Shown here: positions 1-64,000 of the stretch, in pieces
How positions within the stretch are numbered: position 1 is the first letter of the stretch
Layout of the letters: every line of letters begins with the position of its first letter
Source of the DNA: an uncultured Lachnospiraceae bacterium
GTDB taxonomy: Bacteria > Bacillota > Clostridia > Christensenellales > UBA1242
Assembly: GCA_964432825.1 (NCBI GenBank)
Contig: CAYSOX010000002.1
Location: forward strand, 16,188 to 80,187
Reading direction: 5' to 3'
DNA length: 64,000 bases
Notes under the pieces: generated by a model
What the model was told of the DNA's origin: nothing
Seen by the model: the letters and a program-made list of their open reading frames with translations, nothing else
Databases searched by the model: none
Position numbers and translations under genes: made by a program

Positions 1-824
1 TTATTGATCAAAAATTTTCCGCAAGAAATGCACAAATTTATAAAATGCATGTTGGCTTAGGATATCCAAAGCCTTACTCTCTTGACGAAATCGGAAAAAT
101 TTTCGGTTTAACCCGTTCTAGAATAGGTCAAATTATTCAATCGGTAGATTATAAGTTAGAAATTTTTATGCGTTTAAATTTTGACACCTATTATCCTGAG
201 TTTTATCCAGAAAATTCCAAACACTTAACCTTTTCATCCATCGAAGAGAGAAATTTGTATATTTATGAATCTTATTATGGTTTAAACGGAAGAACGGCAA
301 AGTCCACTCGAGCACTATCAATAGAAACTTCATTTAGTCAGCAAACCATTAATAGAATTATTAGACTTATGAGTGATCAAAAACAACCTTTTTTTCCATT
401 CTTTGATGAACATGAAAAAGCTTTAGGTAAAAGTATTTTACAAGCATATTATGGAATTGATTGCACCCCACAATCGCCTGAGGAGATTATGGCAAAGTTC
501 AATGTTTCCGACCGATATTTACAAAAAGTCCTAAGAAATTATTCTAAATATATTTCACCTGAAACAATTAAAAAAGCACGAGAACAAAAACGCATTCAAC
601 TTGCTGAAGAAAAATTATTGTTTTGGGCAACTCTTTATTGTAAATCAAAAGGAATCAACGGCTATCAACCTTCTTGCTTTAAAAGTCTTGCAATGGAATA
701 TCGGGTTTATCCAGCAACTATCGCAAAATATATTAACAATTTCAAAAATTATTATGCTTCTCTTACAAAAGGAGAACAACTTGATTTGCTTGCAAAAGTT
801 CGTAATAATCCAGAAAAAGATTAG
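1..824 (+). CDS. Protein with four tandem sigma-70 region-4-like HTH repeats; 5' end cut by the window edge
   Basis: The frame is open from nt 3, with no stop upstream of the listed Met at 45, so the gene starts outside the window. The first repeat, ARNAQIYKMHVGLG..YSLDEIGKIFGLTRSRIGQI, fits the sigma-70 r4.2 pattern. Three weaker copies follow: YYGLNG..SQQTINRII; YYGIDC..SPEEIMAKFNVSDRYLQKV; YRVYPATIAKYI. Confidence 0.55.
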   Translation, partial: IDQKFSARNAQIYKMHVGLGYPKPYSLDEIGKIFGLTRSRIGQIIQSVDYKLEIFMRLNFDTYYPEFYPENSKHLTFSSIEERNLYIYESYYGLNGRTAKSTRALSIETSFSQQTINRIIRLMSDQKQPFFPFFDEHEKALGKSILQAYYGIDCTPQSPEEIMAKFNVSDRYLQKVLRNYSKYISPETIKKAREQKRIQLAEEKLLFWATLYCKSKGINGYQPSCFKSLAMEYRVYPATIAKYINNFKNYYASLTKGEQLDLLAKVRNNPEKD

Positions 825-1559
825 TTTACTTTATATTTATTTTGTACCCTAAAAAATTACTTTGTCCTTCTCTTTAAACCTAAAAGAACTTAGTTTTCGC
901 GTGATTACTAAAATTTTTAACTTAGTTTATTTTCTAAGTTTAAGATAAACTTGCCGTTCACTTATTAACTTAAAAAGAACTTACTTTCTGTTTTTAATAA
1001 AAATTTTAACTTGATTTTCTAATTTACACTTTTGAGCCAAAAACTGATTTCATTTACACTTTAATGTAAAATTTTATCTTTTTCACTTTTAAACAAAAAT
1101 AAAAACTTACTCAAAATTATTATTTTTTCAGCCCCGAAAGTTTTTAAACTTCTAGGGTTAAAAATTTGATTTGAGTAGTTTTTTTTATTGTTTTTTTGCA
1201 CTTACATTTTTATCTTTTTAACTTCTAAAATTAAAAACTTTGATTCTAACCCGTAGGGTTAATTTACTTAATGTGTTTTTCTTTTTTGTTATCCGTTTTA
1301 AGCAAACTTGCCCTTCGCTTAAGTTTTTATTTTTTTCGCTTACACGGCTTTGCCTTTTAATCTTTTAACTACATTATTTGTTTTGTCTTTTTAATTTTTA
1401 ATTTTAAACTAGTTTATTTATTTTACCCTTTTTAATCCTTTAGCAGTTTTAATCCTTTACTATTTTTAATCTTTTGCTATTCTATTAAATAAAAAATAAA
1501 TTGTTTCACATTTTTAAATCTAGTTTTAATACTAATATTTATATATTTTTGTTGTTGCC

Positions 1560-2240
1560 AATACCAAAACGGATATGTACATATATATTATTTAAAATTA
1601 TATTTATAATTATATTGATACTTATATTAATAATTATATATAATTTTTTTATAATTAAATAAATATTTATATATAATTATATTTATAATAATATTAATAT
1701 ATTATATATATCTTTATTTATAATCAAATTAATATTTATATATAATTATACTTATAACAATATTAATATATTTATATATATATTTTTTTATTAATAATTT
1801 TTTTATAATTATATTTATATTTCAAATTATATTTATATTATTTATATATTTAGTTAAATTTGTTATAACTAAATATGCAAGCACATTTGCAATTTAATTT
1901 GTAATTTTTTGTGATGATTTGAGACTATCCTTATAATTATATTTAATATTTTTATAATTATAAAATAATACAATATTTGATATTTTAATTTTATATTACT
2001 ATTTAATAACTAAATATTATAATATTATATAATTATAAGTTATTTAATTATATAATAAATATTAGATATGCAAAAATGTCTCAATTGTAATTTTTCTTGA
2101 TTTAACCATTTATTTTATCTAATTTATTATAACTTTTAATTAGTTATAATAATTATAAAAATAACTTTAATGAATTTAATATACCACTTGCAAAAGTTCT
2201 CAATTTCAGTTATAATATTAGGTGACAAAATTTAATTAGG
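1560..2240. repeat. Hyper-AT block upstream of dnaA built from degenerate TATAATTATATTTATA-type units; candidate unwinding region of oriC
   Basis: I count 8 G/C in the 280 nt from 1581 to 1860 (about 3% GC). The unit TATAATTATA(T/C)TTATA recurs near 1597, 1672, 1741, 1804, 1826 and 1932. Three slightly GC-richer islands (about 1871-1925, 2062-2100, 2181-2210) share TGCAA...CAATT strings. Confidence 0.8.
2188..2216 (+). promoter_or_regulatory. Candidate sigma-A promoter of dnaA
   Basis: TTGCAA (2188-2193), a 17-nt spacer, then TATAAT (2211-2216), 35 nt upstream of the dnaA ATG. Confidence 0.5.
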
Positions 2241-2250
2241 ATAGGTGTAT

Positions 2251-3651
2251 ATGAGCAAACAAAATACATTTGACACTTCTTCTGAGCCGGATTTTGTTAA
2301 TATTTGGGAAGAGGCAAAAAGTTATCTTCAATCAAAAATCACCGCTTTTGAATTTGATATGTGGATAAAAGGGCTAGAACCCTTAATGATTAAAGATAAT
2401 TGCTTAATTTTAGAATCAAAAACGCAAGGCAATAAAGCCGTTGTTATGAAAAAAGCGGATATTATTGAAGATGCACTTAAAAAAGTTTCTAGAGTTGTAA
2501 CCAAATTTAACATTTTTGTTGAGAACGAAGAAGAATATTTAGAATTAAAAAAAGAAAAAGAGGATGTCGATAAAGGATTTGACCTTCCAAAAAAAGCCCA
2601 AAAACGCACTTCTTTTGCATTTAATCCTAGATTCACCTTTGATAACTATGTTATAGGTCCATCCAATGAGTTTACTGTAGCAGCGGCGAAAGCGGTTGCA
2701 GCACGCCCTGGAACAAATTATAACCCCTTATTTATTTATGGCGGTGTAGGACTTGGAAAAACTCATCTTTTGCATGCAATTGGCAATGCAATTTGCGAGT
2801 TACATCCAGAATTAAATGTAGTTTATGTAACAATTGAAGAGTTTACAAACGAATTTATTGAAACGGTTAAACAAAATGAACTAAGTTTTAATATTGGTTT
2901 TAGAAACAAATATCGAACAGCCGATGTCTTAATTATTGATGATATTCAGTCAATTATTGGCAAAAATCGTGTTCAAGAGGAGTTTTTCCACACATTTAAT
3001 GCACTAAAAAGCCAAAATAAGCAAATTGTGTTAAGTTCGGATAGACCACCAAAAGAGTTTAAAACTTTACTTGAAGACCGAATAGTTAGCCGTTTTGAAG
3101 ATAGTCTTTTCACCGATATTGGAATACCTGAAATTGAAACTCGAATTGCAATTTTGAAGAAAAAGTGCTATATGGATAGACAAGTTGTTGACGATGACGC
3201 ATTATATTACATTGCTGAAGGAATGACTTCTAATGTCCGTGAACTTGAAGGCTTTTTATCTAGATGTGTATTCTATGCCGGGCTCCTTAAAAAGCCAAAA
3301 GTTACCTTAGAAATTGCAAAAGAAGCCTTAAAAAACTACATAACAGCAAAAAAAGTGACTTATGATAGCGATAAAATAATTGAAAAAGTGTGTTCGTACT
3401 TTGAAGTTAGTAAAAATCAACTTTTAGGCAAGGATCGTCGCAAAGAACTTTCTTATGCTAGGCAAATTGCAATGTACCTACTTGACGAATTGATGAATAT
3501 GCCGTATACTTCTATTGGTAAGATTTTCGGAAAAGACCATGCTACCGTAATTTACTGTAAAAATAAGGTAAGTTCTGAACTTGAAACCAATAAATTATTG
3601 GAAGTCCAAATTAAAGATTTGAAAGGTCTTTGCGGAGCCAATGTTGAATAG
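2251..3651 (+). CDS. dnaA: Chromosomal replication initiator DnaA
   Basis: Walker A GGVGLGKTHLLHAIG, the AAA+ core, and a C-terminal DNA-binding domain (ARQIAMYL..SIGKIFG.DHATV). I prefer the ATG at 2251 (AGG 5 nt upstream) to the GTG at 2245 in the ORF track. Confidence 0.97.
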   Translation: MSKQNTFDTSSEPDFVNIWEEAKSYLQSKITAFEFDMWIKGLEPLMIKDNCLILESKTQGNKAVVMKKADIIEDALKKVSRVVTKFNIFVENEEEYLELKKEKEDVDKGFDLPKKAQKRTSFAFNPRFTFDNYVIGPSNEFTVAAAKAVAARPGTNYNPLFIYGGVGLGKTHLLHAIGNAICELHPELNVVYVTIEEFTNEFIETVKQNELSFNIGFRNKYRTADVLIIDDIQSIIGKNRVQEEFFHTFNALKSQNKQIVLSSDRPPKEFKTLLEDRIVSRFEDSLFTDIGIPEIETRIAILKKKCYMDRQVVDDDALYYIAEGMTSNVRELEGFLSRCVFYAGLLKKPKVTLEIAKEALKNYITAKKVTYDSDKIIEKVCSYFEVSKNQLLGKDRRKELSYARQIAMYLLDELMNMPYTSIGKIFGKDHATVIYCKNKVSSELETNKLLEVQIKDLKGLCGANVE

Positions 3652-3664
3652 TAGTAAATTTAAC

Positions 3665-3778
3665 TTTTCAACAGGTTTTAAACAGGGTGTTAAAAACTTT
3701 TCAAAGTTTTCAACAAGTTTTTAGTCTCGTTTTTCCCTTTATTTTAAAGGATTTTAAACACTTTTCAACTTTTCAACA
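3665..3778. promoter_or_regulatory. Cluster of DnaA-box-like 9-mers TTTTCAACA in the dnaA-dnaN spacer
   Basis: TTTTCAACA occurs at 3665-3673, 3707-3715 and 3770-3778, and TTTTCAACT at 3762-3770. Degenerate copies are TTTTCAAAG (3697-3705) and an inverted TGTTAAAAA (3689-3697). The main copies share one orientation. Each differs from TTATCCACA at 2 positions. Confidence 0.5.
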
Positions 3779-3845
3779 CCCCCTACTACTACTATTACTA
3801 TCTAAAAAATAAAAATAAATAGTTATATATAAGGAGAAAAACCAC

Positions 3846-4949
3846 ATGAAACTTATTTGTGATGGGTTTGAACTTAGTGAAGCAGTAAACACTGTTTTAA
3901 AAGCTACTGCTATTAGGTCTACAAATCCAATTTTAGAAGGCATTAAACTTAAAGCCGAAAATGATGTTTTAACTTTACAAGCAACTGATTTGGAGTTAAG
4001 CATTGAAAAGCGTATTGTCGCTGATGTTAAAATAGAAGGTGAAGCCGTTGTTGCGGGTAGATTCTTTGCCGAACTTATCAAAAAACTTAATAATGAGAAA
4101 ATTGAAATTACAAAAAATCCAGATGAAAATAAAATTAAAATCAAATATACCGACTCTGAAGGATATCTTCAAAGTTTACCAGTAAGTGAATTTCCTGAAA
4201 TAAAGCAAATTGAAAGTGCTGATTCTATAAAAATCAAACAAAATGATTTTAGAGATTTGATTTCAAAAACCATTTTTAGTGCATCTTACGATGATGCAAG
4301 GCCTATTTTAAAGGGCGTTTTAATGGAAGTAACCGAAAATAAAATAACGGGAATTGCGCTAGATGGCTACAGAATGGCTGTTTGCTCAAAGCCAATACAA
4401 AGCACTTCTTCATTTACATATATTTGTCCAGCAAAAAGTTTGGCAGAAATAAGTAAAATTATTGGCGACGATGATGAAGAGTTAGAAATCTTCATTCAAA
4501 AGAACTACATTTTAATAAATGTAGATGAAACAAAGATTATTACAAGACTTCTTGATGGTGACTTTATTAATTATAAGCAAGTTATTCCAGTTTCTACTTC
4601 TACCATTGTGACGGTAGCAAAGAGATTTTTGGAAGAAGCGATAGAGCGCGCAAGTTTGCTTGCAAGATTAAATAAAAACAATCTTATAACTTTTGATATA
4701 AAAGAGAACTTGATGAGCGTTTCTAGTTCATCCGAACTTGGAAATATCACCGAAAAAATTTCTATTTCTGCAAAAGGAAAGGATTTGACTGTTGCATTTA
4801 ATGCAAGATATTTCAGCGAGAGTTTAAAAAGCATAAGTGACGAGTATGTAAATATTAACTTTACCTCTCCAATTGCACCTTGCACAATAACCGCTACCGA
4901 AAACAGTGAATATTTATATTTAATTTTACCAGTAAGAATTGTAAACTAA
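3846..4949 (+). CDS. dnaN: DNA polymerase III beta sliding clamp
   Basis: About 367 aa with three-domain clamp-like sequence (MKLICD..L..AV..V; LDGYRM; ..YLILPVRI at the C-terminus). RBS AAGGAG. Canonical position after dnaA. Confidence 0.97.
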   Translation: MKLICDGFELSEAVNTVLKATAIRSTNPILEGIKLKAENDVLTLQATDLELSIEKRIVADVKIEGEAVVAGRFFAELIKKLNNEKIEITKNPDENKIKIKYTDSEGYLQSLPVSEFPEIKQIESADSIKIKQNDFRDLISKTIFSASYDDARPILKGVLMEVTENKITGIALDGYRMAVCSKPIQSTSSFTYICPAKSLAEISKIIGDDDEELEIFIQKNYILINVDETKIITRLLDGDFINYKQVIPVSTSTIVTVAKRFLEEAIERASLLARLNKNNLITFDIKENLMSVSSSSELGNITEKISISAKGKDLTVAFNARYFSESLKSISDEYVNINFTSPIAPCTITATENSEYLYLILPVRIVN

Positions 4950-4966
4950 AAATTATTTAAATTTTA

Positions 4967-5020
4967 AAAACAGGTTTTAAGTTAGAAGGACACTTCAATT
5001 AAAAACCTGTTTTATTTTTG
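4967..5020 (+). terminator. Intrinsic terminator after dnaN
   Basis: A perfect 12-bp stem, AAAACAGGTTTT (4967-4978) paired with AAAACCTGTTTT (5002-5013), followed by a T-rich tail. The loop is rather large (23 nt). Confidence 0.55.
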
Positions 5021-5058
5021 TCTTAAAAAAAATATATTTTTAACAATTGTTTAACTGT

Positions 5059-5753
5059 TGTTGAAAACCAATTAAAAACTATTAAAAAAAATTTAAAAAT
5101 TAGAGTAATTTATAAATAACATCAATCTGAAATATTATTTCAAAACCTATGTAAGTTTAAAAAAACTAAAATAAAAATTCTAAACTATCAAATATAATAA
5201 TTTCAAACGGTGTTTTATGTGATAAGATGCTAGTTTGAAAATCTAAAACAAATAACTGGAAAAACGTTAAAAATAAATTCACTCCGCAAAAAGTTAAAAT
5301 AAAATTAAAAATTATTCAAAATATAATCAGTTTTTAAATAATCAAAAAATATTCTAAAAAATTAAAACTTAAATTTAAAATTTATATAACGATTGACTTG
5401 CATATTAAACCTAAAAAACAAAAAACTATTAAAAATGTGTAATAGATTTAATCTTTGAAGTTAAAAATTTTGACAATTGAACTAAAAAAAGACTAAAGGA
5501 GGTGTTTTGTATCTATAAAAAATAGTAAATTTTAGTTTATAAGACATTTTTCCAAAAAATAAAAGTCTAACTTTTATTAAACTCAAAAATAATAATCACA
5601 ATTTGTGCATATAAAATATATATAAATAATATTAAAAATTCTGTTACAAATCGTCTGAGAGGCTTGAAAAGTTGAAAAGTGGTAGGTTTTTAACTTTTTT
5701 AAAATCATTGTTGAAAAAGTGTTGAAAACTTCAAAAAAATTTATTTGTCAACA
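5059..5753. promoter_or_regulatory. Second, opposite-orientation cluster of the same 9-mer (TGTTGAAAA) downstream of dnaN
   Basis: TGTTGAAAA at 5059-5067, 5709-5717 and 5720-5728. AGTTGAAAA at 5670-5678 and CTTGAAAA just before it. An inverted TTGTCAACA at 5745-5753. Confidence 0.4.
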
Positions 5754-5972
5754 AAAATTTAAAAATTTTTTAAAAATTGGAAAAATTTGTATATTTTAAC
5801 AGAAAAAAAATTTGTGTTCAAAAAGTACTTTACAAAAATCGCGTTTGGGTGTAATTTATTATTACACTAAAATTTTAATGGGTTAATAGCAAGTCTTGAC
5901 TATTATAAATTTAGTGTGGCTTATTATACTAAAATAAAATGTTGTAACACAAAATAATAGAGGAGTAAAAAG

Positions 5973-6662
5973 ATGAGTAATCGCAGTTTAAGAAAAGATG
6001 AACGCTTGTTTGAACCGTCTGAAATTGTTTTATTAACAATTTTGGGGCTTTTGCTTGTGTTAAATATTTTGACTGCAATTATGAGTCAAGTCGCGGTGAA
6101 CTCGCATATAGGGAATCTATTTTCTGCCAATATGATAAAGAGTTTTGTATATTCAATCATTACGGCACTTTGCTTATACCTAGTTGGAACGCTAATAAAA
6201 AATCAAAAAATTAATCTTAAAGATTGGCTTGCAATTTCCTTTTATGCAGTTGTGTTTTTGCTAGTAAATGTGTACAACTTATTTGGGCTTTTTAATTACT
6301 TGATTTTGAATATATTTGCCGAACTTTTAATCGGTGTAAGTTTTGCAATTATAGGAGTTTCGGTATATTATAATTATTTAAAAAATGAGAACAATCGTGT
6401 AAAAGCGAAGGCAATTGTGGTTTGTATTTTTGCATTAACTTTTTCAATTGCGGGAGGCTTTTTGATTGAATTGTTAAAATATCTGGCTTCGCTAATTTTT
6501 GGAAATACCTTTTATTCATTTGGAAAAGTTGCATTAAATGTTTTGTATGCAACTGTTGGATCGCTAATAATAGATACCATCTTCTTCTTTTCGTTGAAGG
6601 GAAGCAAAAAATTAATCAATGCATGTTTAATAGATGTTGAAATGGGTGAATATGAGGACTAG
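5973..6662 (+). CDS. Hypothetical polytopic membrane protein
   Basis: RBS GAGGAG. 229 aa with about 6 hydrophobic segments. I recognise no family motif. Confidence 0.7.
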   Translation: MSNRSLRKDERLFEPSEIVLLTILGLLLVLNILTAIMSQVAVNSHIGNLFSANMIKSFVYSIITALCLYLVGTLIKNQKINLKDWLAISFYAVVFLLVNVYNLFGLFNYLILNIFAELLIGVSFAIIGVSVYYNYLKNENNRVKAKAIVVCIFALTFSIAGGFLIELLKYLASLIFGNTFYSFGKVALNVLYATVGSLIIDTIFFFSLKGSKKLINACLIDVEMGEYED

Positions 6663-7075
6663 AGAAAAGGCATTTATTAGAGAGTATGCTAATTAAAGTT
6701 TTTTGCGAACAGTTGGTTTTTAAAAAATAGTAATATTGCATTTTCAAAAAATAATTAAAGCCGTTGTTTTAAAAAAGATGCTAAAAGTTACTAAAAATTA
6801 AAAAAATTAAACTATTGAATTAAACTCGAAAAGTCGTTTAACTTTTTGAAATTATACCCCATTTTATTAAGATTATTTTTATGTAACAATCGATGCAAAT
6901 TTTTTATTTTTAAATAAAAAATAGAAATTTATAAAATGAGTTTTTAACAAAAAAGAAGTTTATTGTTAAAAACTATTGATTGCCAAAATTTAGTTTTTAA
7001 CATAATTTAAAAACTTATTAAAAACAAAATTTGAATATATTTGCAATAATTAATAAAACTAAAATTAAAAAAATT

Positions 7076-7102
7076 CTATCACGGCAGAGTGATAGTTTTT
7101 TT
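7076..7102. terminator. Intrinsic terminator, possibly bidirectional
   Basis: Stem CTATCAC (7076-7082) pairs with GTGATAG (7089-7095), loop GGCAGA, then T7. An A-run lies upstream. Confidence 0.6.
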
Positions 7103-9649
7103 ATTTGCAAAAAATTTTTTACTAATTTTTTAATTAAACAATGCAAAAACAATATCAAAATTTTATTGGAAAAAATTTTTATAAGTTTAAATTTTTAGTT
7201 TTTTTAAACCTAAAAGTAAAGTTAAAACAAAAAAAAATATTTTAAGAAAGAGGTGATTTTTTATAAAAACAACTTTATATAAACCCAGCAAAAAACATAT
7301 TTATAAAGGTCAAAAAAAGTCAAAAATATCTAGTGTTATCCAAAAACAATTTTAGTTAATTATATATTTATTTAATAATTTTATAAATTGATTTTTAACA
7401 AGTTAATATATATATTGTTAAAAAATAATTAAACAAAAAGTTATTATTGTATTAATAATCGCTTCTGGCAACTAGTCTGTTGTGATTAAAATTTAAAAAC
7501 AGAAATTTAAACAAATTGTGGTGGTTGGTTTTTTTAAAGTGGAAAAAAAGTCTTAAAACTGATGTTGAGATAAATTGCAATGTAATGTGTTTTGATATGA
7601 TAAGACAAATTTAATCCCCTAATTATACATAGACTGGATATTATCGTTTGAAGTGGAGAAAAAAACCTAAAAACCAATGTTAATACAAATTGTGATAATA
7701 GAGATTATTGTAGGTTAAGTTAATTAGTTTTTAAAAAGACAAACAAATAAACTTTTTGCATAACGAAAATAATATTCAAGGCAGAAAGAGTGCGAATCTG
7801 TTGGGTGGTGTGTTTTAAAAGTGAAAAGCGATACTAATTGCGATATTTAATAATCGGTCTGTGGTGGTAGTGAATAGTAGCAAAGTTAGTTAAACTTTAA
7901 CACTGTGTAGGATATAAACCTCAAAGTGAGAGAATTGTTGCAAATGTTTATATATTCAAAAATTGAAGGATAATACACGGTGTGATAACTTGTGACCACT
8001 AGCGTGGAGTGAATGCGATTATAACCAATAAACTTTAAAACAACGATTTATATATTGCTTGTTCGCGGAAGGTGAACTGAAGGCATTTTTTTATTTTTAG
8101 CGATTTTAGTAACTTAAACTATGAAGATAAGATTTTTATTTTGTAGTGGTGACGGCACTAAATTTAAAGAAATGTAAAAGAATTGCTTTGTGGATGTGTG
8201 AATAAATAATCAACATTGTTAAAAACTACTTTATTAAAACTATTTTTTTAAGAGAATATTATAAAATAAAAACAAAATGGCGATTGGAAAAATATTAAAC
8301 TGTTCCGCAAAAAAGATTAATTTTAAAGTTGGATAATATTTATAAGTTTAAAAAATATGATTAAGTTTTTGTTTGGTGATAAATTAATTTTTAAGTGGAA
8401 ATAAGTGGATTATATGCCCACTAAAGGGTTAAAAATTTAAACAAAGTAATTTATGCTTTAGTGTTTAAACTGTCAAATTTGGACGGAATAAGGCATTAAA
8501 AACTACCCTATTATAAAATATTTAAAAAAATTAATTTTGCGGTCTTTGCCTTTATTTTTAAGAAGTTTAGTGGGGTTAAAATTTGCAGGCTGTGACACAA
8601 AATCGTGCAAAGCAAAAATTTATAACTTATAATAAAAGTAAGCTTAAAAGAAGGAGGAGAAGGCTATAAAACAAAAAAAACATAAAACCAATCAAAAAAC
8701 TTATAACAGATTACTTGAGGTTGTAAGAATTCAGCCCGAAGGGATAAAACACTACAGCAGATGGTTTTACATATAGTAAAAACAAAATTTTTAATTTTAT
8801 AGGTGCAAAAACAATAAATTTTGAGGATAACAAAAATTTATTTTGCTAGTACATGTTATGTGATTAAAAGCATAAAGAAATTAAACTTCTGGTTGAAACA
8901 TGGATTCCCTACAAGTTGCCCCAAAGGGTCAAAATATGAAAAATTTTACATTTGTTTGATGTTACACAATTCTGCCCCTGCGTAATAAGGCAAACGCTTT
9001 ATTTTTATATTAAGAAAGTAAAATTTTCGCGTTGTTTAAAATTTGGTGTTATTGAACCGAAGAGTTAAATTTTGACAGTTAGTGTATGATCCTTAACGCT
9101 ATGAATTTACTACTGAATATGTTTAATTTTCCCGCTTATGATAATATGTGGTTATGTGGCATAGAAGTTTAAATAAAATAAACTTTTAGTTGTGGCTTAG
9201 GTTTTTACAAGTTGTGCTAAGTTGTTGCGGAAACTATTGCCATTAACCACTTTAAAAGGTGTAATTGCGTCACTAAAAGCTATCTTATGCCAATATATCA
9301 AAATTAAGGAGAACGAATGAAAAAGAATAAAAAAATCAAAATTTATAACGACAGCTAAATTGATGTTGTGAGTGTATTATATAGCACTAAAAAAAGACTT
9401 AAATAAAGCATAAAGTTGCAAAGAATAAAATAAAATTTACAACGACAATTGAATTATTAATGCGGTTAATTTTAGAAATATGAAATAAAGATTGTAGACA
9501 AGGCTTTAATGCTTGTACAAATTTAAAAATTCAAACATTAAAAAACAAAATGTTGGATAAAACATGGGGTACATTTACAAGATTGGACAATGTTAATAAA
9601 TTAACCAGTTATTAATTTACAAATCAATTTTTATTTGAAATAAAACCAA

Positions 9650-9960
9650 AAATGCGGTTTTAACAAATTTTATTTTAACTGTTAGAAATTAAAGGTTTTA
9701 GGGATAGACATAAATAACTAACACAGAAATATAAAGAAAACAAGTGTAAATCCTCTAAAAACTAAACAACTTTATTAGCTTCACTTAAATATATATTACG
9801 AAGCCGTTTTTATCTGAAGAAAACAAAAAATTTTTAACAGTTTTTTAGTAGACTGAAATTAAAGGTTTTATAAAAAAACAAAAAAAACAAACGCAGAAAT
9901 AGAAGGCGAAATCAATCATAAATTCACCGAAATAAAAAGTAAAAACAGCCACAAAATCTA
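9650..9960. repeat. Diverged tandem duplication of about 170 bp
   Basis: The exact 16-mer GAAATTAAAGGTTTTA occurs at 9685-9700 and 9855-9870. AC(A/G)CAGAAATA occurs at 9721 and 9891, the same 170-nt offset. Flanking TTTTAAC(T/A)GTT strings are also shared. Confidence 0.75.
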
Positions 9961-10229
9961 GAGTTTTTTGTGGGATAACCAAAGAGTTATGGAGAGATAA
10001 AAGTTTCAAAAAGGGGCAAATTTGGGGCTGATTTTAAACCTGCCATAAACTCACAAAAAGCAAAAGCACAAAAAAGTGCAGTCAATTTGGAGTTAAAAAT
10101 AAAAATTAGTTTTTTGGAATTAAAAGCATAAAAATTGCTTAATCGCCTAAAGTAAAAAAAATAAAATAACACCTTTTAAGAAAACAAAACCCCAAAATAA
10201 TGAAACCCTTAAAAATTATAAATTAACAA

Positions 10230-10268
10230 AAAAAATAAAAAGTCTAAACAACTTGCGTTTAGACTTTT
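10230..10268 (-). terminator. Intrinsic terminator downstream of jag
   Basis: A perfect 12-bp stem, AAAAGTCTAAAC (10238-10249) with GTTTAGACTTTT (10257-10268), and a 7-nt loop. The A-run on the + strand gives a T-run on the minus strand. Confidence 0.6.
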
Positions 10269-10322
10269 AAATACTTTTAAAAAATTGTTTTGCGCTAAAA
10301 ATTAATTACTTATTTGTAAAAA

Positions 10323-10967
10323 CTAGTCGTTAAAATCGCGGTTGTAGCGTTCATCCATATTGCTTGGGATAATTGTGATATATCTATGAGGTTCGGCATC
10401 ACGGCTAATGGTTTTTACATCTTGACGAGATTCTAGTGCTAAGTGAATGATTTTTCTTTCATACGCGTTCATAGGTTCTAATTTGCTTGGTTTTCGTTCT
10501 TTTACCGACTTGTCTGCCAAGCGATGTGCTAAAACCTTTAATGTTCCCTCTCTTTTTTCGCGGTAGCCCGAGCAATCAAGACGAACTCTTTTGTATTGGT
10601 TGTGAGGTTTATGCTTGTTTATTATTTGATTTAAAAGATGTTCGGTAGCGTCTAATGTGTCGCCCCTCTTTCCGATAACACTTCCTACATCATTTCCGGC
10701 GAAATCGACCAAAATAACATCGTCTTCTTCTTTTACCGTCGCTACGATATCTAGTCCCATCTTTTGAACGAACTCTTGAACTTTAATTTCTACTTCGGTC
10801 ATTTCGGCAAGGTCGCTTTTTAACACAAGCCTTACCTTTGCTTTATCAAAAAGCCCGCCTTCAGAAAGCACTGCCACTTGCACATCTTCCTTTTTTGCAT
10901 TAAGTTTAAATAGCCCTATTTCTATTGCTTGGTCAACATTCTTTGCTGATACTTCAATTGAATTCAT
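10323..10967 (-). CDS. jag: Jag/KhpB RNA-binding protein (Jag_N, KH and R3H domains)
   Basis: C-terminal R3H-like sequence LEPMNAYERKIIHLAL. Located downstream of yidC. Start moved to MNSIEV, which has the RBS GGAGAAAA. Confidence 0.85.
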   Translation of the reverse strand: MNSIEVSAKNVDQAIEIGLFKLNAKKEDVQVAVLSEGGLFDKAKVRLVLKSDLAEMTEVEIKVQEFVQKMGLDIVATVKEEDDVILVDFAGNDVGSVIGKRGDTLDATEHLLNQIINKHKPHNQYKRVRLDCSGYREKREGTLKVLAHRLADKSVKERKPSKLEPMNAYERKIIHLALESRQDVKTISRDAEPHRYITIIPSNMDERYNRDFND

Positions 10968-11083
10968 AATATTTTCTCCTACATTTTTTGTTCTTTTGCC
11001 CATAAATTGTTGTTAAAGTTGTTTTTATACAATAAATTTAAAAATACAAAAATTTTTATAAAAATTGAATTATGGGTAATTTT

Positions 11084-12214
11084 TTAAAACTTTTTCATAA
11101 GTCCTCGATAGGTGGTCATTTGAGGTTTTGCATTCTTTTGCCTTTTTAGTTCGTGTAAAGCCTCTTTTTCAAGATAGGCTAAATACTTCGCTTCTTCCTT
11201 TTTGGTCATCTTTTCTGCAATTAGTCCTAGTAAGTAGTTTGTGATTAAACTCATTATTGAACTTGTTAGTAGATATAATCCGAAAGCCGCAGGGTTGGTT
11301 AAGGCAAAAATTATTGAAATAATAGGCAAAATTAACTTCATAATTTTCATGGTGCTGTTCATTTGCTGTTCGGTTTGAGAAGGCGTTACATTGATTTGTT
11401 TTGCCTTTTTAGACTTGTTTGAAAGGTCGGCAATAATTTGAGATGCAAAACTCAATAAGCCTGAAAGAAGTGCTATGATAAAATATCCATTCCAACCGGT
11501 GTGTTTATCAATAACTGGTGCCATAACCAAATTATATCGGTCGGGATTTATATAATTTTCGCTAGTTTCTACAAAATATGTATTGTAATATTTTTTGTCG
11601 TTTGCAGATTTGGTTGCAGACATTAATGAATCATAATCGGGAACACTTTTTACACTTGAATCATTCTTCCAAATGTTTTTAACCCATAACCAGTGGTTAT
11701 TTTTTGTGATTTCATCGTATTTTTCGTTTAATATTACATTAATTTCTTCATTTGAAAGATTTTTTGCTTCGCAATCGGCATAAGTATCATTTAAAATTGT
11801 GTATTGCTCAACCATTTTATATGCACTTATGTTTCGAAGAGTGTTGAAAAATGATATAAAAACAAAAAGTGTTAATACAATGTTTAATAATGAAAATAAA
11901 CAAGTTCCGACCATATTATAGCCTTCTCGCTTATATAATGCTTGTACTTCACGATTTGCACGCTCTCTATTGTTTGCAAATTTGGTATTAATTTTTTGGA
12001 TTTGTCCAGTAAGGCGTTTTTGAATAAAATTGTTTTTTCTTGAAGAATATCGGTTGTATAAGTCTAGCGGAACCATTATAAGTTTTACAAATATTGTAAA
12101 CAAAATGATTGACCAGCCATAATTTACAACAAAACCTTCAATAGCCTTGTATATAGAAGCCCAAAGCCCAGTTGGGGCTGAAACTTCCGCTAAAAAGTTT
12201 GTTATATTAGCCAT
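11084..12214 (-). CDS. yidC: Membrane protein insertase YidC/SpoIIIJ (Oxa1 family)
   Basis: Multi-pass membrane protein containing KLIMVPL..YNRYSSRK and MKIMKLILPI, in the conserved rnpA-yidD-yidC-jag context. Confidence 0.9.
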   Translation of the reverse strand: MANITNFLAEVSAPTGLWASIYKAIEGFVVNYGWSIILFTIFVKLIMVPLDLYNRYSSRKNNFIQKRLTGQIQKINTKFANNRERANREVQALYKREGYNMVGTCLFSLLNIVLTLFVFISFFNTLRNISAYKMVEQYTILNDTYADCEAKNLSNEEINVILNEKYDEITKNNHWLWVKNIWKNDSSVKSVPDYDSLMSATKSANDKKYYNTYFVETSENYINPDRYNLVMAPVIDKHTGWNGYFIIALLSGLLSFASQIIADLSNKSKKAKQINVTPSQTEQQMNSTMKIMKLILPIISIIFALTNPAAFGLYLLTSSIMSLITNYLLGLIAEKMTKKEEAKYLAYLEKEALHELKRQKNAKPQMTTYRGLMKKF

Positions 12215-12441
12215 TTAAAGTCTCCTTTTATATTTTGAGGTGGTTTATCCACCAAGATTTGTTTTGACCCCGAACAGCGAAAAAGTCGCTTTAAAGATAA
12301 AATTATTCCGTAAAACACACCAAACCGCGAAATGCAAATTTTTGCATATTCTGAGCAAGTTGGGTAAAGCCTGCACTTGTTTGGTCTAAAAGTTGAAAAT
12401 TTTTGGTATAATTCAATCATTTTTATACAAAACTTTTTCAT
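12202..12441 (-). CDS. yidD: Membrane protein insertion efficiency factor YidD
   Basis: The motif CRLYPTCSEYA is the YidD signature. Start moved to MKKF after the RBS GTGAGGG. The 3' end overlaps the yidC start. Confidence 0.85.
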   Translation of the reverse strand: MKKFCIKMIELYQKFSTFRPNKCRLYPTCSEYAKICISRFGVFYGIILSLKRLFRCSGSKQILVDKPPQNIKGDFKWLI

Positions 12442-12492
12442 GGAAGCCCTCACTTATTTTTAAATAACAAAAAAAATCTACTACGCTAAAAA

Positions 12493-12837
12493 TTATTGAA
12501 TAATTAGCACATTAGATTTTTTTAATAGTTCTTTTAAGCACTTTGTGATTTTTTTGTAATCCCATTGATCAATACCCACCCTTGCAACCAAGATTAAATC
12601 TACATCTTTTTTTACAAGGTTTAAATTAGATCGTATGGCTTCACGCAAAAGCCTTTTCGTGCGATTTCTTGTGACACTATTACCAATTTTTTTGCTAACT
12701 ACTACACCTATCTTTTGTTCTTTAAACTTTTTCTTGTTGGTAACTAAAATTAAGTGTCCAATACATTCGGAGTGACCATTTTTAAATGTGTAGTTAAAAT
12801 GGGTATTGCGTTTCATTCTTAAAGGTTTACTTAACAT
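12493..12837 (-). CDS. rnpA: RNase P protein component
   Basis: A 114-aa basic protein with VSKKIGNSVTRNRTKRLLREA (the RNR motif), immediately downstream of rpmH. Confidence 0.9.
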   Translation of the reverse strand: MLSKPLRMKRNTHFNYTFKNGHSECIGHLILVTNKKKFKEQKIGVVVSKKIGNSVTRNRTKRLLREAIRSNLNLVKKDVDLILVARVGIDQWDYKKITKCLKELLKKSNVLIIQ

Positions 12838-12863
12838 ATTTACCCCTTGAATTTTTTAAGAAA

Positions 12864-12998
12864 TTAGTATGTTAATCTTTTGCGACCTTTGTTACGGCGT
12901 CTTTGTAAAACATTTCTTCCGCCCTTGGTTGACATTCTCTTTCTAAAGCCGTGAACTTTATTACGAGTTGCCTTTTTTGGTTGGTAAGTTCTTTTCAT
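12864..12998 (-). CDS. rpmH: 50S ribosomal protein L34
   Basis: Not in the ORF track because it is under 60 aa. My translation: [54 protein letters not shown]. Confidence 0.9.
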
Positions 12999-13070
12999 AA
13001 TATCCTCTCCTTGAAATTGTATTTATTAAGTATAAGGCAAAAGCCTCATATTAACAGTTTAAACAAAGTT

Positions 13071-13099
13071 ATTATAATGGACAAATTGATTTTTGTCAA
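13071..13099 (-). promoter_or_regulatory. Consensus sigma-A promoter of the rpmH operon
   Basis: On the minus strand: TTGACA (13099-13094), a 17-nt spacer, then TATAAT (13076-13071). Confidence 0.7.
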
Positions 13100-13290
13100 C
13101 ATATTTTAAATTAAAATATTAATAAATAATTGACATAAAGGCAAAAACCAATTACACTTTAATAGTAAAATACTAAACAAATTGCAAAAGAAACAAAAAA
13201 ATTCAAAATTTTTGGTAAATTTTGGTGAAATATTGAAAAATTTATAAGAAAATGTTAAAATTTAACTAAAAATGGTAAGCAGAGGGAAAA

Positions 13291-14643
13291 ATGATTGATA
13301 ATTTTGGATTAAAAGATACAATAGTTGCCCTTTCCACTCCGGTTGGAAGTGGCGGGATTGGAATAGTTCGGTTAAGCGGTGAAAAAGCCATAAGTATAGC
13401 CGATAAATTATTCTGCTCAAAAAAGGGAAATTTGCCCTCAACATTTAAAAAAAGAGAGTTGGTTTTAGGTGAATTTAAGGGAGAAAATGTTTCAGATACC
13501 GCACTATGTGTGGTTTTTGATAACAAAAGTTTTACGGGTGAAGAAACGGTTGAATTTCAATGCCACGGCGGAGTAAAATTGACGGATAAAGTTATAGAGG
13601 AATGCATAAAAAATGGCGCAAGAATGGCAAGAAACGGCGAATTTTCACTTCGAGCATTTTTAAACGGCAAAATGAGTCTTTGTGAAGCCGAAGCAATGAT
13701 TGGGTTGATAAATGCAACATCTGAGGCTGAAATTAAGGCAAATAAACAGATTATGGATGGCGGACTAACTAAAAGAATTGAAGAATTTCAAAACAAAGTG
13801 GTTGACCTAATGAGTGAAGTTGAGGTTAGTTTTGACTACCCCGAAGAAGATATTGAATACATTGCACAAAATAAAATTAAGAAAACATTAAACGAGTTGG
13901 TTGAGGAAATAAATGGCTTAATCAATACTTTTTCACAAGGTGCAATAATCCAAAACGGGATAAATGCCTGCCTAATTGGGAAACCGAATGTTGGAAAGTC
14001 ATCCATATTAAATGCTTTGTTAAATAAGGATAAGGCGATTGTTACCGATATTGCTGGAACCACAAGAGATGTTATTGAAGACGCTTTTGAAATTAATGGT
14101 GTTAAGGTGAATATTTTGGATACTGCAGGCATTCGAAACACCGATAATGTTGTAGAAAAGATGGGTGTTCAAAAAAGTATAGACCTAATTAGCCGTGCGG
14201 ATATAGTTTTGTTTATTGTGGATGAATCTAGACCTAAAGACCAAGAAGATGCACAAATTTTAGCCTTACTGGACGGGAAAAAGTATATCACTATTCACAA
14301 TAAGATTGATTTAACGGATAAAGTTCGAAAAAATGAGGCAATTTATACATCTTGTAAAACGGGTGAAGGAATTGACCGCATAAAGCAAAAAATATATGAT
14401 ATGGTAACCGGTGGTGTGATTTTGGGTGATGGATTGGTGGTTACAAATATAAGGCATAAAAATGCTTTAGAAAGTGCAAAGAATTCCTTTGAAAATGCCT
14501 TAAAAGCGATAGATAACACCACACTTGATGCTCTTTCGGTGGATTTGATGGACGGCTACACTTATTTAGGTCAAATAACCGGAAATACCTCCAACGAACA
14601 AATTTTAGATAGTATATTCAGTAAATTTTGCTTAGGAAAGTAA
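13291..14643 (+). CDS. mnmE: tRNA modification GTPase MnmE
   Basis: N-terminal TIVALSTPVGSGGIGIVRLSG, G-domain GKPNVGKSS..DTAG, and the C-terminal FCLGK motif. Confidence 0.95.
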   Translation: MIDNFGLKDTIVALSTPVGSGGIGIVRLSGEKAISIADKLFCSKKGNLPSTFKKRELVLGEFKGENVSDTALCVVFDNKSFTGEETVEFQCHGGVKLTDKVIEECIKNGARMARNGEFSLRAFLNGKMSLCEAEAMIGLINATSEAEIKANKQIMDGGLTKRIEEFQNKVVDLMSEVEVSFDYPEEDIEYIAQNKIKKTLNELVEEINGLINTFSQGAIIQNGINACLIGKPNVGKSSILNALLNKDKAIVTDIAGTTRDVIEDAFEINGVKVNILDTAGIRNTDNVVEKMGVQKSIDLISRADIVLFIVDESRPKDQEDAQILALLDGKKYITIHNKIDLTDKVRKNEAIYTSCKTGEGIDRIKQKIYDMVTGGVILGDGLVVTNIRHKNALESAKNSFENALKAIDNTTLDALSVDLMDGYTYLGQITGNTSNEQILDSIFSKFCLGK

Positions 14644-14673
14644 ACTAAAATAGATTAGATAAGGAAAATAAAG

Positions 14674-16524
14674 ATGGAAGAAAATGAATTTGATGCAATC
14701 TGTATAGGCGGCGGACATGCGGGGGTTGAAAGTGCGTTAGCCCTTGCACGAATGAATAATAAAACCTTGCTTATTACCCTAGATTTTGACGGGGTAAGTT
14801 TTTTGGCATGTAATCCAAGTATTGGCGGAACGGCAAAAGGTCAACTTGTAAGCGAAATTGATGCACTAGGTGGCGAAATGGGAAAAACCGCCGATAAAAC
14901 ATGCTTGCAACTAAGAATGCTTAATGGAAGTAAAGGCCCTGCCGTTCAAAGTTTACGCGCACAGGTGGATAAAGATAAATATCATCAAACTATGTTGGAT
15001 GTATTAAAAACCCAAGAGAATTTGGTGTTAACCGAGGGCGAGGCAAGTGAGATTTTGACTGACGGAGAGAAGGTTACGGGTGTTAAAACGGCGGATGGAA
15101 GAGAGTTTAAAGCCAAAGCGGTGGTAATTTGTACGGGAGTATATTTAAACAGTAGAACCATAACAGGAGAGGAAATTAAAGATTCGGGTCCGGCAAACTT
15201 TAAAAACAGCAAAAACTTAACTCAAAGTTTGATAAATTTAGGCTTTAAAATTGTTCGCTTTAAGACGGGTACCCCACCAAGACTTGACCACGATTCTATA
15301 GATTATTCTAAGTTTGAAGAGCAAAAGGGCGAAGAAAATATTCAAACATTTTCATATATGAGTAACATTAAGCCTAAAAATATTTTGAGTTGTTATTTGG
15401 GTTATACTAATGAAAATACCCATAAAATTATTTTGGATAACCTAGACAAAGCCCCAATGTATAGCGGAACTATTGTGGGTGTGGGTCCAAGATATTGTCC
15501 GAGCATTGAAACAAAGATTGTTAGGTTTAAGGACAAAAACCGCCATCAACTATTTTTAGAACCCGAAACAATTAAAAATGATAGTATTTATCTTCAAGGG
15601 TTTAGCACATCCATGCCAAAAGATATTCAAGAGCAGATGGTTGCAAGCATCTTAGGATTGGAAGACACTAAAATTTTAAAATATGGCTATGCTATAGAAT
15701 ATGATGCTATAGATTGTACCGATTTGTATCCTACCCTAGGCTTTAAAAAGATTAAGGGGATTTACACCGCCGGTCAGATAAATGGTACCAGTGGTTATGA
15801 AGAGGCGGGTGCACAAGGAATTGTTGCCGGAATTAATGCCGGACTATATATTAAAGGTGAAGAAGAACTTATTTTAACAAGGGATTCAAGCTATATTGGT
15901 GTTTTGATAGATGATTTAGTAACTAAGGGCACCAATGAGCCATATAGAATGATGACCAGTCGGGCAGAATATCGTTTATTATTGCGTCAAGACAATGCCG
16001 ATATGCGACTTACCGAAATTGGACGCAGGGTTGGATTGGTTGATGATGAAAGATATGCAAAATTTCAAAAAAAGTGCGAAGAATTACAAAAAGCACGCGA
16101 AATATTGCCAAAAATACTAAAACCAACCACTCAAATGAATAAATTTTTAGAAAAGCATAACGAAGCCACTATTGTAACCGGCAAAAGTGTAGAAACATTA
16201 ATAAAACGAACCAATCTTTCAGCCGAACTTTTAAATGAGGAATTTGGTATATTTGGTGATATTTCAAGTGAAGTGATTAAAGAAATCAATATAGAAGTAA
16301 AATATTCAGGATATCTAGAAAAGCAAATTCAAGTAGTTGAAAAGAACAGAAAACTCGAAAATAAAAGAATTTCAAAAGATTTTGACTATTCTAAAGTTAA
16401 AGGGTTAAGAATAGAAGCCGTTCAAAAACTAAACGACTGTAAACCTTTGACTATCGGTCAGGCATCAAGAATTTCGGGGGTTAGTCCAGCCGATATCAGT
16501 GTTTTATTATTCAATTTAAAGTAG
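14674..16524 (+). CDS. mnmG: tRNA uridine 5-carboxymethylaminomethyl modification enzyme MnmG (GidA)
   Basis: FAD-binding motif DAICIGGGHAGVE. 616 aa. Adjacent to mnmE. Confidence 0.97.
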   Translation: MEENEFDAICIGGGHAGVESALALARMNNKTLLITLDFDGVSFLACNPSIGGTAKGQLVSEIDALGGEMGKTADKTCLQLRMLNGSKGPAVQSLRAQVDKDKYHQTMLDVLKTQENLVLTEGEASEILTDGEKVTGVKTADGREFKAKAVVICTGVYLNSRTITGEEIKDSGPANFKNSKNLTQSLINLGFKIVRFKTGTPPRLDHDSIDYSKFEEQKGEENIQTFSYMSNIKPKNILSCYLGYTNENTHKIILDNLDKAPMYSGTIVGVGPRYCPSIETKIVRFKDKNRHQLFLEPETIKNDSIYLQGFSTSMPKDIQEQMVASILGLEDTKILKYGYAIEYDAIDCTDLYPTLGFKKIKGIYTAGQINGTSGYEEAGAQGIVAGINAGLYIKGEEELILTRDSSYIGVLIDDLVTKGTNEPYRMMTSRAEYRLLLRQDNADMRLTEIGRRVGLVDDERYAKFQKKCEELQKAREILPKILKPTTQMNKFLEKHNEATIVTGKSVETLIKRTNLSAELLNEEFGIFGDISSEVIKEINIEVKYSGYLEKQIQVVEKNRKLENKRISKDFDYSKVKGLRIEAVQKLNDCKPLTIGQASRISGVSPADISVLLFNLK

Positions 16525-16532
16525 GGATAAAC

Positions 16533-17774
16533 ATGGTTAAATTTGACTTAAAGCCAACAGATATTTTTAAATTTATTAAAGAGGGCGAAGAAAAATTTAT
16601 AAAAAAGGTTGGAAAACAACCTCGCACTACACCAAGGAAACGCCACAAACAAGGTTATTATTACAAAAGAAAGGTGCACAATAAAACAAAAGCGGGTCAA
16701 AAACTTGCCGAACAACGAAAAAACTTTATTGCCCGTGAAATTCCAAAGTGTGAGTTGAATATTTTTCGCAACAAAAACCTACTTGAAAGAAATAAAAAAG
16801 AATTTGAAAAAGAAAAATTATATTATGATATTAAGCGTCAGGCGATTTGCAAAGAGTGGTACCGATTAAAAAATAATATTAAAATTTTAAATGAAGAACG
16901 ATGCCGATTACAAGAAAATTATTCGGATATACAAGCCTTGCAAAAGTCAATTAATGAAGATACAAAACGAATAGAAAAACAAAAAAAGCAGATTGAAAAA
17001 TGGGACTCTTCACTAAAAGAAAAGACTTTTAACAATGCAAAAGCGGTTTTGGAATTGATTAAGCGGTGTGATAATGAGTATGTAAAGACCGAAAGACTTG
17101 CATGGTTAGATGATATTAGAAGTGTGGGAAAAGAAGATAGTCAGGTATTTTTAGCAGAAGAAGAAAAACGCGTGTCGGGTGAATCGAAACGCGGAAAATA
17201 CAAAAAAGTGAGTTATGATGATTGCTTGCTGTTTGAATTGGATGAAAATGGAGAAATCCCCGATTACGGAATTAAAAGGCCATTTAAAATCAATAATAGA
17301 CGGGTTGCGAAAATATTTGATAAGGACGGAAATGTTCTTATAAATCCAACGCAAGCATTAAAATTGGGACTTACTATGCCACGAAGATTTTTCAATTTGG
17401 ATAGCGAATTTTTAACAATTTTAGTGGAGAATCAAAAGACAAAGTCTGCCAACGAAAGTTTTAAAATTGCTTTGCCATACATTAGAGAACGCGTTGAGAA
17501 ACTGGCAGACGAAGAGTTGATGTGCTATGCAAGTTACAATATTAGAAAGGCAAATTATTATGCAAATATAGTGGATAATTCGGCTTCAATTTGGATTGGG
17601 GATAAATGGGTTCGGCTAGTGTCTCAAAATGTAAAGTTTGAAAGACGGGCAAGACAAATGTTGACAGCCATTGCATGCAGGTTGATAAACGAACGAAAGG
17701 TCGACAAAAAGAAGGGTGAACTGTATTTTGAATATGTAAATATGCTAGATGATAATAAAAAAACCGAAGAATAA
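16533..17774 (+). CDS. Hypothetical basic, K/E-rich coiled-coil protein
   Basis: Starts 8 nt after the mnmG stop. The N-terminus is very basic (QPRTTPRKRHKQGYYYKRKVHNKTK). It occupies the position where rsmG usually follows mnmG. I recognise no family. Confidence 0.6.
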   Translation: MVKFDLKPTDIFKFIKEGEEKFIKKVGKQPRTTPRKRHKQGYYYKRKVHNKTKAGQKLAEQRKNFIAREIPKCELNIFRNKNLLERNKKEFEKEKLYYDIKRQAICKEWYRLKNNIKILNEERCRLQENYSDIQALQKSINEDTKRIEKQKKQIEKWDSSLKEKTFNNAKAVLELIKRCDNEYVKTERLAWLDDIRSVGKEDSQVFLAEEEKRVSGESKRGKYKKVSYDDCLLFELDENGEIPDYGIKRPFKINNRRVAKIFDKDGNVLINPTQALKLGLTMPRRFFNLDSEFLTILVENQKTKSANESFKIALPYIRERVEKLADEELMCYASYNIRKANYYANIVDNSASIWIGDKWVRLVSQNVKFERRARQMLTAIACRLINERKVDKKKGELYFEYVNMLDDNKKTEE

Positions 17775-18012
17775 TAAGCAAAAAATAAAATATAAGCATT
17801 AATAATGAGAAAAAACCAAAGTTATTAAACTTTTAAGTGATAGTCTCATAAATTAATTGCTTATATTTTATTTATGATTTTAATTGTTAAATGTAACCCG
17901 AAAAAAATAAAATTTGCCTAAGATTTCGTTCTTTTCGTGTAAAAATTTTTTAAGGTAAATAAAAAGGATTGAAAAGAGGATAGCGTTTCTCATCTATAAT
18001 TGATACAATATA

Positions 18013-18363
18013 TTAAATTATATTTTTTTCTTTTAATATTTGATTGTATAAACTTGAAAGGTCGAGGATATATTTTTGTTTTGCTGAGGCTTCAAGTTTG
18101 TCGTATTTTGAATGATTTATAAGTCTAAATATAGGGTCGGTACAATTAGGGTTGCTTTCTAAAAGTCGGTCTATAGCAGATGTTAGTTCGGTGTACTCTT
18201 TCTTCCGATTTAATTCCAAAAAGGTATAGCAAGTTGAGGGAATTGAAGGTTCGCTTGCCTGTTTAGGTTTTTGAAAATCTTCATTATGCGACAATTTCCT
18301 TTTTGCCTTCAAAAGAAATTTTGAAAGAAATTCTTCCGTTTGTGTATTTTTTTGATTTGCCAT
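18013..18363 (-). CDS. Hypothetical protein
   Basis: 116-aa ORF with a strong RBS (AAGGAG). No recognisable motif. Confidence 0.5.
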   Translation of the reverse strand: MANQKNTQTEEFLSKFLLKAKRKLSHNEDFQKPKQASEPSIPSTCYTFLELNRKKEYTELTSAIDRLLESNPNCTDPIFRLINHSKYDKLEASAKQKYILDLSSLYNQILKEKNII

Positions 18364-18663
18364 ATATTACTCCTTAAAAAAGTTGTTACAAAAATTGTAA
18401 CACATTAGCAGAAAAATAATTAGCGAAAAAACCTAAAATTTGTGTAGAAAATGTACGAAGTTTAATATCTAAAGGTAATTTATGTCAGATTTCTTAATTA
18501 AAAAATATTTTGAATTAATTTTACGATTAAAAATTAGAAATTGACAAAAAGGTATATTGGATGTAAAATAAGATTGTAAAAAAAGAAGATATTAGGATAA
18601 AAAATTTTCTTACAGCGGTATTCATTAAAAGATGATATAATTTTTTTATATTAGGGGGTAAAA

Positions 18664-19038
18664 ATGACAAAAGAACAATTGCTAAAAACTTTAGGTGTTG
18701 TGTCGGTTGCCGGGCTAACATTGACACTATTTTTGCTAGAGTTGACCGATATAAAAATGGCAGATGTATATATGCTAATAATAATGTTTTTTGCACTATA
18801 TGTATTTGTAGTAGTGTATTTTGTTGTAAACTATTATAAAAATAAAGAAAATGTAAAGGCATTACAACGAGAATATATTGAAAGTTTGAAACCTAAAACG
18901 CCTATAAGGTTTGTGGCAAGCGATGAAGAACTTTTAAAAACCTATGACGAAGCGGTGAAAACGGCGGACCCAAAGAAATTATTAAAGGTAATTGCAATAG
19001 AAGAACGAGAAGCCGAAGATGGAAATGAGAGAGAGTAA
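18664..19038 (+). CDS. Hypothetical small membrane protein
   Basis: RBS GGGGGT. Two hydrophobic segments followed by an acidic tail. Confidence 0.5.
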   Translation: MTKEQLLKTLGVVSVAGLTLTLFLLELTDIKMADVYMLIIMFFALYVFVVVYFVVNYYKNKENVKALQREYIESLKPKTPIRFVASDEELLKTYDEAVKTADPKKLLKVIAIEEREAEDGNERE

Positions 19039-19387
19039 AAATAATGGCATTGTTTTAAGGGCTAGCAAAATTTTGTAGATATTTTAGTTAACTTTTTAAA
19101 ATGATTAAAAATTTAATGATTAAAATGAATCCTTTTGGGGTTGCATTGAATAATTTAGGGAGAAAGATTTAGTTCTTCCTATTTTTTAGTCTTTTTTAGC
19201 AAGAAAAATAAAAACATTATCAAATTTTAGGATAAAAACAGCAGGCAAAATTGTTGGGTTGTTCTAAAAATTTTTAAGTTGCCATAAAATTTATTAAAGA
19301 TATCCGCCATGTGCCAAAATTCGTCAAAACTTTGAATAATTCTATGGTGGAGAAATTTTAAATCTATTTATAATTAAGAGGTGTTAG

Positions 19388-20155
19388 ATGAAATTTGTTT
19401 GCATAAATACAAGACCATTTAAAATATTGATTTGTGTGGCAATTTGTTTGGTTGTGGCATCGTGTATGGTGTATACAACGGCAAGTGCGAGCGTTTACGC
19501 GGGCTACACAAATAGATTACTTCCAATTTATGGTGTCGAAACGGATAAAAAGGAGGTGGCAATAACTTTTGATGCGGCATATGGAAGTGATGAAACGGTA
19601 AAAATTATAAATATTTTAAAGGAAAAAAATGTAACGGCAACCTTCTTTTTGGTTGGTTTTTGGGTGGATAAATATCCTGAACTTGTAAAAACTTTGGATG
19701 CAAGCGGGATTGAAATTGGAACACACTCAAACACGCACCCATATATGTCAAAACTTACTGCCTCCCAAATGACGCAAGAGCTTAGTACATCTATGGAGAA
19801 AATAACGGCACTTACCGGCAAGCCTGTTACATTGTTTCGTCCGCCATATGGGGACTATAACGATACCTTAATTAAAGTTTCAGAAGAACTTAAGATTTTC
19901 CCTATTCAGTGGAGTGTGGATTCATTGGACTGGAAGGGGTTAAACACCTCCCAAATGATGGCAAGAATTACACCAAATGTTGAAAATGGTAGCATTATTT
20001 TATTTCACAACAACAGCGACCACATTGTAGAGGCCTTGCCTGTGATAATTGATACCCTAACCGAGCAAGGATACACCCTTGTGCATGTATCGGAATTAAT
20101 TTATCACGAAAACTATACAATTAATAATAACGGCATACAAATCAAAAATAATTAA
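19388..20155 (+). CDS. Polysaccharide deacetylase (NodB homology domain)
   Basis: ITFDAAYG, THSNTHPYM, LFRPPYG, WSVDSLDW and LFHN are the NodB motifs. There is an N-terminal signal/anchor sequence. Confidence 0.85.
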   Translation: MKFVCINTRPFKILICVAICLVVASCMVYTTASASVYAGYTNRLLPIYGVETDKKEVAITFDAAYGSDETVKIINILKEKNVTATFFLVGFWVDKYPELVKTLDASGIEIGTHSNTHPYMSKLTASQMTQELSTSMEKITALTGKPVTLFRPPYGDYNDTLIKVSEELKIFPIQWSVDSLDWKGLNTSQMMARITPNVENGSIILFHNNSDHIVEALPVIIDTLTEQGYTLVHVSELIYHENYTINNNGIQIKNN

Positions 20156-20180
20156 AAACACGATTTAAAGGAGAATTTTT

Positions 20181-20852
20181 ATGAACACAATTTATGAAAA
20201 AAACAATATTGCAAGATGCACGGGCAAAATTTTAGAGGAGCCAAGGTTTAGCCACTTAATTTTAGGCGAGGGGTTTTATGATATGACTCTTGCAATACCA
20301 AGGCTATCAGATGAAGAAGATAAAATACCAATAACTGTTTCTGAACGGCTTTTGGGCGGAGTTAAAGCGGGTGAAAAGGTCACGATTGACGGAGAGTTTA
20401 GAAGTTATAATAAGTTGATAGATGGCAAAAGTAAACTTGTTTTAACACTTTTTGCTAAAGAACTTACCGAAAACTCCGACGACGATTCAACAAACGAAAT
20501 ATTTTTGACGGGATTTTTGTGTAAACCTCCGGTGTTTAGAACCACCCCATTTGGTCGAGAAATTTGCGATTGTTTAATAGCGGTAAACCGCTCATATAAT
20601 AAAAGTGATTATATCCCATGTATTGCATGGGGCAGAAATGCAAGGTTTGTGAATGGTTTAAGTGTTGGAGAAAAGGTGACCTTGCAAGGACGAATTCAAA
20701 GCCGAAATTATACAAAAAAATTGGATGATGACACAATAGTAAACAAAACCGCGTATGAAATCAGTGTTTCAGCCATAAAACTAGCCGACGAAGATGATTG
20801 TACACTTTCGCCATCCATCCTTCCAAATTTAAAAGCGGGTATTACTCAATAA
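20181..20852 (+). CDS. Putative tandem OB-fold, SSB-like protein
   Basis: Two internal repeats resemble SSB OB folds (..EGFYDMTLAIPRLS..IPITVSE.. and ..REICDCLIAVNRSY..IPCIAWG..). The assignment rests on pattern only. Confidence 0.45.
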   Translation: MNTIYEKNNIARCTGKILEEPRFSHLILGEGFYDMTLAIPRLSDEEDKIPITVSERLLGGVKAGEKVTIDGEFRSYNKLIDGKSKLVLTLFAKELTENSDDDSTNEIFLTGFLCKPPVFRTTPFGREICDCLIAVNRSYNKSDYIPCIAWGRNARFVNGLSVGEKVTLQGRIQSRNYTKKLDDDTIVNKTAYEISVSAIKLADEDDCTLSPSILPNLKAGITQ

Positions 20853-21135
20853 AATAATATTGCAGAATAAAAGCGAGCGAGTGGTAAATTTGAACTTAAT
20901 TAAAAAACAAATTTATAAATTAAATTTTTGGTGATATTACCATTAAAGTTGAGTTTTAAAAAAAATATTTCTAGCCAAGTTGAAGAAAAATTTCTAAAAT
21001 AAACGAAAAATTAAGCAAAAACTTGAAATAATTCAATAAACAGCGGGTATTATCCAGAAAATCGCAAAAAAAGAAGAGTGAATCCTTGAAATAATGGGTT
21101 CGCTCATCTTTTAAATTTTAGCATTATAAATATAA

Positions 21136-21909
21136 TTAATCTATATAAGGATTTTCAAAGGTTTCATTTGTTTTATAATTTCTAAGGGCTCGTGCAAGAG
21201 TGTCTGGAACAAATAAATTTGAAAAATATTCGTCATAATTTTTGTAACTTTTTATACTAACCTCGGTTGTGTTTTTAAGTGAATAAACCTTTGTGTAATC
21301 TTTTGAAAATTTTTCGATTGCTTGACCGTGAATTGTGCGGAAAATTTCCATTTCGCAAGCCGATGTTAGGCTATCACCAATAATCTTTTTTAATGTTTCA
21401 ATTGAAATATTCCCGTTTTCTGCCAAAAGTCGGATGCTTTCATTTTGTAAATCTTTAATTGTTGGGTGGCACCTTGAAGCATTTTCTAAAATTAAAGCAC
21501 TTGGAGTGGTGCTATTGGAGTTAAGTGAATTATTCAACGAAAAGTCTTCAATAAATGCACCGCGTAAATGATAGTTTGTGTCTTTTAGTAGGTCGGCTAA
21601 ATCTTCAGCGGACGCAATGTGTGAGTCTGGGAAAACACTCAAAAGTTCGAAAAAGGTATTTTTTAAATTTTTATATTCGGGGTTGGTTTTAATAAGTCGT
21701 TGCAAAATAAAGGCTTTTTCGTCTGAAGTTTTTGAGATTGCCAAACAAGAACTGAAAACATCTAGTTGAAATTCTCGAGACTTGTTGTGTAACAACGAAA
21801 AAATTTTGCCAAAAGTTAAAAGTCGAAGGGTTGCTGGTTTTTCGTTTGGTAGGCTAGATTTTGTAAGATTATATATTGAATTGAAAAGGTCAAATGTTGA
21901 ACACTTCAT
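21136..21909 (-). CDS. Hypothetical protein B2 (paralog of 21909..22799)
   Basis: Shares the block AISKTSDEKAFILQRLIKTN with B1 (EISENAKEKAFILQQYLKN). Its ATG overlaps the B1 stop (TAATG). Confidence 0.6.
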   Translation of the reverse strand: MKCSTFDLFNSIYNLTKSSLPNEKPATLRLLTFGKIFSLLHNKSREFQLDVFSSCLAISKTSDEKAFILQRLIKTNPEYKNLKNTFFELLSVFPDSHIASAEDLADLLKDTNYHLRGAFIEDFSLNNSLNSNSTTPSALILENASRCHPTIKDLQNESIRLLAENGNISIETLKKIIGDSLTSACEMEIFRTIHGQAIEKFSKDYTKVYSLKNTTEVSIKSYKNYDEYFSNLFVPDTLARALRNYKTNETFENPYID

Positions 21910-22799
21910 TATTGTTTATCTCCTTCATTTTTTGATGAATTGGTTGCTTGTTGTTCAATTTCCGTCATCATACCAATGCAACAAGGTACAATACAAGTTT
22001 GAGTAAAAAAGTCGTCAAAACTGTCATAAGGTGTAATTTTAATTGCTTCGGATACCTGATGATTCATTCTAACTTTTGGTGGATATGTTTCTTGGATTGT
22101 TGAAGTTATAACTTCTTTAATATACGGAGCATCGGTTGGGGTGATTGCAGAAGACAAATAAGGTAAAAAATGATTATGCAATTTTGTCTGGTAAAGTTCT
22201 TTATTTGTTTTTAATAGTTTATAGGAATTATGCTCATAAACTTTACTCCACTCTGGGCGTCTTCGGTCATGATAATTAGATGAGTACACTGCCCCGCCTA
22301 TGCCATGAATTTTCACAAAGTGTAAACTTTTAGCGCTTACACCATCGGTTAATATTGTGTCATCGGTTAAGCAGTTTTGTTTAAAATCTTCTTCATAAGT
22401 AGAAGAAAGTCTTTTGGTTAGTCTAGCGTTTTTAAGATATTGTTGTAAAATAAATGCTTTTTCCTTAGCATTTTCAGAAATCTCCAAAAGTGCCGAATAA
22501 AATGCAAATTCTTGGTCATATAAAAAACTTTCGTGTTCAGACTCTTCACCCGGAATGTATAATACATCAAATTTAGATTGAAAATTATTTATTAATATTT
22601 TAAATGCCACCAATCTTGAGTTGTTTTTAGCATTCTCAATTTCGGCGCGACGATTTGCGAGGTTTGTACGGTTTAAGCGGTTGTGTTTATCGGTAAGAGT
22701 GCTATATTTTGCCATAATTTTATCTAGTGAAGATTGAAAATATGCGTCGGCAAGTTCATTTATTTTTATTACATACTTTTCTTTCATAGATTGTTTCAT
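21909..22799 (-). CDS. Hypothetical protein B1
   Basis: I start it at MKQSMKEK (ATG at 22799), 5 nt after the stop of the upstream gene and preceded by AAAGGAG. The longer 387-aa track ORF would overlap that gene by about 270 nt. Confidence 0.6.
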   Translation of the reverse strand: MKQSMKEKYVIKINELADAYFQSSLDKIMAKYSTLTDKHNRLNRTNLANRRAEIENAKNNSRLVAFKILINNFQSKFDVLYIPGEESEHESFLYDQEFAFYSALLEISENAKEKAFILQQYLKNARLTKRLSSTYEEDFKQNCLTDDTILTDGVSAKSLHFVKIHGIGGAVYSSNYHDRRRPEWSKVYEHNSYKLLKTNKELYQTKLHNHFLPYLSSAITPTDAPYIKEVITSTIQETYPPKVRMNHQVSEAIKITPYDSFDDFFTQTCIVPCCIGMMTEIEQQATNSSKNEGDKQ

Positions 22800-22803
22800 A
22801 TTT

Positions 22804-23445
22804 TTACTCCTTTTCGTCGGGGGTATAATTATAAAGGTCGGAATATAAAGTTTCCATGTTGGCTCTTTCGTTTGAGGTAAATGAAGTATTTGTTCGTCTT
22901 TTAGGGTCTTTTGGTTGATGGTTTCTAGAATAACCGGACTTTGTTCGTTTAAACCCGCCCATCTTTTTACCGCGACTAAATGCTTCTGTTTGTGCTTCGG
23001 TGGCTCTTGCGCGTTTTTTAGTGTTTGCAAGATAGATTCGTTCTTGTTTAAATCGGTTTGCATATTTTGCATGGTTTACTGTGATGGTTGTTACAAGTTG
23101 CGACTTTATTGAAGAAAGTCTAACATTTTCTTGCGGGTTATCTTGCTCTTCAAAATCTAAGTTTCGTGCATAATGTACACAGGATGTTAGTCGCTCAAGT
23201 GTTTTCACAATTTGTTTGTGATTGCCATCTTTTTTGCGTTGGTGATTATCTGTTGCATTTGTAAAGCATCGCCCAGCTTCATTTCTTGATTCGCAATAAA
23301 AAATATTGCAAAGTGTCTTGTAAAAATTTTCAACGATATCAATAAAATCATCATCGCGAGAAAGAATATTTTCTAAAACCATAATTAAATTGTCGTATTC
23401 TTCGGCGGTTATTTCAGAACCTGCCTTTATTTGTTTGTCTTCCAT
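22804..23445 (-). CDS. Hypothetical HTH-like basic protein A2 (paralog of 23451..24074)
   Basis: VRLSSIKSQLVTTITVNHAKYANRFKQ aligns with IRLSTTKNKLATMFCVSRAKFYSRFKE of A1 and looks like a helix-turn-helix. Both also share N-terminal EYDxL and C-terminal SxNERxN blocks. Confidence 0.6.
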   Translation of the reverse strand: MEDKQIKAGSEITAEEYDNLIMVLENILSRDDDFIDIVENFYKTLCNIFYCESRNEAGRCFTNATDNHQRKKDGNHKQIVKTLERLTSCVHYARNLDFEEQDNPQENVRLSSIKSQLVTTITVNHAKYANRFKQERIYLANTKKRARATEAQTEAFSRGKKMGGFKRTKSGYSRNHQPKDPKRRTNTSFTSNERANMETLYSDLYNYTPDEKE

Positions 23446-23450
23446 ATTAA

Positions 23451-24074
23451 TTATTGCTCCTTTTCATTATTTTGTAAATTGTCACCGTCTAAACTGTCAA
23501 TAAAACCCGACAAACTTAGGGCGTCTACAAGGTTATGCCTTTCATTTGGAGAAAGTCTAGTCCTTGTGTTTGCTTTTGGTACTCTTTTGGCACGGGCGGT
23601 GAATTTGCTACCGGAGTATTGTTCTTGAGTGATTCTTCGGGAAATATTGTTATTTTTTTCAAAATATCTATCAAAAACCTTGGTTTTTGATAGGGTTCTA
23701 TTGATTTGCTCTTTAAAGCGTGAATAAAATTTCGCCCTACTTACACAAAACATCGTGGCGAGTTTGTTCTTTGTTGTGGATAGTCGGATTTTGTCACTTT
23801 CTAAAAAACAATTGCCGTAGTCTAAAGTTTCGACCATAGATAAACATTCGGATAACATACAATAGGTAAGTGTGATATCCTTTAAAGAGGTATTGTTTCG
23901 CTCATGGTTTTCAGCAAGACTGATAAAATAGCGTTGCAAGTCCTCTCTTTTGGTGGAGTCGTGTAATTCTTTGATTTTGTCGTAAATAGAAACGACAGTT
24001 TTATCAAATGGCAATTTTGCCGATAAAACCTCATAAAAACTACCGACTAGTGCATCGTACTCGGTATGATTCAT
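23451..24074 (-). CDS. Hypothetical HTH-like basic protein A1
   Basis: First gene of the four-gene operon. RBS GGGGGA. See A2 for the shared blocks. Confidence 0.6.
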   Translation of the reverse strand: MNHTEYDALVGSFYEVLSAKLPFDKTVVSIYDKIKELHDSTKREDLQRYFISLAENHERNNTSLKDITLTYCMLSECLSMVETLDYGNCFLESDKIRLSTTKNKLATMFCVSRAKFYSRFKEQINRTLSKTKVFDRYFEKNNNISRRITQEQYSGSKFTARAKRVPKANTRTRLSPNERHNLVDALSLSGFIDSLDGDNLQNNEKEQ

Positions 24075-24120
24075 ATTGTCCCCCTAAAATTTATTTTAAG
24101 CCCCTTTTTATAGTTATTAA

Positions 24121-24149
24121 ATAATAACACAAATTGTGTAAAATGTCAA
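24121..24149 (-). promoter_or_regulatory. Candidate promoter of the A1-A2-B1-B2 operon
   Basis: On the minus strand: TTGACA (24149-24144), a 17-nt spacer, then TATTAT (24126-24121) preceded by TGT (extended -10). Confidence 0.55.
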
Positions 24150-24193
24150 TACCTGCCGTTAATTTGCCCTATTTACCGCCGGATTTAGAAAGT

Positions 24194-24235
24194 ATAAAAA
24201 AAGAAGTTTAAGATGAAAAAATCATTAAACTTCTT
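24194..24235 (-). terminator. Intrinsic terminator, probably for ndk
   Basis: An 11-bp stem, AAGAAGTTTAA (24201-24211) with TTAAACTTCTT (24225-24235). The A-run on the + strand gives a T-run after the hairpin on the minus strand. Confidence 0.55.
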
Positions 24236-24517
24236 AAATTAATATTAAAATTTGTTTTTTTTTGCTTATTACTATTTATGGCTTTTATAACCCAATAAAA
24301 TTTTATAAAATATTAATTTTTCTATTTATAAAATTATATATGCCCCAAAATTTCTAAAAAATCAAAAATTAAAGATTTGAAGGGTTGTTAATTATTGCCA
24401 TTAAAGTTTTAACCAAATTTTAATACTCTAAGTGTCTGATTGATGTATATACATAGTATATAACAATAAACAAGATATAAAATACCAACAGCAAAATGTT
24501 TTGAGTAAACTTAAAAA

Positions 24518-24955
24518 TTAAATATTGTGGTTTTCTGCAAAAACGCTTTCGCCAAAAAATCTTTTAATTTCTGCATTTGCGGTGTCTCTTGCATCTGAAG
24601 CATGGATAACATTTGCCGAAGACGATGCACCTTCGTGCATAAAGTCGCCACGAATGGTTCCTTTTGGTGAATTTTTTGTAGGTCCGACAATTTCACGAAT
24701 CTTTGCAATAATACCTTCGTTTCCGGCAATAAGCATAGCGTAACACTCGCCACTTAGCATATAACTTTCAACTTCTGGGTAAAAAGGCTTATCTGCAATA
24801 TGTGCATAATGCTCTTTTAGGGTATCCCTTCCAATGTTAATAACATTTTCTTTTAAAATGTGCCCGCCAATAGATTCTAGTCTTGCTTTAATTTCGTCTT
24901 TGTGCTCCAAATATCCAGGCTTGATCATAACATAACTGTATTCTTCAAATTTCAT
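24518..24955 (-). CDS. ndk: Nucleoside diphosphate kinase
   Basis: YVMIKPG, GPTKNSPKGTIRGDF and NVIHASDARDTANAEIKRFF (active-site His region). Confidence 0.9.
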   Translation of the reverse strand: MKFEEYSYVMIKPGYLEHKDEIKARLESIGGHILKENVINIGRDTLKEHYAHIADKPFYPEVESYMLSGECYAMLIAGNEGIIAKIREIVGPTKNSPKGTIRGDFMHEGASSSANVIHASDARDTANAEIKRFFGESVFAENHNI

Positions 24956-25206
24956 AATTTATCTCCATTTATTAAAAATTCCTAAAAACATAATACCCGA
25001 AGAGTGCACCCTTTGTCAAGAAAAATGTAATCGGTTGAAAATTTCATAAAAAAACAATAGATAATCTGTAATTTTAAACGGGGAAATTATTGCTTAACAT
25101 AACTCTTTAAAAAAATAGATTTTGTAATAAAAAAATAACCTCAAGCGGAGTTGTTATAAATAAACTTAGGGGCAAAAGCCCCCTAAAATGGTTTTTGGGG
25201 TTAAGT

Positions 25207-25422
25207 TTAGTAGCTTGAAAGCCCCACTAGTTCATCTAAACTTACATCAAAAAACTTTGCAAGTGCAATAAGTGAAGACATATTTGGTTCCCTTAGTCCA
25301 TTTTCCCATAAACTAATTATCCCTTTGCTAACATTTATTGCTTTTGCAAGTTCTACTTGACCTATTCCTCGCTCGGTGCGTAATTCTTTTAAATTGTCTT
25401 TAAATAAGTTTTCATTTTCCAT
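25207..25422 (-). CDS. XRE-family HTH transcriptional regulator
   Basis: LKELRTERGIGQVELAKAINVSKGIISLWENG is a classic Cro/C1 HTH. Confidence 0.85.
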   Translation of the reverse strand: MENENLFKDNLKELRTERGIGQVELAKAINVSKGIISLWENGLREPNMSSLIALAKFFDVSLDELVGLSSY

Positions 25423-25567
25423 TATTATCAGATGTTGTCGGCAGGTAACCTTAAAATATCTGCCACCAGTTCATTTATTCAAAACCTAAGTGCCGAAAAT
25501 TTTAACGGAAGTTGTGACCAGCAACTGATAATCACTTAATGGTTTAGTTAACAATATATTCTCACAG

Positions 25568-25611
25568 TTGTAAGAAAATTGCTCGACTTCTTACAATTGT
25601 AAGAATATAAT
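25568..25611. promoter_or_regulatory. Operator-like palindrome overlapping a promoter between the XRE gene and the TM2 gene
   Basis: A perfect 18-bp palindrome, TTCTTACAATTGTAAGAA (25588-25605), abuts TATAAT (25606-25611). A third half-site, TTGTAAGAA, lies at 25568-25576. The -35-like TCGACT is at 25583-25588. Confidence 0.5.
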
Positions 25612-25647
25612 AAAAGTGAAATTTTTGTTAAAAGGGAGGAAATACAA

Positions 25648-26040
25648 ATGGATGAAAACACAAACTCGCAAAGTGTAAACATTCAAGAAACTAAATTTTG
25701 TAGAGAATGTGGGCAAAAAATTGCAAAAAAGGCTGTAATTTGTCCTCATTGTGGGTGTCAAGTTGAAAATGTTACACCATCTCAACCACAGGTAGTAATC
25801 AATAATTCAAATCAAAACCAAAACACTAACTCTATCGCTCCGCAAGGCGTTAGAATGTGTAATAAGTGGGTTGCACTTTTATTGTGTTTATTATTAGGCT
25901 GCCTTGGTGGACATAGGTTTTATGAGGGTAAAATTGGTAGTGGGATTTTATATTTATTTACGGGCGGATTTTTCTTTATTGGCGTATTGATAGATTTCTT
26001 AACAATCATTGTTAAACCAAATCCTTATGCAGTATATTAA
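25648..26040 (+). CDS. Zinc-ribbon plus TM2-domain membrane protein
   Basis: CRECG..CPHCG zinc ribbon, then ALLLCLLLGCLGGHRFYEGKIGSGILYLFTGG (TM2 domain pattern). Confidence 0.75.
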   Translation: MDENTNSQSVNIQETKFCRECGQKIAKKAVICPHCGCQVENVTPSQPQVVINNSNQNQNTNSIAPQGVRMCNKWVALLLCLLLGCLGGHRFYEGKIGSGILYLFTGGFFFIGVLIDFLTIIVKPNPYAVY

Positions 26041-26053
26041 AGGAGAAATTATT

Positions 26054-26476
26054 ATGAAAGTTGAAATCAATGATAATAATATGAATGCAGAAATTGGTTC
26101 AAATAAAACTATATCAAGCAATTCACCAAATATTGAAGTGATAAAGCAATTCAATTTGGAAGCGCCTATTATATTTGGTATTGTAGCATTTATTACATCG
26201 GTTATAAATCTTCTAATTGGGCTATTTGTAAATTTTGGTACAAAAACAATAACTGGAATAATTGGAGAAATACCTTATTATTTGGTTGCTGTTCTAGTAG
26301 TGTTTATGGTGATTATGATAGTTTTATCAGTAATATTTGGCGTGTTTTCTGTAGTATTTTTTGCCAAATCGAAGAAAAAAACGATGGATATAATGGGTTT
26401 TATACTTGCGATTTTATCTTTTGTTACAACTTGCACTGGTGCTATTTTTAGCGTTCTAGGTGTAGTTGTTTGGTAA
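26054..26476 (+). CDS. Hypothetical membrane protein
   Basis: Start moved to MKVEIN after the RBS AAGGAGA. Three to four hydrophobic segments. Confidence 0.55.
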   Translation: MKVEINDNNMNAEIGSNKTISSNSPNIEVIKQFNLEAPIIFGIVAFITSVINLLIGLFVNFGTKTITGIIGEIPYYLVAVLVVFMVIMIVLSVIFGVFSVVFFAKSKKKTMDIMGFILAILSFVTTCTGAIFSVLGVVVW

Positions 26477-26583
26477 AAGTAAAAAAGGCTAAACTAAAAA
26501 AAATGAGATTTTAAAAGGGGGTTGCAATTACAACACCCTTTTAATGTTTTGTAATTATAAAAACAAATTATCTGCATCTAAAC

Positions 26584-26624
26584 AAAAAAAAACACCGGCA
26601 ATTAGGTAGTCCTAGTTGTCGGTG
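26584..26624 (-). terminator. Intrinsic terminator of the parAB operon
   Basis: Stem CACCGGCAA (26593-26601) with TTGTCGGTG (26616-26624, one mismatch). The A9 run on the + strand gives T9 after the hairpin on the minus strand. Confidence 0.6.
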
Positions 26625-26766
26625 CTTTTGTTATTTATTAAAGTCGTAAATTTGTGAATTGCTTAGACTAATTATATAAAATAGGAAGTGTTTTTTAACA
26701 TTTAATGAAGTATATGCTAGAAAGAAAATGTGTTTAAAAATTGTAATTTAATTTGAGAGTTAAAAT

Positions 26767-27819
26767 TTATCTATGTAAAATGTTATAAATTCGGTCTAAG
26801 TCGTCTTTTGAAAAATATTCTATAATAATTTTCCCTTTGCGGTCGGTTCCTTGAATGGTTGCTTTGGTTGAGAAAATGCGTTGCAATTGTGCGGAAAAAT
26901 CTTGCAATTCCAAACTTTGAACATAGGTTGCTTTACGCTTGCGGGCTTCGGTTAAGTTGGACATATTTTGGATGTATTTTTCCAACTCTCTAACACTAGC
27001 CTTGCTTTGCACAGCCATTAAAGCCGTTTTTAATTGAAGTTCGCGGTCCTCTATTCCGACTAAAATTTTTCCGTGACCAGCAGACAACTCGCCACGCTCG
27101 ATCATTTTAACAATTTCAGGGCGAAGTGCCAAAAGTCTTAGGGTGTTTGTGACTGCCGTTCGGCTTTTTCCGATTTTTTCGGCAATTTCTTCTTGGGTTA
27201 GGTTAAACCTTTCCACAAGTTCACGAATTGCGAAAGCCGATTCAATTGGGTTTAAATCTTCTCTTTGAAGGTTTTCAATTAAAGATATTTCGGCAATTTC
27301 TTGTTCGGTGTAACGCTTTATGATTGCAGGAATGGTTTTAAGCCCTGCAAGTTTGCTAGCCCTAAAACGCCTTTCACCCGAAACTATCATATAGCGGTCG
27401 CCATTTTTAACCAAAATGATTGGTTGAATAACTCCGTGTGCTTTAATGCTTTGAGCAAGTTCGTTTAGTGCACCTTCATTAAAATTTTTACGCGGTTGAC
27501 TTAAATTTCGGTCAATTAAAGCAAGAGGAATTTCGCGTGGGGTTGGGTCGCCGGTTGGAACTTCAACGATTTTCTCGACAATCTTTTCAACGGGTTTTTC
27601 AACGATTTTCTCGACGATTTTTTCAACTGGCTTCTCGACGATTTTCTCGACGATTTTTTCTACCGGTTTTTCAACAATCTTTTCAACAACCTTGGTTTCA
27701 ACAATCTTTTCAGGTTCGTTTTTGTCGTTTGTTTTCTTTTTTGGGGTAAGTGTTAAGTCTTCCGGCTCATCGTCAAGCCCTCCAAAAAGTGAATCTAAAC
27801 CTCTTCCGAGTCTTGCCAT
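26767..27819 (-). CDS. parB: Chromosome partitioning protein ParB/Spo0J
   Basis: N-terminal LGRGLDSLFG, the ParB box SQPRKNF..GVIQPIIL..GERRFRA, and an HTH (EIAEKIGKSRTAVTNTLRLL). Confidence 0.93.
   Translation of the reverse strand: MARLGRGLDSLFGGLDDEPEDLTLTPKKKTNDKNEPEKIVETKVVEKIVEKPVEKIVEKIVEKPVEKIVEKIVEKPVEKIVEKIVEVPTGDPTPREIPLALIDRNLSQPRKNFNEGALNELAQSIKAHGVIQPIILVKNGDRYMIVSGERRFRASKLAGLKTIPAIIKRYTEQEIAEISLIENLQREDLNPIESAFAIRELVERFNLTQEEIAEKIGKSRTAVTNTLRLLALRPEIVKMIERGELSAGHGKILVGIEDRELQLKTALMAVQSKASVRELEKYIQNMSNLTEARKRKATYVQSLELQDFSAQLQRIFSTKATIQGTDRKGKIIIEYFSKDDLDRIYNILHR
27558..27715 (-). repeat. In-frame tandem repeat (12/36-nt period) encoding (VEKI/VEKP)n in the ParB N-terminal linker
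   Basis: The protein reads VVEKIVEKPVEKIVEKIVEKPVEKIVEKIVEKPVEKIVEKIVEV. In the DNA, GATTTTCTCGAC and GATTTTTTCAAC units repeat. Confidence 0.85.
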
Positions 27820-27825
27820 TTTCTG

Positions 27826-28623
27826 CTAGCCCTCCTTTTTTCCTGATTTTTTATATTTTATCCCATTTTTTGCTAGGATTTCTTCGGCTAAACACATATA
27901 ACTTTTTGCGCCAACGCAAGATTTATCGTATAAACAAATTGGTAGCCCGTGGCTTGGTGCTTCTGCTAAACGGATGTTACGCGGTATGGTTGTTTCATAA
28001 ACACTGTTTGTAAAGTGTTTTTTAATTTCAGCGGCAACTTGTTGACCTAAACTAGATCGCTTGTCTTTCATTGTTAGTAAAACGCCTTCAATTTGAATAT
28101 TTGGGTTAAGTTTTTTCTTGATTAATCTTATTGTGTTCATAAGTTGGCTTAATCCTTCTAGTGCAAAAAATTCACATTGGATTGGTATTAATACCGAATC
28201 GGCACTAGTTAAAGCATTAATAGTCAAAAGCCCTAATGATGGCGGACAGTCAATTGTTATAAAATCATAACTATCACGAACCTTATCTAAAAGCCTTTTA
28301 ATGATTTTTTCACGAGATTCCATATAAACCATTTCAACTTCAGCGCCGGCGAGTTCGTTGTTGGCGGGCAAAATATCAAATCCTTCAACGGGGGTATGCT
28401 GAATAACTTCATCTATACTAGCCTCCCCAACTATTAAATCATAAACCGATTTCATTTCGGTGTTTTTTCTAACCCCAACACCACTGCTGGCATTTCCTTG
28501 AGGGTCAATATCTATAAGCAAAACCTTTTTGCCAAGGTTTGCAAGTGACGCGGAAGTGTTTACGCAACTGGTTGTTTTTCCTACGCCACCCTTTTGATTT
28601 GCAAATGCGATTATTTTTCCCAT
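27826..28623 (-). CDS. parA: Chromosome partitioning ATPase ParA/Soj
   Basis: Deviant Walker A, NQKGGVGKTT. 265 aa. Directly upstream of parB. Confidence 0.95.
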   Translation of the reverse strand: MGKIIAFANQKGGVGKTTSCVNTSASLANLGKKVLLIDIDPQGNASSGVGVRKNTEMKSVYDLIVGEASIDEVIQHTPVEGFDILPANNELAGAEVEMVYMESREKIIKRLLDKVRDSYDFITIDCPPSLGLLTINALTSADSVLIPIQCEFFALEGLSQLMNTIRLIKKKLNPNIQIEGVLLTMKDKRSSLGQQVAAEIKKHFTNSVYETTIPRNIRLAEAPSHGLPICLYDKSCVGAKSYMCLAEEILAKNGIKYKKSGKKEG

Positions 28624-29283
28624 TTTCTGCTCCTTACATTAGTAATTTATATAATTATATTATAACAGACTTACCTCAATGTGCAAACACTTTGTTAAAT
28701 TTTTTCAAAATTTTTCGCCAAAACAAGCAGAACAAAAAGAAAAACACGGAAAGGTGATTGGATTTTACAATTTTTTATTTTAAATACACAAAAAATAAAA
28801 TTAAGTCATTTATAAAGTAAAAAGAACAATCATTTTTGTGATAAAACCTATTTTAATAAAAAAACTTATTAATAAGTTGCAAGATTGTCGCTTTTTTATT
28901 CCGTTTTATGTATTAATCTTAAATGGATAAACCTTAATTTTCACAAAAATATTCAAAATTTTAGATTATGCATATTTACATTGCTTAGAAAAATTAATTT
29001 TGAAGGGTGAAAAGATAAAAAACAGTTTTTTAATATAAAACCATATAAAATTGTTAGGGCTTTTAAGTGGTGTTTTTAAGTGCGGATACAAAGGTTTATT
29101 AAACTGCAAATTACATTCAACGAAATTTGCTAAATTGGTTTACTTTTTATTTTTTAAGTGATATAATTATTTTGCTAAAGATTGAAGGTTTTAAATAAAA
29201 AACCGATAAATTAAGCGATAAAATGTTCCATAACGGGTTTTAAACTTTTAAAATAAAAAATCTTTGTATAATAATCAGAATTT

Positions 29284-29360
29284 GCTCTCGTAGTTCAACT
29301 GGATAGAGCGTTCGGCTTCGAACCGAAATGTTGCGGGTTCAAGTCCTGCCGAGAGCGCCA
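29284..29360 (+). tRNA. tRNA-Arg (anticodon UCG) with encoded CCA
   Basis: Folded by hand. Acceptor stem GCTCTCG/CGAGAGC, D stem GTTC/GAGC, anticodon stem TTCGG/CCGAA with loop CT-TCG-AA, T stem GCGGG/CCTGC with loop TTCAAGT, discriminator G, then CCA. An extended -10 (TGTATAAT) lies at 29265-29272. Confidence 0.9.
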
Positions 29361-29363
29361 AAA

Positions 29364-29402
29364 AATCTCACCATAAGACATTGTTTTGTGGTGAGATTTT
29401 TT
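29364..29402 (+). terminator. Intrinsic terminator after tRNA-Arg
   Basis: ATCTCACCA pairs with TGGTGAGAT, followed by a T6 run. Confidence 0.75.
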
Positions 29403-29700
29403 ACTTATTAACTATTAATTATTCATTTTTCGCTATTCGCTATGAACTACTCACTAGTTACTTATTTATTATTTACTATTTACTATTCGCCGTGCACTAC
29501 TTACTGGTTACTTATTCGCTATTCATTATTCGCTATTCACGCTTTACTATTTGCCATATGCTACTTACTAGTTACTTCTTCACTATTCACTATTAACTAT
29601 TTGTTACATGCTACTCACCATTTGTTTATTCATTATTCACTATTTGTCTATTCATTATTTGTAACTTACTATTCACCATTCATTGTTTGATAAACCATTA
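29403..29700. repeat. G-poor degenerate heptamer tract (about YRCTATT, about 40 units) with a higher-order unit of 55-60 bp
   Basis: CTATT/CTACT/CTAGT/CTTAT strings recur every 7 nt (for example 29433, 29440, 29447, 29454, 29461). I count 22 G in 29401-29700. Two overlapping reading frames stay open (track ORFs 29381..29596 and 29442..29690), which is typical of a repeat rather than a gene. Confidence 0.8.
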
Positions 29701-29917
29701 TTAATTGTTGTTCGAATTTTAAAGTTGTATCTGATAGTGAAAAATTAAATGGTTTTTATAATGATTTTTTCGGGTAAAAATAAGATTATTCTCAGCACAA
29801 TATAAACTATAAAACCCGCTTTACAAAAGCCCTTTAATTTCAACACTGTTATTGACAGAGGGTTTTTATTATGCTACAATTATTTTTGATAATAGTTTGT
29901 GTGAGTGAGGGTGTAAA

Positions 29918-30613
29918 ATGAAAATTTATAAAATTAAAGACGCAAATTGCAGTAAATCTCAAAATTTTATAGGAAACGAGAATGAAGACGTAAAAGAAAT
30001 TTCTGCAATAAGGTTATCGTTTGCTTCGCTTGAACCATTTAGAAGTTATGCTACAGGGGAATTGAAAATTGGTCAAACATATTATTTTTCAACCCCGTTC
30101 AGATTGCCAAAATTTATGTCAATTGCGGATGCTTGTAAGGTTGTCTCCTATTTATCGGATAGGGTTGAGGTGGAAAACGATTTGGTGCCCGTTAGTAAAG
30201 AAAGCGTTTTGATGGTAAGTGATATTTTAGAAGATTATGGATTTTCGAAAATAGAAGGGAAAGACAAAATAAGTGTTCACATGGTTTCAGAAATCGGTTC
30301 TTCTAAAAAAATAGAGGCGACTTATCCATTTTGTGGCGAAATTAAAGGTGTAGCGGATTTATTTACGGTGGGCGGAAATTTTGAAGTCTTCAAAAAGTCG
30401 GATTTATACGACAGATATTTTAATTGGTATAGTGCGGGTGTAACCGAAGAAGAGGTTTTGGATATTTATAAAAAAGTTGAAAGAGTAAAGGAAATTGTCG
30501 ACAATTTTCAGAAAAATTTTCAGTCGATGTCTTATGAAGAACGCGAAGCCTATTTAAAAGAGAGTGGTTTTAATTTTGGGACTCCAGACGAAGAACAATT
30601 GTCGAAAACATAA
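29918..30613 (+). CDS. Hypothetical protein
   Basis: RBS GAGGGTG. 231 aa. No recognisable motif. Confidence 0.6.
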   Translation: MKIYKIKDANCSKSQNFIGNENEDVKEISAIRLSFASLEPFRSYATGELKIGQTYYFSTPFRLPKFMSIADACKVVSYLSDRVEVENDLVPVSKESVLMVSDILEDYGFSKIEGKDKISVHMVSEIGSSKKIEATYPFCGEIKGVADLFTVGGNFEVFKKSDLYDRYFNWYSAGVTEEEVLDIYKKVERVKEIVDNFQKNFQSMSYEEREAYLKESGFNFGTPDEEQLSKT

Positions 30614-30766
30614 TACAGAAAAAGAAATATTGTGGAAGTTATATATTTTATATAAAGTAAACTTTTCGCAAAGTTCAAATTCGGTGCTGTCGCATCTGCA
30701 AAATTTAAATTTTGTCTTTACGGATTAAATAACCATCATTAGAGGGGGAACCTTACGGCTTGTTTG

Positions 30767-30937
30767 TTAACAACTTCTAACAATTGGATAGAAATTTGCA
30801 GGGGTTGAGGTTTCGGGGGTGATAAAGCCCGAACTTGTGTAACCTACAAATTTTAAGTTGGTATCCAATACTGTCGCATCGTCTTGAGCATAAACTCCGC
30901 CTATATGCCAACCAATTTCATAATAAAAAATCGAATC
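30767..30937 (-). pseudogene. Possible gene relic: a 56-codon protein-like open frame without a start codon
   Basis: The minus-strand frame reads DSIFYYEIGWHIGGVYAQDDATVLDTNLKFVGYTSSGFITPETSTPANFYPIVRSC*. It has no ATG or GTG at its head, is bounded upstream by TAA, and coincides with a locally GC-richer patch. Confidence 0.25.
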
Positions 30938-30965
30938 TTAGAAAAACTAAGGCTCGATTTTTTTG
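30924..30965. terminator. Bidirectional intrinsic terminator between convergent genes
   Basis: Stem ATCGAATCTTAG (30930-30941) with CTAAGGCTCGAT (30947-30958): 12 positions with one mismatch and one G-U pair. It is flanked by an A-run and a T-run. Confidence 0.6.
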
Positions 30966-31054
30966 TTATGTAAAATTGTGGTTTGCTTTAAAAGTAAAAA
31001 TTTTGATTTGAACGATAAGCAAATTGTTAAAAACGATGTTAAAAATGTTTAAAA

Positions 31055-31867
31055 TTAAAGAATTGAATTTTCTTCCAAGTGGTTGGTAGTTTTAATAAAA
31101 TTGTTTGTTGGAATAATTTTTGCAAGATTGTTATTTAAAAATTCGATAATTTCTTGGTCGTCTTCACGGATTTTAGAATTATTGAAAGAGGCGTTAAATC
31201 TTTGTGCAAGTTTTTCAAGTTTTCCGCCACCCATTGCTTCTTTGCGATGTTCAACTTTTGGGTTTGTAGAGTTTGTAGTGTAATAAACTGGACTAGTTTG
31301 TAAGGCTTCTTGATAACTTTTGAAACGATTTTTGCCTAGAACCATATGCGAAGAAGTTATTTTTTTAAATAGTTTATAATTTGCGAATTTGCTTTCGGTG
31401 GCGTTTAAATATAGTCGTTCATCCGTTTGTAATTGAATGTCAAAATATTCAAATTTACCGAAGCGGTTTCTGGTAAGCCCGCGGTAACTAATTTTTTGGG
31501 TTGTTCCATACATATTGCCGTTATTTAGTGCTGGAGTTTCGGTACTTTCGATGTCTACCACAAAAGGGACACCTTTAAACATTAATATATTCTGCTCAGA
31601 GTATTGGTTTGCGCCGTTTTTGTGACTGTTTTTTAATGCGAACTTATTTTCGGCATTTAAATAATTTTCGATATAGTCGGCATATCTTTCTTCGGCGGTT
31701 GTTTTAATGTGGATTGTTTTTTCATCCTCGGTTGCTTCCTTAACTTTTTGTTTAAAAAATTTTGGAAGAATTCCGCCTTCAATTCTTATATTTGCAATGC
31801 TTTTTATAAATTTATTTTTAAACAAGCTATTGTTATAACTTGCAAGTCTTTCTTCTTTCTTTTCCAT
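31055..31867 (-). CDS. Hypothetical protein
   Basis: RBS AAGGGTG. 270 aa. No recognisable motif. Confidence 0.6.
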   Translation of the reverse strand: MEKKEERLASYNNSLFKNKFIKSIANIRIEGGILPKFFKQKVKEATEDEKTIHIKTTAEERYADYIENYLNAENKFALKNSHKNGANQYSEQNILMFKGVPFVVDIESTETPALNNGNMYGTTQKISYRGLTRNRFGKFEYFDIQLQTDERLYLNATESKFANYKLFKKITSSHMVLGKNRFKSYQEALQTSPVYYTTNSTNPKVEHRKEAMGGGKLEKLAQRFNASFNNSKIREDDQEIIEFLNNNLAKIIPTNNFIKTTNHLEENSIL

Positions 31868-32132
31868 AATTGTTCACCCTTTATTAATTTTAGGGTTCGA
31901 TTATATCATACCAATTTAAAAATTTCAAGATGTATAACCAAATTTACATCCAAACAATGTTTAAAATTGAAAAAAATAAACAAAAAAAATATTGCTGTTT
32001 AATCAACAACCTGCCAACTTTTCGCAAAATATACTAATTTCAAAACAGCCTCAAAATTGCCCCTTTTTGGCAGTTTAATGTTTTTATGAATAAACTATCG
32101 ACGACTACCTAAAAAGTGGCGAAATTTTATTC

Positions 32133-32150
32133 TTCGAACATATGTTCGAA
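32133..32150. promoter_or_regulatory. Perfect 18-bp palindrome TTCGAACATATGTTCGAA (candidate protein-binding site)
   Basis: Read directly from the sequence. It lies in the ORF-free stretch about 190 bp before the first parS site. Confidence 0.4.
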
Positions 32151-32340
32151 AAGTAAAAGGGCTTGCAGTTGGTCTTTTCTGTTTCAAAACCCGTTGTGTT
32201 TTAGGTGATGTTTGGTGTTTGGCTTATATAATTCGAAGCGATTTTACGAATGGTTTTATAGATTTTGCGACCTGCCTTTTTAAGTTTTTGATGCCATTAT
32301 TTAATCCGTGAAGTGCCGAAAATTTTGGATGAAATAAAAA

Positions 32341-32356
32341 TGTTTCACGTGAAACA
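32341..32356. promoter_or_regulatory. parS: parS site, perfect 16-mer TGTTTCACGTGAAACA
   Basis: Exact match to the palindromic parS consensus bound by chromosomal ParB/Spo0J. Confidence 0.9.
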
Positions 32357-32383
32357 TTTTGTTCTGAGACGACAACTTACTTG

Positions 32384-32399
32384 TGTTTCACGCGAAACA
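32384..32399. promoter_or_regulatory. parS: parS site with 1 mismatch (TGTTTCACGCGAAACA)
   Basis: 15 of 16 positions match the consensus. It lies 43 bp from the first site. Confidence 0.8.
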
Positions 32400-32672
32400 A
32401 TTTGGCGGGTTCTTGTAGGTATGTGACAATTAAAAGGCTTAAAAGTATCAGGTTGGATATTGCTTTAATGTTTATGTTGGGTTCGTTTACCCATGGCCGA
32501 AAGAGGGCTTATTTATTAGTTACCTTTCATATGGAGTTTTTATTTAATTAAAATTATCCCATATCCCCTACCTTTGGTTGTTTCGTTACAGAATGGCTTA
32601 CTGGGGCATTTTCGCTAATTTAAATTAAACCCAAAGGGCTTTAAGATGCATTTAGTATTGTATTTAAGTAAA

Positions 32673-32688
32673 TGTTTCACGTGAAACA
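32673..32688. promoter_or_regulatory. parS: parS site, perfect 16-mer
   Basis: TGTTTCACGTGAAACA with the palindrome extended by flanking AA..TT. A left half-site (TGTTTCACG) follows at 32716. Confidence 0.9.
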
Positions 32689-32995
32689 TTTTGCATATTT
32701 GTTGGTAAATAAAGGTGTTTCACGATTGGATTTACCTTTTAAAATAAGCGATTTGCTGTGCGAGTAAGCGGTTTAGTGTAAATGTTTACATTGTATATAT
32801 AGATAATGTTATTGATTTATTTGTAGCAAGATATTTATTATTGTAAGACTTATAACCATTAGAGGAATTGGTTAATATGTAGCAAATTGTTAAAAAGTAT
32901 TTTAATAAGCCAACAAAAAAAGTTATTAAGCAATATTAGATTTTGCAAATTAGGTGAATTGTGAAACAATAGCAAATAAGTTAAGCAAAAGCCAA

Positions 32996-33011
32996 TGTTT
33001 CACGTGAAACA
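32996..33011. promoter_or_regulatory. parS: parS site, perfect 16-mer
   Basis: TGTTTCACGTGAAACA. A right half-site, GTGAAACA, lies at 32961-32968. Confidence 0.9.
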
Positions 33012-33273
33012 TTGGCTTTTGATGTGTAAAGTAGTTTAAATGAATAAATGTATAAATTGATAAATAAATAACAGCAAGCAATTTTCAGTTTAAAAACCAT
33101 CTTGTTAAAAAGCATATTTAAAAAATATGTGGCATATATTGTATTCGAAATAAAATGCGACAAATTAAACAAAAATGTTATGATAAAACCATAAATACAA
33201 AAAACAAAGAATGTGGCTTATAAAATTATGCCCAAAAGTGAAACATCTAACCAATAAAAGAATTTAGTAAAAA

Positions 33274-33289
33274 TGTTTCACGTGAAAAA
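33274..33289. promoter_or_regulatory. parS: parS site with 1 mismatch (TGTTTCACGTGAAAAA)
   Basis: 15 of 16 positions match. A right half-site, GTGAAACA, lies at 33238-33245. Confidence 0.75.
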
Positions 33290-33540
33290 CTAGTTTATTT
33301 AAAATTTAAAAACTGAAAAAGCGAAGTGTGAGATGTGCCCAAAATTGAAGCAAACAAAAAGCAATTTAAACAATAAAATCTTAAACAAAAAATTTAAAAA
33401 GTATTAAATTATTAAAAAATGCAATGAAGTGCCAGATATCAAAAAGTTGAATTTTAACAATTAAATATTGATTGCCAAATAAATAGTTTTTAACAAAAGT
33501 TGAACATTTGTTAAAAGCCAAAAATTATAATATTCCAAAA

Positions 33541-33556
33541 TGTTTCCCGTGAAAAA
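33541..33556. promoter_or_regulatory. parS: Degenerate parS-like site with 2 mismatches (TGTTTCCCGTGAAAAA)
   Basis: 14 of 16 positions match. It is the last member of the cluster. Confidence 0.55.
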
Positions 33557-33728
33557 TTGTTAAAAAAGCAAAAAAATTTCACAAGAAAAAAACAACATAT
33601 TCCTTTAAAATAAAGCCATTTAATTTTAACTATTCGCAAAATATTATAAACTAAACACAATAAAAATCGCAAAAAAATAAAGCCTGCTAGATAGATTTTT
33701 TGCAGACTTTATCTATTTATTTTGATAA

Positions 33729-34490
33729 TTAACGAGTTGCAATCCATTCATTGATGGTGGCTGAAATATCATAATTTTTATCAATTAATTTAAAGGCAAA
33801 TTCGCTTATAGGTTTTCCTAAAAAAGATTCGTTCAAACGATTAAAAAAACCGTCAAACATTGATACGCCTCTAAAGATTGATAAAACCAAGCAAATTGTA
33901 AATAAAAGTTCAACCGCCGACAATAGTCCAACCAATCCGCCCAAAGTTCGGTCAATTTTGCTTAAAATTTTGGTTGATTTTAATATTTTTCGTTCAAGTC
34001 TATTTAATATCCAAATTATAATTGAAAGAATAATAAATATTGCGATGAAAGTGCATACAATTAATATTAGGGTGGAAAGTGATTTGCCGACTATTTCAGC
34101 AAGGGTGATGGATTCGGTATTTGCCAAAGAATCTGGTGTTATGTTTAATAGCCCCGAAATTAATCCGCGGAAAATCTTTGGAATATTTGCTTCTCCCAAG
34201 GCGGTTTTAACAAACTCATTCAAATTTTCGCTAGGTATAGTTTTTAGGTTCACGCTAAAATTTTCGCCTAGTCCCACCGCCCAATCGCTACATTTTTCAA
34301 ACACGCTGGTTCCAAGTTTGGTTTTGTTTGCAAGAAAGTTTGCTACCGGCTTACTTAAAAAAAATGAGATAGCAAGTTTCACAAAGAAACCGCAAAATCT
34401 AGTGAGTGACCGAATAAAACCACTAAAGATGCCTATAATTATCGATAAAGCAACAATAACAATAATAATTATATCAATATATGTAAACAT
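33729..34490 (-). CDS. CvpA-family membrane protein
   Basis: The N-terminus YIDIIIIVIVALSIIIGIFSGFIRSL and the multi-TM layout resemble colicin V production protein family members. It is longer than typical members. Confidence 0.65.
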   Translation of the reverse strand: MFTYIDIIIIVIVALSIIIGIFSGFIRSLTRFCGFFVKLAISFFLSKPVANFLANKTKLGTSVFEKCSDWAVGLGENFSVNLKTIPSENLNEFVKTALGEANIPKIFRGLISGLLNITPDSLANTESITLAEIVGKSLSTLILIVCTFIAIFIILSIIIWILNRLERKILKSTKILSKIDRTLGGLVGLLSAVELLFTICLVLSIFRGVSMFDGFFNRLNESFLGKPISEFAFKLIDKNYDISATINEWIATR

Positions 34491-34645
34491 TTTTCTCTCC
34501 TTTTAATTAATTTTAACAAAAAAATGCAATATAAACAATGAAATTTTAGCGAAATTTTAAAATATTCACATTAATTTGATTGAAACTAAATTAATAATAT
34601 GTTAATATATAATATGTTATAAAACAAATTCTGGAGGTTAATTTT

Positions 34646-36724
34646 TTGGAAAACAATATGAATTCGGGAGAGCGATCAAGATATCAACAAAAATCTCCCC
34701 TTTTAAAAAATATTTTAAGCATTGCATTTTTGCTTTTGATATGCGTGTGCTTATTCTTTTTGACAACGTCGGCGGGCAAAAAGGAAATTGGCGAGGCGCA
34801 GTTCCGCGAAGATATCAAGGCGGGCAAAATTGAATGCGTTGAGTTTACATCAAACTATATTGCCGTATATTATAAAAATGATGCAGGCGGAGATGTTTGC
34901 TATTTAGGTCCGGGGCTAAGCGAGTCGGTAAATGAAATAGTTGACAAATATAATTCTGAAAATCCGCTAACTGATGTAGATAAAATAAGCCCAATTGTTT
35001 CAGATTTTTCGTGGAGTTATATATTATTCCCTGTAATAATGATTGGTGGAGCAATTTTAGTTATATTTATTTTCAGCCGACAAATTGGAAAGTCAAACAA
35101 ACAAAGTATGGATTTTGTTAAAAACCGTGCAAAAATAGCACTAAGCAATGTTCGTTTTGCCGATGTTGCAGGTGCAGACGAAGAAAAAGAAGAAGTTCGT
35201 GAAATTGTGGAGTTTTTGAAAAATCCTCAAAAATTTACCCAAATGGGTGCAAGAATCCCAAGAGGCGTGCTGATGGTTGGACCTCCTGGAACGGGTAAAA
35301 CCTTGCTTGCAAAAGCAATTGCCGGTGAAGCAAATGTTCCCTTCTTTACAATAAGCGGTTCAGATTTTATGGAACTATTTGTTGGTGTCGGTGCAAGCCG
35401 TGTTAGAGACTTGTTTGACAAAGCAAAGAAATCGGCACCATGTATTGTATTTATTGATGAAATTGATGCTATTGGTCGTCAACGCGGAACGGGAATGGGT
35501 GGCGGAAACGACGAAAGAGAACAAACTTTAAACCAACTACTTGTGCAGATGGATGGTTTTGAGACCAACGAGGGTGTTATAATAATTGCGGCAACAAACC
35601 GTGTAGATATCTTAGACCCAGCATTGTTAAGACCGGGAAGATTTGATAGACAGGTGCATATCCATGTTCCAGATGTTAAGGGAAGAGAAGAAATATTAAA
35701 AGTGCATGGCAGAAATAAACACTTCGCAAGTGATGTAGATTTTAAACAAATTGCCAGAGTTACAAGTGGCTTTACTGGTGCCGAACTTGAAAATTTATTA
35801 AATGAATCGGCAATTTTAGCAGCGCGTGACAATAAGCCATTTATTGATATGCGAGATATTAGCGAGGGTATAGATAAAGTTACAATGGGACCTCAAAAGA
35901 AGAGTAGAATTGTGACAGAAAAGGACAGAAAGATAACAGCCTTCCACGAATCAGGTCATGCCGTTGTGGGTCGTCTTGTAAAAAATTCCGACCCTGTGCA
36001 CGAAGTTTCGATTGTTCCGCGTGGTAGTGCTGCAGGTTATACGGTTAGTAGGCCGGATTCAGACGACACACATATTACAAAATCTAAGTTAAAAGATGCA
36101 ATAACAATGATGCTTGCAGGCAGAAAGGCAGAAGAAATATTTATTGGAGATTACACAACGGGTGCATCTAATGATATTGAGCGTGCTACAGGTATTGCAA
36201 GAAAAATGGTTGTAGAATGGGGAATGGGTGAAAAAACCGGACTTATGCATTTAGGTAGTGAAAACTCATACTTTTTGGGTAAAGATTATATGGAAAGGGT
36301 CACTTACTCCGACCATTATGCAAACATTATTGATGATGAAGTAAAACAAATTTTAAAAGAATGCGAAAAGAATGCTGAAGAATTGATAGAGGGTAACAAA
36401 TCGGTAGTTGAGACAATGGCAAATGTGTTGTTGCAAAAAGAAACAATATATTCAAACGAAGTTGACTTAATTATGAAAGGTGCAAGCGTTGATGAAGTTG
36501 TTGAAAAAATAAACCAAACACTTGCAAAACCTACTGAAGAAAAGATTGAAGGCGACGACGATGTTGTGGACGGGCTAAGAACCAACCGTATAAAGACAAC
36601 ATCTTCACCAAAAACTTGCGGAGAGGAGAAACTTTCACCGTCAGACACCTTAAAAAGTGATGAAATTAGCGAAACATTTTCTGACGCAATTGAAAAGACC
36701 GAAAAAGATAAAAGGAAAAAATAA
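34646..36724 (+). CDS. ftsH: ATP-dependent zinc metalloprotease FtsH
   Basis: [18 protein letters not shown], the SRH segment, and the zinc site HESGHAV. The start is TTG at 34646 (RBS GGAGG) or ATG at 34658. Confidence 0.95.
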
Positions 36725-36729
36725 AACAG

Positions 36730-37308
36730 ATGAAACATAAAATTATACTACCAATAATCGGGGCAATAGCGGTTGTAGTGATTGCAAGTTTAATTGTTTT
36801 TGCAAGTCGCTACACCGCGTCAAACATTGCATTTGCAAACCCACAAACCATTAATATTTATTATAAGTCCCAGACAGCAAAAAAGACAATTGCAGAAGAT
36901 TCGGACGAATACAAAAGTATTGTAGATGCTTTTAGTGATACATTTAAAAAATCCCACCTTGCTCAAATTGCAAGTGATGATTTTATCAATCCTACCGTTG
37001 AAGAAGATTTAACGGGTGTAGTTTGGACGGATTATAATTTAGACGAAGGATTGTTTTTAGAGTTTGAGTTTGAAAAAGCACAAAAAATGATAATAAGCCG
37101 AAAGGGTAACACTCGAACTATTTATATAACAAAAATAATTTTTAAAATTGACGAAAGCGCGGGTGTAAAAAATAATTACTTGTATTATGCAATTGATGAT
37201 AAATATGTTAACGACCCTAAAGATACGGGTGATAGTGAAATTTATTATCCACTAGTTGCACAGGGCGAAACCGTAAAACTTTATAACATAATCAAGGAGT
37301 TATTATAA
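36730..37308 (+). CDS. Hypothetical membrane-anchored protein
   Basis: One N-terminal TM segment. The stop overlaps the next start (TAATG). Confidence 0.55.
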   Translation: MKHKIILPIIGAIAVVVIASLIVFASRYTASNIAFANPQTINIYYKSQTAKKTIAEDSDEYKSIVDAFSDTFKKSHLAQIASDDFINPTVEEDLTGVVWTDYNLDEGLFLEFEFEKAQKMIISRKGNTRTIYITKIIFKIDESAGVKNNYLYYAIDDKYVNDPKDTGDSEIYYPLVAQGETVKLYNIIKELL

Positions 37309-37619
37309 TGAAAAAAGAAAATATATCTAAAATATTAATAATAAGCGGTGTGGTGGTTTTAATAATTGCAACAATTTTGGGAATAATCACATTGGTTGAG
37401 TCGGTGGCTTATTCTAATACAATTATCCCAAAAGCCGAAACCGAATTCAGTGTAAGTGGGAATGGCAAGGTTTTTGAGGCTCAAAACTTAAAGCAGTCGC
37501 ATCTTGATGCATGCTTAGGATTAATCCCTTGGGGTGTGTCAATTATGATTGCGGGAGTTGTTATTCTTGGAGTTGGGCTAATCTTGCAAATTAAGAGAAA
37601 AGAAATAAAGGTAAGATAA
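37308..37619 (+). CDS. Hypothetical small membrane protein (2 TM segments)
   Basis: RBS AAGGAG. Two hydrophobic segments. Confidence 0.55.
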   Translation: MKKENISKILIISGVVVLIIATILGIITLVESVAYSNTIIPKAETEFSVSGNGKVFEAQNLKQSHLDACLGLIPWGVSIMIAGVVILGVGLILQIKRKEIKVR

Positions 37620-37622
37620 TTA

Positions 37623-38948
37623 ATGAGTAATAAGTTGAATGCTGGAGACAATCTTTTGTCTCCAGTGGAAAAACTTAATAGCGAAGGAAATGTAAAACCA
37701 ATAGATGAGTATTCGTCTGTTGATTTTACCTTTTCTAAAATTGAAAATAACGAAAGGGTTGATAAAAATATTCAAGATTCAGCCAAAAATCACTCTGGAG
37801 ATATTGGGGAAGAAAAACAAGCATTAAAAATAGAAAAAAACGCGAAATATAATGAGTATAAAGGTGAAAACGATTACAATTATATAGATTCTTTTGCAGA
37901 CGAAGATGTGAATGGCGAGTGTGAAACCGGAAATTATAACCAGCAAACGGAGTCGCAAGGTGGTGAAGCCAATAATATTTTAACTGCCGAAGATTATAAC
38001 ATTGACCCCGAATTTAATGTTTATCATGGCAATCAAATGAATTTTGGAGATGACCGACCGCAGATTGACGGAGAATCGGAATATAGTTGGGATAATTTTG
38101 AAAATCCATTAATTAATGAAAAAACGATTTTTTTTGGCGAACCTAAAACAAAACCAACTAGTTGGTGGCTGGTGTTTACCATAGTATTTGGGATATACTT
38201 CATTACTAGTTTATTTACCTTTAATGTGATGTTAATACCTTTTAAGGTTGAAGGGGCAAGTATGGAGCCAACCATAAATAATAATACCGATACTTATTAT
38301 GATGTGGTGTATTTGCAACGGTCGACTAGTTTTTTTAAAAGTGATATTGTAGTAATTGACGCTAAAAATTATGGCGAACCCGGAAAGTCTTATATAAAAA
38401 GGGTTGTTGCGACGGCTGGAGATCGTGTTCAGTTTGTTAAATATAGCACTAAAGAATATTGGGTTCCAATCAGTCGGGGTTCGCAAGCCGGGTTAGAAAA
38501 TGGTATAGCCTATGGCGAATATATGTTAAAAATTAATGGCGAATTACAAATTGAAGATTACATTACATCTAGTGCCAATTCAATTATAAGTCAGGCATCA
38601 AAGTCATATAATGGCAACATTTATGAACGGGATAAGCAAAAGGATGAAGGTATCCACGACCATGTTGTTGATTTGCAAAATTTAGAAAGTGTGCCCGGTG
38701 TAATGATTTTATACACGCAATCTTCGGAGGCATTTTATAACCGATATGTCGTCGGTGGGGAAGAATTTGTGGTTCCCGAAGGAAGTGTATTTGTGTTAGG
38801 TGATAATCGTACAATCAGTAATGACAGTAAATTTTTTGGGGCGGTAAAAATTGAGGATGTTATTGGTAAAGTGCGAATTCATAAAACTTATGATAGTGGT
38901 TTAGTTCAAGCGATTATTTTTTCAATAAAAAAAGGATATTTATTTTAA
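37623..38948 (+). CDS. lepB: Signal peptidase I with a roughly 180-aa acidic, Asn-rich N-terminal extension
   Basis: S26 motifs GASMEPTI (catalytic Ser), YIKRVVATAGDRV (catalytic Lys) and VLGDNRTISNDSKFFG. Confidence 0.8.
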   Translation: MSNKLNAGDNLLSPVEKLNSEGNVKPIDEYSSVDFTFSKIENNERVDKNIQDSAKNHSGDIGEEKQALKIEKNAKYNEYKGENDYNYIDSFADEDVNGECETGNYNQQTESQGGEANNILTAEDYNIDPEFNVYHGNQMNFGDDRPQIDGESEYSWDNFENPLINEKTIFFGEPKTKPTSWWLVFTIVFGIYFITSLFTFNVMLIPFKVEGASMEPTINNNTDTYYDVVYLQRSTSFFKSDIVVIDAKNYGEPGKSYIKRVVATAGDRVQFVKYSTKEYWVPISRGSQAGLENGIAYGEYMLKINGELQIEDYITSSANSIISQASKSYNGNIYERDKQKDEGIHDHVVDLQNLESVPGVMILYTQSSEAFYNRYVVGGEEFVVPEGSVFVLGDNRTISNDSKFFGAVKIEDVIGKVRIHKTYDSGLVQAIIFSIKKGYLF

Positions 38949-38960
38949 GGAGAACAAATT

Positions 38961-39824
38961 ATGAAGATAAAAATAACAACCGATTCAACAGCAGATGTTA
39001 ACAAGGAGTTTTTTGACAAGTGGGATATTGGATATTTGCCAGAAATTGTAAATATGGGCGGTGAAGAATATTACGACACCATAAACATCAAAAATGACGA
39101 TATCTATAAATACATTAAGGAAACTAAAAAGTTGCCAAAGTCGGCAGCACGAAGTGTGGAAGATTTTAAAGAATTTTTTAATGGCTTTTTAGACAATGGA
39201 TACGATGCGGTAATATTTGTATCCATTTCAACACATTTATCTTGTATATATAAAAATGCACTAACTGCAAGCGAGGAGATTGGTAAAAATAAAGTATTTG
39301 TAGTTGATGGAAGAGCATTGTCTTCGGGGACTATGCTTCTTGCAATGAGTGCTAAGGAACTTGCGGACGCGGGTCGTTCAGCAAAAGAAATTGCGGAAAT
39401 TATTACACATCGAGCATTCACCGGGCAAACTTCTTTTGTTGTGGATACTTTGGATAACCTTTATAAGGGTGGAAGATGTTCTATGCTTGCAATGTTTGGG
39501 GCAAATCTTTTAAAACTAAAGCCAAAACTACAACTTGTAGACGGAAAAATTGTTCCTCAAGAAAAATATCGTGGCAAATCTTCGGTAGTTTTAAAGAAAT
39601 ATATCGATGACACGCTTGCGTTGTATAACAACCCAGACAAAAAAAGATGTTTTTTAACTCATAGTGATTTAGAACCTGAAGTGTTAAATGAAATTGTTGA
39701 ATATGTTAAATCAAAAAACATTTTTGAGGAAATTTATGCTTCAACGGCAAATTGTGTGGTTTGCACTCATTGTGGAAAGGGAACTTTGGGTATACTTTAT
39801 ATTAACGATGGGGGAAATTTCTAA
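38961..39824 (+). CDS. DegV-family fatty-acid-binding protein
   Basis: N-terminal KITTDSTADV and an overall length of 287 aa, typical of DegV. Confidence 0.85.
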   Translation: MKIKITTDSTADVNKEFFDKWDIGYLPEIVNMGGEEYYDTINIKNDDIYKYIKETKKLPKSAARSVEDFKEFFNGFLDNGYDAVIFVSISTHLSCIYKNALTASEEIGKNKVFVVDGRALSSGTMLLAMSAKELADAGRSAKEIAEIITHRAFTGQTSFVVDTLDNLYKGGRCSMLAMFGANLLKLKPKLQLVDGKIVPQEKYRGKSSVVLKKYIDDTLALYNNPDKKRCFLTHSDLEPEVLNEIVEYVKSKNIFEEIYASTANCVVCTHCGKGTLGILYINDGGNF

Positions 39825-40405
39825 TGAAAAAGTTTATAAAGGGCATTTTTGCGGGTCTTTGTGCTTTATGTTTTTCGATAGCGCTTGTGGGCTGTGGGGA
39901 GAAAAACCAAAAGCCAATAGACAATAGTTGTTATTTTGAAGAAGAAGTTCAATATACAGTCTATCCTAAAACAAGTGTTACCACGGGTAGTTTAGCCAAT
40001 TTGTTGGCAGAAGATGTTTCTATGGCATACACAAACATCACATTAAAGGGTAAGAAAAAGTGGCTTGCTTACATGACGGTAGAGCGAGTTGTTTACACTT
40101 TTGTTGCAAATAAAGATTGCGCACTTGATTTAACCTTTACAATTATGCATATAGATGGCGAGGGTGAGAACTTTAAGTTTGATAGTAAAAACGATAAATA
40201 TTATTATACCGACAAAGGAACATTGGAATTATATAAAGATACTCCGTTTTCAATAGAGTTTTATGTTGGCGGTTCAATGCAGGATAAAAAGGATATCACC
40301 TTTAGTTTAGATATTGATAAAACTATTTACATTGAAGAAGAAAGTGTTGACCCTAAAATGAGTATAAGATTACAAAAAATTGAAGTTTATGGCGAGCATA
40401 AATAA
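39824..40405 (+). CDS. Lipoprotein of unknown function
   Basis: A signal peptide ending in the lipobox LVGC (IALVGCGEK). Confidence 0.7.
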   Translation: MKKFIKGIFAGLCALCFSIALVGCGEKNQKPIDNSCYFEEEVQYTVYPKTSVTTGSLANLLAEDVSMAYTNITLKGKKKWLAYMTVERVVYTFVANKDCALDLTFTIMHIDGEGENFKFDSKNDKYYYTDKGTLELYKDTPFSIEFYVGGSMQDKKDITFSLDIDKTIYIEEESVDPKMSIRLQKIEVYGEHK

Positions 40406-40600
40406 TTAAGGCAAAACCCAGAATGGTTTGTGGATTAATTGCAAAAACAGTGTCTTTAAAATTAAGAAATATAAATAAAAGAATAACATTGTTTTAACTA
40501 TAAAGCATTTTAATCAACAAAAGAAGATTTAAATTATAATTACTATTTAGACTCATTATCATTAGAAAGGTAAATACATTTCAAATATTTACCTTGTTTG

Positions 40601-40636
40601 AAAAATTGTTGTGGAGAAGCAACAATTTTTTCTTTA
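40601..40636 (+). terminator. Intrinsic terminator downstream of the degV-lipoprotein genes
   Basis: An 11-bp stem, AAAAATTGTTG with CAACAATTTTT, then a T-run. A second hairpin (AAGGTAAATA/TATTTACCTT) lies at 40567-40595. Confidence 0.6.
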
Positions 40637-41124
40637 TTGATAAAAAACACGGGTTTTTGAAGTACCCCCTGTAGAGGCTGTGTTATGATTGGGGTTGTTT
40701 TTTAAATTAAAAAAATCCGCCAGTAGAGTAAATTTGCTCGGTTGGTGGATTTTTTATTGATAAAAAATTAGCGTGCTTTAATTTTTAAAATTTTAGTTAT
40801 TTTAAGTTGTTAATAATTATTCAAATATGCGTTAAAACTAAGCATTTTAATATAGAAATTAAGCAGTTTAAATATGTTTTTGAAGTTATTAAGCATTGTA
40901 ATATAAAATTTAGTTGGGATATGTTTTTTTAACTTCAAGCACAATAGTTTAAAATTTATGTTTTTTATATGTAAATTAAAAAATAAATATTGGAACAAAT
41001 GAATTGAAAATTTTTAAGGTCGGTGTAAAAATATATTCTAAGAAGTTGGGTTTTCCAAAGTGGGTGTTTTAAAAGGTGGGTTCTAAAAGAATGTGTTTAA
41101 TTAACCTTTTTCTGTTTTTGGATT

Positions 41125-41676
41125 TTAATTTGCATCACTTGGTGGGTTTTCGCTTTTTGGGGATTCTAGGTTTTCTTGTGTTTCAACTGTTTTGTTGGTG
41201 CTATCAGGATTTTCGTCGGTGTCAAGCAATTCTTCTTCGATAAAAGTGTTGGGCGAAGATTCTTCATCTTTTTTGTTTTGGGTTGAACTTGTGGAAGTGC
41301 TTTCGGTGGTGTTTTTATCTGTGTTTTGTGAGGTTTCATTTTTGCTAATTTTTGTGTTAATATCATAGGCGGATGCGCTTGCAAGTTTAACCAAAACCAA
41401 AACAAACCCTGCAAGTGGGATAAAAATAAAAAATAGGTATTTTCCAGAGGTGTCGGCATCGTGCAGTCTTCGAACACTCATTGAAATTATTGGAAATAGT
41501 GATACAAGTGAATACAAAAGGGTGGGAATCATCATCCAAATTGTTATAAGGCAACTTATCCACAAACAAAGGTTGATGATTGCGCTTAAAAGAATTGCCA
41601 TCCAAAAATCTTTTCGTCTTTCTAGTGAGTAAAAATTAAAGGTGTATTTCCACATAGTTTTATATGCTTTAAACAT
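41125..41676 (-). CDS. DUF805-family membrane protein with a low-complexity T/S/E/N-rich tail
   Basis: YSLERRKDFW...MSVRRLHDADTSGKY matches the DUF805 pattern. Confidence 0.75.
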   Translation of the reverse strand: MFKAYKTMWKYTFNFYSLERRKDFWMAILLSAIINLCLWISCLITIWMMIPTLLYSLVSLFPIISMSVRRLHDADTSGKYLFFIFIPLAGFVLVLVKLASASAYDINTKISKNETSQNTDKNTTESTSTSSTQNKKDEESSPNTFIEEELLDTDENPDSTNKTVETQENLESPKSENPPSDAN

Positions 41677-41766
41677 TTTTGCCTCCTAAATTGCAATTAT
41701 TGATTAATAGTTAATTAATTATAGCATAATAATGGTGTACTTTCAAGTTAAATTAGGTGGGGTTAT

Positions 41767-43578
41767 ATGAAAAAACTTTTACAAAATTGGAAAAAATTAT
41801 GCACCGTAGAGGGTAATGTGTTGGCGGTTAGCATTTTAACTCAAGTGGTTATAATAATCTGCTCAATCGTGGAACCGGTTGCACTCTCCTCCTTTATAGA
41901 ATGTGCAACTATTCATTCGACGGCACTTGCGGTTATTTGGCTTTTTATTAACTTAGGACTGGTTATTATTGAACATATTTCGTGGCATATAAATTATTCA
42001 AATTACACCAAATTAATTTCGCCAACATATATAAATTTGCAGTCTAGAATAACTAAAGCCACCTTGGTTGCATCAAAAGATATGATTGACAACACAAAAT
42101 TAAATTATTGCATAAACAGTGATATTTTTGGAATTGCGACATTTTTGGATAGTTTAATATTAAGGCTTGCAAGTTTTGTTAAGTTTTTGGTGATTTTGAT
42201 AATCATTTTCGTTTATAGTTACACGGTTGGTGTTATGCTTGTTGTGATGAGTGCTGTAGGATTTTCCTTACTTATGATGTACAACAAGTTAAAAAGAAGA
42301 AGTGGGATTGTGCTTAGAGAAAATGAGATAAGTGCGGACAAAAAGACACACGAAATTATAGAAATGGGCGAAGTGGTAAAAAAGTATAACTTGGAGAATC
42401 CTATGCTTTTAGAGCAAGAACGCCGACTTGTGGGTTATGTGAATAGTTACAACAATCTTTACACAAAAAAATCAATAAAGGATAATTTTATCCAAATTTA
42501 TTGGTACACTATGCTTTCGGTGATATTTTTGGTGTGCTATTTTGAGTTTAATGCTTTGGCTATGAGTTTGGCGGTGTTTTTAATTTTGATAGATTATTCT
42601 TCAACCTTTGTAAAGTTGACCGAAAATGCCTTTGATTTTACAATTGAAATTACAGATTTAGAAGAAAAGGTGAGCCGAACTTATGAAATTTTGGAATTTG
42701 AAAAAAATTCGCAAAAGAATGAAAATTTTCAAGATACGGAAAATTCACTTGTTTCAGACTTTGATGGGAACAAAACGAGTGGGAATATTGAAAGTGTTTC
42801 ACAAAATTTTGCAAAAAACGGAAAAAAATCCCCTCAAAGTATACAAAATAGCCATAATGAAGAAATATTGAAAGATAAAAAAACAAAAAGATTAAAAAGT
42901 TTTAGTGAAGAGCGGGCTGATTGTTTAAGTTTTGAGGTGGCGAGCGAAAGTGCCAATAATTTGCAAAATAAAAATACATTACAAAATATTGACTCGGATG
43001 AAAAGAATAAATTGTTAACTATAGAGAGTCAAAAAACCTTTTATCTTGCAGGGACGGGCTGTAAAAAAATGAAACTTATGCCCGCTAATGTATATATTTT
43101 TCAGTCGGATAAATCGCGTATGATTTTTTGCGAGGCGGGTGAAAATAATCCTAAAATTGAGTATGGTGACATTGAATATTCTTCAATTTACAAAATACCC
43201 GAACTGCTTTTGGTTAAAAACCAAAATGAGATGTTTGCCGATAGTATTATCGAAAATTTGCAAATTGTTAAAAACGATGTTGAATTAATAACTGCAATAA
43301 CAGAAAGTTTGGGAATTGATGAAATGTTAAATTGTTTAGACGACGGCGATCGCAAAAGAGCAGATAAAATAAAAGATGAAAAAGTTATAATTTTATTAAA
43401 TATTGTTCGTGCCATTTTATCCGATGCCGAAATTGTTTATTTTAAAATGGATGCTGAAGTGTTTGATTTTGGTAAAAATATAATAAAAACCTTTTGTAAA
43501 TTTGGTAAAAACAAAATAGTCTTGGTGTATGACCCCGCAAAAATGTTGAGTGGCAAAAGGGGAATATTTGTCGAATAA
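41767..43578 (+). CDS. ABC-exporter-like protein: type-I exporter transmembrane domain plus a degenerate C-terminal domain lacking Walker A
   Basis: The N-terminal 300 aa look like an ABC_membrane domain. In the C-terminal half I find no GxxGxGK(S/T), only a Walker-B-like remnant (RAILSDAEIVYFKMD). Confidence 0.55.
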   Translation: MKKLLQNWKKLCTVEGNVLAVSILTQVVIIICSIVEPVALSSFIECATIHSTALAVIWLFINLGLVIIEHISWHINYSNYTKLISPTYINLQSRITKATLVASKDMIDNTKLNYCINSDIFGIATFLDSLILRLASFVKFLVILIIIFVYSYTVGVMLVVMSAVGFSLLMMYNKLKRRSGIVLRENEISADKKTHEIIEMGEVVKKYNLENPMLLEQERRLVGYVNSYNNLYTKKSIKDNFIQIYWYTMLSVIFLVCYFEFNALAMSLAVFLILIDYSSTFVKLTENAFDFTIEITDLEEKVSRTYEILEFEKNSQKNENFQDTENSLVSDFDGNKTSGNIESVSQNFAKNGKKSPQSIQNSHNEEILKDKKTKRLKSFSEERADCLSFEVASESANNLQNKNTLQNIDSDEKNKLLTIESQKTFYLAGTGCKKMKLMPANVYIFQSDKSRMIFCEAGENNPKIEYGDIEYSSIYKIPELLLVKNQNEMFADSIIENLQIVKNDVELITAITESLGIDEMLNCLDDGDRKRADKIKDEKVIILLNIVRAILSDAEIVYFKMDAEVFDFGKNIIKTFCKFGKNKIVLVYDPAKMLSGKRGIFVE

Positions 43579-43641
43579 TGTATATTATTTAGTGAAAAAC
43601 ACAAAATATTATTGCCAAAGAAAACTTTTAGGAGGTAAAAT

Positions 43642-44274
43642 ATGGCAACAAAAAAGTGTTCAACTAAAAATTGTAAGGCAAGCACAAAAAAACAAACCAA
43701 AGCCAAAGCCGTAAAAAATTGTTCGGCAAAAACAAGTGGCGGACGCGGAGTGTCTAAAACAAAAGGGTGTTCAGCGGAGCATTCCGCACGAGTTACAAAA
43801 AGTTGTTCGGCGCGTGCGTATTCTACAAAGTCCACAACAGGTTGTGGCGCAACTCAGAAAAATGGGAAAATATCTAGCAAAACTTGTTGCAAACAGTTGT
43901 CCTCAACGGGCACACGGGGGAGTGGAGCAAAGTCTTGCGGGGGTGGAAATTGTAATAAAAGCACCAAAACTTCTGCAAACTTAAAAAGTTCTAGCAGAGA
44001 AAAATCTTGCGGATGCGGTTGCGGTTCGGGAAAAAAATCTTGCAAAAAGTCAACCGAAAATAGGTTAAACACAAAATCCAAACCTGCGCAAAAGGAATCC
44101 CTTAAAGTTTCCAGTTCAGTCTCGGCAAAACTTGGTAACCGGAACCGAACAGCGGGAACTTCAACCAACCAAACAAAATCTAAAAAATGCAATTGCACTT
44201 CTAGTTCAAGACTCTCTGGGGGAAAGAGTTTAAAAACTCCAAAGTCTAGATTATATGACGCTTCAATGAAATAA
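43642..44274 (+). CDS. Lys/Ser/Cys-rich low-complexity basic protein
   Basis: Strong RBS TAGGAGGT. Of 210 aa, I count about 39 Lys and 16 Cys. The K-x-C motif recurs (KKCS, KNCK, KNCS, KGCS, KSCS, KSCG, KSCK, KKCN), plus CGCGCG. There are almost no hydrophobic or aromatic residues. Confidence 0.6.
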   Translation: MATKKCSTKNCKASTKKQTKAKAVKNCSAKTSGGRGVSKTKGCSAEHSARVTKSCSARAYSTKSTTGCGATQKNGKISSKTCCKQLSSTGTRGSGAKSCGGGNCNKSTKTSANLKSSSREKSCGCGCGSGKKSCKKSTENRLNTKSKPAQKESLKVSSSVSAKLGNRNRTAGTSTNQTKSKKCNCTSSSRLSGGKSLKTPKSRLYDASMK

Positions 44275-44600
44275 ATTTAGATGTTTCAAATTTGATTATA
44301 TCAGCCAACACTCAATGCAAAATGCTTAAATTTATGCGTAAAAGTTAATATGTGGTTTGTATAAAAATTTGTGAATTTAATTGTTCAAAACTTTATTTAA
44401 TCAAATTTTCAAAATTTAATGATAAGTTTTTAAGGAAATTTTTTAAAAAGCAGTGATATTAAACTTTTAACAAAGTATATATTTGATGATAACTATCATT
44501 ATTTTAATTTGTTAAAAGTTGATAAAACGGCATCAAATTTGGTTAAAATAAATACTATAGTTGATGGTTTCTGGTATAAACTTTGTGGGGTTTTACCACT

Positions 44601-44635
44601 AAAAAAAATCTTTCGCTTATGCGGAAGATTTTTTA
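44601..44635. terminator. Bidirectional intrinsic terminator
   Basis: A8, then the stem AATCTTTCGC/GCGGAAGATT (10 bp, one G-U pair) with loop TTAT, then T5. Confidence 0.65.
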
Positions 44636-45046
44636 AGTGTGAAATAGGTTTACATTGTTTGCCTCGGTAAATAAAATTTTAGCAATATTTATAATTTGAA
44701 AATATTGCACTATTAAAACAAAAGTTTTGCCTTTTAATATATGCCACTTTAGGCGGTTTAAATATGTCTTGGGCGGTGTCTGTGCTTTAGGTCGGGGGTT
44801 TTGTCAAAAGGGGGAGACTGAACCTCAATCTTTTGCAAAATGAGGCAATTTAAAGATTTAAAAATTTTGACATAATTAAAAATTAAGTGGTAATATGAAG
44901 ATTTAAAAATTTTAAACATAAATACAAATTAAAAAAATAAATATATTTCATAAAAAAGTTAAAGGGCTTATGGAAATTGAAAGAGAGTTTGAGTTTTTAA
45001 CAAATATATAATGATAGAGTTAATTAATTTATTGATTGGTAACCAA

Positions 45047-45075
45047 TTGACTTTTAAAGTTTTTATAAGTATAAT
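45047..45075 (+). promoter_or_regulatory. Candidate promoter of ychF
   Basis: TTGACT (45047-45052), a 17-nt spacer, then TATAAT (45070-45075). The palindrome ATTGGTAACCAAT abuts the -35 element. Confidence 0.6.
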
Positions 45076-45105
45076 TAAAATATATTATTTTTAAAGAGGT
45101 TTTTT

Positions 45106-46203
45106 ATGGAATTAGGACTAGTAGGCCTACCAAATGTAGGAAAAAGTACATTGTTTAATGCCCTTACAAATGCAGGGGCGGAAAGTGCAAATTATCCATT
45201 TTGCACAATTGAGCCAAATATTGGGATTGTGGATGTTCCGGATTCTAGGCTGGAAGTTTTAGGAAAGATGTATAACACTCAAAAAATCACACCGGCAAGC
45301 CTAAAATTTGTTGATATCGCAGGGCTGGTTAAGGGGGCAAGCAAGGGCGAGGGGCTTGGCAATCAATTTTTGGCGTCCATTCGTGAGTGTGATGCTATTG
45401 TTCAAGTCGTTCGTTGCTTTGTGGATGACAACATTATACATGTGGATGGTTCAATAAATCCAATCCGCGATATTGAGGTTATAAACACCGAGTTGTTGCT
45501 TTCCGACCTTGAAAGTTTAACAAAACAACGCGTAAGGTATGAAAAGGGTGCGAGAGCCGGCGATAAAGAATGTGCAAGCCAATTAAAGATTGTGGATAAC
45601 ATTATTGCAACTCTAAATGATGGAAAACTTGCAAAAACTATAAATTTTACCGAAGATGAAAAGGTTTTTGTTAAGGGTTTATTTTTGATTACCGACAAAC
45701 CGGTGATTTATGCGTGCAACATTGCAGAATCCGACCTTAAAAAACCTGAAAATGAACTAGAATATGTAAATATGGTAAAAGAATATGCAAAAAAAGAGGG
45801 TAGTGAAGTTTTGGTAATTTCTGCAAAGGTTGAGCAAGAACTTACCGAACTTGACCCCGGCGACCGACTTATGTTTTTGGAAGATTTAGGGCTTACCGAA
45901 AGTGGATTAAACCGAATAATAAAACTAGGTTACAAACTTTTAGGGCAAATTTCATATTTAACCGCGGGCGAGAAAGAAGTTCGTGCGTGGACAATTATCG
46001 ATGGAACCAAAGCCCCAGGTGCTGCGGGAAAAATCCACTCAGACTTTGAAAAGGGCTTCATAAAAGCCGAAGTTGTAAGTTATGAAGACCTTGTAAAATA
46101 TGGCGGAATGCAAGGTGCTAAAGAAAACGGAAAGGTAAGAATTGAAGGCAAGGATTATATTGTAAAAGATGGCGATGTAATGTTGTTTAGGTTTAATGTT
46201 TAA
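45106..46203 (+). CDS. ychF: Ribosome-binding ATPase YchF
   Basis: GLVGLPNVGKSTLFNALT. 365 aa. TGS-like C-terminus (DGDVMLFRFNV). Confidence 0.95.
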   Translation: MELGLVGLPNVGKSTLFNALTNAGAESANYPFCTIEPNIGIVDVPDSRLEVLGKMYNTQKITPASLKFVDIAGLVKGASKGEGLGNQFLASIRECDAIVQVVRCFVDDNIIHVDGSINPIRDIEVINTELLLSDLESLTKQRVRYEKGARAGDKECASQLKIVDNIIATLNDGKLAKTINFTEDEKVFVKGLFLITDKPVIYACNIAESDLKKPENELEYVNMVKEYAKKEGSEVLVISAKVEQELTELDPGDRLMFLEDLGLTESGLNRIIKLGYKLLGQISYLTAGEKEVRAWTIIDGTKAPGAAGKIHSDFEKGFIKAEVVSYEDLVKYGGMQGAKENGKVRIEGKDYIVKDGDVMLFRFNV

Positions 46204-46355
46204 AATCTGCTTGTGAAAAATTTTACTTTTATTAATTTTTTGTAAAAAGATTGTTTGTTAACTAAAATGAAACTTATAAAAATTGGTTGTTTTTAGTATT
46301 TAAATATAAAAGAATGCAATTTTTGGGTAAAAAAATAAAATTTTAAAGGAGTGTT

Positions 46356-47072
46356 ATGAGAAGATTTTTTGTGTCTGAAGAGGACCTAAAAAGTGGAATT
46401 ATTCAAGGCGATGAGTTTAACCACCTAAAGAATGTACTTCGCATGCGAGAAGGTGAGGAAATTATTGCAATAACGGGTGACGAGTATGATTATAGGTGTA
46501 AAATTTTAAGTTTTTCAAAGAATTCAGCCCAAATAGAACTTTTAGAAAAGACCTTAAATAAAGCAAATCCCAACATTAAAATTTCGCTTGTTCAAGCACT
46601 TTGCAAGGCGGACAAATTGGAACTTATCACTCAAAAAATCAGTGAAATTGGTGCAAGCGAGATTCAGCCGGTATATTTCAAAAATTCCGACGTGAAGCAA
46701 AATACTGGGAAAATTGCAAGGCTTGAAAAGATTGCCATATCTGCCACCAAGCAATGCAAAAGGAGTACCATTTTAAAAATAAATGAGTGCATTACAATAA
46801 AGGAGTTGCCCGAATATTTAAAACAATTTGATGTAAGTTTGATTTGCAACACAAGAGAGGATAATTTAACCATTCATCAAATTTTGAATGATTTTAAAAA
46901 GGTAAAGTCGGTGGCGGTGATTGTGGGTCCTGAGGGTGGTTTTGATGAAGCCGAAGTCCAAAAGTTAACCCAGTGTGGGGCGGTTAGTGTTAGCCTTGGC
47001 AAAAGGATTTTAAGAACCGAAACAGCGGGAATCTATGTTCTTAGCATACTTTCAGATTTTTTGCAGGTGTAA
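46356..47072 (+). CDS. rsmE: 16S rRNA (uracil1498-N3)-methyltransferase RsmE
   Basis: N-terminal MRRFFV and the C-terminal IVGPEGGF..E motif. Confidence 0.85.
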   Translation: MRRFFVSEEDLKSGIIQGDEFNHLKNVLRMREGEEIIAITGDEYDYRCKILSFSKNSAQIELLEKTLNKANPNIKISLVQALCKADKLELITQKISEIGASEIQPVYFKNSDVKQNTGKIARLEKIAISATKQCKRSTILKINECITIKELPEYLKQFDVSLICNTREDNLTIHQILNDFKKVKSVAVIVGPEGGFDEAEVQKLTQCGAVSVSLGKRILRTETAGIYVLSILSDFLQV

Positions 47073-47310
47073 AAAGGCTAAAATGCAATGGTTTAATAGT
47101 AAAATTATTAAAGTTATTAAGTTAAAAAAAATATATATAATTTTGCTTTATAAAAACATAAAAATTGGGTTTGGTGAGGCTTTTTAAGATTTAAAAACTT
47201 TTTGCAATTAGTCGGATAAAAATATAACAATATTTTTTAACCCCTAAAACAATTGACTAAAAACAGTTAATTAAATTATTAACAAAAAACAAAAGTTAAG
47301 GAGAGGTTTT

Positions 47311-47682
47311 ATGGAAAAAGTTAAAGTGACTTATGCGGATATGGTGGAGTATATTGAAAAAGTGGTTGAGGACTTAAATGCCAAAAATATTAAGCCTACT
47401 GGGGTTTATGGGCTTCCACGCGGAGGGCTTATGTTTGCTATTATGCTTTCATACCGAATGGATATCCCCTTGCTTTTAAATGCGTCCAAAGGCTGTGTTA
47501 TTATTGACGATATTGCCGATAGCGGAAGAACTTTGGTGCACTTTACCGAAAACGACACACAATTTAATAAGTATTACATTACCACAATGTATTATCATGA
47601 AAGAAGTATGGTAAAACCCGATTTCTATTTGCATTTAAAAAAGGGTAGATGGATAGAATTTCCGTATGAATATGGAAATTAA
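47311..47682 (+). CDS. Small phosphoribosyltransferase-domain protein (Gpt-like)
   Basis: PRPP-binding loop VIIDDIADSGRTL and the C-terminal WIEFPYE. Confidence 0.7.
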   Translation: MEKVKVTYADMVEYIEKVVEDLNAKNIKPTGVYGLPRGGLMFAIMLSYRMDIPLLLNASKGCVIIDDIADSGRTLVHFTENDTQFNKYYITTMYYHERSMVKPDFYLHLKKGRWIEFPYEYGN

Positions 47683-48421
47683 ATTGATTTATTGGAAATT
47701 AAACATATATAGATAATTTGATTTTTATGGGGGTTTTGTAGAAATAATCAAAGGCTATGTTTGGTGTTTTTGAAACCGGTGTTGGTTTATTAAGGTTTTT
47801 TGTTTTAATTTTTAGTGACCACTACGGGGTTTGATTTGCATATGCGTATATATTTATTGATTTTTTGAAACTTTGGTGGAATTGTTGATTTTTTGCATTT
47901 TGCTGAAAAAAATTTAATATGTACATATTGATACAAATATATATGCATATTGATGGATTTTTAGGTGTATATTTTGATATAATTAGCAGAAAATTTATAA
48001 TTTTTTGCTGAATTTTGTAAAAAATTGATGAAAAATGTGGGAAAAATTGTTAAACAAAGCAAATTTGGTTGACAATTTTTTTATTTAGTTTAAACTTAAG
48101 ATTTCACGGGAAAAAACTTTGGCGAGAGGGATATGGTGGCAGTTGTAGGTTTTTCCGTGAGGGCAGAAAGGAGAATGTAGTCAACTTGTTTTAATTTTTT
48201 ATATTTTAGTGTAAATAATCGTAAAAAATTTAAACTTTTTGGGTAAAATTTTAAGTTTTGGTGTTCAAACGAAAAAATAATTGTAAAAAGATAAAGGGTT
48301 TAACTATAAAACAAAAAATTAAGAATTAATCGAAAAAATTTGTTAAAACTTATATTTGAGAGATTTTAAAGCAGGTAGACAAAGTTTGCTTTTTGTGAAA
48401 ATATATTTTAAGGAGAAAAGA

Positions 48422-49327
48422 ATGGATAAAGTAGTTTTAATTGGATGTGGAAATGTGGGGGTAAGTTATGCATATAGTTTAATCAATAGTTCGGTACACG
48501 TTGATGAATTTGTGCTTATTGATGTTTTTAAAGAGGTTGCTGAGGGTCAAGCCTTGGATTTGTCGCACGCATGCAGTGCATTAAATAAAAGAATGAAAAT
48601 TTATGCGGGAGATTATTCGGATTGTGGTGATGCGAAAATTGTTTGCATCTGTGCCGGTCGAGGACAAGCGGTGGGTGAGACTAGAATGGATTTGATTAAT
48701 AAAAATTATGAAGTTTTTAAAAGCATTATTGGAGAGGTCGGCAAGACAAAATTTGATGGAATATATTTGGTTGCAACCAATCCGCTGGATGTAATGACGG
48801 CAATCACGCAAAAACTTTCAGGCTTCCCTAAAAACAAGGTTATTGGTAGCGGAACAACACTAGACACTGCAAGACTAAGAAGCCTTATAAGTAAAGAATT
48901 AAACTTAAACCCAAAAAATATTCATGCATATGTGATTGGTGAACATGGTGATAGTGAATTTATTCCATGGAGCAATGCAATAATTGGTTTAAATAAAGCA
49001 ACCGACTTTTTAAACAAGACTAAAAGAAATCAAATTTTAAAAGATGTTCGCCAATCCGCTTATGAAATTATTCAAAAGAAAGGCAATACTTGTTTTGGTA
49101 TTGGGGTATGTCTTAGAAACATCACAAAGGCAATCTTGGAAGATACCAATTCAATTATGACAGTTTCGTCTTTTGATGGTGTATATGGAACCTATTTGGG
49201 TCAACCCACCGTTGTTGGTTCGGACGGTGCTGAAAAGGTTATGCATTTGGAGTTAACCGAAGAAGAACAAACCGAGTTAAATGCTTCGGTTTCGGCTATA
49301 AAAAATGCATTAAAATCTTTAAACTAG
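48422..49327 (+). CDS. ldh: L-lactate dehydrogenase
   Basis: VVLIGCGNVGVSYAY (NAD-binding fold) and IGEHGDSEF. Start moved to the ATG at 48422 after AAGGAGAAAAG. The track ORF begins at an upstream TTG. Confidence 0.9.
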   Translation: MDKVVLIGCGNVGVSYAYSLINSSVHVDEFVLIDVFKEVAEGQALDLSHACSALNKRMKIYAGDYSDCGDAKIVCICAGRGQAVGETRMDLINKNYEVFKSIIGEVGKTKFDGIYLVATNPLDVMTAITQKLSGFPKNKVIGSGTTLDTARLRSLISKELNLNPKNIHAYVIGEHGDSEFIPWSNAIIGLNKATDFLNKTKRNQILKDVRQSAYEIIQKKGNTCFGIGVCLRNITKAILEDTNSIMTVSSFDGVYGTYLGQPTVVGSDGAEKVMHLELTEEEQTELNASVSAIKNALKSLN

Positions 49328-49595
49328 GGTAAAATTTCATAATATATCGACTTTTTATCTATTTTGGCGAAGAAAATATTGACAAATTAGTCATTTTGGT
49401 GTAGCATTTACAATGTAAAGCAATGGGAAGAGTCTGGGTGGTAAACGGTTGAAAAAGTTAAACTTTTAAGTTTTCTAGATTAAAACTTTAAAAAGCGTAA
49501 ATCAACTAGGCTTCAATTTTAATGCCCTCTAGTGCCCCCAAAAAGCAAAAATCCAACTTTTGGTAAATAAAAAAGGAAAATAAAAGGAAATTATT

Positions 49596-49652
49596 ATGTT
49601 TCAAACACTAAATAATAATAACAATAATAATTTAAACGCACAAAAATTTTAG
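49596..49652 (+). CDS. Candidate asnS leader peptide MFQTLNNNNNNNLNAQKF (8 Asn in 18 codons)
   Basis: SD AAAGGA lies 8 nt upstream of the ATG. There are seven consecutive Asn codons (AAT/AAC) plus one more. The stop codon lies 29 nt before a strong intrinsic terminator, and asnS is the next gene. Confidence 0.6.
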   Translation: MFQTLNNNNNNNLNAQKF

Positions 49653-49680
49653 TGGGTTCCTTTTGAGTTAAAAAAAATTT

Positions 49681-49720
49681 AAGTCACTTTTTAGGAAAAC
49701 ACTAAGAAGTGACTTTTTTT
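49681..49720 (+). terminator. Attenuator terminator in the asnS leader
   Basis: A 14-bp stem, AAGTCACTTTTTAG (49681-49694) with CTAAGAAGTGACTT (49702-49715, one G-U pair), loop GAAAACA, and a T7 tail. Confidence 0.8.
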
Positions 49721-49934
49721 AGGAGGGAATTATGGCAAGACGAAACGCCGTGGCGGGCGAAGGGATAAAATTAAATTAATAAAAAATGTAACAATTAAAC
49801 TTGTAAAATTGATATTATTTGTGCTAAACTAAAAAAGTAAAGAAAAACACAGTTTTATATAAAATAAGCCGAATTAATAAAAGGTGTTTTAAATGGGCAC
49901 AAGAAAACTTAAAAACTAAAATTAGGAGTAAATT

Positions 49935-51323
49935 ATGAAAAAAATTGATATTAAAATTTTAAATGAAGAATTTGAAAAGCATTCGGGAGAAATAGTAAAA
50001 GTTGCGGGCTGGGTAAAAAGTGTTCGAAATAGCAAAGATTTCGGATTTTTAACCATCACCGATGGTACATGTTTTAAACCTTTGCAAATAATTATTGATA
50101 CCACACTTGAAAATTTTGAAGCCGTTTCAAAGTTGATTGCCGGCTCAACGGTTATTGTAGAAGGTGAGGTTAAGTGTACTCCAGAAAATAAGCAACCTTA
50201 TGAACTTTTGGCACGAAATGTTGAAATTTTCTGTGCTACAGATAATGAATATCCTTTGCAAAAGAAGGGGCATTCGGTCGAATTTTTGCGTAAAATTGCT
50301 TATTTAAGACCTCGCTCAAACCTTTTCCAGGCAGTTTTTAGAATAAGAAGTGTTGCAGCACAGTCAATCCATAACTATTTTCAAAAGAACGGATATTTAT
50401 ATGTAAACACTCCACTTATCACAACTGCCGATTGTGAGGGCTCGGACCAAATGTTTAAAATCACCACACTTAAGTTTGATGATTTGCCAAAAACCGAAGA
50501 CGGAAAGGTTGATATGACTCAAGACCTTTTTGGAAAACAAGCATTTATAACGGGTTCTGGGCAACTTCATGGTGAGGCTTTTGCTTTGGCATTCAACAAA
50601 ATTTACACCTTTGGGCCTACCTTCAGAACGGAAAATTCAAACACAAAATATCATGCTAACGAATTTTGGATGATAGAACCAGAAATAGCCTTTTGCGACT
50701 TAGACGAACTTATGGATATAGAGGAAGATATGCTAAAGTCGGTGGTTGGTGATGTTTTAAGGGATTGTCCAGATGAATTGGCGTTTTTGAATCAATTTAT
50801 AGACAACACTTTACTTGAAAAACTTAACAAGTTGGTAAATAGCAAGTTTACCCGTATTGACCATAGCGAAGTTATTGATATCTTGCAAAAAGCCGATTGT
50901 AAGTGGGAATTTTATCCTGAACAAGGCGGAGATATCGCAAAAGAACACGAAAAATATATAACCGAATATTTCAATGGCCCGGTATTTATCAAAAATTGGC
51001 CAAAGGATATTAAGGCTTATTATATGAAGCAAAACGCCGACGGAAAAACGGTTGCTGCGGTAGATTTGGAAGTTCCGGGTGCTGGCGAACTTATGGGTGG
51101 AAGTCAAAGAGAAGAGTCTTATGAAAAGATTATGAAAAGGTGTGAGGAAATGGGTGTAGACACCTCTTCAATTGACTGGTATTTAAATTTAAGAAAATTT
51201 GGTTCTTGTGTTCACTCGGGGTTCGGGATGGGCTTCGAAAGATTGGTTATGTACCTAACGGGTGTAGATAACATTCGTGACACTATTCCATTCCCAAGAA
51301 CACCATTAAATTGTGCATATTAA
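49935..51323 (+). CDS. asnS: Asparaginyl-tRNA synthetase
   Basis: Class IIb synthetase: FGPTFRTENSNTKYHANEFWMIEPE (AsnRS-type motif 2 region) and GFGMGFERLVMYLTG (motif 3). Confidence 0.97.
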   Translation: MKKIDIKILNEEFEKHSGEIVKVAGWVKSVRNSKDFGFLTITDGTCFKPLQIIIDTTLENFEAVSKLIAGSTVIVEGEVKCTPENKQPYELLARNVEIFCATDNEYPLQKKGHSVEFLRKIAYLRPRSNLFQAVFRIRSVAAQSIHNYFQKNGYLYVNTPLITTADCEGSDQMFKITTLKFDDLPKTEDGKVDMTQDLFGKQAFITGSGQLHGEAFALAFNKIYTFGPTFRTENSNTKYHANEFWMIEPEIAFCDLDELMDIEEDMLKSVVGDVLRDCPDELAFLNQFIDNTLLEKLNKLVNSKFTRIDHSEVIDILQKADCKWEFYPEQGGDIAKEHEKYITEYFNGPVFIKNWPKDIKAYYMKQNADGKTVAAVDLEVPGAGELMGGSQREESYEKIMKRCEEMGVDTSSIDWYLNLRKFGSCVHSGFGMGFERLVMYLTGVDNIRDTIPFPRTPLNCAY

Positions 51324-51325
51324 AA

Positions 51326-51366
51326 TATTGCCGACAGCAAAATGCTGTCGGCATATTGGTTTTTAT
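51326..51366 (+). terminator. Intrinsic terminator after asnS
   Basis: A 10-bp GC-rich stem, TGCCGACAGC (51329-51338) with GCTGTCGGCA (51344-51353), followed by TATTGGTTTTT. Confidence 0.7.
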
Positions 51367-51374
51367 TTTAATAT

Positions 51375-51680
51375 TCCGCCCGACATTTGCGGACGGGCGG
51401 AACGAATTTTCCGTATCTTTGTTCATCTTTTCGGTAAAATATAAAAGGAATAGGTTTTTCTATAATATATTCTTTACTTATAAACAAAACCAACATCTTA
51501 TGCATTTCCACTTTAGTGAGTTATACTAGTAGATTTGCTTGAATTTTGAGAATAACACACCCAAAACAGATTCCCGATCTAGGTGACCCTGTCGGGGTTC
51601 TGTTTTGGGTGTGTTAACTCAAAAGGCAAGTAAAGATACGGACGACCATTTCCGCTCATCCGGTAAAGGTCAAGCGGAGT
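51375..51680. repeat. Structured GC-rich modular repeat, copy A
   Basis: Alpha module at 51375-51440: hairpin CCGCCCG..CGGGCGG followed by TCCGTATCTTTGTTCATCTTTTCGGTAAAAT. A long hairpin at about 51546-51622 with a perfect 15-bp core, ACACACCCAAAACAG/CTGTTTTGGGTGTGT. An inverted beta module at 51618-51680. The reverse complement of 51530-51645 matches 63660-63775 at about 90% when aligned by eye. Confidence 0.8.
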
Positions 51681-51740
51681 CTCACTTATAATCGATGCTG
51701 TAATCTTTTTGTAATTGCTCCAACTGGGCAATTGCCAAAA

Positions 51741-52415
51741 TTACTTCGTATAATAATCGGTGTCGTAATCTCTATTAAAGTGCTTTTGATATAATTCTTT
51801 TAATAATTTTTGACTAGTTTCAGAAACTTTAGGGTCGGAAGGGGTCGAAAAAACTCTAGATGAAGGTGGCAAATTTATTCCGTGGATACGCTTATAAATG
51901 TCAATAGAAGATTCGGTTGGATGAATCATTCTCTCCATTCTAATCACTTCAATTTCGGCATTTTTCGTTTTTTCGGCATTTTCAATTTTTGCCTTTTCAA
52001 GGGCAATTTCGTTTATATATGCACGCATAATTTTTTCGGATAATTGTGTTAGTTGTTTAGAATTTCCTACGGGTTCATTTAAAATTTTTAATATTTCTTC
52101 ATCAGAAAAATAATTTTCGTTGGGATTGCTTTTAGAAATTAAAATCCGCCAAGATTTTGGAATTTCATCAAAATATGAGTTTTCCATAATGTGTTTAAAA
52201 GCGGTGCTAGGGTTATAAATGCGGACAAATTGCAAGTGTTTGTTTAAAAAGAAAAAATCTTCATCATACTCATAATTATGCTCAATCTTTTTAAAATCGG
52301 GCAATCTTATAATCAATTGATTATCCGTGGTTTTGTAGGGAAGAATAAATGTTTTTCCTTCAAGTTCAAAGCACGCCCATTTTATATCTTTAAATCTTAA
52401 AACTTTTTGTTTCAT
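51741..52415 (-). CDS. Hypothetical protein
   Basis: RBS GGGGGC. 224 aa. No recognisable motif. Confidence 0.6.
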   Translation of the reverse strand: MKQKVLRFKDIKWACFELEGKTFILPYKTTDNQLIIRLPDFKKIEHNYEYDEDFFFLNKHLQFVRIYNPSTAFKHIMENSYFDEIPKSWRILISKSNPNENYFSDEEILKILNEPVGNSKQLTQLSEKIMRAYINEIALEKAKIENAEKTKNAEIEVIRMERMIHPTESSIDIYKRIHGINLPPSSRVFSTPSDPKVSETSQKLLKELYQKHFNRDYDTDYYTK

Positions 52416-52717
52416 ATATGCCCCCGCTTAATTTAATAATTTAATGGTATAACGAAAATTAAAAATTGTCAATACTAAAGCCAAAAATTGGTGGGGTATA
52501 CTAAAATTTGTCAATATAAAAGCACTAAAATTTCCCGTGTATATAAAAATTATGGGTAGAAAAAATTAAACTGCAGTGCAATTATTTGTGGAAAAGTTCG
52601 AAAAAAATGTATAAAAAAAGAAATAAATTTCATTAATTAGTGCAATTAACTTGAAATTTTTAAAAGTTGTGATAAAATAGTTAAATAGTAAATTAAAATA
52701 TACAAAGGAGTAAATTT

Positions 52718-53353
52718 ATGAAAAAATTTTTTAAAGAATTTAAAGAATTTATCAGCCGTGGCAATATTGTAGATATGGCTGTCGGTGTTATTGTCGGCGG
52801 TGCATTCAGCACAATCGTAACCGCATTAACAAACAAAATCATTATGCCTTTTATTAACTGGATTCTTTCTGCTGGTGGAGAGGGTGAAAATGGTTTAGAA
52901 AAAGCCTTCACCTTTTTAAGAAAAGTGTATGATGAAAACGGTGCAGTTGACCTTGAAAAGAGTATTTACATTGATTGGGGTTCATTTATCACTGCAATTA
53001 TTAACTTCTTCTTAATAGCACTTGTTCTATTTATCATCCTAAAGGCTGTTATGAAGGCAAATGCACTTATGAAAGAAGCGGTAGACGAAGCAAAAGACAA
53101 GTCTAAGCGTGAAGAAAAACGCGAATGCCGTGCAAAAGCAAAGGCTGAGGGCAGAAAGTATAAAGAGGTTTGGGCAGAACTTCAAGCCGAAAAGAAGGCT
53201 AAAGCAGAAGAGTCTGCAAAACTAAAGGCTGAAGAAGAGGCTAAACGAAAAGCCGAAGAAGAGGCAACCAAGATTGCTACAAGCAACAAAGAAGAAGAAT
53301 TGCTTTCTCAAATTAGAGATTTGCTAGCACAACAAATCGTATATAAAAAATAA
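52718..53353 (+). CDS. mscL: Large-conductance mechanosensitive channel MscL with an inserted K/A/E-rich segment
   Basis: FKEFISRGNIVDMAVGVIVGGAF and the C-terminal EELLSQIRDLL. About 60 extra residues of KAKAE-type repeats lie before the C-terminal helix. Confidence 0.9.
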   Translation: MKKFFKEFKEFISRGNIVDMAVGVIVGGAFSTIVTALTNKIIMPFINWILSAGGEGENGLEKAFTFLRKVYDENGAVDLEKSIYIDWGSFITAIINFFLIALVLFIILKAVMKANALMKEAVDEAKDKSKREEKRECRAKAKAEGRKYKEVWAELQAEKKAKAEESAKLKAEEEAKRKAEEEATKIATSNKEEELLSQIRDLLAQQIVYKK

Positions 53354-53539
53354 GAAAAAACACTAATTGCGGTTTTTATATCCCAAAAGTTGGATAAAAA
53401 TTTAATAATAAAATTGTTTATTTTGAGTTCGGTATTTTATCGGACTCAATTTTTTTATTCGGAATTTTTTAAAACAGAATTTTCACATACTGTTACAGCC
53501 CCTCATATATTGAATTAACTTAAAAATTGGGGGAAGAGA

Positions 53540-54856
53540 ATGGCAAAATATTTCGGAACGGATGGAATCCGCGGAGAGGTGGGAAAGGTTGTTAATTTCA
53601 AACTTGCAAGAAATTTAGGGATGGCACTAATAAAATATCGACCAAATGCAAAAGTTGTCGTTGCAACGGATACTCGTCCAAGTGCGGTGGTTTTAAAACA
53701 AGGATTGTTTTTGGGATTAGTCAATGGCGGTGCTGAAGTGGTGGATGTTGGGGTGTGTCCAACGGCAGGCGTTTCCTTTTTGACTGAGGTGTTAAATGCG
53801 GATTTTGGTGTGGTGATAACAGCATCGCACAATCCTCCAATGTATAATGGCTTAAAAGTTTTTAATAAAAATGGCGAAAAATTATCGGTTGCCGAGGCTG
53901 AAGCCATAGAAATGTTGATGGAAGAAGAGTTTGAATTAAATTATTTTTCCACAGGGATTGTAAAAACGCGTTTTAAACTTGTGGAACTATATATTGAATA
54001 TTTAGTAAATGCAACAGATGTGTCGCTTGAGGGCTTAAAAATAGTTCTAGACTGTGCAAACGGCGCGGGTGTTGTGGTTGCTAAAAGGGTTTTTGAAGAT
54101 TTAGGGGCGGAAGTTTTACAGATTGGCGGAAGCACTAATGGAGTTTATATAAATGATGGGTTTGGGGCGTTGCACCCTGAATTGCTTTGCGAGGAAGTTA
54201 AAAATAGAGGTGCCAATTTGGGGCTTGCGTTTGATGGTGATGCCGACCGCCTAATTGTGGTAACATCGGACGGAAGCATTTTTAATGGTGACCAAACGCT
54301 CTTTGTTTTGGCAAACTATTTGAAAACTCAGGGAAAATTAAAGAAAAATTCGGTGGTTGTTACGTTGGAAACCAATCAAGGAATAATTATTGCCTTAAAA
54401 AATTTAGGGGTTAATTGTGAAGTTGTTTCGGTGGGTGACCATTTTGTGGTTGAAAAAATGGCAGAGAAGGGCATAAGTCTTGGCGGTGAGCGGTCGGGAC
54501 ATATCATTTTGGGTGATTTTGCAAAAACCGCCGATGGGATTTTGGCGGGTGTTATGCTTTCTGGTATTGTAAAACAAACGGGTAAAAGTTTAAACGCACT
54601 TTCGTGTAAAAGTTTACGAAAATTTGCCGAAAGAAATTATAAAACTTGTAAAGCCGACTTTATTCTAAAGAATAAAGATGTGGGTGAGGTTGTAAACTTT
54701 GTGTCAACAAGTCTGGGTGATTTTGGGCGAGTTTTGGTTCGAAAAAGTGGAACGGAGGATGTTGTTCGGGTTTTGGTGGAGTCTGAAAGTATGGCACTTG
54801 CAAATTGTTATGCCGACCAAATTTTAACTTGCATTAAAACCGTGGACGAAAAATAA
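53540..54856 (+). CDS. glmM: Phosphoglucosamine mutase
   Basis: YFGTDGIRG, the active-site ITASHNPPMYNGLK, and the metal site FDGDADR. Confidence 0.95.
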   Translation: MAKYFGTDGIRGEVGKVVNFKLARNLGMALIKYRPNAKVVVATDTRPSAVVLKQGLFLGLVNGGAEVVDVGVCPTAGVSFLTEVLNADFGVVITASHNPPMYNGLKVFNKNGEKLSVAEAEAIEMLMEEEFELNYFSTGIVKTRFKLVELYIEYLVNATDVSLEGLKIVLDCANGAGVVVAKRVFEDLGAEVLQIGGSTNGVYINDGFGALHPELLCEEVKNRGANLGLAFDGDADRLIVVTSDGSIFNGDQTLFVLANYLKTQGKLKKNSVVVTLETNQGIIIALKNLGVNCEVVSVGDHFVVEKMAEKGISLGGERSGHIILGDFAKTADGILAGVMLSGIVKQTGKSLNALSCKSLRKFAERNYKTCKADFILKNKDVGEVVNFVSTSLGDFGRVLVRKSGTEDVVRVLVESESMALANCYADQILTCIKTVDEK

Positions 54857-55378
54857 GCCTATTTTATCCCATTGCCCGATATAATAAATGGTTTTTTGAT
54901 GTAAGGGTATAACACAATTTGGTGTTAATTGAGGGCGATGTGGGCTTGTAAACACAAATTTTTCAGTGTCGAATTTTTATAGATATTAAAAAATACTTAA
55001 TTTAAAGCCCAATTAGGATAATTTTCGCCGGTAATTTGCTTAAATTTTTTTAAAAACCCATGCTGGTTCAGTGTGCAAAAATTTTTGAAAAACCTCCGTC
55101 GGTAGGGCAAGTATAAGTTTATGAATAGCGCTTCCGAGTTCAGTGTGTATATATTTATGATGAACTTTTACTAGTAAGGTATAATTAAATTTTTTGAAAG
55201 ACCGCCGTCGGAACGATATGCTTAAATTTTCGCAAAAATAATACAAAAACCGGATTTGTGTAAGTAGGGTTTACGCGTGTATTTGGTTTTGTTGTGTTTT
55301 TACAAAAAAATAATGACAGTGGGGTTGATTTCTCTCGCATTTAGGTGGGTGGATGGGTGGAAATTTAACAATTTTCTC

Positions 55379-55407
55379 TTGTAAAAGTCTTTTAGTTTTG
55401 TTATAAT
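55379..55407 (+). promoter_or_regulatory. Candidate promoter ending 10 nt before the ABC-F start codon
   Basis: TTGTAA (55379-55384), a 17-nt spacer, then TGT-TATAAT (-10 at 55402-55407). The ATG is at 55417 with no SD between them. Confidence 0.6.
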
Positions 55408-55416
55408 ACTGTTGTT

Positions 55417-57351
55417 ATGAAGATAAGGCTAAACGATGTGAGTGTGTCCTTTGGCGAAAACACCGTGTTGTCGCACATCAATTTTGAAATTAATGAGGGT
55501 GACAAGGTTGCATTAATTGGAAGAAATGGATGCGGAAAGTCCACCTTAATTAAGGTGATAACAGGCGAACAAGATATAGACAAGGTGGAAGAGGGAACTC
55601 ATATAAATAGAATTGAAAAAACGGGTTCGTTTAAAATTGGGCAAATCAAACAGATTACCTTTGATGACGACAGCGCAACCCTAGAAGATGAGGTGCTAAA
55701 AGCATACTCATATATTTTTGATGTTAAAAATAAGATGGAAGAGTTGGAGCGAGTTCTTGAGTCGGGTGCTAGCGAAAAACAAATTGAAAAGTACACCAGA
55801 CTTTGCGAAGACTTTGAACGGATTGGCGGGTATACATATAAAAAAGAATGCAACAAAGCCTTAAAAAACTTCGGATTTACCGAAGAGGAAAAACAAAAGA
55901 AAATTTCGGAATTTTCGGGCGGGCAACGAACAAAAATTGCTTTGATAAAATTGCTTCTTTCAAAACCCGATGTTTTAGTTTTGGATGAGCCAACCAACCA
56001 CTTGGATATTCTTGCAATTGAATGGCTGGAAAATTACCTATTAGAATATAAAAAAGCCGTGCTTGTTGTGTCTCACGACCGTGCATTTTTAGACAAATTC
56101 GTAAATGTGGTTTATGAAATTGAGCGTGGAAAAATGAAACGCTATGTTGGAAATTATACTAAATTTACCGAATTAAAAGAAGCGGAGTATCAAAAACAAT
56201 TAAAGGAATACAATGAGTATAAGTCGGAAGTGGAGAGACTTCACTCGCTTGCCGATAGGTTTAGATATAAAGCCACCAAAGCCACCATGGCGCAAAGTAA
56301 ATTAAAGCAAATAGACCGAATGGAGGTGGTTGAAAAGCCAGAAAGTGCCGACGATAAAGCCTTTCACGGAAACACCGAACCACTAAGGGAAAGTTCAACC
56401 AGTGTATTAAAAGTGGATGAACTAAAAATTGGGTACACCAAACCTTTAAGTGAGGTCACTTTTAGAATAAACAAGGGTGACCGCTTGGGGGTTATTGGCG
56501 AAAATGGAACGGGTAAATCTACACTTTTAAAAACCATTATGGGCAAAGTTCAGCCACTTGGTGGGAAAATAACTTTTGGGACAAATTTAGATATTGAGTA
56601 TTTCGACCAACAGACGGTCAGTGCCAATTTATCCGACCAAACAGTTTTTGATAATTATTCGCATGAGTTTCCCGAACTTTCCATAACCGAAGCACGAACG
56701 GATTTGGGGTCGTTTATGTTTAGCGGAGACGATGTTTTTAAAACCATCAAAGAACTTTCGGGTGGCGAACGCGTACGGCTTGCACTTTGTAAGATTTTTA
56801 AAAAGCGTCCAAATTTTTTAATTTTGGATGAACCAACAAATCACCTAGATATAGTTGGCAAAGTTGCACTTGAAAATATGTTAACGAAATATAAAGGAAC
56901 CATTCTTTTTGTTTCGCACGACCGTTATTTTGTAAAGAAAATTGCGACCACATTACTCAGATTTTCGGGCGGAAAAGCGGAGTTTATTAAGTCCAACTAT
57001 GAAGAATTAAAGGCGAAAGAATTGAGGGATGCTGTAGACCCTAAAGTATTAAAAGCAGAAACTATTGAAGAAATTAAAAATAAAGACATCGAACCCGAGG
57101 AAGAAAAACCAAAGGTTAATGAATATTTGTTAAATAAAGAACGCGCACGAAAGGAAGCCCGCGCAAAGCGAATAGAAAAAGAAATAAATGCCCTAGAAAC
57201 AGAGATTTTAGTTTTGCAAGATGAATATAAAAATCCGCAAATATGTAGTGATTTTAAAAAACTTATGGAGATTGAAACGGCAATTGTTAATCGCGAAACT
57301 AAAATTGAAAGTTTAACCGAAGAGTGGTTTGAATTAACCAGCGAAGAGTAG
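55417..57351 (+). CDS. ABC-F family ATPase (two nucleotide-binding domains, no membrane domain)
   Basis: Two Walker A motifs (GRNGCGKST, GENGTGKST), two signature motifs (FSGGQRTK, LSGGERVR), an interdomain linker and a C-terminal coiled coil. Confidence 0.93.
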   Translation: MKIRLNDVSVSFGENTVLSHINFEINEGDKVALIGRNGCGKSTLIKVITGEQDIDKVEEGTHINRIEKTGSFKIGQIKQITFDDDSATLEDEVLKAYSYIFDVKNKMEELERVLESGASEKQIEKYTRLCEDFERIGGYTYKKECNKALKNFGFTEEEKQKKISEFSGGQRTKIALIKLLLSKPDVLVLDEPTNHLDILAIEWLENYLLEYKKAVLVVSHDRAFLDKFVNVVYEIERGKMKRYVGNYTKFTELKEAEYQKQLKEYNEYKSEVERLHSLADRFRYKATKATMAQSKLKQIDRMEVVEKPESADDKAFHGNTEPLRESSTSVLKVDELKIGYTKPLSEVTFRINKGDRLGVIGENGTGKSTLLKTIMGKVQPLGGKITFGTNLDIEYFDQQTVSANLSDQTVFDNYSHEFPELSITEARTDLGSFMFSGDDVFKTIKELSGGERVRLALCKIFKKRPNFLILDEPTNHLDIVGKVALENMLTKYKGTILFVSHDRYFVKKIATTLLRFSGGKAEFIKSNYEELKAKELRDAVDPKVLKAETIEEIKNKDIEPEEEKPKVNEYLLNKERARKEARAKRIEKEINALETEILVLQDEYKNPQICSDFKKLMEIETAIVNRETKIESLTEEWFELTSEE

Positions 57352-57446
57352 GTTAGAGGTTTTATGAACAAAAAATATGAGACAAAATGTAGACAAGTTA
57401 TATTTTCACCTCGCAAAAATTACAAAAAAAGGAAAAATTAAAGATT

Positions 57447-58313
57447 ATGGCAAAAGAATTTACACGGTGTGGAGAGATAGAACACACCCTTCAAACGACC
57501 TATAGAAGAAAGATTTGGACACCTTTTGTTAAGGCGGTAAAAGATTTTAACCTTGTGCAAAAGGATGATAAAATCGCCGTTTGCATTTCGGGTGGAAAGG
57601 ATTCAATGCTTATGGCTAAACTTTTTCAGATGTTTCAAAGGATATCAAATGTACCATTCGAAATTGTTTATCTTGTTATGAATCCGGGTTATAACGATGC
57701 AAATCTTAATCGTATTGTAGAAAATGCAAAAATTCTCGAAATTCCAATAACCGTTTTTAACACTAAAATATTTGATGCTACTGTTAAAATAGATAAAAAC
57801 CCTTGCTATATTTGTGCAAGAATGCGAAGAGGATATTTGTATTCCGAAGCAAAAAAGTTGGGGTGTAACAAAATTGCACTTGGTCACCATTACACCGATG
57901 TTATAGAAACCACGCTTATGAGTATGTTGCATGGCGGACAAATTCAAGGGATGTTGCCTCGTATAAAAAGTGCAAATTTTGAAGGTATGGAGTTAATCAG
58001 GCCTCTTTATTATGTGCATGAAGATGCAATAATCAATTGGAAAAATCGGAACAATTTAGAGTTTATTGCGTGCGCTTGTCGGATGACCGAAAAAAATGAA
58101 GAACTTGGATATAATACGCCGTCAACACGCCAACAAATCAAATATTTAATTAAAGAACTCAAAAAGACAAATGAGTTTGTTGAAGATAATATTTTTATGA
58201 GTATGCAAAATGTCCAACTAGATACTTGCAGAGGTTGGAAGATTAAAGATAAAAAGTTTTCGTTTATGGAGCGGTTTAATGAGTCTTCAGACGACACGCC
58301 AAAAAATTCTTAA
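57447..58313 (+). CDS. ttcA: PP-loop ATPase of the TtcA-like tRNA thiolation family
   Basis: PP-loop CISGGKDS and Cys motifs (CYICARMRRG, ACACRM). Confidence 0.75.
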   Translation: MAKEFTRCGEIEHTLQTTYRRKIWTPFVKAVKDFNLVQKDDKIAVCISGGKDSMLMAKLFQMFQRISNVPFEIVYLVMNPGYNDANLNRIVENAKILEIPITVFNTKIFDATVKIDKNPCYICARMRRGYLYSEAKKLGCNKIALGHHYTDVIETTLMSMLHGGQIQGMLPRIKSANFEGMELIRPLYYVHEDAIINWKNRNNLEFIACACRMTEKNEELGYNTPSTRQQIKYLIKELKKTNEFVEDNIFMSMQNVQLDTCRGWKIKDKKFSFMERFNESSDDTPKNS

Positions 58314-58341
58314 ATTTTAAAATACATTTTAAGGAGAAAAT

Positions 58342-59604
58342 ATGAAATATTGTGTATACACCTTGGGTTGCAAGGTCAATTATTACGAAAGTGAAGCAAT
58401 TGCAAGCAAACTAAAAGATTTTGGCGAAGTGACGCACTCATTAGAATTTGCTGATGTATACATAATCAATAGTTGTGCTGTTACAAATGAAGCCGAGCAT
58501 AAATCTCGCGGGGTGATTGCAAAAATAAACAAATTAAACCCAAATGCAAAAATTTATGTTTTAGGTTGTTCGTCCGAACTTCACCGCGAAAGTTATTTGG
58601 GTCGGCAGAATGTGGAGGCGGTTTTCGGAACGGAAAATAAGCAATTGGTGTTGGATGTAATTTGCAAGGGGTTAAAGGGGGATTTTGTCCAACCAATTTC
58701 AAAAGAATATTTGGATAATGCAAAAATTTCGGGAGAGCGAATCCGTTCGTTTATAAAAATTCAAGATGGGTGCAACAACTTTTGTACCTATTGCATAATT
58801 CCCTACACTAGGGGAAGAGAAAGAAGTCGCGACCTTAAATCAATAGAACAAGAGTTAGGTGAGGTTGCAAAAAATTCAAAAGAAATAGTTTTAGTTGGCA
58901 TTAACATCGCGGGCTACGGAAAAGATTTGAAGCCTCAAAAAACCTTGGTGGATGTGGTTAATTTATTTAAAAATTACCCCCAAATAAGGCTAAGATTTTC
59001 ATCTTTTGAAATGGGTGTAATAACCGATGAATTACTTTCAACGCTTGCAAAAATGCCTAATTTTTGCCCGTTTTTTCACCTTGCATTGCAGTCGGGTGAC
59101 GATGAAACACTTAAAAAAATGAACCGAAAGTATACAACAGAAGAATATCTTTTGGCGGTGCAAAAGATTAGAAAGTATTTTAAAGATGCAACAATTTCAA
59201 CCGATATAATTGTTGGTTTTCCAACTGAAACAGAAGAACAATTTAACAATAGTTTAAACTTTGTTAAAAAGTGCAATTTTGCATTTATGCACATCTTTCC
59301 ATACAGCAAAAGAAGTGGAACGGTTGCTGAGCGTTTTGGAATTTTAAATGGCGAAATTGTAAAAAATAGGGTTCTGCGAATGAAAGAAGTAGAAAAAGAT
59401 TTGAAGGCTAGATTTTTGCGGTTAAAACTCGGCAAAGAAGACGAAGTTTTGGTGGAAAATTATCAAAAAGGACTTTTAAAAGGCTTTACAAAAGGTTATG
59501 AAAAATGCTATATTAAAAGTGACAATCTAAGTTTGGTAAACCAAATTGTGAAGGTTAAAATAATAGAACCGTTTGCAGATGGCGTTAGGGCTGAAATAAT
59601 ATAG
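58342..59604 (+). CDS. mtaB: Radical-SAM methylthiotransferase, MtaB/MiaB-like
   Basis: N-terminal UPF0004 cysteines (TLGCKVNYYES..NSCAV..GC), the radical-SAM motif CNNFCTYC, and a TRAM-like C-terminus. Confidence 0.85.
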   Translation: MKYCVYTLGCKVNYYESEAIASKLKDFGEVTHSLEFADVYIINSCAVTNEAEHKSRGVIAKINKLNPNAKIYVLGCSSELHRESYLGRQNVEAVFGTENKQLVLDVICKGLKGDFVQPISKEYLDNAKISGERIRSFIKIQDGCNNFCTYCIIPYTRGRERSRDLKSIEQELGEVAKNSKEIVLVGINIAGYGKDLKPQKTLVDVVNLFKNYPQIRLRFSSFEMGVITDELLSTLAKMPNFCPFFHLALQSGDDETLKKMNRKYTTEEYLLAVQKIRKYFKDATISTDIIVGFPTETEEQFNNSLNFVKKCNFAFMHIFPYSKRSGTVAERFGILNGEIVKNRVLRMKEVEKDLKARFLRLKLGKEDEVLVENYQKGLLKGFTKGYEKCYIKSDNLSLVNQIVKVKIIEPFADGVRAEII

Positions 59605-59947
59605 TCATTAATAATTAAAGAGAATTAGTGCAAATTTTACTAATGTGTAAATTTTAAACTTTTAAGCAAGTTGGTACAACTTTTAATTTTAAACCCAGCC
59701 AGTTTAATATTTTAAACTTTTAAGCATAATTGTAATAAGTTTAAACTTTTAACTATTTTATTGCGAAATTTTTATACATTTAATCCCAATTAGCGTAATA
59801 ATTTCAACTATTTAAGTAATTAGTACAAAACCTTTGAATTTTAACCTAAATTAGTACAAAACCTTTAACTTTTAGGTTGTTTAACACAAACTTTTAAGCA
59901 AGTTTTGGTTCTAAACGAAGATGTTTTAATATTTTAAGGAGAAAAAT

Positions 59948-60340
59948 ATGGATAAAGACTGCATTTTTTGTAAGATAATAAAGGGAGAAATTCCAAGTGC
60001 GAAAATTTATGAGGATGACCAGACTATGGCATTTTTAGATGTTTCAGCCGAAACTTTGGGACACACATTGGTTGTTAGTAAAACGCATACAAAAAACTTT
60101 GCTGAAACGCCGACCGAGGTTTTAAATAGCGTGATTTCAGTTGTTCAAAAAATCGCAAATCACTATTTAAAATGTGGGTTTGACGGCTTTAAAGTTGTCA
60201 CCAATAATGGCGAAAGTTCGGGGCAATCGGTTATGCATTTGCATTTTCACATTTTGCCAAGTGTGAATAGTGAGAACACAAAGTTTTCTGGGTTAAAAAA
60301 AGAGGATTTAAAATCTGTTTGTGAAAGACTTAAGTTTTAG
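59948..60340 (+). CDS. HIT-family hydrolase
   Basis: CIFCKII and the histidine triad HLHFHILP. Confidence 0.85.
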   Translation: MDKDCIFCKIIKGEIPSAKIYEDDQTMAFLDVSAETLGHTLVVSKTHTKNFAETPTEVLNSVISVVQKIANHYLKCGFDGFKVVTNNGESSGQSVMHLHFHILPSVNSENTKFSGLKKEDLKSVCERLKF

Positions 60341-60471
60341 GTAAAATTTTGGATATTATACAAAAGCCAGCAATTAGCCGGACTGATTTTGTATAGCGGT
60401 ACGCTTAAAAATAAATTTGTGACAAAAAACATCAAAAATTGGAAAAATATTGCTAAATCGCTGTGAAACCC

Positions 60472-60500
60472 TTGACAAATAATGGTTTGAGTGATAAAAT
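60472..60500 (+). promoter_or_regulatory. Candidate promoter of rpsU
   Basis: TTGACA (60472-60477), a 17-nt spacer, then TGA-TAAAAT (-10 at 60495-60500). Confidence 0.65.
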
Positions 60501-60538
60501 ATCACAAGAATTTTACAAAAAGCGGGGTGAAAACAGTA

Positions 60539-60721
60539 ATGAGTACCGTAAAACTAGGTGAAAATGAATCTCTAGACAGTGCTATCAAGCGTTTTAAAAG
60601 AAAATGCCAAAAGGACGGCATTATCGGTGATATCCGTAAAAAAGAGGCTTATGTTAAGCCAGGCGTTAAGAAGAAAATGAAATCAGAAGCCGCAAGAAAG
60701 AGAAACCGTAAGAACGGTTAA
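60539..60721 (+). CDS. rpsU: 30S ribosomal protein S21
   Basis: MSTVKLGENESLDSAIKRFKRKCQKDGI..RKKEAYVKPG. Start moved to the internal ATG after GGGGTGA. Confidence 0.9.
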   Translation: MSTVKLGENESLDSAIKRFKRKCQKDGIIGDIRKKEAYVKPGVKKKMKSEAARKRNRKNG

Positions 60722-60729
60722 TTCAAATT

Positions 60730-60756
60730 AACTTCCCCCAAAAGGAAGTTTTTTTG
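60730..60756 (+). terminator. Intrinsic terminator after rpsU
   Basis: AACTTCC pairs with GGAAGTT, loop CCCAAAA, then T6. Confidence 0.75.
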
Positions 60757-60822
60757 TTATTAAAAACAAAACAAAAAGAACAAGAAAATAATATTGTGAA
60801 TACAATATAAAAGGAGGAGTTT

Positions 60823-61263
60823 ATGTTAGATGTTAAAAAACCATGGATTAAACTTATTATATGGGTGTCTGCATTTGTAAGCCCAATAGTTTATGCATTA
60901 GTTGGCGGATTTATATTTTTAAGTGTAGAGGACGAAGAGTTAAGAGAGGAGAATAAAAAAGTTTTTAAAATAGGATTAATATTTTTATGTTGCTCAATTT
61001 TAATGTCTGTTTGGTCGCATATCTTAGGAATGGTTGAATACACCTATGGTTCGCACCGAGCATACACAGTGGCTTCAAATGTTGTTTCATTAATTAAGAT
61101 TTTGTGCTTCGTTGCCTTTGGAATGGTTGCATTATTTAAAAAAACTGAAAAATGTTCGTGTTGTTGTGGACATTCGCATGAGTGCGGGGAGCATTCAAGC
61201 GAAGAAGATTTTGACGAAATGCATGATGATACACTAGACGGTTCAGACGAAGAAGAATTTTAA
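60823..61263 (+). CDS. Hypothetical membrane protein with a Cys/His cluster and acidic tail
   Basis: RBS AAGGAGGAG. Four hydrophobic segments, then KCSCCCGHSHECGEH and a D/E-rich C-terminus. Confidence 0.6.
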   Translation: MLDVKKPWIKLIIWVSAFVSPIVYALVGGFIFLSVEDEELREENKKVFKIGLIFLCCSILMSVWSHILGMVEYTYGSHRAYTVASNVVSLIKILCFVAFGMVALFKKTEKCSCCCGHSHECGEHSSEEDFDEMHDDTLDGSDEEEF

Positions 61264-61546
61264 TAAGATTACTTTTTAGAACAGATTTTCAAAATGTAAA
61301 AAATACAAGCAAAATAGCGAAGTGGAATTTTATTTGCCAAAGCAAAGTAAGATTCGCTTCAAATAGTTGCTTGTATTTTTTTGTTAAAATTAAAAATTTT
61401 AAATAAAAACTATACATTTTTTACAACAAAACAATTTTATAAAATGTTATATAGCAATTTGATAAGCAGAAAAATTGCTAAGTTATTAAAATTTAAAAAG
61501 ACAAAAATTTAAGTTTGGTTAAGATAAAAATACAATAATAAAAGCA

Positions 61547-62770
61547 TTATATCAAACCCACTGGTATCAAGGAGTGTTGTTCATTTATTGGATGAAGTTT
61601 ATCTATTAGACATATTATCCCACCATTTTTAATATTTTTCCCCGTTTTTTCTAGAACTTTAAATTTTTCTATGTCTCGTTTATTTGGATTTGCTGAAAGT
61701 TTTACTTCAAGCGGTGTTATCCCCTCTTGGTCTTCAATTAAAATATCAATTTCATTTTGGTCTATGTCTCTATAAAAGTATATATTTCTTTCGTACGAAC
61801 TTAATGAATTTTTTATCATAAGTTGGTTCATTACAAAGTTTTCAAAGTATGCACCTGCAAGTGCAGAAGATAACAAGGTTTGTTTTGATGGAATTTTTGC
61901 AAGAAATGAACATAATCCGCTGTCAAAAAAGTATAATTTTGGGGATTTTGTAAGTCTCTTTAACCCGTTGTTAAAATAAGGTTGAACTAAATATACAATG
62001 CCTATTCCTTGTAGTAGTGCTAGCCACTCTTTTGCTGTAGGTTCGGTAATGTTTGATGCTGTTGCAAGGTTTGTATAGTTTACAATGGTTGCATTTTGAG
62101 TTGCACAAGCAGTTAAAAATTTCTTAAACTTTACGGCATCGGTAATTTTTCCCAGTTCAAAAACATCTTTCATTAAAAATGTATCCACATAAGATTTGAA
62201 ATATTCATTTCGCATTTCCTCGGTATAACCAATGGTTTTAGGCATTCCACCATTAAAAATATATTCGAACACTTCATTTAATTCTAGTGTTTTACAAAAT
62301 GTTCGGTTTTTTAGTGTGTCAAAATTAAAGTCTGAAGGTAAATCATACAAGTTTTTACTAAATTCGCAGGGTGTAAGAGAATAAATATTCATAATTCCTA
62401 CACGCCCAGCAAGGGATTCGGAAATGTTTTTCATAATTTTGTAACTTTGCGAACCGCTCAACCAAAATTCGCCCGCTTGTTGGTGATTATCCGCCATTAA
62501 TTTAATATACGAAAATAGGTTTGGTGCATATTGTATTTCGTCAATTAAAATAGGTGTAGGGTATTTTTGAAAAAATAATTTGGGGTCGTTGATTGCAAGG
62601 TCTCTATCATCCAAGTCGTCTAAAGTAACATATGTTCGGTTAAAATCTTGTGCAAAATGTTTTAGCATAGTCGTTTTCCCGACTTGTCGGGGTCCACACA
62701 CAAGAACAACTTGAAACATTGAATTTAATAATTTAAATTTTTTTTCTGCTAGTCTATTAAGATAATCCAT
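61547..62770 (-). CDS. AAA+ ATPase with a DUF4143-type C-terminal domain
   Basis: Walker A VCGPRQVGKTT and Walker B ILIDEIQ. 407 aa, typical of the COG1373-like family. Confidence 0.85.
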   Translation of the reverse strand: MDYLNRLAEKKFKLLNSMFQVVLVCGPRQVGKTTMLKHFAQDFNRTYVTLDDLDDRDLAINDPKLFFQKYPTPILIDEIQYAPNLFSYIKLMADNHQQAGEFWLSGSQSYKIMKNISESLAGRVGIMNIYSLTPCEFSKNLYDLPSDFNFDTLKNRTFCKTLELNEVFEYIFNGGMPKTIGYTEEMRNEYFKSYVDTFLMKDVFELGKITDAVKFKKFLTACATQNATIVNYTNLATASNITEPTAKEWLALLQGIGIVYLVQPYFNNGLKRLTKSPKLYFFDSGLCSFLAKIPSKQTLLSSALAGAYFENFVMNQLMIKNSLSSYERNIYFYRDIDQNEIDILIEDQEGITPLEVKLSANPNKRDIEKFKVLEKTGKNIKNGGIICLIDKLHPINEQHSLIPVGLI

Positions 62771-63007
62771 AATTCCTCCGAGTAATCTAAAGTCGACTTT
62801 ATTTTACTCGGATTGATTGTAAATGTCAACTTCATCTGTGCGGTTTTTTGTATTTTTATATAAAAGTTTGAAGGAAATGTTGATAGATGTCAGAGTTTTT
62901 TTGGTGTATAGGAATATACTGAAGTTAAGAAAGGGTGGGTTTTAATTTGACAATATATGACAAAATATGTTACCTTTAATTGTGGAAAACTAAAGGAAGG
63001 TAATAAT

Positions 63008-63526
63008 ATGCTAACAGGAAAAGAAATTTTAAAAAATATTGATAATGGGAATATAGTTATAAAGCCGTTTAACTTAAAACAGTTAAACCCAAATAGTTAC
63101 AATATTACGCTTAATCGTGAATTATTGGTTTACGACTGTGATGTTTTAGATATGAAGCAGGCAAATCCAACAAAAAAGATTATAATTCCAGACGAAGGTT
63201 TGGTTTTGGAACCAAATAAACTATATTTAGGGCGAACCAATGAATACACCGAAACACGAAATTTGGTTCCGTGTATAGACGGCAGAAGCAGTGTAGGAAG
63301 GTTGGGGCTTTTTATCCACGTAACTGCCGGTTTTGGCGATGTGGGGTTTAGAGGCACATGGACGCTTGAAATTCAGTGCATACAGCCTATCCGGATTTAT
63401 CCTAATGTCGAAATTGGACAACTTCATTATGAGTTGGTGCAAGGTGAATGCACCGAATATAAAGGGAAATACCTAAACCAAGTAAATGCAACACCAAGTA
63501 AGTTCAACCAAGATTTTGATAATTAG
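63008..63526 (+). CDS. dcd: dCTP deaminase
   Basis: GRSSVGRLGLFIHVTAGFGDVGFRGTWTLEI. Start moved to MLTGKEIL after AAGGAAGG. Confidence 0.9.
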   Translation: MLTGKEILKNIDNGNIVIKPFNLKQLNPNSYNITLNRELLVYDCDVLDMKQANPTKKIIIPDEGLVLEPNKLYLGRTNEYTETRNLVPCIDGRSSVGRLGLFIHVTAGFGDVGFRGTWTLEIQCIQPIRIYPNVEIGQLHYELVQGECTEYKGKYLNQVNATPSKFNQDFDN

Positions 63527-64000
63527 TTCCGCCCCGCCGAATAGAAAGGTTCCGCTCGACATTTACCGGATGGGCGGAAGTGATTGTTCGTATCTTTGTT
63601 CATCTTTTCGGTAAAATTTAATATCCCGCCCGTCTAAACCGAACGGGCGGAACAAATTGTCCGTATCTTTGCTTGCCTTTTGAGTTAAAACGCCCAAAAC
63701 AGAACCCCGACAGGGTAACCTAGTCGGGAGCCTGTGTTGGGTGTTTTATTCTCAAAATTCAAGCGAACCTACTGGAAAGTGTCACAGCGGGAGAAAAGTT
63801 TAAATGTTAAAGTTTTGATGCCCTATATTAAATTTTAGGGCAACCTATTCCTTTTAATTTCCCTCGAAAATTTAAACAAATCTACTAGGGTAATTTTCTA
63901 TATATGGCAAGGTGGTGGTGATTTGTTTTTGAATATATAAAATTGCACCACAAAATTGTGGTGCAATGTAGGGCGGTTTACAACCGCCCCCGCCGAACCT
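63527..64000. repeat. Structured GC-rich modular repeat, copy B (inverted relative to copy A; runs to the window edge)
   Basis: Alpha module at 63551-63618 and beta module at 63625-63687, in tandem. A long hairpin at about 63677-63760. Further GC hairpins follow: TTGCACCACA/TGTGGTGCAA at about 63943-63967 and GGGCGG..CCGCCC at about 63971-63989. The string CCGCCCC(C)GCCGAA occurs at both 63529 and 63985. Confidence 0.8.

Follow-up and report, generated by a model that had tools for sequence, protein, structure and literature searches.

The 3.66-kb stretch between the gene for a 229-aa membrane protein and jag (positions 6663-10322 of the window, the whole 64-kb stretch of DNA that was analyzed) is best read, with a probability of roughly one half, as an unconstrained spacer of conserved position that holds three conserved islands and about three short non-coding units, which are possibly regulated by stress. 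Such a spacer would have arisen where gene order broke next to the origin region, in a single clade of gut Clostridia that are small, AT-rich and of low coding density. Conserved information would be missing from most of the 3.66 kb, as neutral composition, the absence of any coding trace and shuffle-level folding suggest. The parts under selection would be a CtsR-type operator (7308-7324), a sigma-A-like promoter with its purine-rich leader (8587-8665) and a GGGGC repeat (10004-10035); these islands, along with terminators at 7076-7102, 8056-8092 and 10238-10268, would split the gap into about three plus-strand non-coding units (Table 1). That 2-4 kb of unconstrained DNA should be kept at one place in several species is unexpected, and it leaves room for a function invisible to our tests.

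The gap is not an assembly artifact, since four independent Logan assemblies give the same sequence at 98.9-100% identity. Its longest ORF on either strand is at most 62 aa, in agreement with the initial annotation, which saw no credible ORF here and rightly called the region the largest unexplained stretch: no other ORF-free gap in the window is as long. Reading TGA or TAG as a sense codon yields no long ORF, and reading TAA as sense yields only many short ones, at the level expected for AT-rich DNA. The accompanying picture of genes spaced elsewhere by only 0-10 nt is unrepresentative, as gaps of at least 250 nt that hold no ORF of 90 aa or more, three of them 1.7, 1.4 and 1.0 kb long, make up about 27% of the window, and its coding density is about 72%. 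Orphan ORFs are numerous across the window.

The features that had made the gap look unusual are in large part background. A GC-richer core does stand out (25-33% GC in about 7450-9300 vs 14-18% in 6700-7450), but its GC of 29.3-29.7% equals the GC3 of genes (30.1%), so the composition of the core is neutral and the odd ones are the very AT-rich origin-proximal spacers. A purine skew exists as well (GC skew +0.18, AT skew +0.13) but is not special: between about 2000 and 64000, plus-strand GC skew stays mostly within +0.1 to +0.3, and it reaches +0.29 to +0.52 in other intergenic spacers; the skew of the gap is therefore leading-strand background. Where several families of degenerate repeats had been described, one internal pair is significant (9617-9734 vs 9796-9904) and the remaining matches are AT-rich low-complexity sequence; repeat and periodicity searches found no CRISPR or other regular array of near-identical repeats in the gap. 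We also considered and dropped the idea of silent cassettes, as searching the remaining 60 kb of the window with the gap by blastn and tblastx returned only AT-rich patches and the GGGGC motif.

Table 1. Features of the gap between the 229-aa membrane-protein gene and jag; functional names denote candidates.
Feature	Positions	Strand	Remarks
3' flank of 229-aa gene	6663-7075		very AT-rich, about 16% GC (composition); most strain-variable part
Intrinsic terminator, bidirectional	7076-7102		7-bp stem, T-runs on both sides; ends 229-aa gene transcript
CtsR-type operator	7308-7324	+	GGTCAAA-AAA-AGTCAAA, heptad direct repeat; sole exact RGTCAAANNNRGTCAAA match in 64 kb
Degenerate tandem repeat	7354-7421		23-nt, TA-rich; similar TATATA tract 3' of operator in every species
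G-rich body of candidate unit A	7450-8055	+	unconserved, no excess structure, no ORF
Intrinsic terminator	8056-8092	+	TGCTTGTTCGCGGAAGGTGAACTGAAGGCA then TTTTTTT; relaxed scan, dG -10.1
Promoter-like island P2	8587-8636	+	AAAAAGTGACACAAAATCGTGCAAAG, 17 nt, then TATAAT; cross-species conservation
Purine-rich leader	8637-8665	+	AAAAGTAAGCTTAAAAGAAGGAGGAGAAGG; homologous to AAAAGAAGTTAAAAGAAAAAGA in L009, L010, L012
13-aa ORF	9317-9358	+	MKKNKKIKIYNDS; sole gap ORF with Shine-Dalgarno and ATG
Direct repeat pair	9617-9904	+	9617-9734 vs 9796-9904; 72% over 118 nt
Weak terminator-like hairpin	9949-9973	-	CCACAAAA...TTTTGTGG, T-rich tail
GGGGC direct-repeat motif	10004-10035	+	TTTCAAAAAGGGGCAAATTTGGGGCTGATTT; conserved in sister-species gaps
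Intrinsic terminator, bidirectional	10238-10268		12-13-bp stem; ends jag and any plus-strand gap transcript

Comparison with relatives, which the initial annotation had proposed, upheld the position of the gap and, three islands apart, not its sequence. The order 229-aa membrane-protein gene, gap, jag is found in three species, with gaps of 3660, 2374/2356 and 2810-3193 nt, and the left end of the gap recurs in a fourth species, represented by a partial contig (L016). The host species of the gap are uncultured gut Clostridia. In outgroups without it, genes follow directly after the 227-aa gene (L017/L018) or directly after jag (L011, L005); the gap is missing where gene order differs and thus marks a synteny breakpoint. 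When the window was compared with L009, L012 and L016, only three segments, with motifs of 17-30 nt, scored above the best of 15 shuffles (33.5-49.5 vs at most 29.5), and the islands that survive between species are three, of 17-50 nt each. Conservation of the gap would have been visible, since an oriC-like non-coding block 1 kb away (5605-5877), which served as positive control, is about 78% identical in all of the same species. Even in the closest relative, L016, where the neighboring gene has 78% nucleotide identity, the body of the gap is unalignable. Shared 12-14-mers between the window core and the L009/L012 gaps (AGTGAATAGTAG, AAGTGAGAGAATT) did not rise above shuffle scores and were set aside.

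Variation within species follows the same lines. Strains of the sister species diverge by 4-16% in the gap, where block indels of 120-160 nt also occur, vs 0-3% in the flanks, and the three motifs are invariant despite this variation. Across five near-identical assemblies, 37 of the 49 variable sites fall in 6700-7330. The lack of substitutions in 7712-9070 was rejected as a sign of constraint, being uninformative where the flanking genes are equally invariant (0-0.4%). Three motifs kept amid saturated sequence in 3-4 species would be hard to explain without selection.

The leftmost island, GGTCAAAAAAAGTCAAA, has the heptad direct repeat A/GGTCAAA NAN A/GGTCAAA that is the consensus of CtsR operators (PMC12634643). 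By a composition-based estimate (not a tool output), about 0.004 chance matches to its search pattern would be expected. Between saturated flanks, L008/9/10/13 and L016 keep the box at the orthologous position, and it recurs with 2 mismatches in L012/L014; in the sister species, the spacer of the operator (NAN) has T rather than A as its middle base. Strain variants at 7299, 7302, 7304 and 7328 flank the box and none falls inside it. The sole -35/-10 candidate nearby is a weak minus-strand pair, TTGACT-18-TATGTT, and no such pair is placed consistently across species on either strand. No ORF lies downstream of the box on either strand, nor did Pfam find a relic of a gene there, and neither ctsR nor clp genes occur among the ORFs of the window.

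The second island, P2, resembles a promoter. Its motif is identical at 21/21 nt in L008-L010/L013 and at 18/21 in L012/L014, with a -10 hexamer (TATAAT, TAGAAT or TACAAT) placed 17 nt after GTGCAA in each orthologue, and it is unchanged between sister-species strains whose flanks differ. The leader blocks that follow P2 in L012 and L009 share 80% identity over 171 nt, and in L009 and L010 a covarying structured element lies directly downstream of the orthologous motif. A scan of viral contigs with the P2 motif gave 0 matches; the 90 matches to GTCCGTAATTTCATT in such a scan were discounted, as their number fits chance for a 15-mer. The third island, the GGGGC motif, is identical at 27/29 nt in the L008-L010/L013 gaps, where its order is not collinear. 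Further copies at window position 32065 (minus strand) and upstream of gyrB in L012 and L017 point to a general regulatory motif, and the copy in the gap may be left over from a translocated gyrB-type promoter. We take the motifs to work as an operator and promoters.

Two hairpin terminators had been described as bracketing the gap, and both hold up, with bidirectional hairpins at 7076-7095 and 10238-10268; L009, L012 and L016 have hairpins equivalent to the left one 3' of the orthologous 229-aa gene. The further claim that no terminator lies between them fails, as there is a strong plus-strand one at 8056-8092 – an 11-bp stem with one bulge and a T7 tract – whose hairpin appears in both the MFE and centroid folds. 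A terminator scan found 5 sites vs 1.1 expected, to which the relaxed scan added 8056-8092. A strong terminator inside a gene-free stretch suggests that something is transcribed. Plus-strand candidate units would then extend: 1) from about 7330 to 8092; 2) from about 8643 to 9000-9200, or further; and 3) from about 10090 to 10268. Unit 1 would be under CtsR repression, which heat or proteotoxic stress would lift. Transcription of the gap, as read from the motifs, would yield either lineage-specific, fast-evolving ncRNAs or transcriptional by-products. An array of small RNA genes, one of the options raised at the outset, survives in part: islands and terminators do outline about three units, but the unit bodies are unconserved and unstructured. 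The body of candidate unit A (7450-8055) has a GC equal to GC3, a fold z of -0.32 and no cross-species alignment; strains of the window species do not differ in it, nor do they in the flanking genes.

The same observations can be read as wholly non-functional debris of old rearrangements, lost genes or mobile elements, left by drift under weak deletion pressure, with motifs that are relics or chance and with nothing useful transcribed. We regard this as a serious but less probable account. It fits the neutral composition, the lack of conservation and structure, the high turnover and block indels in the sister species, the location at a synteny breakpoint, and a window of low coding density with many orphan ORFs; moreover, the gaps of the sister species are partly filled by copies of a dispersed structured repeat. 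It does not readily accommodate three motifs that are (nearly) perfect in 3-4 species amid saturated surroundings and invariant between strains with differing flanks, a strong terminator in mid-stretch that suggests some transcription, or the absence of protein relics of any kind. A mobile-element, prophage or plasmid origin was rejected: blastn of the gap found nothing similar among 50,697 phage and 72,556 plasmid records, no Pfam relic was found, and the dispersed structured repeat of the clade is absent from the window gap by nhmmer profile at E<=1. Elsewhere in the window, a covarying repeat family of about 150 nt occurs at 63612-63778 and 51524-51685; this family and a six-site parS array are more notable than the gap.

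It is improbable that the gap encodes one or more functional long ncRNAs that evolve too fast, or are too purine-rich and unstructured, for our tests, such as a sponge for KhpB/Jag. A scan of the whole window at Rfam 15 gathering scores, covering OLE, GOLLD, ROOL, raiA, HEARO, rRNA, tmRNA, RNase P, SRP, 6S and riboswitches, returned one tRNA at 29284 and nothing in the gap; for region 4900-10400 at E<=10 it returned only four sub-threshold chance matches, and ARAGORN found no tRNA or tmRNA in the gap. The initial annotation, which saw no rRNA, tmRNA, RNase P or SRP signatures, was thus correct, and the search that it had suggested for GOLLD, ROOL, OLE, raiA and similar families ended with none matching the gap. 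Relative to dinucleotide shuffles, sliding 150-nt windows fold with a mean z of -0.44 (plus strand) and -0.41 (minus strand), falling below -3 only at terminators, at a palindrome around 6850-6950 and in a minus-strand window at 9800, and whole-unit folds of two candidate units give z -0.32 and +0.56. With no Rfam match, no excess folding and almost no conservation in sister species, the very large ncRNA first proposed finds no support. What speaks for long ncRNAs is that units of 0.2-0.75 kb are delimited by promoter-like islands and terminators, that the gap persists in several species, and that its core does not vary between strains of the window species, though neither do the flanking genes. 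The covarying structured element directly downstream of P2 in L009 and L010 would also favor them, but this element of the sister gaps is absent from the window gap at E<=1; composition at neutral GC3 and a body that does not align even to L016 tell further against long ncRNAs.

A bolder form of this idea, to which we likewise give little credence, would make the gap an origin-proximal locus of stress-controlled, rapidly evolving ncRNAs whose presence, rather than sequence, is maintained across a clade of reduced gut Clostridia, a CtsR-type repressor controlling protein-less units that could, for example, modulate KhpB/Jag or transcription of the origin region when the cell is stressed.

Still less probable is a DNA-level element for replication control or chromosome organization near oriC (DnaA titration, a centromere-like site, an insulator or curved DNA), although the gap is 0.7-4.4 kb away from the oriC-like block and extremely AT-rich in its left part, its conserved motifs are direct repeats such as proteins bind, and the genome keeps its parS array (six sites, 32341-33556) in another gene-free gap, of 1.7 kb. 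Within 6663-10322, no parS site (TGTTNCACGTGAAACA) occurs at up to 3 mismatches. The gap has three one-mismatch DnaA boxes (TTATCCACA), a background rate, and no canonical cluster, and the L008-L010/L013 gaps have no one-mismatch boxes. The clade-variant box TTTTCAACA, which clusters at 3665-3778 and 5059-5728, is absent, and Fourier analysis of A-tracts, G and GT found no periodicity above shuffles. The chromosome-organization element offered by the initial annotation therefore lacks parS, a DnaA cluster, TTTTCAACA and periodicity alike; the motifs are single, with no repeated site, and neither length nor bulk sequence is conserved.

Recently decayed genes or unannotated small-protein genes are very unlikely, even though the gap of L016 contains an intact 177-aa ORF rich in Cys, Lys and Ser and one 13-aa ORF here has a good Shine-Dalgarno sequence, given that: 1) a six-frame Pfam scan of the gap gave 0 matches at E<=1; 2) a concatenate of its 40 stop-free fragments (at least 30 aa) gave 0 matches among 5.8 billion proteins; 3) tblastx against relatives, both those that have the gap and those that lack it, found no gene remnants, a search that the initial annotation had advised; 4) tblastn against the gap was empty for the L016 Cys-rich ORF and for RecF and GyrB of the sister species; 5) period-3 spectra show no signal (signal-to-noise at most 1.9 vs mostly 2-10 in genes); and 6) among gap ORFs of at least 10 aa, none besides the 13-aa one, which is probably chance or a leader peptide, combines a Shine-Dalgarno sequence with a start codon. 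No relic of the heavily decayed genes once suggested is thus detectable.

If the reading as a position-conserved, unconstrained spacer holds, its lesson is mostly one of caution: a GC-rich, purine-skewed core is simply the look of neutral leading-strand DNA here, and a multi-kb gene-free stretch in an AT-rich lineage of low coding density should not count as a candidate for a giant RNA. The positive content would be small: an orphan operator of the CtsR type plus a conserved promoter, neither followed by a gene. Were these active, non-coding transcripts would join the CtsR regulon in uncultured gut Clostridia; on the bolder reading of a stress-controlled ncRNA locus, a CtsR-type repressor, until now known for protease and chaperone genes, would control units without protein. 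The gap would also be a hotspot of rearrangement and repeat insertion by the origin, of use in typing strains and in understanding how genomes of the clade became reduced.

The operator shares its heptad consensus with the CtsR operators of the class III heat-shock regulon, such as those of clpP, clpE and the clpC operon in Bacillus subtilis, and the organism here likewise belongs to the Firmicutes/Clostridia. In the sister species, tandem heptad arrays of 10-nt period upstream of a P2-type promoter recall the multi-site clpE promoter, although these arrays use GGGCAAA/TGTCAAA where the CtsR consensus is GGTCAAA. Unlike the B. subtilis operators, 7308-7324 has no clp, chaperone or other gene downstream on either strand. 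Like OLE, GOLLD, ROOL, raiA and HEARO, the gap is a long gene-free Firmicute stretch between terminators; unlike them, it has no covariance-model match even at E<=10 and neither conserved sequence nor extra folding energy, and while large structured RNAs are recognizable across phyla, the gap is unalignable between species whose neighboring genes are 70-80% identical. With origin-proximal elements such as DnaA-box clusters and parS arrays it has in common that it is non-coding and close to dnaA-dnaN, but it has repeated boxes of neither kind. Non-coding deserts under relaxed selection are found in pseudogene-rich or reductive genomes, e.g. Mycobacterium leprae and recent symbionts. The low coding density and many orphan ORFs of the window resemble such genomes, as do the neutral composition of the gap and its fast turnover with indels. 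It differs from these deserts in lacking recognizable pseudogene remnants, and in persisting at one locus in several species with three motifs kept.

The 3.66-kb gene-free gap between a 229-aa membrane-protein gene and jag (6663-10322) is best explained as a largely unconstrained spacer in which selection acts on three short islands. An assembly artefact can be dismissed, since the stretch recurs in four independent Logan assemblies at 98.9-100% identity. We aligned the gap to its counterparts in L009 (a sister species), L012 (another species) and L016 (a partial contig of the closest relative) by G/C-weighted local alignment, taking the best of 15 shuffles as the threshold. Just three segments beat the shuffles (scores 33.5-49.5 vs at most 29.5), and L016 is alignable over only ~166 nt around the first motif. 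Poor sensitivity of the method does not explain this low conservation, because the positive control, a non-coding block at 5605-5877 downstream of dnaN and upstream of the 229-aa gene, was detected at 78% identity across the four species and contains long invariant strings.

The first island fits the CtsR operator consensus, A/GGTCAAA NAN A/GGTCAAA (PMC12634643), and persists at the orthologous site of every species amid saturated flanks; strain variants border it, and none falls inside. No -35/-10 pair could be assigned to this box consistently, and no ctsR or clp gene lies within the 64-kb window. The purine-rich leader behind the second, promoter-like island (P2) is homologous in L009, L010 and L012; the P2 motif itself stands directly upstream of one copy of a structured repeat in L009 and L010. 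The third island, a GGGGC direct repeat, is found again between recF and gyrB in L012 (4079, -) and in the outgroup L017 (1834, -); its recurrence there and at a second window site marks it as a general regulatory motif. Its consensus, TTGnCAAAAAgggGCAAATTTGGGGCTrATTT, precedes by ~55 nt an extended -10 box before gyrB in two relatives, and the second window copy precedes an orphan 270-aa ORF by ~200 nt.

Coordinates of features in the window and in contigs of its relatives
Feature	Position	Strand	Remarks
229-aa membrane-protein gene	5973-6662	+	no Pfam family; dnaA, dnaN upstream
jag/khpB	10323-11003	-	right border of gap
CtsR-type operator GGTCAAA-AAA-AGTCAAA	7308-7324		only exact match in 64 kb
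Intrinsic terminator	8056-8092	+	relaxed scan; dG -10.1, then T7; hairpin in MFE and centroid folds
Promoter-like island P2: AAAAAGTGACACAAAATCGTGCAAAG, 17 nt, TATAAT	8587-8636		purine-rich leader follows
GGGGC(A/T)... direct repeat	10004-10035	+	also window 32065 (-)
Segments above shuffles	7305-7329 (7290-7355 vs L016); 8592-8612; 10007-10035		G/C-weighted local alignment
Heptad arrays (GGGCAAA / TGTCAAA / GGGCGAA)	L009 12218-12294; L012 ~11488-11583; L014 ~5138-5214		10-nt (or 20-nt) tandem repeats
Structured repeat, window	63612-63778 (+); 51524-51685 (-)		partial copies 63549-63616, 51368-51439
Structured repeat, relatives	L008-L010/L013 gaps; L016 3758-3848
TTTTCAACA boxes around dnaN	3665, 3707, 3770 (+); 5059, 5709, 5720 (-)		six copies, opposite orientations
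Second gene-free gap, 1.7 kb	32003-33728		six parS-like sites (32341-33556), mostly ~300 nt apart
parB; parA	26767-27819; 27826-28623		4-5 kb from parS-like sites
L005, rnpA/jag neighborhood	3708-5647; 9123-11483		AAA_21/RloB pair; LRR_5 protein

Foremost among the rival explanations is that the gap is pure junk and the motifs are relics. Within the sister species the gap diverges by 4-16% and shows block indels of 120-160 nt, against 0-3% divergence in the flanks; all three motifs are nonetheless invariant among these strains with differing flanks. Of 49 variable sites within the window species, AT-rich 6700-7330 contains 37, and the invariance of the remaining gap is uninformative because the flanking genes are equally invariant. 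The AT-rich spacers 1754-2244 and 6700-7330 differ by ~3% between assemblies (flanking genes 0-0.4%) and represent either local variation hotspots or imports by recombination.

GTDB representatives identify the clade only as MAGs of uncultured Clostridia, from Hadza and Nepali gut samples; the 229-aa protein forms just 12 clusters in the entire database, and Jag homologs form a graded series. The order 229-aa gene, gap, jag recurs in the sister species (L008/L009/L010/L013; gaps of 2810-3193 nt; Jag 75% and 229-aa protein 66% identical to the window) and in L012/L014 (2374 and 2356 nt; 229-aa protein 69%). L016 (229-aa protein 85%) shares the left end of the gap, and beyond it lies an intact Cys/Lys/Ser-rich 177-aa ORF (3066-3599, -) that contains repeated KSCSAKATK units and has both a terminator and a good ribosome-binding site; no trace of this ORF was found in the window. 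The outgroups L017 and L018 (47% identical) have no gap, their 227-aa gene being directly followed by polysaccharide deacetylase and SSB genes that lie ~8 kb further on in the window. Unrelated genes follow jag, again with no gap, in L011 (Jag 66%) and L005 (Jag 93%). This presence/absence pattern places the gap at a junction that arose when the jag-rpmH/mnmE-mnmG block beside dnaA-dnaN was rearranged. L005 also carries an abortive-infection-like defence module upstream of rnpA and a 786-aa protein after jag, and the jag neighborhood is a hotspot for rearrangement and insertion.

Fast-evolving functional long RNAs rank second among the rivals. The initial annotation had drawn attention to a purine skew and a GC-richer core; both are present. 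The + strand GC skew is mostly +0.1 to +0.3 from ~2000 to the window end and strongly negative only in the first 2 kb, which puts the origin upstream of or around dnaA and makes the rest leading strand. Gap segments range from +0.02 to +0.35 vs +0.09 to +0.52 in other window spacers, and the core, at 29.3-29.7% GC, equals GC3 (30.1%, 21 genes) and falls inside the 22-33% range of those spacers. With skew and core matching the window background, neither compositional argument for a special RNA stands; the actual outliers are three origin-proximal spacers of 16-19% GC (853-2244, 4950-5972, 6663-7449). Both terminators named in that annotation are present, although the claim that the 3.1 kb between them is terminator-free fails on a strong + strand terminator. 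Sliding 150-nt windows of the gap average z ~-0.4 on both strands, with values below -3 only at terminators, at an AT palindrome and in a single minus-strand window at 9800, and the two candidate units gain no folding stability over shuffles (7440-8095, z -0.32; 8643-9205, z +0.56). Real structure is easily visible in this clade, since a dispersed ~150-nt repeat family has a conserved secondary structure, a 5' hairpin and a long three-segment hairpin: pairing holds in 94.5% of cells, and compensatory changes affect 30 of 49 pairs, against 12.1 +/- 2.4 pairs in shuffles (0/500 reach 30) and 5-7 in slid controls. In the sister-species gaps the jag-proximal third is filled by several copies of this repeat, in both orientations, and none occurs in the window's own gap. 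A few G-U pairs favor the given strand, no Rfam family matches the repeat, and it may be a new structured RNA or a MITE-like element.

A DNA-level role comes third. The gap holds no parS site and no TTTTCAACA box; canonical DnaA boxes occur at background rate in it and are absent from the sister-species gaps. Periodicities of A-tracts, G or GT do not exceed shuffles, and of the internal repeat families previously described one pair alone is significant (9617-9734 vs 9796-9904). Such elements do appear elsewhere in the window. The 9-mer TTTTCAACA has 11 copies vs 3.9 expected, with two in block 5605-5877, one at 5059 and three in the dnaA-dnaN spacer; the block and boxes are probably part of oriC, a bipartite origin with a clade-specific DnaA-box variant. 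Six parS-like sites TGTTTCACGTGAAACA (32341, 32384, 32673, 32996, 33274, 33541; 0.66 expected by chance) make the second gene-free gap look like a centromere-like parS array. This array and the covarying repeat family hold more promise as leads than the gap does.

Decayed genes or small-protein genes are the weakest rival: the longest standard ORF is 62 aa, as the ORF-free description implied, and reading TGA or TAG as sense opens no long frame. Among gap ORFs of at least 10 aa, a Shine-Dalgarno with start codon precedes only a 13-aa ORF, and period-3 signal-to-noise stays at or below 1.9 vs mostly 2-10 in adjoining genes. The proposed Rfam search returned nothing at gathering score and only chance matches at E<=10; ARAGORN found nothing, six-frame Pfam nothing at E<=1, and the full set of 40 stop-free fragments (30 aa or longer), pooled, had zero matches among 5.8 billion proteins. 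Phage and plasmid collections gave no DNA-level match, and similarity to the remaining 60 kb is confined to AT-rich patches and one motif. The window is gene-poor overall, with ~27% of it in gaps of 250 nt or more that contain no ORF of 90 aa or longer; its coding density is ~72%, and many 100-600-aa ORFs lack a Pfam family (e.g. 16533-17774, 21136-23072, 41767-43578). In the 1.4-kb spacer upstream of dnaA, 1288-1989 has a gene-like period-3 signal-to-noise of 2.8-4.0 with a longest ORF of 53 aa and may be a recently disrupted gene; tblastn with sister-species RecF and GyrB was negative.

The observation of an unusually long gap is largely right, and the attractive interpretations attached to it are not supported. 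Under the preferred reading of an unconstrained spacer with selected islands, these islands and the terminators at 7076-7102, 8056-8092 and 10238-10268 would define about three + strand non-coding units; judging from sequence, they may be transcribed and the first CtsR-repressed. Only the orphan CtsR-type operator merits an experiment. L009, L012 and L014 carry a second P2-type promoter behind 7-9 tandem heptads with a 10-nt period, and the heptads lie just upstream of the TATAAT box and purine-rich leader. These arrays share the 10-nt spacing of CtsR operators, in an architecture like that of multi-site CtsR promoters. The gap as a whole is of a known type, a long, fast-evolving intergenic spacer with a few regulatory islands.

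Follow-up and report, generated by a model that had tools for sequence, protein, structure and literature searches.

The question raised by this locus is whether a dense group of parS-like palindromes, packed into a long gap between an orphan gene and cvpA, is the centromere of the chromosome that carries it, and whether its compactness sets it apart from the parS arrangements of other bacteria. We studied it in a 64-kb stretch of DNA from an uncultured bacterium, which we refer to as the window. The proteins closest to the ParB encoded there come from human-gut metagenomes and from metagenome-assembled genomes of uncultured Clostridia bacteria, some of them on single contigs of 639-675 kb; the evidence points to a very small genome (~650 kb, about 31% GC), of which the window represents roughly a tenth. 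The gene order is that of an origin region: dnaA, dnaN, jag/khpB, yidC, rnpA, mnmE, mnmG, ssb, ndk, parB, parA and a tRNA-Arg gene are followed by two genes of unknown function, the array, a cvpA-like gene, ftsH and a series of housekeeping genes. The GC skew switches sign at ~2 kb and there are AT-rich repeats just upstream of dnaA, so we placed oriC at about 1-2.2 kb and, given the position of the skew switch near dnaA, the array ~30 kb into the right replichore. Measured from the gene starts, dnaA is 30.1 kb and parA 3.7 kb from the first site of the array, with the tRNA gene and two further genes between the latter and the array. This is in agreement with the initial annotation, which had located the array near the origin and parAB, the location expected of a chromosomal parS centromere. 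A box scan found DnaA boxes to be enriched over the whole window, without clustering in or near the array, and neither smc nor scpAB genes were found within the 64-kb window.

To locate the sites we ran a mismatch-tolerant search of the 64-kb window with the chromosomal parS consensus, TGTTTCACGTGAAACA. We recovered three perfect copies, two copies with one mismatch and one with two mismatches, which, together with three lone half-sites between positions 32341 and 33556, reproduce every coordinate of the initial site list (Table 1); the start-to-start spacings given there (43, 289, 323, 278, and 267 nt) were also correct when recomputed. The array sites are 16-bp palindromes that fit TGTTNCACGTGAAACA. 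The sole further match with up to two mismatches in the window is at position 551, with two mismatches, and no additional site with one mismatch or fewer was found outside the array in the window, nor within 10 kb to either side of the arrays of relatives. Such clustering is not expected by chance: dinucleotide-preserving shuffles (n=100) contained a mean of 0.07 matches with up to two mismatches per 64 kb, and none of the 100 reached seven. Moreover, the half-site 8-mer TGTTTCAC/GTGAAACA occurs 13 times in the window against 2.7 expected, and 11 of these 13 copies are in the array, the two outside it being at 1502 and 42795. Every lone half-site, as well as the one-mismatch site at 32384, is located 35-43 nt from a strong site, and the layout of the array reads as a set of doublets, each made of a strong site plus a weak companion, with the companion downstream of the first two strong sites and upstream of the next two. 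We read the degenerate sites and the half-sites as companions, weaker or in decay, of strong sites 35-43 bp away. Binding of ParB to half-sites (GTTTCAC) has been documented (PMC7022226; PMC10419367). Judged within the 64-kb window, about one tenth of the ~650-kb genome, this is the only parS cluster, as would fit a single hub for ParB loading.

Table 1. Features of the array, of the gap that holds it and of the surrounding genes; positions are those of the 64-kb window.
Feature	Position	Strand	Remarks
dnaA	2245..3651	+	Context; 30.1 kb from its start to the array
dnaN	3846-4949		Origin-region gene
parB	26767..27819	-	350 aa; ParA-binding peptide, linker, CTP motif, HTH, C-terminal dimerisation domain
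parA/soj	27826..28623	-	265 aa Walker-type partition ATPase; AAA_31/CbiA
Orphan gene	31055..31867	-	270 aa; lineage-restricted; kept beside the array in close relatives
Non-coding gap with array	31868..33728	.	Between the 270-aa orphan gene and cvpA; 1.86 kb
Motif A, left copy	32016..32031	+	AACTTTTCGCAAAATA; conserved 16-mer bracketing the array
Conserved hairpin	32054..32076	+	AAATTGCC-CCTTTTT-GGCAGTTT; inside a 30-nt element
LexA-box-like palindrome	32134..32151	.	Perfect, TTCGAACATATGTTCGAA; core CGAACATATGTTCG
parS site 1	32341..32356	.	Perfect TGTTTCACGTGAAACA; extended 20-nt palindrome AATGTTTCACGTGAAACATT
parS site 2	32384..32399	.	1 mismatch, TGTTTCACGCGAAACA; doublet partner of site 1, 43 nt further on
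parS site 3	32673..32688	.	Perfect TGTTTCACGTGAAACA
Lone half-site	32716..32723	+	TGTTTCAC; decayed doublet partner of site 3, 43 nt further on
Lone half-site	32961..32968	-	GTGAAACA; 35 nt before site 4
parS site 4	32996..33011	.	Perfect; in the middle of a longer perfect palindrome of 36 nt, 32986-33021
Lone half-site	33238..33245	-	GTGAAACA; 36 nt before site 5
parS site 5	33274..33289	.	1 mismatch, TGTTTCACGTGAAAAA
parS site 6	33541..33556	.	2 mismatches, TGTTTCCCGTGAAAAA
Motif A, right copy	33628..33643	+	AACTATTCGCAAAATA; 87 nt past the start of site 6
cvpA-like membrane protein gene	33729..34490	-	With ftsH, conserved right-hand neighbour of the array
ftsH	34646-36724	+	Conserved right-hand neighbour of the array

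The interval that holds the array had been described as gene-free, and our results bear this out. Read with translation table 11, its start-to-stop ORFs do not exceed 63 aa, and the stop-free frames that are wholly inside it do not exceed 78 codons. When the gap was compared with that of L015, an 81-83% identical relative, substitutions showed no codon-phase bias (p about 0.5), while the same comparison in the adjacent real gene did show it (42/15/22, p = 6e-4). The long ORFs of the window never end in TGA, and we therefore also considered a reading of TGA as sense, which opens a 182-codon frame at 32003-32551. We rejected this hidden gene under an alternative code, as the frame shows no codon-phase bias against L015 and part of it is missing in L009 and L016. 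A structured RNA was rejected as well: Rfam returned nothing at its gathering thresholds, and the matches at E <= 1 were limited to implausible eukaryotic miRNA or plastid families placed on the palindromes. With no ORF, codon-phase bias or Rfam family, the interval evolves as non-coding DNA. A long gap as such is unremarkable in this genome, considering that the coding density of the 64-kb window is ~68% and that it has 17 gaps of at least 400 bp.

To find out how the array has been maintained, we fetched the loci of relatives via their ParB and counted the parS sites in each of them, relying for the comparison on longer contigs from ENA and GTDB, since the near-identical Logan assemblies (L006, L015, L018, and L019) break at the parS palindromes. 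In L015, with 95% ParB identity, the sites of the window are found at identical spacing. Five relatives with 85-87% ParB identity (L009-L011, L016, and L017) have six perfect parS in about 1-1.2 kb, in the same gap, between a homolog of the 270-aa gene and cvpA-ftsH, and L012/L013, at 65% ParB identity, have five perfect parS in 530 bp, between parB and cvpA. The spacers could not be aligned between the window and the 85-87% relatives with either BLAST or MAFFT, while the palindromes are kept and extended to AATGTTTCACGTGAAACATT, and the A/T flanking the parS core is retained at 24-28 of 30 perfect sites. That relatives preserve five or six perfect sites in orthologous loci despite unalignable spacers argues for purifying selection on the sites themselves. 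Three of the six sites are degenerate in the window, as against none of the six in those relatives, and not all of them may be functional here. The arrangement of the locus has also changed: in both the window and L015, parAB has the opposite orientation to that in the other relatives, the operon being inverted. The array stayed beside cvpA-ftsH; it is located downstream of parB in the relatives and beyond the inverted parAB in the window.

We then analyzed the protein expected to recognize these sites. The N-terminal peptide of ParB, MARLGRGLDSLFG, is of the LG(R)GL type, which we take to be the ParA-interaction/stimulating peptide. It is followed by a linker that is repeat-expanded, (VEKIVEKP)n, and by a CTP-binding GERRFRAS box with a ENLQREDLNPIE box. 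The HTH (GKSR...NT...LAL...SAGH) aligns without gaps to that of Spo0J from B. subtilis, and in this alignment the four specificity/permissive positions are occupied by R, T, A, and G. According to Jalal et al. (PMC7383237), R173 and G201 (Caulobacter numbering) are invariant in ParB proteins, while Noc has Q and R at these positions and lysines at positions 179 and 184. A point on the other side is that the DNA-contacting R204 of Caulobacter ParB corresponds to K in this ParB, a conservative change. The structure-match scores were higher for ParB/Spo0J (166-177 bits) than for Noc (142 bits). The features expected of a cognate ParB, namely a parS-type HTH with its R and G and a GERRxRA box, are all found in the sequence, as is a ParA partner. 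On this basis, ParB looks fully canonical and its predicted specificity is of the parS type, not the Noc type; the objection that the ParB of this organism might not bind the motif, which the initial annotation had anticipated, is unlikely to hold.

We consider it very probable that this array serves a small-genome gut Clostridia bacterium as its chromosomal ParABS centromere, a zone in which ParB loads at several sites, much as the initial annotation had proposed when it called the array centromere-like. The sites and their non-random clustering in a non-coding context, their conservation without that of the spacers, the chromosomal consensus, the proximity to the origin and to parAB, the syntenic conservation and the canonical sequences of ParA and ParB all support this reading. 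From the established mechanism of ParB we infer binding, spreading, segregation, and SMC loading at the array. ParB dimers would use the HTH to recognize the parS palindromes, which are 16 bp long and in this clade effectively 20 bp, and CTP-bound ParB would close as a clamp at parS and slide onto the flanking DNA, as CTP-dependent clamping and sliding have been described for ParB (PMC7053999; PMC8367383). Six loading sites this close together would give rise to a single large partition complex of ParB and DNA, some 30 kb away from oriC, on which ParA would act through the N-terminal peptide of ParB, so that the sister origins are separated. By analogy with species in which ParABS and SMC loading at parS are known (PMC7333895), it is plausible that SMC, too, would be loaded by the partition complex. 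The centromere of the chromosome would in this way be located for an uncultured, small-genome lineage of gut Clostridia, with a ParABS system that is complete and, by its sequence, canonical. The array leaves the current understanding of how ParABS works unchanged.

A different function for the same sites has to be weighed, as bound and spreading ParB could turn the array into an operator that silences the 270-aa orphan, cvpA, and ftsH, instead of or besides serving segregation. The distances are short: the strong promoter-like site of the orphan gene (31928-31900) is about 0.4 kb from the array and the 3′ end of cvpA 0.2 kb, and ParB of P. aeruginosa represses promoters beside the intergenic sites parS3 and parS4 (PMC7022226). 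For the Lachnospiraceae clusters, most of which are directly upstream of parA, autoregulation would also be conceivable. In the window, however, the array is 3.7 kb from parA, across a tRNA and two genes, and the inversion of parAB with respect to relatives did not move the array, so the array is not tied to one promoter. In addition, loss of Spo0J in B. subtilis leaves the expression of parS-adjacent genes unchanged (PMC7022226), and we regard silencing as unlikely. Binding of the sites by a nucleoid-occlusion paralogue of the Noc type, instead of by ParB, is extremely improbable. It is true that the NCBIfam noc model gives our ParB a score of 210 bits, but the cutoff of that model is 315, the sites fit parS and not the NBS sequence, and the window encodes a single ParB-family protein in its 64 kb. 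Moreover, its specificity positions are occupied by R and G where Noc would have Q and R, and K is absent from the permissive positions (PMC7383237); a Noc-NBS pair would combine the NBS variant of the palindrome with Q/K/K/R, and here we found R/T/A/G.

As for the origin of the array, we considered two explanations that would liken it to a plasmid centromere. Plasmids typically have compact, non-coding centromeres with several sites, and there are a tRNA gene and a repeat tract 3 kb from the array, which could then be the remnant of an integrated plasmid or other mobile element with a centromere of its own. Nevertheless, the motif is the chromosomal parS consensus, the GC content of the array is like that of the surrounding DNA, synteny with cvpA-ftsH is kept down to 65% ParB identity, and a scan of five nearby genes of unknown function revealed neither an integrase nor a replication gene nor any phage family; a remnant of this kind is highly improbable. 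The other explanation takes up a proposal of the initial annotation, which named a self-alignment as its check: a unit of 280-320 bp would have been duplicated repeatedly in tandem, in plasmid fashion, and the irregular spacing would be due to later decay. Spacings of 289, 323, 278, and 267 nt are indeed roughly similar, and the strong sites, each with a weaker partner 35-43 nt away, hint at a repeated doublet module. When we ran the alignment, however, we obtained no support over shuffled controls: the five inter-site segments and the left flank were compared pairwise by local alignment in direct and reverse-complement orientation, all pairs among the inter-site segments gave z <2.2 against shuffles, and the lone z = 3.6 involves the left flank and corresponds to the repeat of the motif-A flanks, not to units of the array. 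TRF reported no long-period repeat in the region, the companion switches sides between the second and the third strong site, and there are relatives with an equal number of sites at spacings of 117-290 nt. What is repeated in the array is the 20-nt palindrome only, and from TRF, the segment alignments and the irregular spacing we found none of the head-to-tail units in fixed register of the plasmid type. Duplication of a unit is therefore quite unlikely as an explanation, and any such history can no longer be traced; a permissive zone in which sites are gained independently or turn over fits at least as well.

It had further been claimed that a compact intergenic array of this kind is unusual. 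To assess this, we surveyed the parAB loci of GTDB species representatives, 80 loci in all, including 42 Clostridia loci for which 18 kb or more of context was available. Of these 42, 41 had two or more parS sites (with one mismatch or fewer) within 10 kb of parB, and six (14%) had five or six sites within 1.3 kb. The modal Clostridia cluster is a doublet directly upstream of parA, and 44 of the 146 spacings between neighbouring sites in all 80 loci are of 35-60 bp. In 72 loci, a count that leaves out the immediate clade of the window, 89% of the sites fall outside ATG-ORFs of at least 100 codons, although such ORFs cover 83% of the DNA, and most of the sites are just upstream of parA. With nearly all Clostridia loci clustered, mostly intergenically, and denser arrays already published, the claim does not stand. 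The array is at the upper end of Clostridia cluster size, not exceptional, and what distinguishes the clade of the window from other Clostridia is a larger array, of five or six sites, placed by cvpA-ftsH instead of a doublet upstream of parA. The comparison suggests that compact intergenic parS clusters by parAB are the usual arrangement in Clostridia, often as doublets spaced 35-60 bp and sometimes with five or six sites. In B. subtilis, parS sites are dispersed singly across the origin-proximal region and are mostly intragenic. The contrast that the initial annotation drew with model Bacillota is therefore valid for B. subtilis and breaks down for Clostridia and for bacteria generally; given that clustered intergenic sites are usual in Clostridia, the dispersed intragenic pattern of B. 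subtilis is a poor reference for them. Its parS consensus is nevertheless identical to that of the window, and the DNA-binding helices of Spo0J are closely similar to those of our ParB (6SDK); the number of sites in B. subtilis is about 10 (PMC7022226).

Clustered origin-proximal parS are already known elsewhere, and the array is an ordinary example of them, conserved and real. The closest parallel is the cluster of Myxococcus xanthus, given in one report as a '22-repeat parS stretch' inside a 3.12-kb fragment (PMC3899335) and in another as 24 parS upstream of parAB, about 30 kb from ori (PMC3778016). Both systems have many copies of the same 16-bp consensus in a short stretch near parAB and ~30 kb from the origin. 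M. xanthus, however, belongs to another phylum and has about four times more sites in a 9.1-Mb genome, as against six sites in 1.2 kb and a genome of ~0.65 Mb here, and the array of the window is 3.7 kb from parA, across an inverted parAB. Clusters of at least five parS, with ParB occupancy over about 10 kb, and of four parS are known from Caulobacter crescentus (PMC5815017) and P. aeruginosa (PMC4368675), respectively. Several parS near the origin nucleate one ParB complex in these species, as those of the window would. Their clusters span several kb or more and are partly intragenic, whereas all the sites of the window are in a single 1.2-kb non-coding stretch. Iterated plasmid centromeres, for example sopC of F, are also compact, non-coding and multi-site, but they are true tandem repeats in fixed register with a motif of their own, while the window repeats only a 20-nt palindrome, between unrelated spacers and with the chromosomal motif. 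About 20-23 clustered parS have been reported for S. coelicolor and L. innocua, in a review that raises the question of the reasons for parS clustering and of what determines how many sites there are (PMC7333895), a question on which our results have a modest bearing. A plausible answer that has been proposed for the clustering is that new parS sites are tolerated only near an existing cluster (PMC5815017).

Finally, we looked at other conserved elements in the gap. Motif A, with the consensus AACT(A/T)TTCGCAAAATA, has only two exact copies in the 64 kb, both in the same orientation and one on each side of the parS sites; it is conserved in the 85-95% relatives, and L009, L016, and L017 show the same bracketing. 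To our knowledge, it has no convincing match to the CodY, Spo0A, DnaA, sigma-54, cre or NBS consensus. Just inside the left boundary there is a LexA-box-like palindrome, the core of which, CGAACATATGTTCG, fits the Gram-positive LexA operator GAAC-N4-GTTC (PMC4234289) and is the sole perfect copy in the 64 kb. In L009, L015, L016, and L017 its arms are invariant and its centre variable, so that at the sequence level it has both the form and the conservation of a LexA operator; no lexA gene was found within the 64-kb window. Considering the conservation and the placement of both elements, it is conceivable, though we hold it to be quite improbable, that in this genus-level clade the array is a delimited 'centromere cassette' with a roadblock or DNA-damage-coupling role. 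Proteins acting on these elements could confine the sliding of ParB and shield the neighbouring essential genes in a tiny genome or, alternatively, the elements could couple centromere activity to the DNA-damage response. The LexA-like box is about 200 nt upstream of the predicted promoter of the orphan gene, and by eye a possible minus-strand -10 (TAAAAT) abuts it. The 270-aa product of the orphan gene has no match in Pfam, NCBIfam or PHROG and only three homologous clusters among 1.84 billion representatives, and its AlphaFold model has a mean pLDDT of 36. The conserved hairpin between the left copy of motif A and the LexA-like box belongs to a 30-nt element of which there is a second copy at 10004-10035(-).

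The parS array, which lies beside a cvpA-like gene followed by ftsH, shares its gap with other conserved elements. Two copies of a 16-mer, AACT(A/T)TTCGCAAAATA, in direct orientation, bracket the array in the window, and the same arrangement is seen in three relatives (L009, L016, and L017, with 85-87% ParB identity); the window's two copies are the only exact ones in the whole 64 kb. Between the left copy and the array we found the perfect palindrome TTCGAACATATGTTCGAA, which is kept in the same three relatives and in L015, the 95% relative, with invariant arms and a variable center. The core matches the LexA-type box of Gram-positive bacteria, GAAC-N4-GTTC, perfectly, which makes the palindrome, by sequence, a candidate operator; no lexA gene was found in the 64-kb window. 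A 30-nt hairpin-forming element, CAGCC(C/T)CAAA(A/T)TTGCCCCTTTTTG, is present in two copies in the window, of which the one next to the array is also kept in relatives.

Coordinates of the elements around the parS array and of neighboring features.
Feature	Locus	Position	Strand	Remark
16-mer AACT(A/T)TTCGCAAAATA	window	32016-32031; 33628-33643		direct orientation, either side of parS array
	L009	12332; 13682
	L016	12892; 14465
	L017	12326; 13676
Palindrome TTCGAACATATGTTCGAA	window	32134-32151		perfect
Hairpin-forming element	window	32045-32072	+
	window	10004-10035	-
Orphan gene	window	31055-31867	-	retained beside parS array
	L009	11339-12184	-
parAB operon	window	26767-28623
Tandem repeat inside parB	window	27562-27693		in frame
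Low-GC region	window	6663-10322		between 229-aa gene and jag/khpB
tRNA-Arg(TCG)	window	29284-29360
Heptamer tract	window	29406-29662		directly 3' of tRNA-Arg(TCG)

The orphan gene on the left of the array is fast-evolving (27% identity between genera), and its homologs make up only three clusters among 1.84 billion representative proteins; for the window protein no domain match was found, and structure prediction gave no usable model. The parAB operon is inverted in the window species and L015 relative to the other clade members compared (L009, L016, L017, and L012, a 65% relative). Despite this inversion, the position of the array beside cvpA-ftsH is unchanged. Within parB, 3.7 copies of a 36-nt unit encode a (VEKIVEKP)n linker, which separates the CTP-binding domain from the ParA-binding peptide. 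At 350 aa, the window's ParB is longer than those of relatives (299-338 aa), and the linker is therefore variable in length.

Among the loci of Lachnospiraceae and other Clostridia retrieved for comparison (L026-L095), parS doublets ~35-60 bp apart directly upstream of parA are recurrent, and 44 of 146 neighbor spacings lie within that range. One of these loci, L058, packs six perfect parS sites into 370 bp, and five of the six are spaced ~56-58 bp. In short-read de Bruijn assemblies of this lineage the contig ends (L006, L015, L018, and L019) fall exactly at the repeated parS palindromes, so the array is likely absent or split in many MAGs.

TGA stops are strongly avoided in the window, an observation drawn from its whole length plus L001, L009, L012, L014, L016, and L020-L023. 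Of the window ORFs of at least 200 codons, 28 stop at TAA, 9 at TAG, and none at TGA; TAA/TAG/TGA counts are 90/10/2 in close relatives versus 587/190/148 in Lachnospiraceae loci. Because conserved genes contain no in-frame TGA, there is no evidence for its reassignment. Coding density of the window is only ~68% overall, a low value given a genome size of ~0.65 Mb; a 3.66-kb region of ~25% GC holds no ORF longer than 67 aa, even with TGA read as sense. The tract next to tRNA-Arg(TCG) consists of degenerate heptamers (TATTCAC/TATTCGC/TATTTAC...) with a higher-order period of ~50-64 nt.

Follow-up and report, generated by a model that had tools for sequence, protein, structure and literature searches.

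The trp, his, leu, thr, ilv and pheA leaders of Proteobacteria are the classical amino-acid leader-peptide attenuators. Leader-peptide attenuation is a textbook mechanism that has rarely been described for synthetase genes of Bacillota, which commonly use T-boxes or RNA-binding proteins for such control; T-boxes are taken as the rule for synthetase genes. The pheST operon of E. coli is reportedly under a leader-peptide attenuator (pheM), said to have been worked out by Springer, Fayat and others in the 1980s. In Bacilli, a His leader peptide is found 5' of a hisS paralogue and of hisZ, in the place of a T-box (Naville & Gautheret 2010, PMC2965389). A leucine-rich attenuator peptide precedes the ilv-leu operon of S. 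aureus (PMC5794164), and ermB is controlled by two leader peptides through translational attenuation (PMC8274638). No Asn leader was found in Rfam 15 or in the literature searched (Asn leader peptides, asnA/asnS attenuation, NAVAGE).

The window (the whole 64-kb stretch of DNA analysed; all features below are on its + strand) carries asnS, coding for asparagine--tRNA ligase (49935..51323; NF003037, 589.5 bits against a cutoff of 414; TIGR00457, 554.1 bits), with the Shine-Dalgarno (SD) sequence AGGAG at 49923-49927. The region upstream is most probably a transcription attenuator of the leader-peptide type, in which a translating ribosome would sense how far tRNA-Asn is charged and so set read-through into asnS. 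The first-pass annotation had located ORF1, its SD, the Asn codons, the terminator, the pairing segments and ORF2, and all of these positions agree with the sequence. The leader transcript was assigned to promoter P1 (49379..49407, TTGACA-17-TAGCAT), the top sigma-70-like match of the region (10/12), which is homologous to the leader promoter of L003 (TTGACAAACTAATTTTTTGGTGCTAATAT). P1 is followed by a lineage-specific spacer of about 175 nt (49408..49582) that was missing from the other family members when the leaders of 16 loci were compared. The spacer gave no Rfam match, and a repeat search for a repeat or mobile-element origin found no other copies of 49408-49595.

ORF1 (49596..49652) encodes the leader peptide MFQTLNNNNNNNLNAQKF* in 18 codons, from the ATG at 49596 to the stop codon TAG at 49650-49652, behind the SD AAGGA (49584..49588, 7 nt 5' of the ATG). 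Seven consecutive Asn codons (AAT AAT AAT AAC AAT AAT AAT, 49611..49631) form the putative regulatory run, and an eighth, AAC, is at 49635-49637. The window ORF1 is of the short form, its stop codon lying 3 nt 5' of UGGGU. The intrinsic terminator (49681..49720) consists of a 5' arm (49681-49694), a loop (49695-49701), a 3' arm (49702-49715) and a T7 tract (49714-49720); the terminator scan returned 14 pairs, four of them G-C, with a loop of 7 nt, and predicted no terminator between 49721 and 49935. Directly downstream, the strong SD AGGAGGG (49721..49727) precedes a second mini-ORF, ORF2 (MARRNAVAGEGIKLN*, 49732..49779), also a short form. The NAVAGE core codons of ORF2 (49744-49761) include a mini-hairpin, GCC-GUGGCG-GGC (49747-49758). 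A proximal promoter, P2 (49801..49830, TTGTAA-18-TGcTAAACT), was tentatively picked by eye, under the threshold of the promoter scan, and may give asnS a basal expression independent of the attenuator. Its equivalent in L002, TTGCTA-18-TGgTAAAAT, is the sole promoter before the leaderless asnS of that locus and aligns with TTGCAG-18-TGcTAAAAT in L003.

Poly-Asn leader ORFs, homologous or analogous and of the same geometry, were found at 16 distinct loci, 5' of asnS, asnA-asnS, asnA or aspS-asnS. Anatomy, conserved geometry, alternative folds and covariation were all established computationally across these 16 loci, and the attenuation model, which the first-pass annotation had drawn from one sequence, is borne out by the comparison. 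Both ORF1 and ORF2 were present in 10/10 AsnA clusters sampled (70-86% identity to the L036 AsnA), and in a large group of low-GC Clostridia/Bacilli MAGs, all uncultured and from gut or rumen, the family precedes every asnA sampled; elsewhere it precedes asnS or aspS-asnS. L003 (AsnS 81% identical) has a matching promoter, MVMFFAELNNCNNNLILLNS, TTAGTGAGTTCC, the terminator and ORF2, all 5' of asnS. L029 and L036 have MIKFINNNNNNNLKHIC 5' of asnA-asnS, and L039 has an N9 leader ahead of aspS. In L041 and L052, MLKIKLNDDCNNNNLYTF and MRIRLNDDCNNNNNAF lie immediately ahead of aspS-asnS and contain both Asp and Asn codons, matching the two synthetases of the operon. The Asn run expected in related asnS leaders was seen at the family loci, L003 included; the element is absent from the two closest AsnS relatives (L001, 90%; L002, 84%) and from most of 80 asnS loci. 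Metagenomic sequence was scanned with the pattern AATAAYAAYAAYAAYN{6,30}TARTGGGT. At least 120 stretches matched, and the matches listed included no convincing new member, nearly all being (AAT)n microsatellite-like or poly-Asn coding sequence.

The geometry of the leaders was closely kept. The SD and ATG of ORF1 occur in 16/16 loci, with an SD of the GGAG/GGA type at equal spacing, although the AAGGA of the window is weaker than the SDs of its relatives. The N7 run is retained in 11/16 loci, and in all 16 the Asn run, whatever its length, stops 12-21 nt short of UGGGU. The ORF1 stop codon is placed either 3-6 nt before UGGGU or 23-32 nt past it, so that a terminating ribosome would always cover the antiterminator strand. 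No nucleotide motif of the family is better conserved than UGGGUU, which lies within segment 2 (see below); since ATGGGTT is kept inside or outside the ORF and in differing reading frames, its function is probably exerted at the RNA level. The distance from the end of the promoter -10 element to the ORF1 ATG is 22-30 nt in 13/16 members and 188 nt in the window. A terminator was found at the equivalent place in 13/13 family loci examined by a script scan, and a dedicated terminator scan confirmed it in the four loci that were run (the window, L003, L221 and L214).

The arrangement in the window is more than chance. From base composition, 1.4e-4 runs of at least seven Asn codons would be expected on each strand of the window, and only one is present. 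The composite of an Asn5 run, 6-30 nt and TARTGGGT had 0 occurrences in 100 dinucleotide shuffles. Folding of 49560-49730, the region in which alternative pairings had been drawn beforehand, gave z = -4.6, and alternative antiterminator and terminator folds were found there.

The 5' strand of the antiterminator (49647..49672) comprises UUUUAGUG (49647-49654), UUCCU (49657-49661), UGA (49664-49666) and UUAAA (49668-49672), and contains the ORF1 stop codon and the conserved UGGGUU. The 3' strand (49678..49707) overlaps the terminator from its 5' arm through the loop to 6 nt into the 3' arm. The strands pair in four short helices; besides the pairing with the terminator apex, a further helix uses up the terminator 5' arm. 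Segment 2 (TTAGTGGGTTCC, 49649-49660) and its partner (GGAAAACACTAA, 49694-49705) were both verified in the sequence, and UGGGUUCC is the element whose pairing partner is the terminator apex (49693-49707). Pairing of segment 2 with the apex, as proposed by the first-pass annotation, was recovered in 11/13 loci tested; the antiterminator of the window, with its four helices, is larger than had been drawn. A clean compensatory change separates GGGUUUCA:UGAAAUCC in L214 from GGGUUCCA:UGGAAUCC in L218. The other pairing put forward for segment 2, six base pairs with CACTAA (49606-49611) inside ORF1, did not hold up: CACTAA is where it was said to be, and none of the predicted folds contains the '1:2' pairing CACTAA:TTAGTG, which also shows no conservation.

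Covariation by alignment column (MAFFT) was given up, the register being shifted from lineage to lineage by loops of unequal length, and per-locus duplex tests against shuffles took its place. For the pairing of segment 2 with the apex, these tests gave p = 0.002-0.06 per locus and p = 2e-8 for 10 lineages combined. In the window the 12-mer of segment 2 and the apex alone are not significant (p = 0.21), and significance is reached only with the extended duplex (-20.0 kcal/mol, z = -4.3); the extended duplex had z = -2.8 to -4.6 in 5/7 loci first tested. The region 49647-49709 has an MFE of -18.2 kcal/mol (z = -4.0), 7/14 nt of the terminator 5' arm being paired upstream, and the 49647-49715 transcript with the terminator stem forced folds at -17.3 kcal/mol. 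Transcripts lacking the last 6 nt of the terminator adopted the antiterminator in 12/12 loci tested. When a ribosome was masked onto the L036 leader, the probability of the terminator was 0.16 at the first Asn codon, 0.03 at the middle, 0.73 at the last and 0.91 at the stop codon. In the window, equilibrium folds favoured the terminator at every ribosome position (P = 0.84-0.94), so switching would have to be kinetic, and the folds of truncated transcripts were relied on instead. Kinetic switching is usual for attenuators. In the MFE fold of the ribosome-free leader, UCCUUUU of segment 2 is bound by the ORF1 SD region and the terminator persists (P = 0.94).

From these data we infer the transcription start, the translation of ORF1, termination in vivo and the response to asparagine, as follows. 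Transcription would start at P1, and ORF1 would be translated as RNA polymerase proceeds. When Asn-tRNA is plentiful, the ribosome would reach the UAG at 49650 and cover 49647 to about 49663, which belongs to the antiterminator 5' strand; with that strand covered, the 14-bp terminator (49681-49715 plus T7) would form and the transcript would end near 49720. When Asn-tRNA is scarce, the ribosome would stall within the seven-codon Asn run (49611-49631) with its front edge short of 49647. The exposed UUUUAGUGGGUUCCU..UGA.UUAAA would then pair with 49678-49707, from the terminator's 5' flank through its 5' arm and loop to 6 nt into the 3' arm; the terminator would be blocked, and polymerase would pass through ORF2 into asnS. 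On a leader without a ribosome, the ORF1 SD region would hold segment 2 and the terminator would form by default. On this model, the leader most likely raises asnS output under asparagine scarcity.

ORF2, noted in the first-pass annotation as a mini-ORF of unknown meaning, has the AGGAGGG SD described there and is not an isolated curiosity: M..NAVAG[E/D] mini-ORFs with a strong SD were found in 14/16 family loci, and L039 has the variant NAHKGASE. ORF2 is a conserved part of the leader family, its second mini-ORF. NAVAG[E/D] is constant in the 14 copies read, the L039 variant aside, with changes only at third codon positions (AAY, GTA/G/T, GCR, GAN), and the ORF2 indels are multiples of 3. The third positions of GCC and GGC are invariant in all copies with a NAVAG core; that they never vary in AT-rich genomes suggests an additional RNA constraint (a GCC-6 nt-GGC hairpin). 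In the terminator conformation the ORF2 SD is paired with CCUUUUGAG (49659-49667), the MFE fold of 49560-49730 pairing 49659-49667 with 49718-49726. Since the terminator fold hides this SD and the antiterminator fold leaves it open, translation of ORF2 is probably confined to read-through transcripts.

In asnA-type relatives, ORF2 has its own Asn run, 5' of an SD-mimic; this mimic and the asnA SD compete for a single anti-SD, which suggests a second, ermC-like translational attenuator. The Y:Z pairing in L029, L036 and L207 reached -14 to -16 kcal/mol (z -3.7 to -6), and X:Y -19 to -22. The same SD-mimic/anti-SD switch was searched for in the window and is absent, only the conserved NAVAGE head being there; in the window and L003, pairing to the asnS translation-initiation region was not above shuffles (z = +1.0 and +0.6). 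The attenuation model does not account for the invariant NAVAGE core of ORF2, a conserved signal. The window ORF2 may, at somewhat under an even chance, be a single-Asn-codon checkpoint or a ribosome-loaded stabiliser of the read-through mRNA; that it is a retained remnant of the asnA-type leader is possible but unlikely. We regard as quite doubtful a two-sensor device in which the hungry codons of ORF1 would be combined with an ORF2 nascent peptide that, from within the exit tunnel, arrests or pauses the ribosome, perhaps on sensing a small molecule such as free asparagine or aspartate. The distance from NAVAGE to the stop codon is 4 to 29 codons across copies, and the fixed distance expected of arrest peptides (TnaC, SecM, MifM, SpeFL) was not seen. 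If the two-sensor device were real, ORF2 would add a new, metabolite-sensing class of arrest peptide to TnaC and SpeFL, here in tandem with a classical attenuator.

Variation among 4 strains bears on another reading, in which the cassette is a relic of a leader-ORF2-asnA-asnS ancestor that has lost asnA, P2 drives asnS, and the block merely terminates ldh or P1 transcripts. Such a relic would account for the extra, variable 175-nt insert between P1 and ORF1, for an ORF2 without the Asn-rich tail and switch found before asnA, for the nearest relatives being without the element and for the P2-like promoter that alone serves leaderless L002. The strains point the other way. Of all blocks the insert varies most, 9.0% of its columns being variable; ORF1 and ORF2, which adjoin it, are 5-6x less variable (1.4-1.7%, with 1.4% in ORF1). 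ORF1 has a single change, which is synonymous, and the length of its Asn run is invariant. ORF2 (49732-49779) has zero substitutions, the lone variable column of its SD and ORF block lying in the SD-ATG spacer. The sole loop change, A49701G in strain L202, turns a U-A pair of the antiterminator into U-G and keeps the pairing. Moreover, the cassette is intact in all its parts (ORF1, N7 run, UGGGUU, terminator and ORF2), its short-form architecture before asnS recurs in L003 although the nucleotide sequences have diverged extensively, and no terminator intervenes between ORF2 and asnS. A relic is considered improbable, and an active attenuator is preferred.

The terminator might alternatively be switched by something other than a ribosome (uncharged tRNA-Asn, a protein or a metabolite), the Asn-codon ORF being incidental. 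T-boxes and RNA-binding proteins are common in Bacillota, and it is at the nucleotide level that UGGGUU and the GC-rich core of ORF2 are conserved. Asn T-boxes precede asnS in L064 (98.8 bits) and asnA-asnS in L072 (123.5 bits), both Bacilli/Tenericutes MAG relatives, where they fill the position equivalent to the poly-Asn leader; the search thus picks up T-boxes that are there. The first-pass expectation of a T-box at this place holds for these two loci and fails among closer kin: a T-box was found in 0/37 closer Clostridia-type relatives scanned, most of which carry neither T-box nor leader. A T-box (RF00230) search of the whole 64-kb window at the gathering score found none, nor did one of 49000-50300 at E <= 10, and no Rfam leader family (Leu/His/Thr/Trp/Phe_leader) or other family matched at E <= 10. 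The best Rfam leader match in a relative, Phe_leader in L221 (25.4 bits vs a gathering score of 55), covers terminator hairpins only. The string GGGTGGTAAACGG (49447-49459, just 3' of P1) was considered as a T-box remnant and rejected; it has no Rfam hit and varies among strains. The Asn run, for its part, is conserved as codons (AAT and AAC mixed) while its flanks diverge, SD and ATG are correctly spaced at each locus, leader codons track operon content (Asp and Asn before aspS-asnS), and the spacings from run and from stop codon to segment 2 fit the ribosome footprint in 16/16 loci. A non-ribosome switch appears very improbable beside a leader that is read by the ribosome.

That ORF1 and/or ORF2 are functional small peptides (toxin, signal or RiPP precursor) of a stand-alone unit adjoining asnS is scarcely credible: the ORF2 core NAVAG[E/D] is invariant with synonymous nucleotide changes, and long-form ORF1 tails (MGFIFVVEKI) are conserved as peptides, but the cassette always lies directly 5' of Asn/Asp genes on the same strand, regardless of the upstream neighbour, the RNA motif is kept whether ORF1 tails are short or long, no maturation or export genes were found among the called genes of the fetched asnA loci, and a protein search with a 46-aa ORF2, of low sensitivity for so short a query, found only itself, giving no support to the idea that ORF2 is left over from the 5' end of some larger protein family.

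Judging from Rfam 15 and the literature open to searching, the attenuator read here is classical attenuation with a new specificity (asparagine) and a new two-ORF architecture. The tandem design is unusual, a transcriptional stage being followed by a mini-ORF that, before asnA, resembles a translational stage with its own Asn run. The family provides a clear case of evolutionary exchange between T-box and leader peptide at one operon and a ready annotation rule for hundreds of 'hypothetical' mini-ORFs; the element would also serve synthetic biology in Gram-positive hosts as a small and portable sensor of Asn starvation.

The window leader has no sequence similarity to any curated leader family, and its likeness to known systems is one of design. 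With the classical attenuators it shares a short ORF, here presumed to be translated, carrying codons for the sensed amino acid, a terminator, and a mutually exclusive antiterminator that a stalled ribosome would expose and a finishing one mask; it differs from them in its Asn specificity, in its low-GC Clostridia-type gut MAG host, in an antiterminator that invades the terminator apex and loop, and in the second conserved mini-ORF 3' of the terminator. E. coli pheST is likewise a synthetase operon under a leader peptide rich in the cognate amino acid and a terminator, but belongs to another phylum, senses another amino acid, has no second mini-ORF with pheM and is not homologous. The S. aureus ilv-leu attenuator is a leader-peptide attenuator in a Firmicute, as here, but serves a biosynthetic operon rather than a synthetase, is specific for Leu and has no second ORF. 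The hairpin chain of the asnA-type relatives (duplex z = -2.6 to -6), in which the ORF2 tail, anti-SD and asnA SD form the alternatives W:X, X:Y and Y:Z and would be re-routed by a stalled ribosome, resembles ermC/ermB; the stall in the erm systems is caused by an antibiotic, that in the relatives would be caused by hungry Asn codons, and the switch is missing in the window and L003. The His leader of Bacilli (PMC2965389) is alike in that a Firmicutes leader peptide replaces a synthetase-family T-box, the sensor being swapped among relatives; it differs in being specific for His and not Asn, in having a single ORF, in being a computational prediction only and in its unrelated sequence. The Asn T-box (RF00230) has the same regulated genes, the same signal (tRNA-Asn charging) and the same output (terminator read-through) as are proposed for the window leader, but binds uncharged tRNA directly and needs no translation.

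The poly-Asn leader ORF upstream of asnS (ORF1; 49596-49652, forward strand, as are all leader features below) encodes MFQTLNNNNNNNLNAQKF, with AAGGA 7 nt 5' of the ATG and seven consecutive Asn codons (the N7 run; 49611-49631) followed by one more (49635-49637). A terminator scan placed 14 pairs at 49681-49715, followed by a T7 tract. The second mini-ORF (ORF2; 49732-49779) is preceded by AGGAGGG, and asnS (NF003037, 589.5 bits against a cutoff of 414) occupies 49935-51323. All features listed in the first-pass annotation, which had proposed ribosome-mediated attenuation of asnS by the Asn-rich leader, were found at the positions it gave. At a G+C content of 31.9%, seven Asn codons in a row are expected 1.4e-4 times per strand of the window, and one such run was observed; the composite motif did not occur in 100 dinucleotide shuffles, and the fold of 49560-49730 was 4.6 SD better than that of shuffles. 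The sole other run of Asn codons in the window (34452-34469; six codons) lacks a start codon and faces a 253-aa ORF of the complementary strand (33729-34490); we regard this run as a chance product of that coding sequence.

The N7 run was unchanged in four strains with identical AsnS and is therefore not an unstable microsatellite. Among these strains ORF1 carried one change, which was synonymous, and the single change in the terminator loop converted a U-A pair of the putative antiterminator to U-G. Variable columns made up 1.4% of the ORF1 block and 1.7% of the ORF2 block, against 9.0% of the most variable block, a roughly 175-nt insert specific to this lineage (49408-49582) that lies downstream of the conserved leader promoter and upstream of ORF1. 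Other copies of this insert were looked for and none was found; the T-box-like string within it (GGGTGGTAAACGG) was not conserved.

Relatives of AsnS were scanned, one genome per species, giving 80 loci, mostly from uncultured Clostridia and 'Christensenella'-labelled MAGs, with some Bacilli and Tenericutes MAGs. The leader element is patchy among close relatives. In the two closest (L001 and L002; 90% and 84% AsnS identity) asnS is preceded by a promoter alone; in L003 (81%) it is preceded by a block clearly homologous to that of the window, with a promoter of the same sequence, the leader MVMFFAELNNCNNNLILLNS, a segment 2 (the UGGGUU-containing strand after the Asn run; TTAGTGAGTTCC) that overlaps the stop codon, a 14-bp terminator and the second mini-ORF MKKSNAVAGEICIK. 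Scanning of all loci for Asn runs and the ORF2 motif gave five further cases. In L029 and L036, MIKFINNNNNNNLKHIC is followed by a terminator, ORF2 and asnA-asnS, and in L039 a nine-Asn leader and ORF2 lie upstream of aspS; a roughly 20-nt A-rich unit (AACAAACAAAAAATAATAAC) occurs four times in tandem between the L039 leader terminator and ORF2 (4950-5030). In L041 and L052 the leaders (MLKIKLNDDCNNNNLYTF and MRIRLNDDCNNNNNAF, respectively) precede a terminator abutting the aspS SD of an aspS-asnS operon. These leader peptides (L041 1616-1672; L052 1089-1139) contain both Asp and Asn codons (LNDDCNNNN) directly 5' of the operon for AspRS and AsnRS, as predicted by a codon-reading sensor and not by an incidental ORF. 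Both lack ORF2, and their antiterminator strand pairs with the terminator 5' arm, not the loop. With the L036 AsnA protein as query, contigs of ten AsnA clusters (70-86% identical to the query) were sampled; ORF1 (e.g. MFRLINNNNNNNLNAFNMGFIFVVEKI, MFGLVINNNNNNNKNACVLGSIFVVINQA) and ORF2 were present upstream of asnA in 10/10, whatever the upstream neighbour.

The geometry of ORF1 was compared in the 16 distinct loci with poly-Asn leader ORFs, the window included. The distance from the promoter -10 end to the ORF1 ATG was 22-30 nt in 13 of them; the window is the exception (188 nt), and its leader transcript would start unusually far upstream. From the end of the Asn run to the conserved UGGGU there were 12-21 nt in all 16 loci, about as far as a ribosome extends past its A site, and the ORF1 stop codon was located 3-6 nt before UGGGU in short-form loci such as the window and 23-32 nt beyond it in long-form loci. 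With these spacings a terminating ribosome always covers the UGGGU strand and a ribosome stalled on the run never does. ATGGGTT was retained whether coding, non-coding or in a different frame, which argues for an RNA signal.

By RNAduplex, the sequence separating the terminator from the Asn run makes a long, imperfect duplex with the terminator 5' flank, 5' arm, loop and proximal 3' arm (-20.0 kcal/mol, z = -4.3 in the window; z -2.8 to -4.6 in 5/7 loci first tested). UGGGUU(Y)C pairs with the terminator apex in 11/13 loci (p = 0.002-0.06 per locus; p = 2e-8 combined over ten lineages), and the apex partner changes with segment 2 (GGGUUUCA:UGAAAUCC in L214 versus GGGUUCCA:UGGAAUCC in L218). 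In transcripts lacking the terminator's final 6 nt, the antiterminator was the MFE structure in 12/12 loci, with 5-10 nt of the 5' arm paired upstream and none to the 3' arm. The window antiterminator consists of four helices (49647-49654 with 49700-49707; 49657-49661 with 49693-49697; 49664-49666 with 49684-49686; 49668-49672 with 49678-49682) and reached -18.2 kcal/mol, versus -17.3 for the terminator-forced fold. Masking the nucleotides under the ribosome reproduced the switch in equilibrium folds of L036: stalling at the first or middle Asn codon gave a terminator probability of 0.03-0.16, stalling at the last gave 0.73, and a ribosome at the stop codon gave 0.91. The corresponding folds of the window kept the terminator favoured (0.84-0.94), from which we infer that the switch there would have to be kinetic, as in classical attenuators. 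In long-form asnA leaders two tandem terminators separate ORF1 and ORF2 (L221 898-968; also L210, L214, L218, L222, L223 and L224); the first has a 3' arm (e.g. AGAGUGU) complementary to the second's 5' arm (ACACUCU), so antitermination might be passed on from the first terminator to the second.

The geometry in 16 loci, the apex covariation, the 12/12 truncated folds and the Asp and Asn leaders together support ribosome-mediated attenuation upstream of asnS, and an Asn-responsive attenuator of this kind is likely at the window locus.

ORF2, set down in the first-pass annotation as a mini-ORF of unknown meaning, proved to be a conserved part of the family. After a strong SD and the ATG come two to four mostly basic residues and then the core N-A-V-A-G-E/D, encoded by AAY GCC GTR/T GCR GGC GAN, in which third positions alone vary. 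Indels relative to L039 measure 9 and 6 nt and keep the reading frame. The GCC and GGC codons are invariant despite the AT-rich genomes, so the RNA (a GCC-6 nt-GGC mini-hairpin) may be constrained too. Protein search with one ORF2 of 46 aa as the query gave no larger protein family.

At asnA-type loci ORF2 is extended by an Asp/Asn-rich tail (e.g. EEDNNNNNNYLRRIFK in L221, DNDNNNNSCLRR in L223); tails with their own Asn/Asp codon run were seen in L029 (1700-1920), L036 (1732-1937), L207 (1778-2004), L221 (1059-1204) and L223 (1054-1204). The tail ends in an SD-like segment X (UUUAAGGAG), which pairs with a downstream anti-SD Y (CUCCUUAAA; -19 to -22 kcal/mol, z about -4) or with the initiation region of ORF2 itself (W; about -9 kcal/mol, z -2.6 to -5); Y alternatively pairs with the asnA SD (Z; -14 to -16 kcal/mol, z -3.7 to -6), so X and Z would compete for it. 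This chain follows the logic of ermC-type translational attenuation, with hungry Asn codons as the driver, and implies that asnA-type leaders are candidate two-stage Asn sensors, transcriptional then translational.

In the window and L003 the tail is absent and pairings of the W/X/Y/Z type were not found (z about 0 to +1). In the window terminator fold, CCUUUUGAG (49659-49667) is paired with the ORF2 SD (49718-49726), so ORF2 is probably translated from antiterminated transcripts only. The pyrimidine stretch after UGGGUU (UUCCUUUUGAG), which makes this pairing, is also paired in the untranslated fold (about 49658-49664) with the ORF1 SD (about 49581-49587); a single anti-SD-like segment may gate both mini-ORFs. 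The conserved ORF2 head in the window may serve as a checkpoint at a single codon, stabilise the read-through mRNA by keeping a ribosome bound, act as a nascent-peptide or RNA signal, or be a remnant.

Between ORF2 and asnS there is a possible extended -10 promoter (TTGTAA-18-TGcTAAACT; 49801-49830), which in the window does not reach the scan threshold but aligns with the sole promoter of the leaderless L002 (2940-2969) and with L003. An active promoter here would provide basal asnS expression independent of the attenuator. Elsewhere in the window, 55417-57351 encodes a 644-aa ABC-F protein (NF000355, 'ribosomal protection-like ABC-F family protein', 449.9 bits against a cutoff of 380), which best resembles OptrA, far below the cutoff of that model, and a 603-aa ORF (41767-43578) had no NCBIfam match at E <= 1e-10.

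No Rfam family, T-box included, matched the leader region even at E <= 10, nor was there a match in the whole window at the gathering score, and the leader belongs to none of the curated families. Near asnS, a T-box was found in 0/37 Clostridia-type relatives. Two more distant relatives have one, with an AAC specifier context in both: a Bacilli MAG, directly before asnS (L064 2774-2972), and a Tenericutes MAG, before asnA-asnS (L072 1749-1956). Thus a T-box serves the operon in one branch, and leader peptides serve it in another. Naville and Gautheret (PMC2965389) described an exchange of this kind, between T-box and leader peptide, for a hisS paralogue in Bacilli, and remarked that regular leader peptides had until then been unseen in Firmicutes. 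In the searched literature, with many subscription papers outside its reach, neither an Asn leader peptide nor asnA/asnS attenuation nor the NAVAGE ORF had been described. The Asn specificity, the targets asnS, asnA and aspS and the two-ORF architecture of this leader family appear to be new, and the peptide/RNA core of its ORF2 is invariant. The window locus has the defining features of the classical leader-peptide attenuators that were resolved computationally: a leader ORF with an SD, a run of cognate codons, an intrinsic terminator and a predicted mutually exclusive antiterminator; it probably works as they do.

Follow-up and report, generated by a model that had tools for sequence, protein, structure and literature searches.

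Two intergenic spaces in a 64,000-nucleotide stretch of DNA from an uncultured gut bacterium (the window, meaning the whole stretch that was analysed) contain GC-rich blocks full of hairpins, and the question raised by them is whether they are structured RNAs, copies of a mobile repeat, substrates of recombination, termination signals or accidents of local duplication. We favour, with a probability of roughly 55%, the reading that both blocks belong to a lineage-restricted, small interspersed repeat of modular build, which is rearranged when its modules recombine and which supplies co-transcribed 3'-UTR hairpins and a terminator to the genes that it follows. The evidence supports a repeat family whose hairpins are selected; how many copies lie outside the window, how they spread and what their RNA does are what we infer. 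To our knowledge, nothing of the kind has been described from an uncultured gut lineage with a genome of ~1 Mb and 31% GC.

The window, with a G+C content of ~31%, begins at the chromosomal origin, where an AT-rich repeat region precedes dnaA (2245-3651) and dnaN. Further on come jag, yidC, mnmE, mnmG, ssb, parB/parA and ftsH, and the ribosome-binding sites of the window genes are strong AGGAGG sites. The AT-rich region (1500-2000), which consists of 12-nt-period repeats directly upstream of dnaA and dnaN, is probably oriC, and GC skew is positive over the remainder of the window. A parS-like cluster (32341-33556), ~4-5 kb from parB/parA (26767-28623), comprises six sites that fit TGTTNCACGTGAAACA, three of them exactly, two with a single mismatch and one with two, at a spacing of ~40-330 bp, where 0.24 matches would be expected by chance. 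The N-terminus of ParB (27563-27699 in the minus-strand gene 26767-27819) is a tandem four-residue repeat, VEKI/VEKP, of ~12 units, encoded by a DNA repeat that again has a 12-nt period. The nearest relatives of this DNA are human-gut metagenome contigs of at most 1.2 Mb, one of them from NCBI assembly GCA_964317885.1, and the best match to a named protein is at 57% identity, to a 'Clostridia bacterium' MAG. These matches point to a Firmicutes-like, uncultured gut bacterium with a small genome as the host.

The first block, element A (51374-51679), lies between the terminator of asnS, a gene whose identity is supported by NCBIfam, and orf224 (51741-52415, minus strand), which is convergent with asnS. 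The latter gene is restricted to the clade of the source organism and no domain was recognised in it: Pfam, NCBIfam and PADLOC gave no match, PHROG gave only a weak kinase match, and no HUH motif was seen on reading its sequence, on which grounds orf224 was rejected as a candidate transposase. The second block, element B (63527-63997), follows dcd. An AAA_14/DUF4143 ATPase gene nearby (61547-62770, minus strand) has a match (E=5e-101) to PDC-S01, a candidate defence family in PADLOC, and is missing from a sister species (S2, ~91% ANI), so that an accessory gene adjoins element B. Between this gene and a gene for 146 aa lies an inverted repeat (61298-61381) with 40-nt arms, 4 nt between them and 70% complementarity; one contig from the Logan assemblies (L061) terminates ~60 nt past it. 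Right of element B, just past the end of the window, a related contig (L007, 2440-2850) continues with a 400-nt non-coding stretch. The CACCAC hairpin of element B together with a T-run reads as a minus-strand terminator, so that the element may face a convergent minus-strand transcript or small gene that has escaped annotation.

The features of both elements are collected in Table 1. An earlier note on this DNA, made from the letters alone, had described element A as a 300-bp element of three parts, namely an alpha hairpin followed by a conserved sequence, a long hairpin and an inverted beta module, and had mentioned a second copy. All of these parts were found where the note had placed them, and its second copy was recovered as element B, whose core is homologous to that of A and reversed (137 nt at 86% identity, E=5e-41).

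Table 1. Features of elements A and B and of their immediate borders, in window coordinates.
Feature	Position	Strand	Sequence and remarks
asnS intrinsic terminator	51329-51353	+	GCCGACAGC-AAAA-GCTGTCGGC and T-run; called by terminator scan; outside the repeat, left boundary
Alpha-module H hairpin	51374-51402	+	TTCCGCCCG-N11-CGGGCGGAA; covariance-model match 51371-51441, 92 bits
Box1	51410-51440	+	TCCGTATCTTTGTTCATCTTTTCGGTAAAAT; 29/29 nt same as box1 of mod1 in B
Conserved block TAAAAGGAATAGGTT	51442-51456	+	Identical, reversed, in element B at 63842-63856
Core spacer, weakly conserved	51457-51528	+	From alignment of A with the reverse complement of B
Long palindrome of A, 111 nt	51529-51639		Box2' (51529-51550), central hairpin (51553-51616), inverted box2
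Beta-module box2	51614-51642	-	TCCGTATCTTTACTTGCCTTTTGAGTTAA on minus strand; covariance-model match 51611-51682 (-), 79.9 bits
Beta-module H hairpin	51650-51679	-	CCGCTTG-N12-TGAGCGG on minus strand
Relic of older orf224 3' end	51680-51706	-	AGATTACAGCATCGATTATAAGTGAGA; abuts beta H; matches true orf224 3' end and stop codon of contig L053
GC motif TTCCGCCCCGCCGAA	63527-63541	+	Left end of B, directly after dcd stop; kept in S2
Module mod1	63550-63617	+	H 63550-63579 and box1 63587-63617; covariance-model match, 86.6 bits
Module mod2	63623-63688	+	H 63626-63650 and box2 63660-63688; 81.2 bits; tandem, 73 nt after mod1
Long palindrome of B	63661-63773		Box2, central hairpin 63687-63747, apex GGTAACC, box2' 63751-63772
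Inverted left half of core	63774-63885	-	Spacer, AACCTATTCCTTTTA block 63842-63856, hairpin-less box1' 63857-63885
Gamma hairpin	63943-63966		TTGCACCAC-N6-GTGGTGCAA, then TGTA
Gamma GC hairpin and motif	63971-63989, 63984-63997		GGGCGG-N7-CCGCCC; motif CCGCCCCCGCCGAA

The two elements share a collinear core of ~270 nt, at sites that are 12 kb apart and in opposite orientation, in the order box1, TAAAAGGAATAGGTT block, spacer (~70 nt in element A), 111-nt palindrome, box2 and H, a GC hairpin of 7-9 bp. Each H module is built from such a hairpin with a 10-12 nt loop, a linker of 7-9 nt and a conserved box of ~30 nt; the other building blocks are hairpin-less box variants, the 111-nt palindrome with its box-variant arms, and the CACCAC hairpin with a GC-rich tail (gamma). 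The number of modules differs between the copies: A is arranged as H-box1, palindrome and box2-H, whereas B has mod1 and mod2 in tandem and then the palindrome, so that it has no H before its box1' and gains mod1 as an extra tandem module. In element A, the alpha module (51374-51440) and the beta module (51614-51679) are inverted copies of each other, 72% identical over 47 nt, and form inverted terminal repeats. The long hairpin, which the earlier note had put at ~75 nt with a 15-bp core, does have the GGTGACC apex described for it; its size was underestimated, and it is the centre of a 111-nt palindrome with an 18-bp perfect helix (51553-51570 with 51599-51616), hairpin-less box variants as outer arms (GTAGATTTGCTTGAATTTTGAG) and a folding energy of -65.1 (+) and -55.4 (-) kcal/mol.

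In element B, the plus strand reads UUUUAUUCUC directly after the long palindrome. The inverted left half of its core is defined by the inverted-repeat pairs I2, I3 and I18 together with the alignment of A and B, and its gamma part spans 63943-63997, with the CACCAC hairpin followed by the GC hairpin. The GC motif of the left end has a near-repeat at 63984-63997, and a CCGCCCC(C)GCCGAA motif is thereby present at both ends of the element. Boxes are far more conserved than hairpins: box1 is the same in A and B at 29/29 positions, while H and linker agree at ~75%. A covariance model of H+box recognises exactly four modules in the whole window (64 kb), with scores of 80-92 bits against 17 bits for the next candidate, and in a related strain it finds no further module in the 6.8 kb to the right of B.

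Several other identities were tried for these sequences and rejected. Small protein genes within the boxes were dismissed, as the frames are not conserved beyond the box and have no ribosome-binding site. A Bacteroidota-type promoter (TAnnTTTG) in the boxes was dropped because the nearby genes have strong AGGAGG Shine-Dalgarno sites, which are untypical of Bacteroidota. Likewise, the 73-nt spacing of mod1 and mod2 could suggest a CRISPR-like array, a candidate that was dropped because the 'spacers' are homologous to each other. Integron attC sites (RYYYAAC ... GTTRRRY) were rejected since GTTAACT departs from GTTRRRY, housekeeping genes surround the elements and the scanned window ORFs include no integrase.

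Compared with shuffles, element A as a whole folds strongly (-118 to -121 kcal/mol, z = -9.9 and -11.3), with alpha paired to beta in the minimum-free-energy folds, and the folding z-scores are strong on both strands. The earlier note had argued from compensatory changes that the structure is under selection, and the changes that it named are correct, both the series C-G, C-G, U-G and U-A at the fifth pair of the module stems and the single change from C-G to A-U in the long hairpin. They carry little weight, however. In the H helix, 95% of the cells of nine distinct module sequences are paired, compared with 34-51% in slid controls, and double changes occur in 3/9 pairs, a result that is equalled by 24-40 of 500 shuffles; in the long hairpin (46 pairs, one double change, four unpaired cells) 345 of 500 shuffles do as well. 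On these counts, the compensatory argument is real but weak. A further observation concerns the G-U cells of the 7-bp core of H: seven fall on the module-sense strand, against one that the other strand would form, a hint that a single strand is selected, either as RNA or as single-stranded DNA. Alternative pairings are present among the TTCCG and CGGAA words.

Strains at 97-100% identity carry both elements at the same sites. In a strain at 97.7%, element A differs by 18 mismatches and 4 gap columns in 316, ~3x background, and these changes concentrate in the hairpins, where 8 of ~28 nt are altered in the beta H, and leave the boxes untouched; element B of this strain has 4 changes in 474, or ~1/3 of background. 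The clustered replacement in the beta H looks like patch conversion from a paralog or another family member. Hairpins turn over rapidly and their pairing is kept.

In S2, site A is occupied by an unrelated filler of 731 nt in which only GGTAAAATATAAAAG is recognisable; two tandem units of ~80 nt are found at this site (contig L052, 3780-3960). Of element B, the first module alone is retained in S2, where the 91 nt from the GC motif through mod1 (63527-63617) are unchanged in contig L054 next to flanking genes that are ~91% identical. The box1 sequence of element A is also unchanged, both in the strains and in S2. Past mod1, the S2 sequence continues like element A (GTAAAAGGAATAGA), with an A-type junction in which box1 is followed by TAAAAGGAATAG and with a partial copy of the TAAAAGGAATAGGTT block after box1.

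Other relatives hold single components. Contig L053, from a species whose orf224 is 52% identical, carries a lone H, with no box, 4 nt past the stop codon of orf224; this H is orthologous to the beta H and is followed by a hairpin that resembles the asnS terminator. Lineage-specific tandem G-rich units of ~45 nt lie upstream of orf224 on this contig (930-1180). The 91% ABC-F species (L048) has no H at this place. Each end of its contig carries a CACCAC hairpin and GC-rich modules like those that close element B on the right, and one of these sets lies behind tilS; the gamma hairpin with TGTAGGGCGG is present at this other locus, after tilS and at a contig end, in L048 and L050 of the 91% species. 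The 82% relative has mscL immediately after asnS and lacks orf224, and no modules were found there in 10 loci (~180 kb of largely overlapping sequence). The elements are restricted to a narrow clade.

Gene order differs between close species where the repeats sit (L048 917-3281 against window 52718-54856; also L062-L071), with the mscL-pgm block inverted in the 91% species and the miaB-HIT-S21 block upstream of asnS in the 82% species. Duplicated relics of the 3' ends of orf224 and dcd adjoin the repeats (window 51680-51706; L054 16397-16450; L072 13580-13666), and the copy found as a relic in strain L072 and S2 serves as the true dcd end of the window strain. A DGR-like origin of these duplicated gene ends was rejected, there being no reverse transcriptase and the repeats being short.

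Two loci were seen directly, in ~71 kb of the source genome, and the evidence for others comes from independent Logan contigs, which end inside the elements at recurrent positions. In one sample, L002 ends at window position 51608 and L061 starts 12 nt before it; Logan contigs are assembled with k=31, and an overlap of 12 nt therefore implies that an exact stretch of 48 nt (CTAGGTGACC...CTCAAAAGG) occurs in a second context. L004, from another sample, ends at the same base as L002, L006 and L010 end exactly at the point where A and B diverge, and four S2 contigs all stop at one base. Such recurrent ends favour additional copies in the same genome, beyond the window, and mixtures of strains may partly explain the breaks.

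Searches for known families and for homologs returned nothing that would name the elements. Rfam has no family for them at either gathering or permissive thresholds: only a tRNA reaches threshold in the window, and the best sub-threshold matches in the elements are microRNA-like hairpin matches of 27 bits. The structured ncRNA family proposed in the earlier note, which covariation supports weakly, hence corresponds to no known family. A box pattern that matches all four window modules gave chance matches only, none with an H hairpin, in GTDB representatives (2), JGI metagenomes (34) and IMG/VR (1), in scans so stringent that diverged relatives in other taxa could have escaped them. Three other patterns gave zero matches in IMG/VR, blastn of element A gave nothing among 72,556 plasmids or 50,697 phages, and the 50-aa translation of the repeat, used as a probe for spurious ORF calls at other copies, yielded no candidates. 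The earlier note had regarded confinement to two loci, with no homologs elsewhere, as telling against its proposal; half of this is what we found, in that the collections searched hold no homologs outside the species cluster of the source, but copies exist in strains and sister species.

Both copies lie in 3'-3' intergenic spaces, directly behind stop codons, and every module has the same sense as the gene closest upstream of it. A U-rich tract comes after the palindrome, read in the direction of orf224 in A (minus strand, UGUGUUAUUCUC) and of dcd in B (plus strand, UGUUUUAUUCUC); no U-tract follows H, and a terminator scan of the elements called inner sub-hairpins only. The termination signal that the earlier note had listed among its candidates is plausible for the long palindrome, judging from these tracts. 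Because asnS already has a canonical terminator of its own, the alpha module is not needed there. A promoter scan of the elements found nothing above chance. The elements would be co-transcribed with their upstream genes, with the H hairpins as putative 3'-UTR stem-loops in the sense of orf224 and dcd and with the long palindrome and its U-rich tail as a SPRITE-like, possibly bidirectional, terminator.

With regard to spread, target-site duplications, for which the earlier note had suggested looking, are present at neither site: the flanks of A (...TTTTAATAT / TCTCACTTAT...) contain no direct repeat, and B is flanked only by an imperfect GC motif of 13/14 nt that belongs to the element itself. 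The note's remark that no transposase is nearby is consistent with Pfam scans of 28 of the larger window ORFs (ORFs at 36.7-40.4 kb and several short ones were left out), which revealed no transposase, RAYT, recombinase, integrase or invertase. No inversion polymorphism was found either, as the informative contigs, which come from samples of several strains, all show a single orientation per site (site A: L001-L005, L061; site B: L006-L010, L072). Of the candidates in the earlier note, a MITE- or PATE-like element comes closest, as mosaic copies, shuffled modules, presence/absence differences and assembly breaks agree with it, while the lack of a target-site duplication does not. Recombination or template switching between modules may have built and reshuffled the copies, probably with patch conversion from other copies, and the copies would not have spread by classical cut-and-paste transposition with target duplication; a putative enzyme acting in trans could take the place of recombination between modules. 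The lack of a target-site duplication, a transposase, a promoter and a second orientation, together with features like those of SPRITE, BOX and REP, favours a modular interspersed repeat. Counting against it are that two loci only were seen directly, that neither a target-site duplication nor, among the scanned window ORFs, a transposase, RAYT or recombinase was found, that asnS has its own terminator, that H has no U-tract behind it, and that the long hairpin covaries at chance level.

We consider it unlikely that the elements are functional structured RNAs, either cis-acting 3'-UTR elements or small RNA genes, and thus two functional paralogs instead of a selfish repeat, with the boxes selected as RNA sequence and the H and long hairpins selected as RNA structure. 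Such a function would account for the invariance of box1 and of the 91 nt after dcd across a species pair at 91% ANI, for the ~3x slower change of element B relative to background, for the gathering of H G-U pairs on one strand, for the alternative TTCCG/CGGAA pairings and for folding z-scores that are strong on both strands. However, element A changes faster than background, the order and orientation of modules differ between the copies, covariation in the long hairpin is at chance level, neither an Rfam family nor a convincing promoter was found, and the 82% relative lacks the elements, as does site A of the sister species, where other sequence has taken their place. A little less probable again are local DNA accidents, neither mobile nor functional, in which an ancestral terminator-like H gave rise to nested duplications, both inverted and tandem, by fold-back or template switching together with illegitimate recombination in the course of allele exchange. 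It is difficult to obtain in this way one core in opposite orientations at unlinked sites separated by 12 kb, a gamma module at a different locus in another species, boxes strongly conserved across species, or the further copies implied by recurrent contig ends; the lone H at the same place in L053, the relic 3' ends of orf224 and dcd that abut the elements, the nesting of inverted repeats (alpha with beta, box2' with box2) and the direct observation of two loci only are nevertheless what local accidents would produce.

Two further explanations assign the H+box a part in recombination or binding. It may be the recognition site of a putative strand-specific hairpin-binding enzyme or of an RNA-binding protein, which we judge improbable; a divergent HUH/RAYT-like or other single-strand DNA recombinase is one possibility for the enzyme. 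If this were true, the elements would represent a new mobile or recombination system guided by hairpins, which would also be responsible for the changes in gene order among sister species, and the invariant 91-nt module after dcd would be an active or domesticated copy. Highly improbable, in our view, is a substrate of site-specific recombination such as an invertible switch, with H+box as inverted sites that flank a ~200-nt segment containing a TATAAT/TAAAAT element. The inverted alpha and beta repeats do flank the core, whose orientation relative to the leading H+box1 is opposite in A and B, the A-type junction is seen at the B site of S2, and synteny breakpoints coincide with the repeats. 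Nonetheless, all contigs that run past a box show one orientation per site, the inverted units are only ~72% identical, no invertase or integrase occurs among the scanned window ORFs, the promoter scan gave nothing above chance, and the elements lie at gene 3' ends instead of upstream of a regulated gene.

If the modular interspersed repeat is the right reading, it adds a small repeat family without a sequence match in the collections searched. A repeat family alone opens no long-standing question; the unusual points are the invariant boxes beside fast-turning hairpins and the co-location with synteny breakpoints. For annotation, the elements are structured intergenic blocks of 300-470 nt that belong to no known RNA family, break short-read assemblies and coincide with synteny breakpoints. 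For evolutionary study, with A changing 3x faster and B 3x slower than background and with boxes invariant across species, they offer a compact system in which selfish spread, gene conversion and selection on RNA structure could be told apart.

Comparison with known systems places the elements among several classes of small repeats. REP, BIME and REPIN sequences are GC-rich imperfect palindromes that lie after stop codons and in 3'-3' regions, as single copies, in tandem or in inverted pairs that fold into a ~110-nt hairpin; the REP unit is an imperfect palindrome of 20-40 nt preceded by a conserved GTAG and is associated with RAYT (HUH Y1) transposases. The elements resemble them in having GC hairpins behind stops, in single, tandem and inverted ~110-nt arrangements, that turn over with pairing kept. 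Unlike REP, H starts with TTCCGC and has no 5' GTAG, a motif that occurs only in the hairpin-less box variants (51529; minus strand 63769-63772 and 63882-63885), and four modules in 64 kb are far below the typical density of REP. PATEs derived from IS200/IS605 have subterminal hairpins and no target-site duplications, as seen here, and strand-specific recognition of single-stranded DNA is possible for both. The hairpins of TnpA are short-looped and bulged; in contrast, the stems here are perfect with loops of 10-12 nt, the hairpins of A are inverted and not direct, and no tnpA/tnpB is nearby.

MITEs such as RUP and the Correia elements, whose features are summarised in PMC3049150, share with the elements a length below 500 bp, a lack of coding capacity, terminal inverted repeats that pair, and presence/absence between close relatives. 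They differ in that the elements have no target-site duplication, inverted ends of only ~72% identity, copies that diverge by module rearrangement and no known matching IS. The pneumococcal BOX repeat is a composite of boxA-boxB(n)-boxC that is intergenic, restricted to a species cluster and co-transcribed with its neighbours, and for which target-site duplications have been reported (Croucher et al. 2011, PMC3049150). GC-rich hairpin modules in a 31% GC genome and the lack of a visible target-site duplication set the elements apart from BOX; by description, and not by comparison with BOX sequence, they are alike in being composite, intergenic and restricted, in varying the number of internal modules (one H module by the palindrome in A, two in B), and in having complementary terminal modules that pair in the fold. 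SPRITE has a duplex of 18 bp, which exceeds that of ordinary terminators in length, with a U-rich tract behind it, and is enriched where convergent genes end (PMC3049150). The duplex here differs from it, with ~46 pairs and internal loops within a larger modular element that is not AT-rich relative to the genome; the long palindrome nevertheless has a perfect centre of 18 bp and a U-rich tail and lies between convergent units, as SPRITE does. Although the family has no sequence match, it is, rather than a known RNA gene, of the same sort as the small interspersed repeats represented by BOX/SPRITE and REP.
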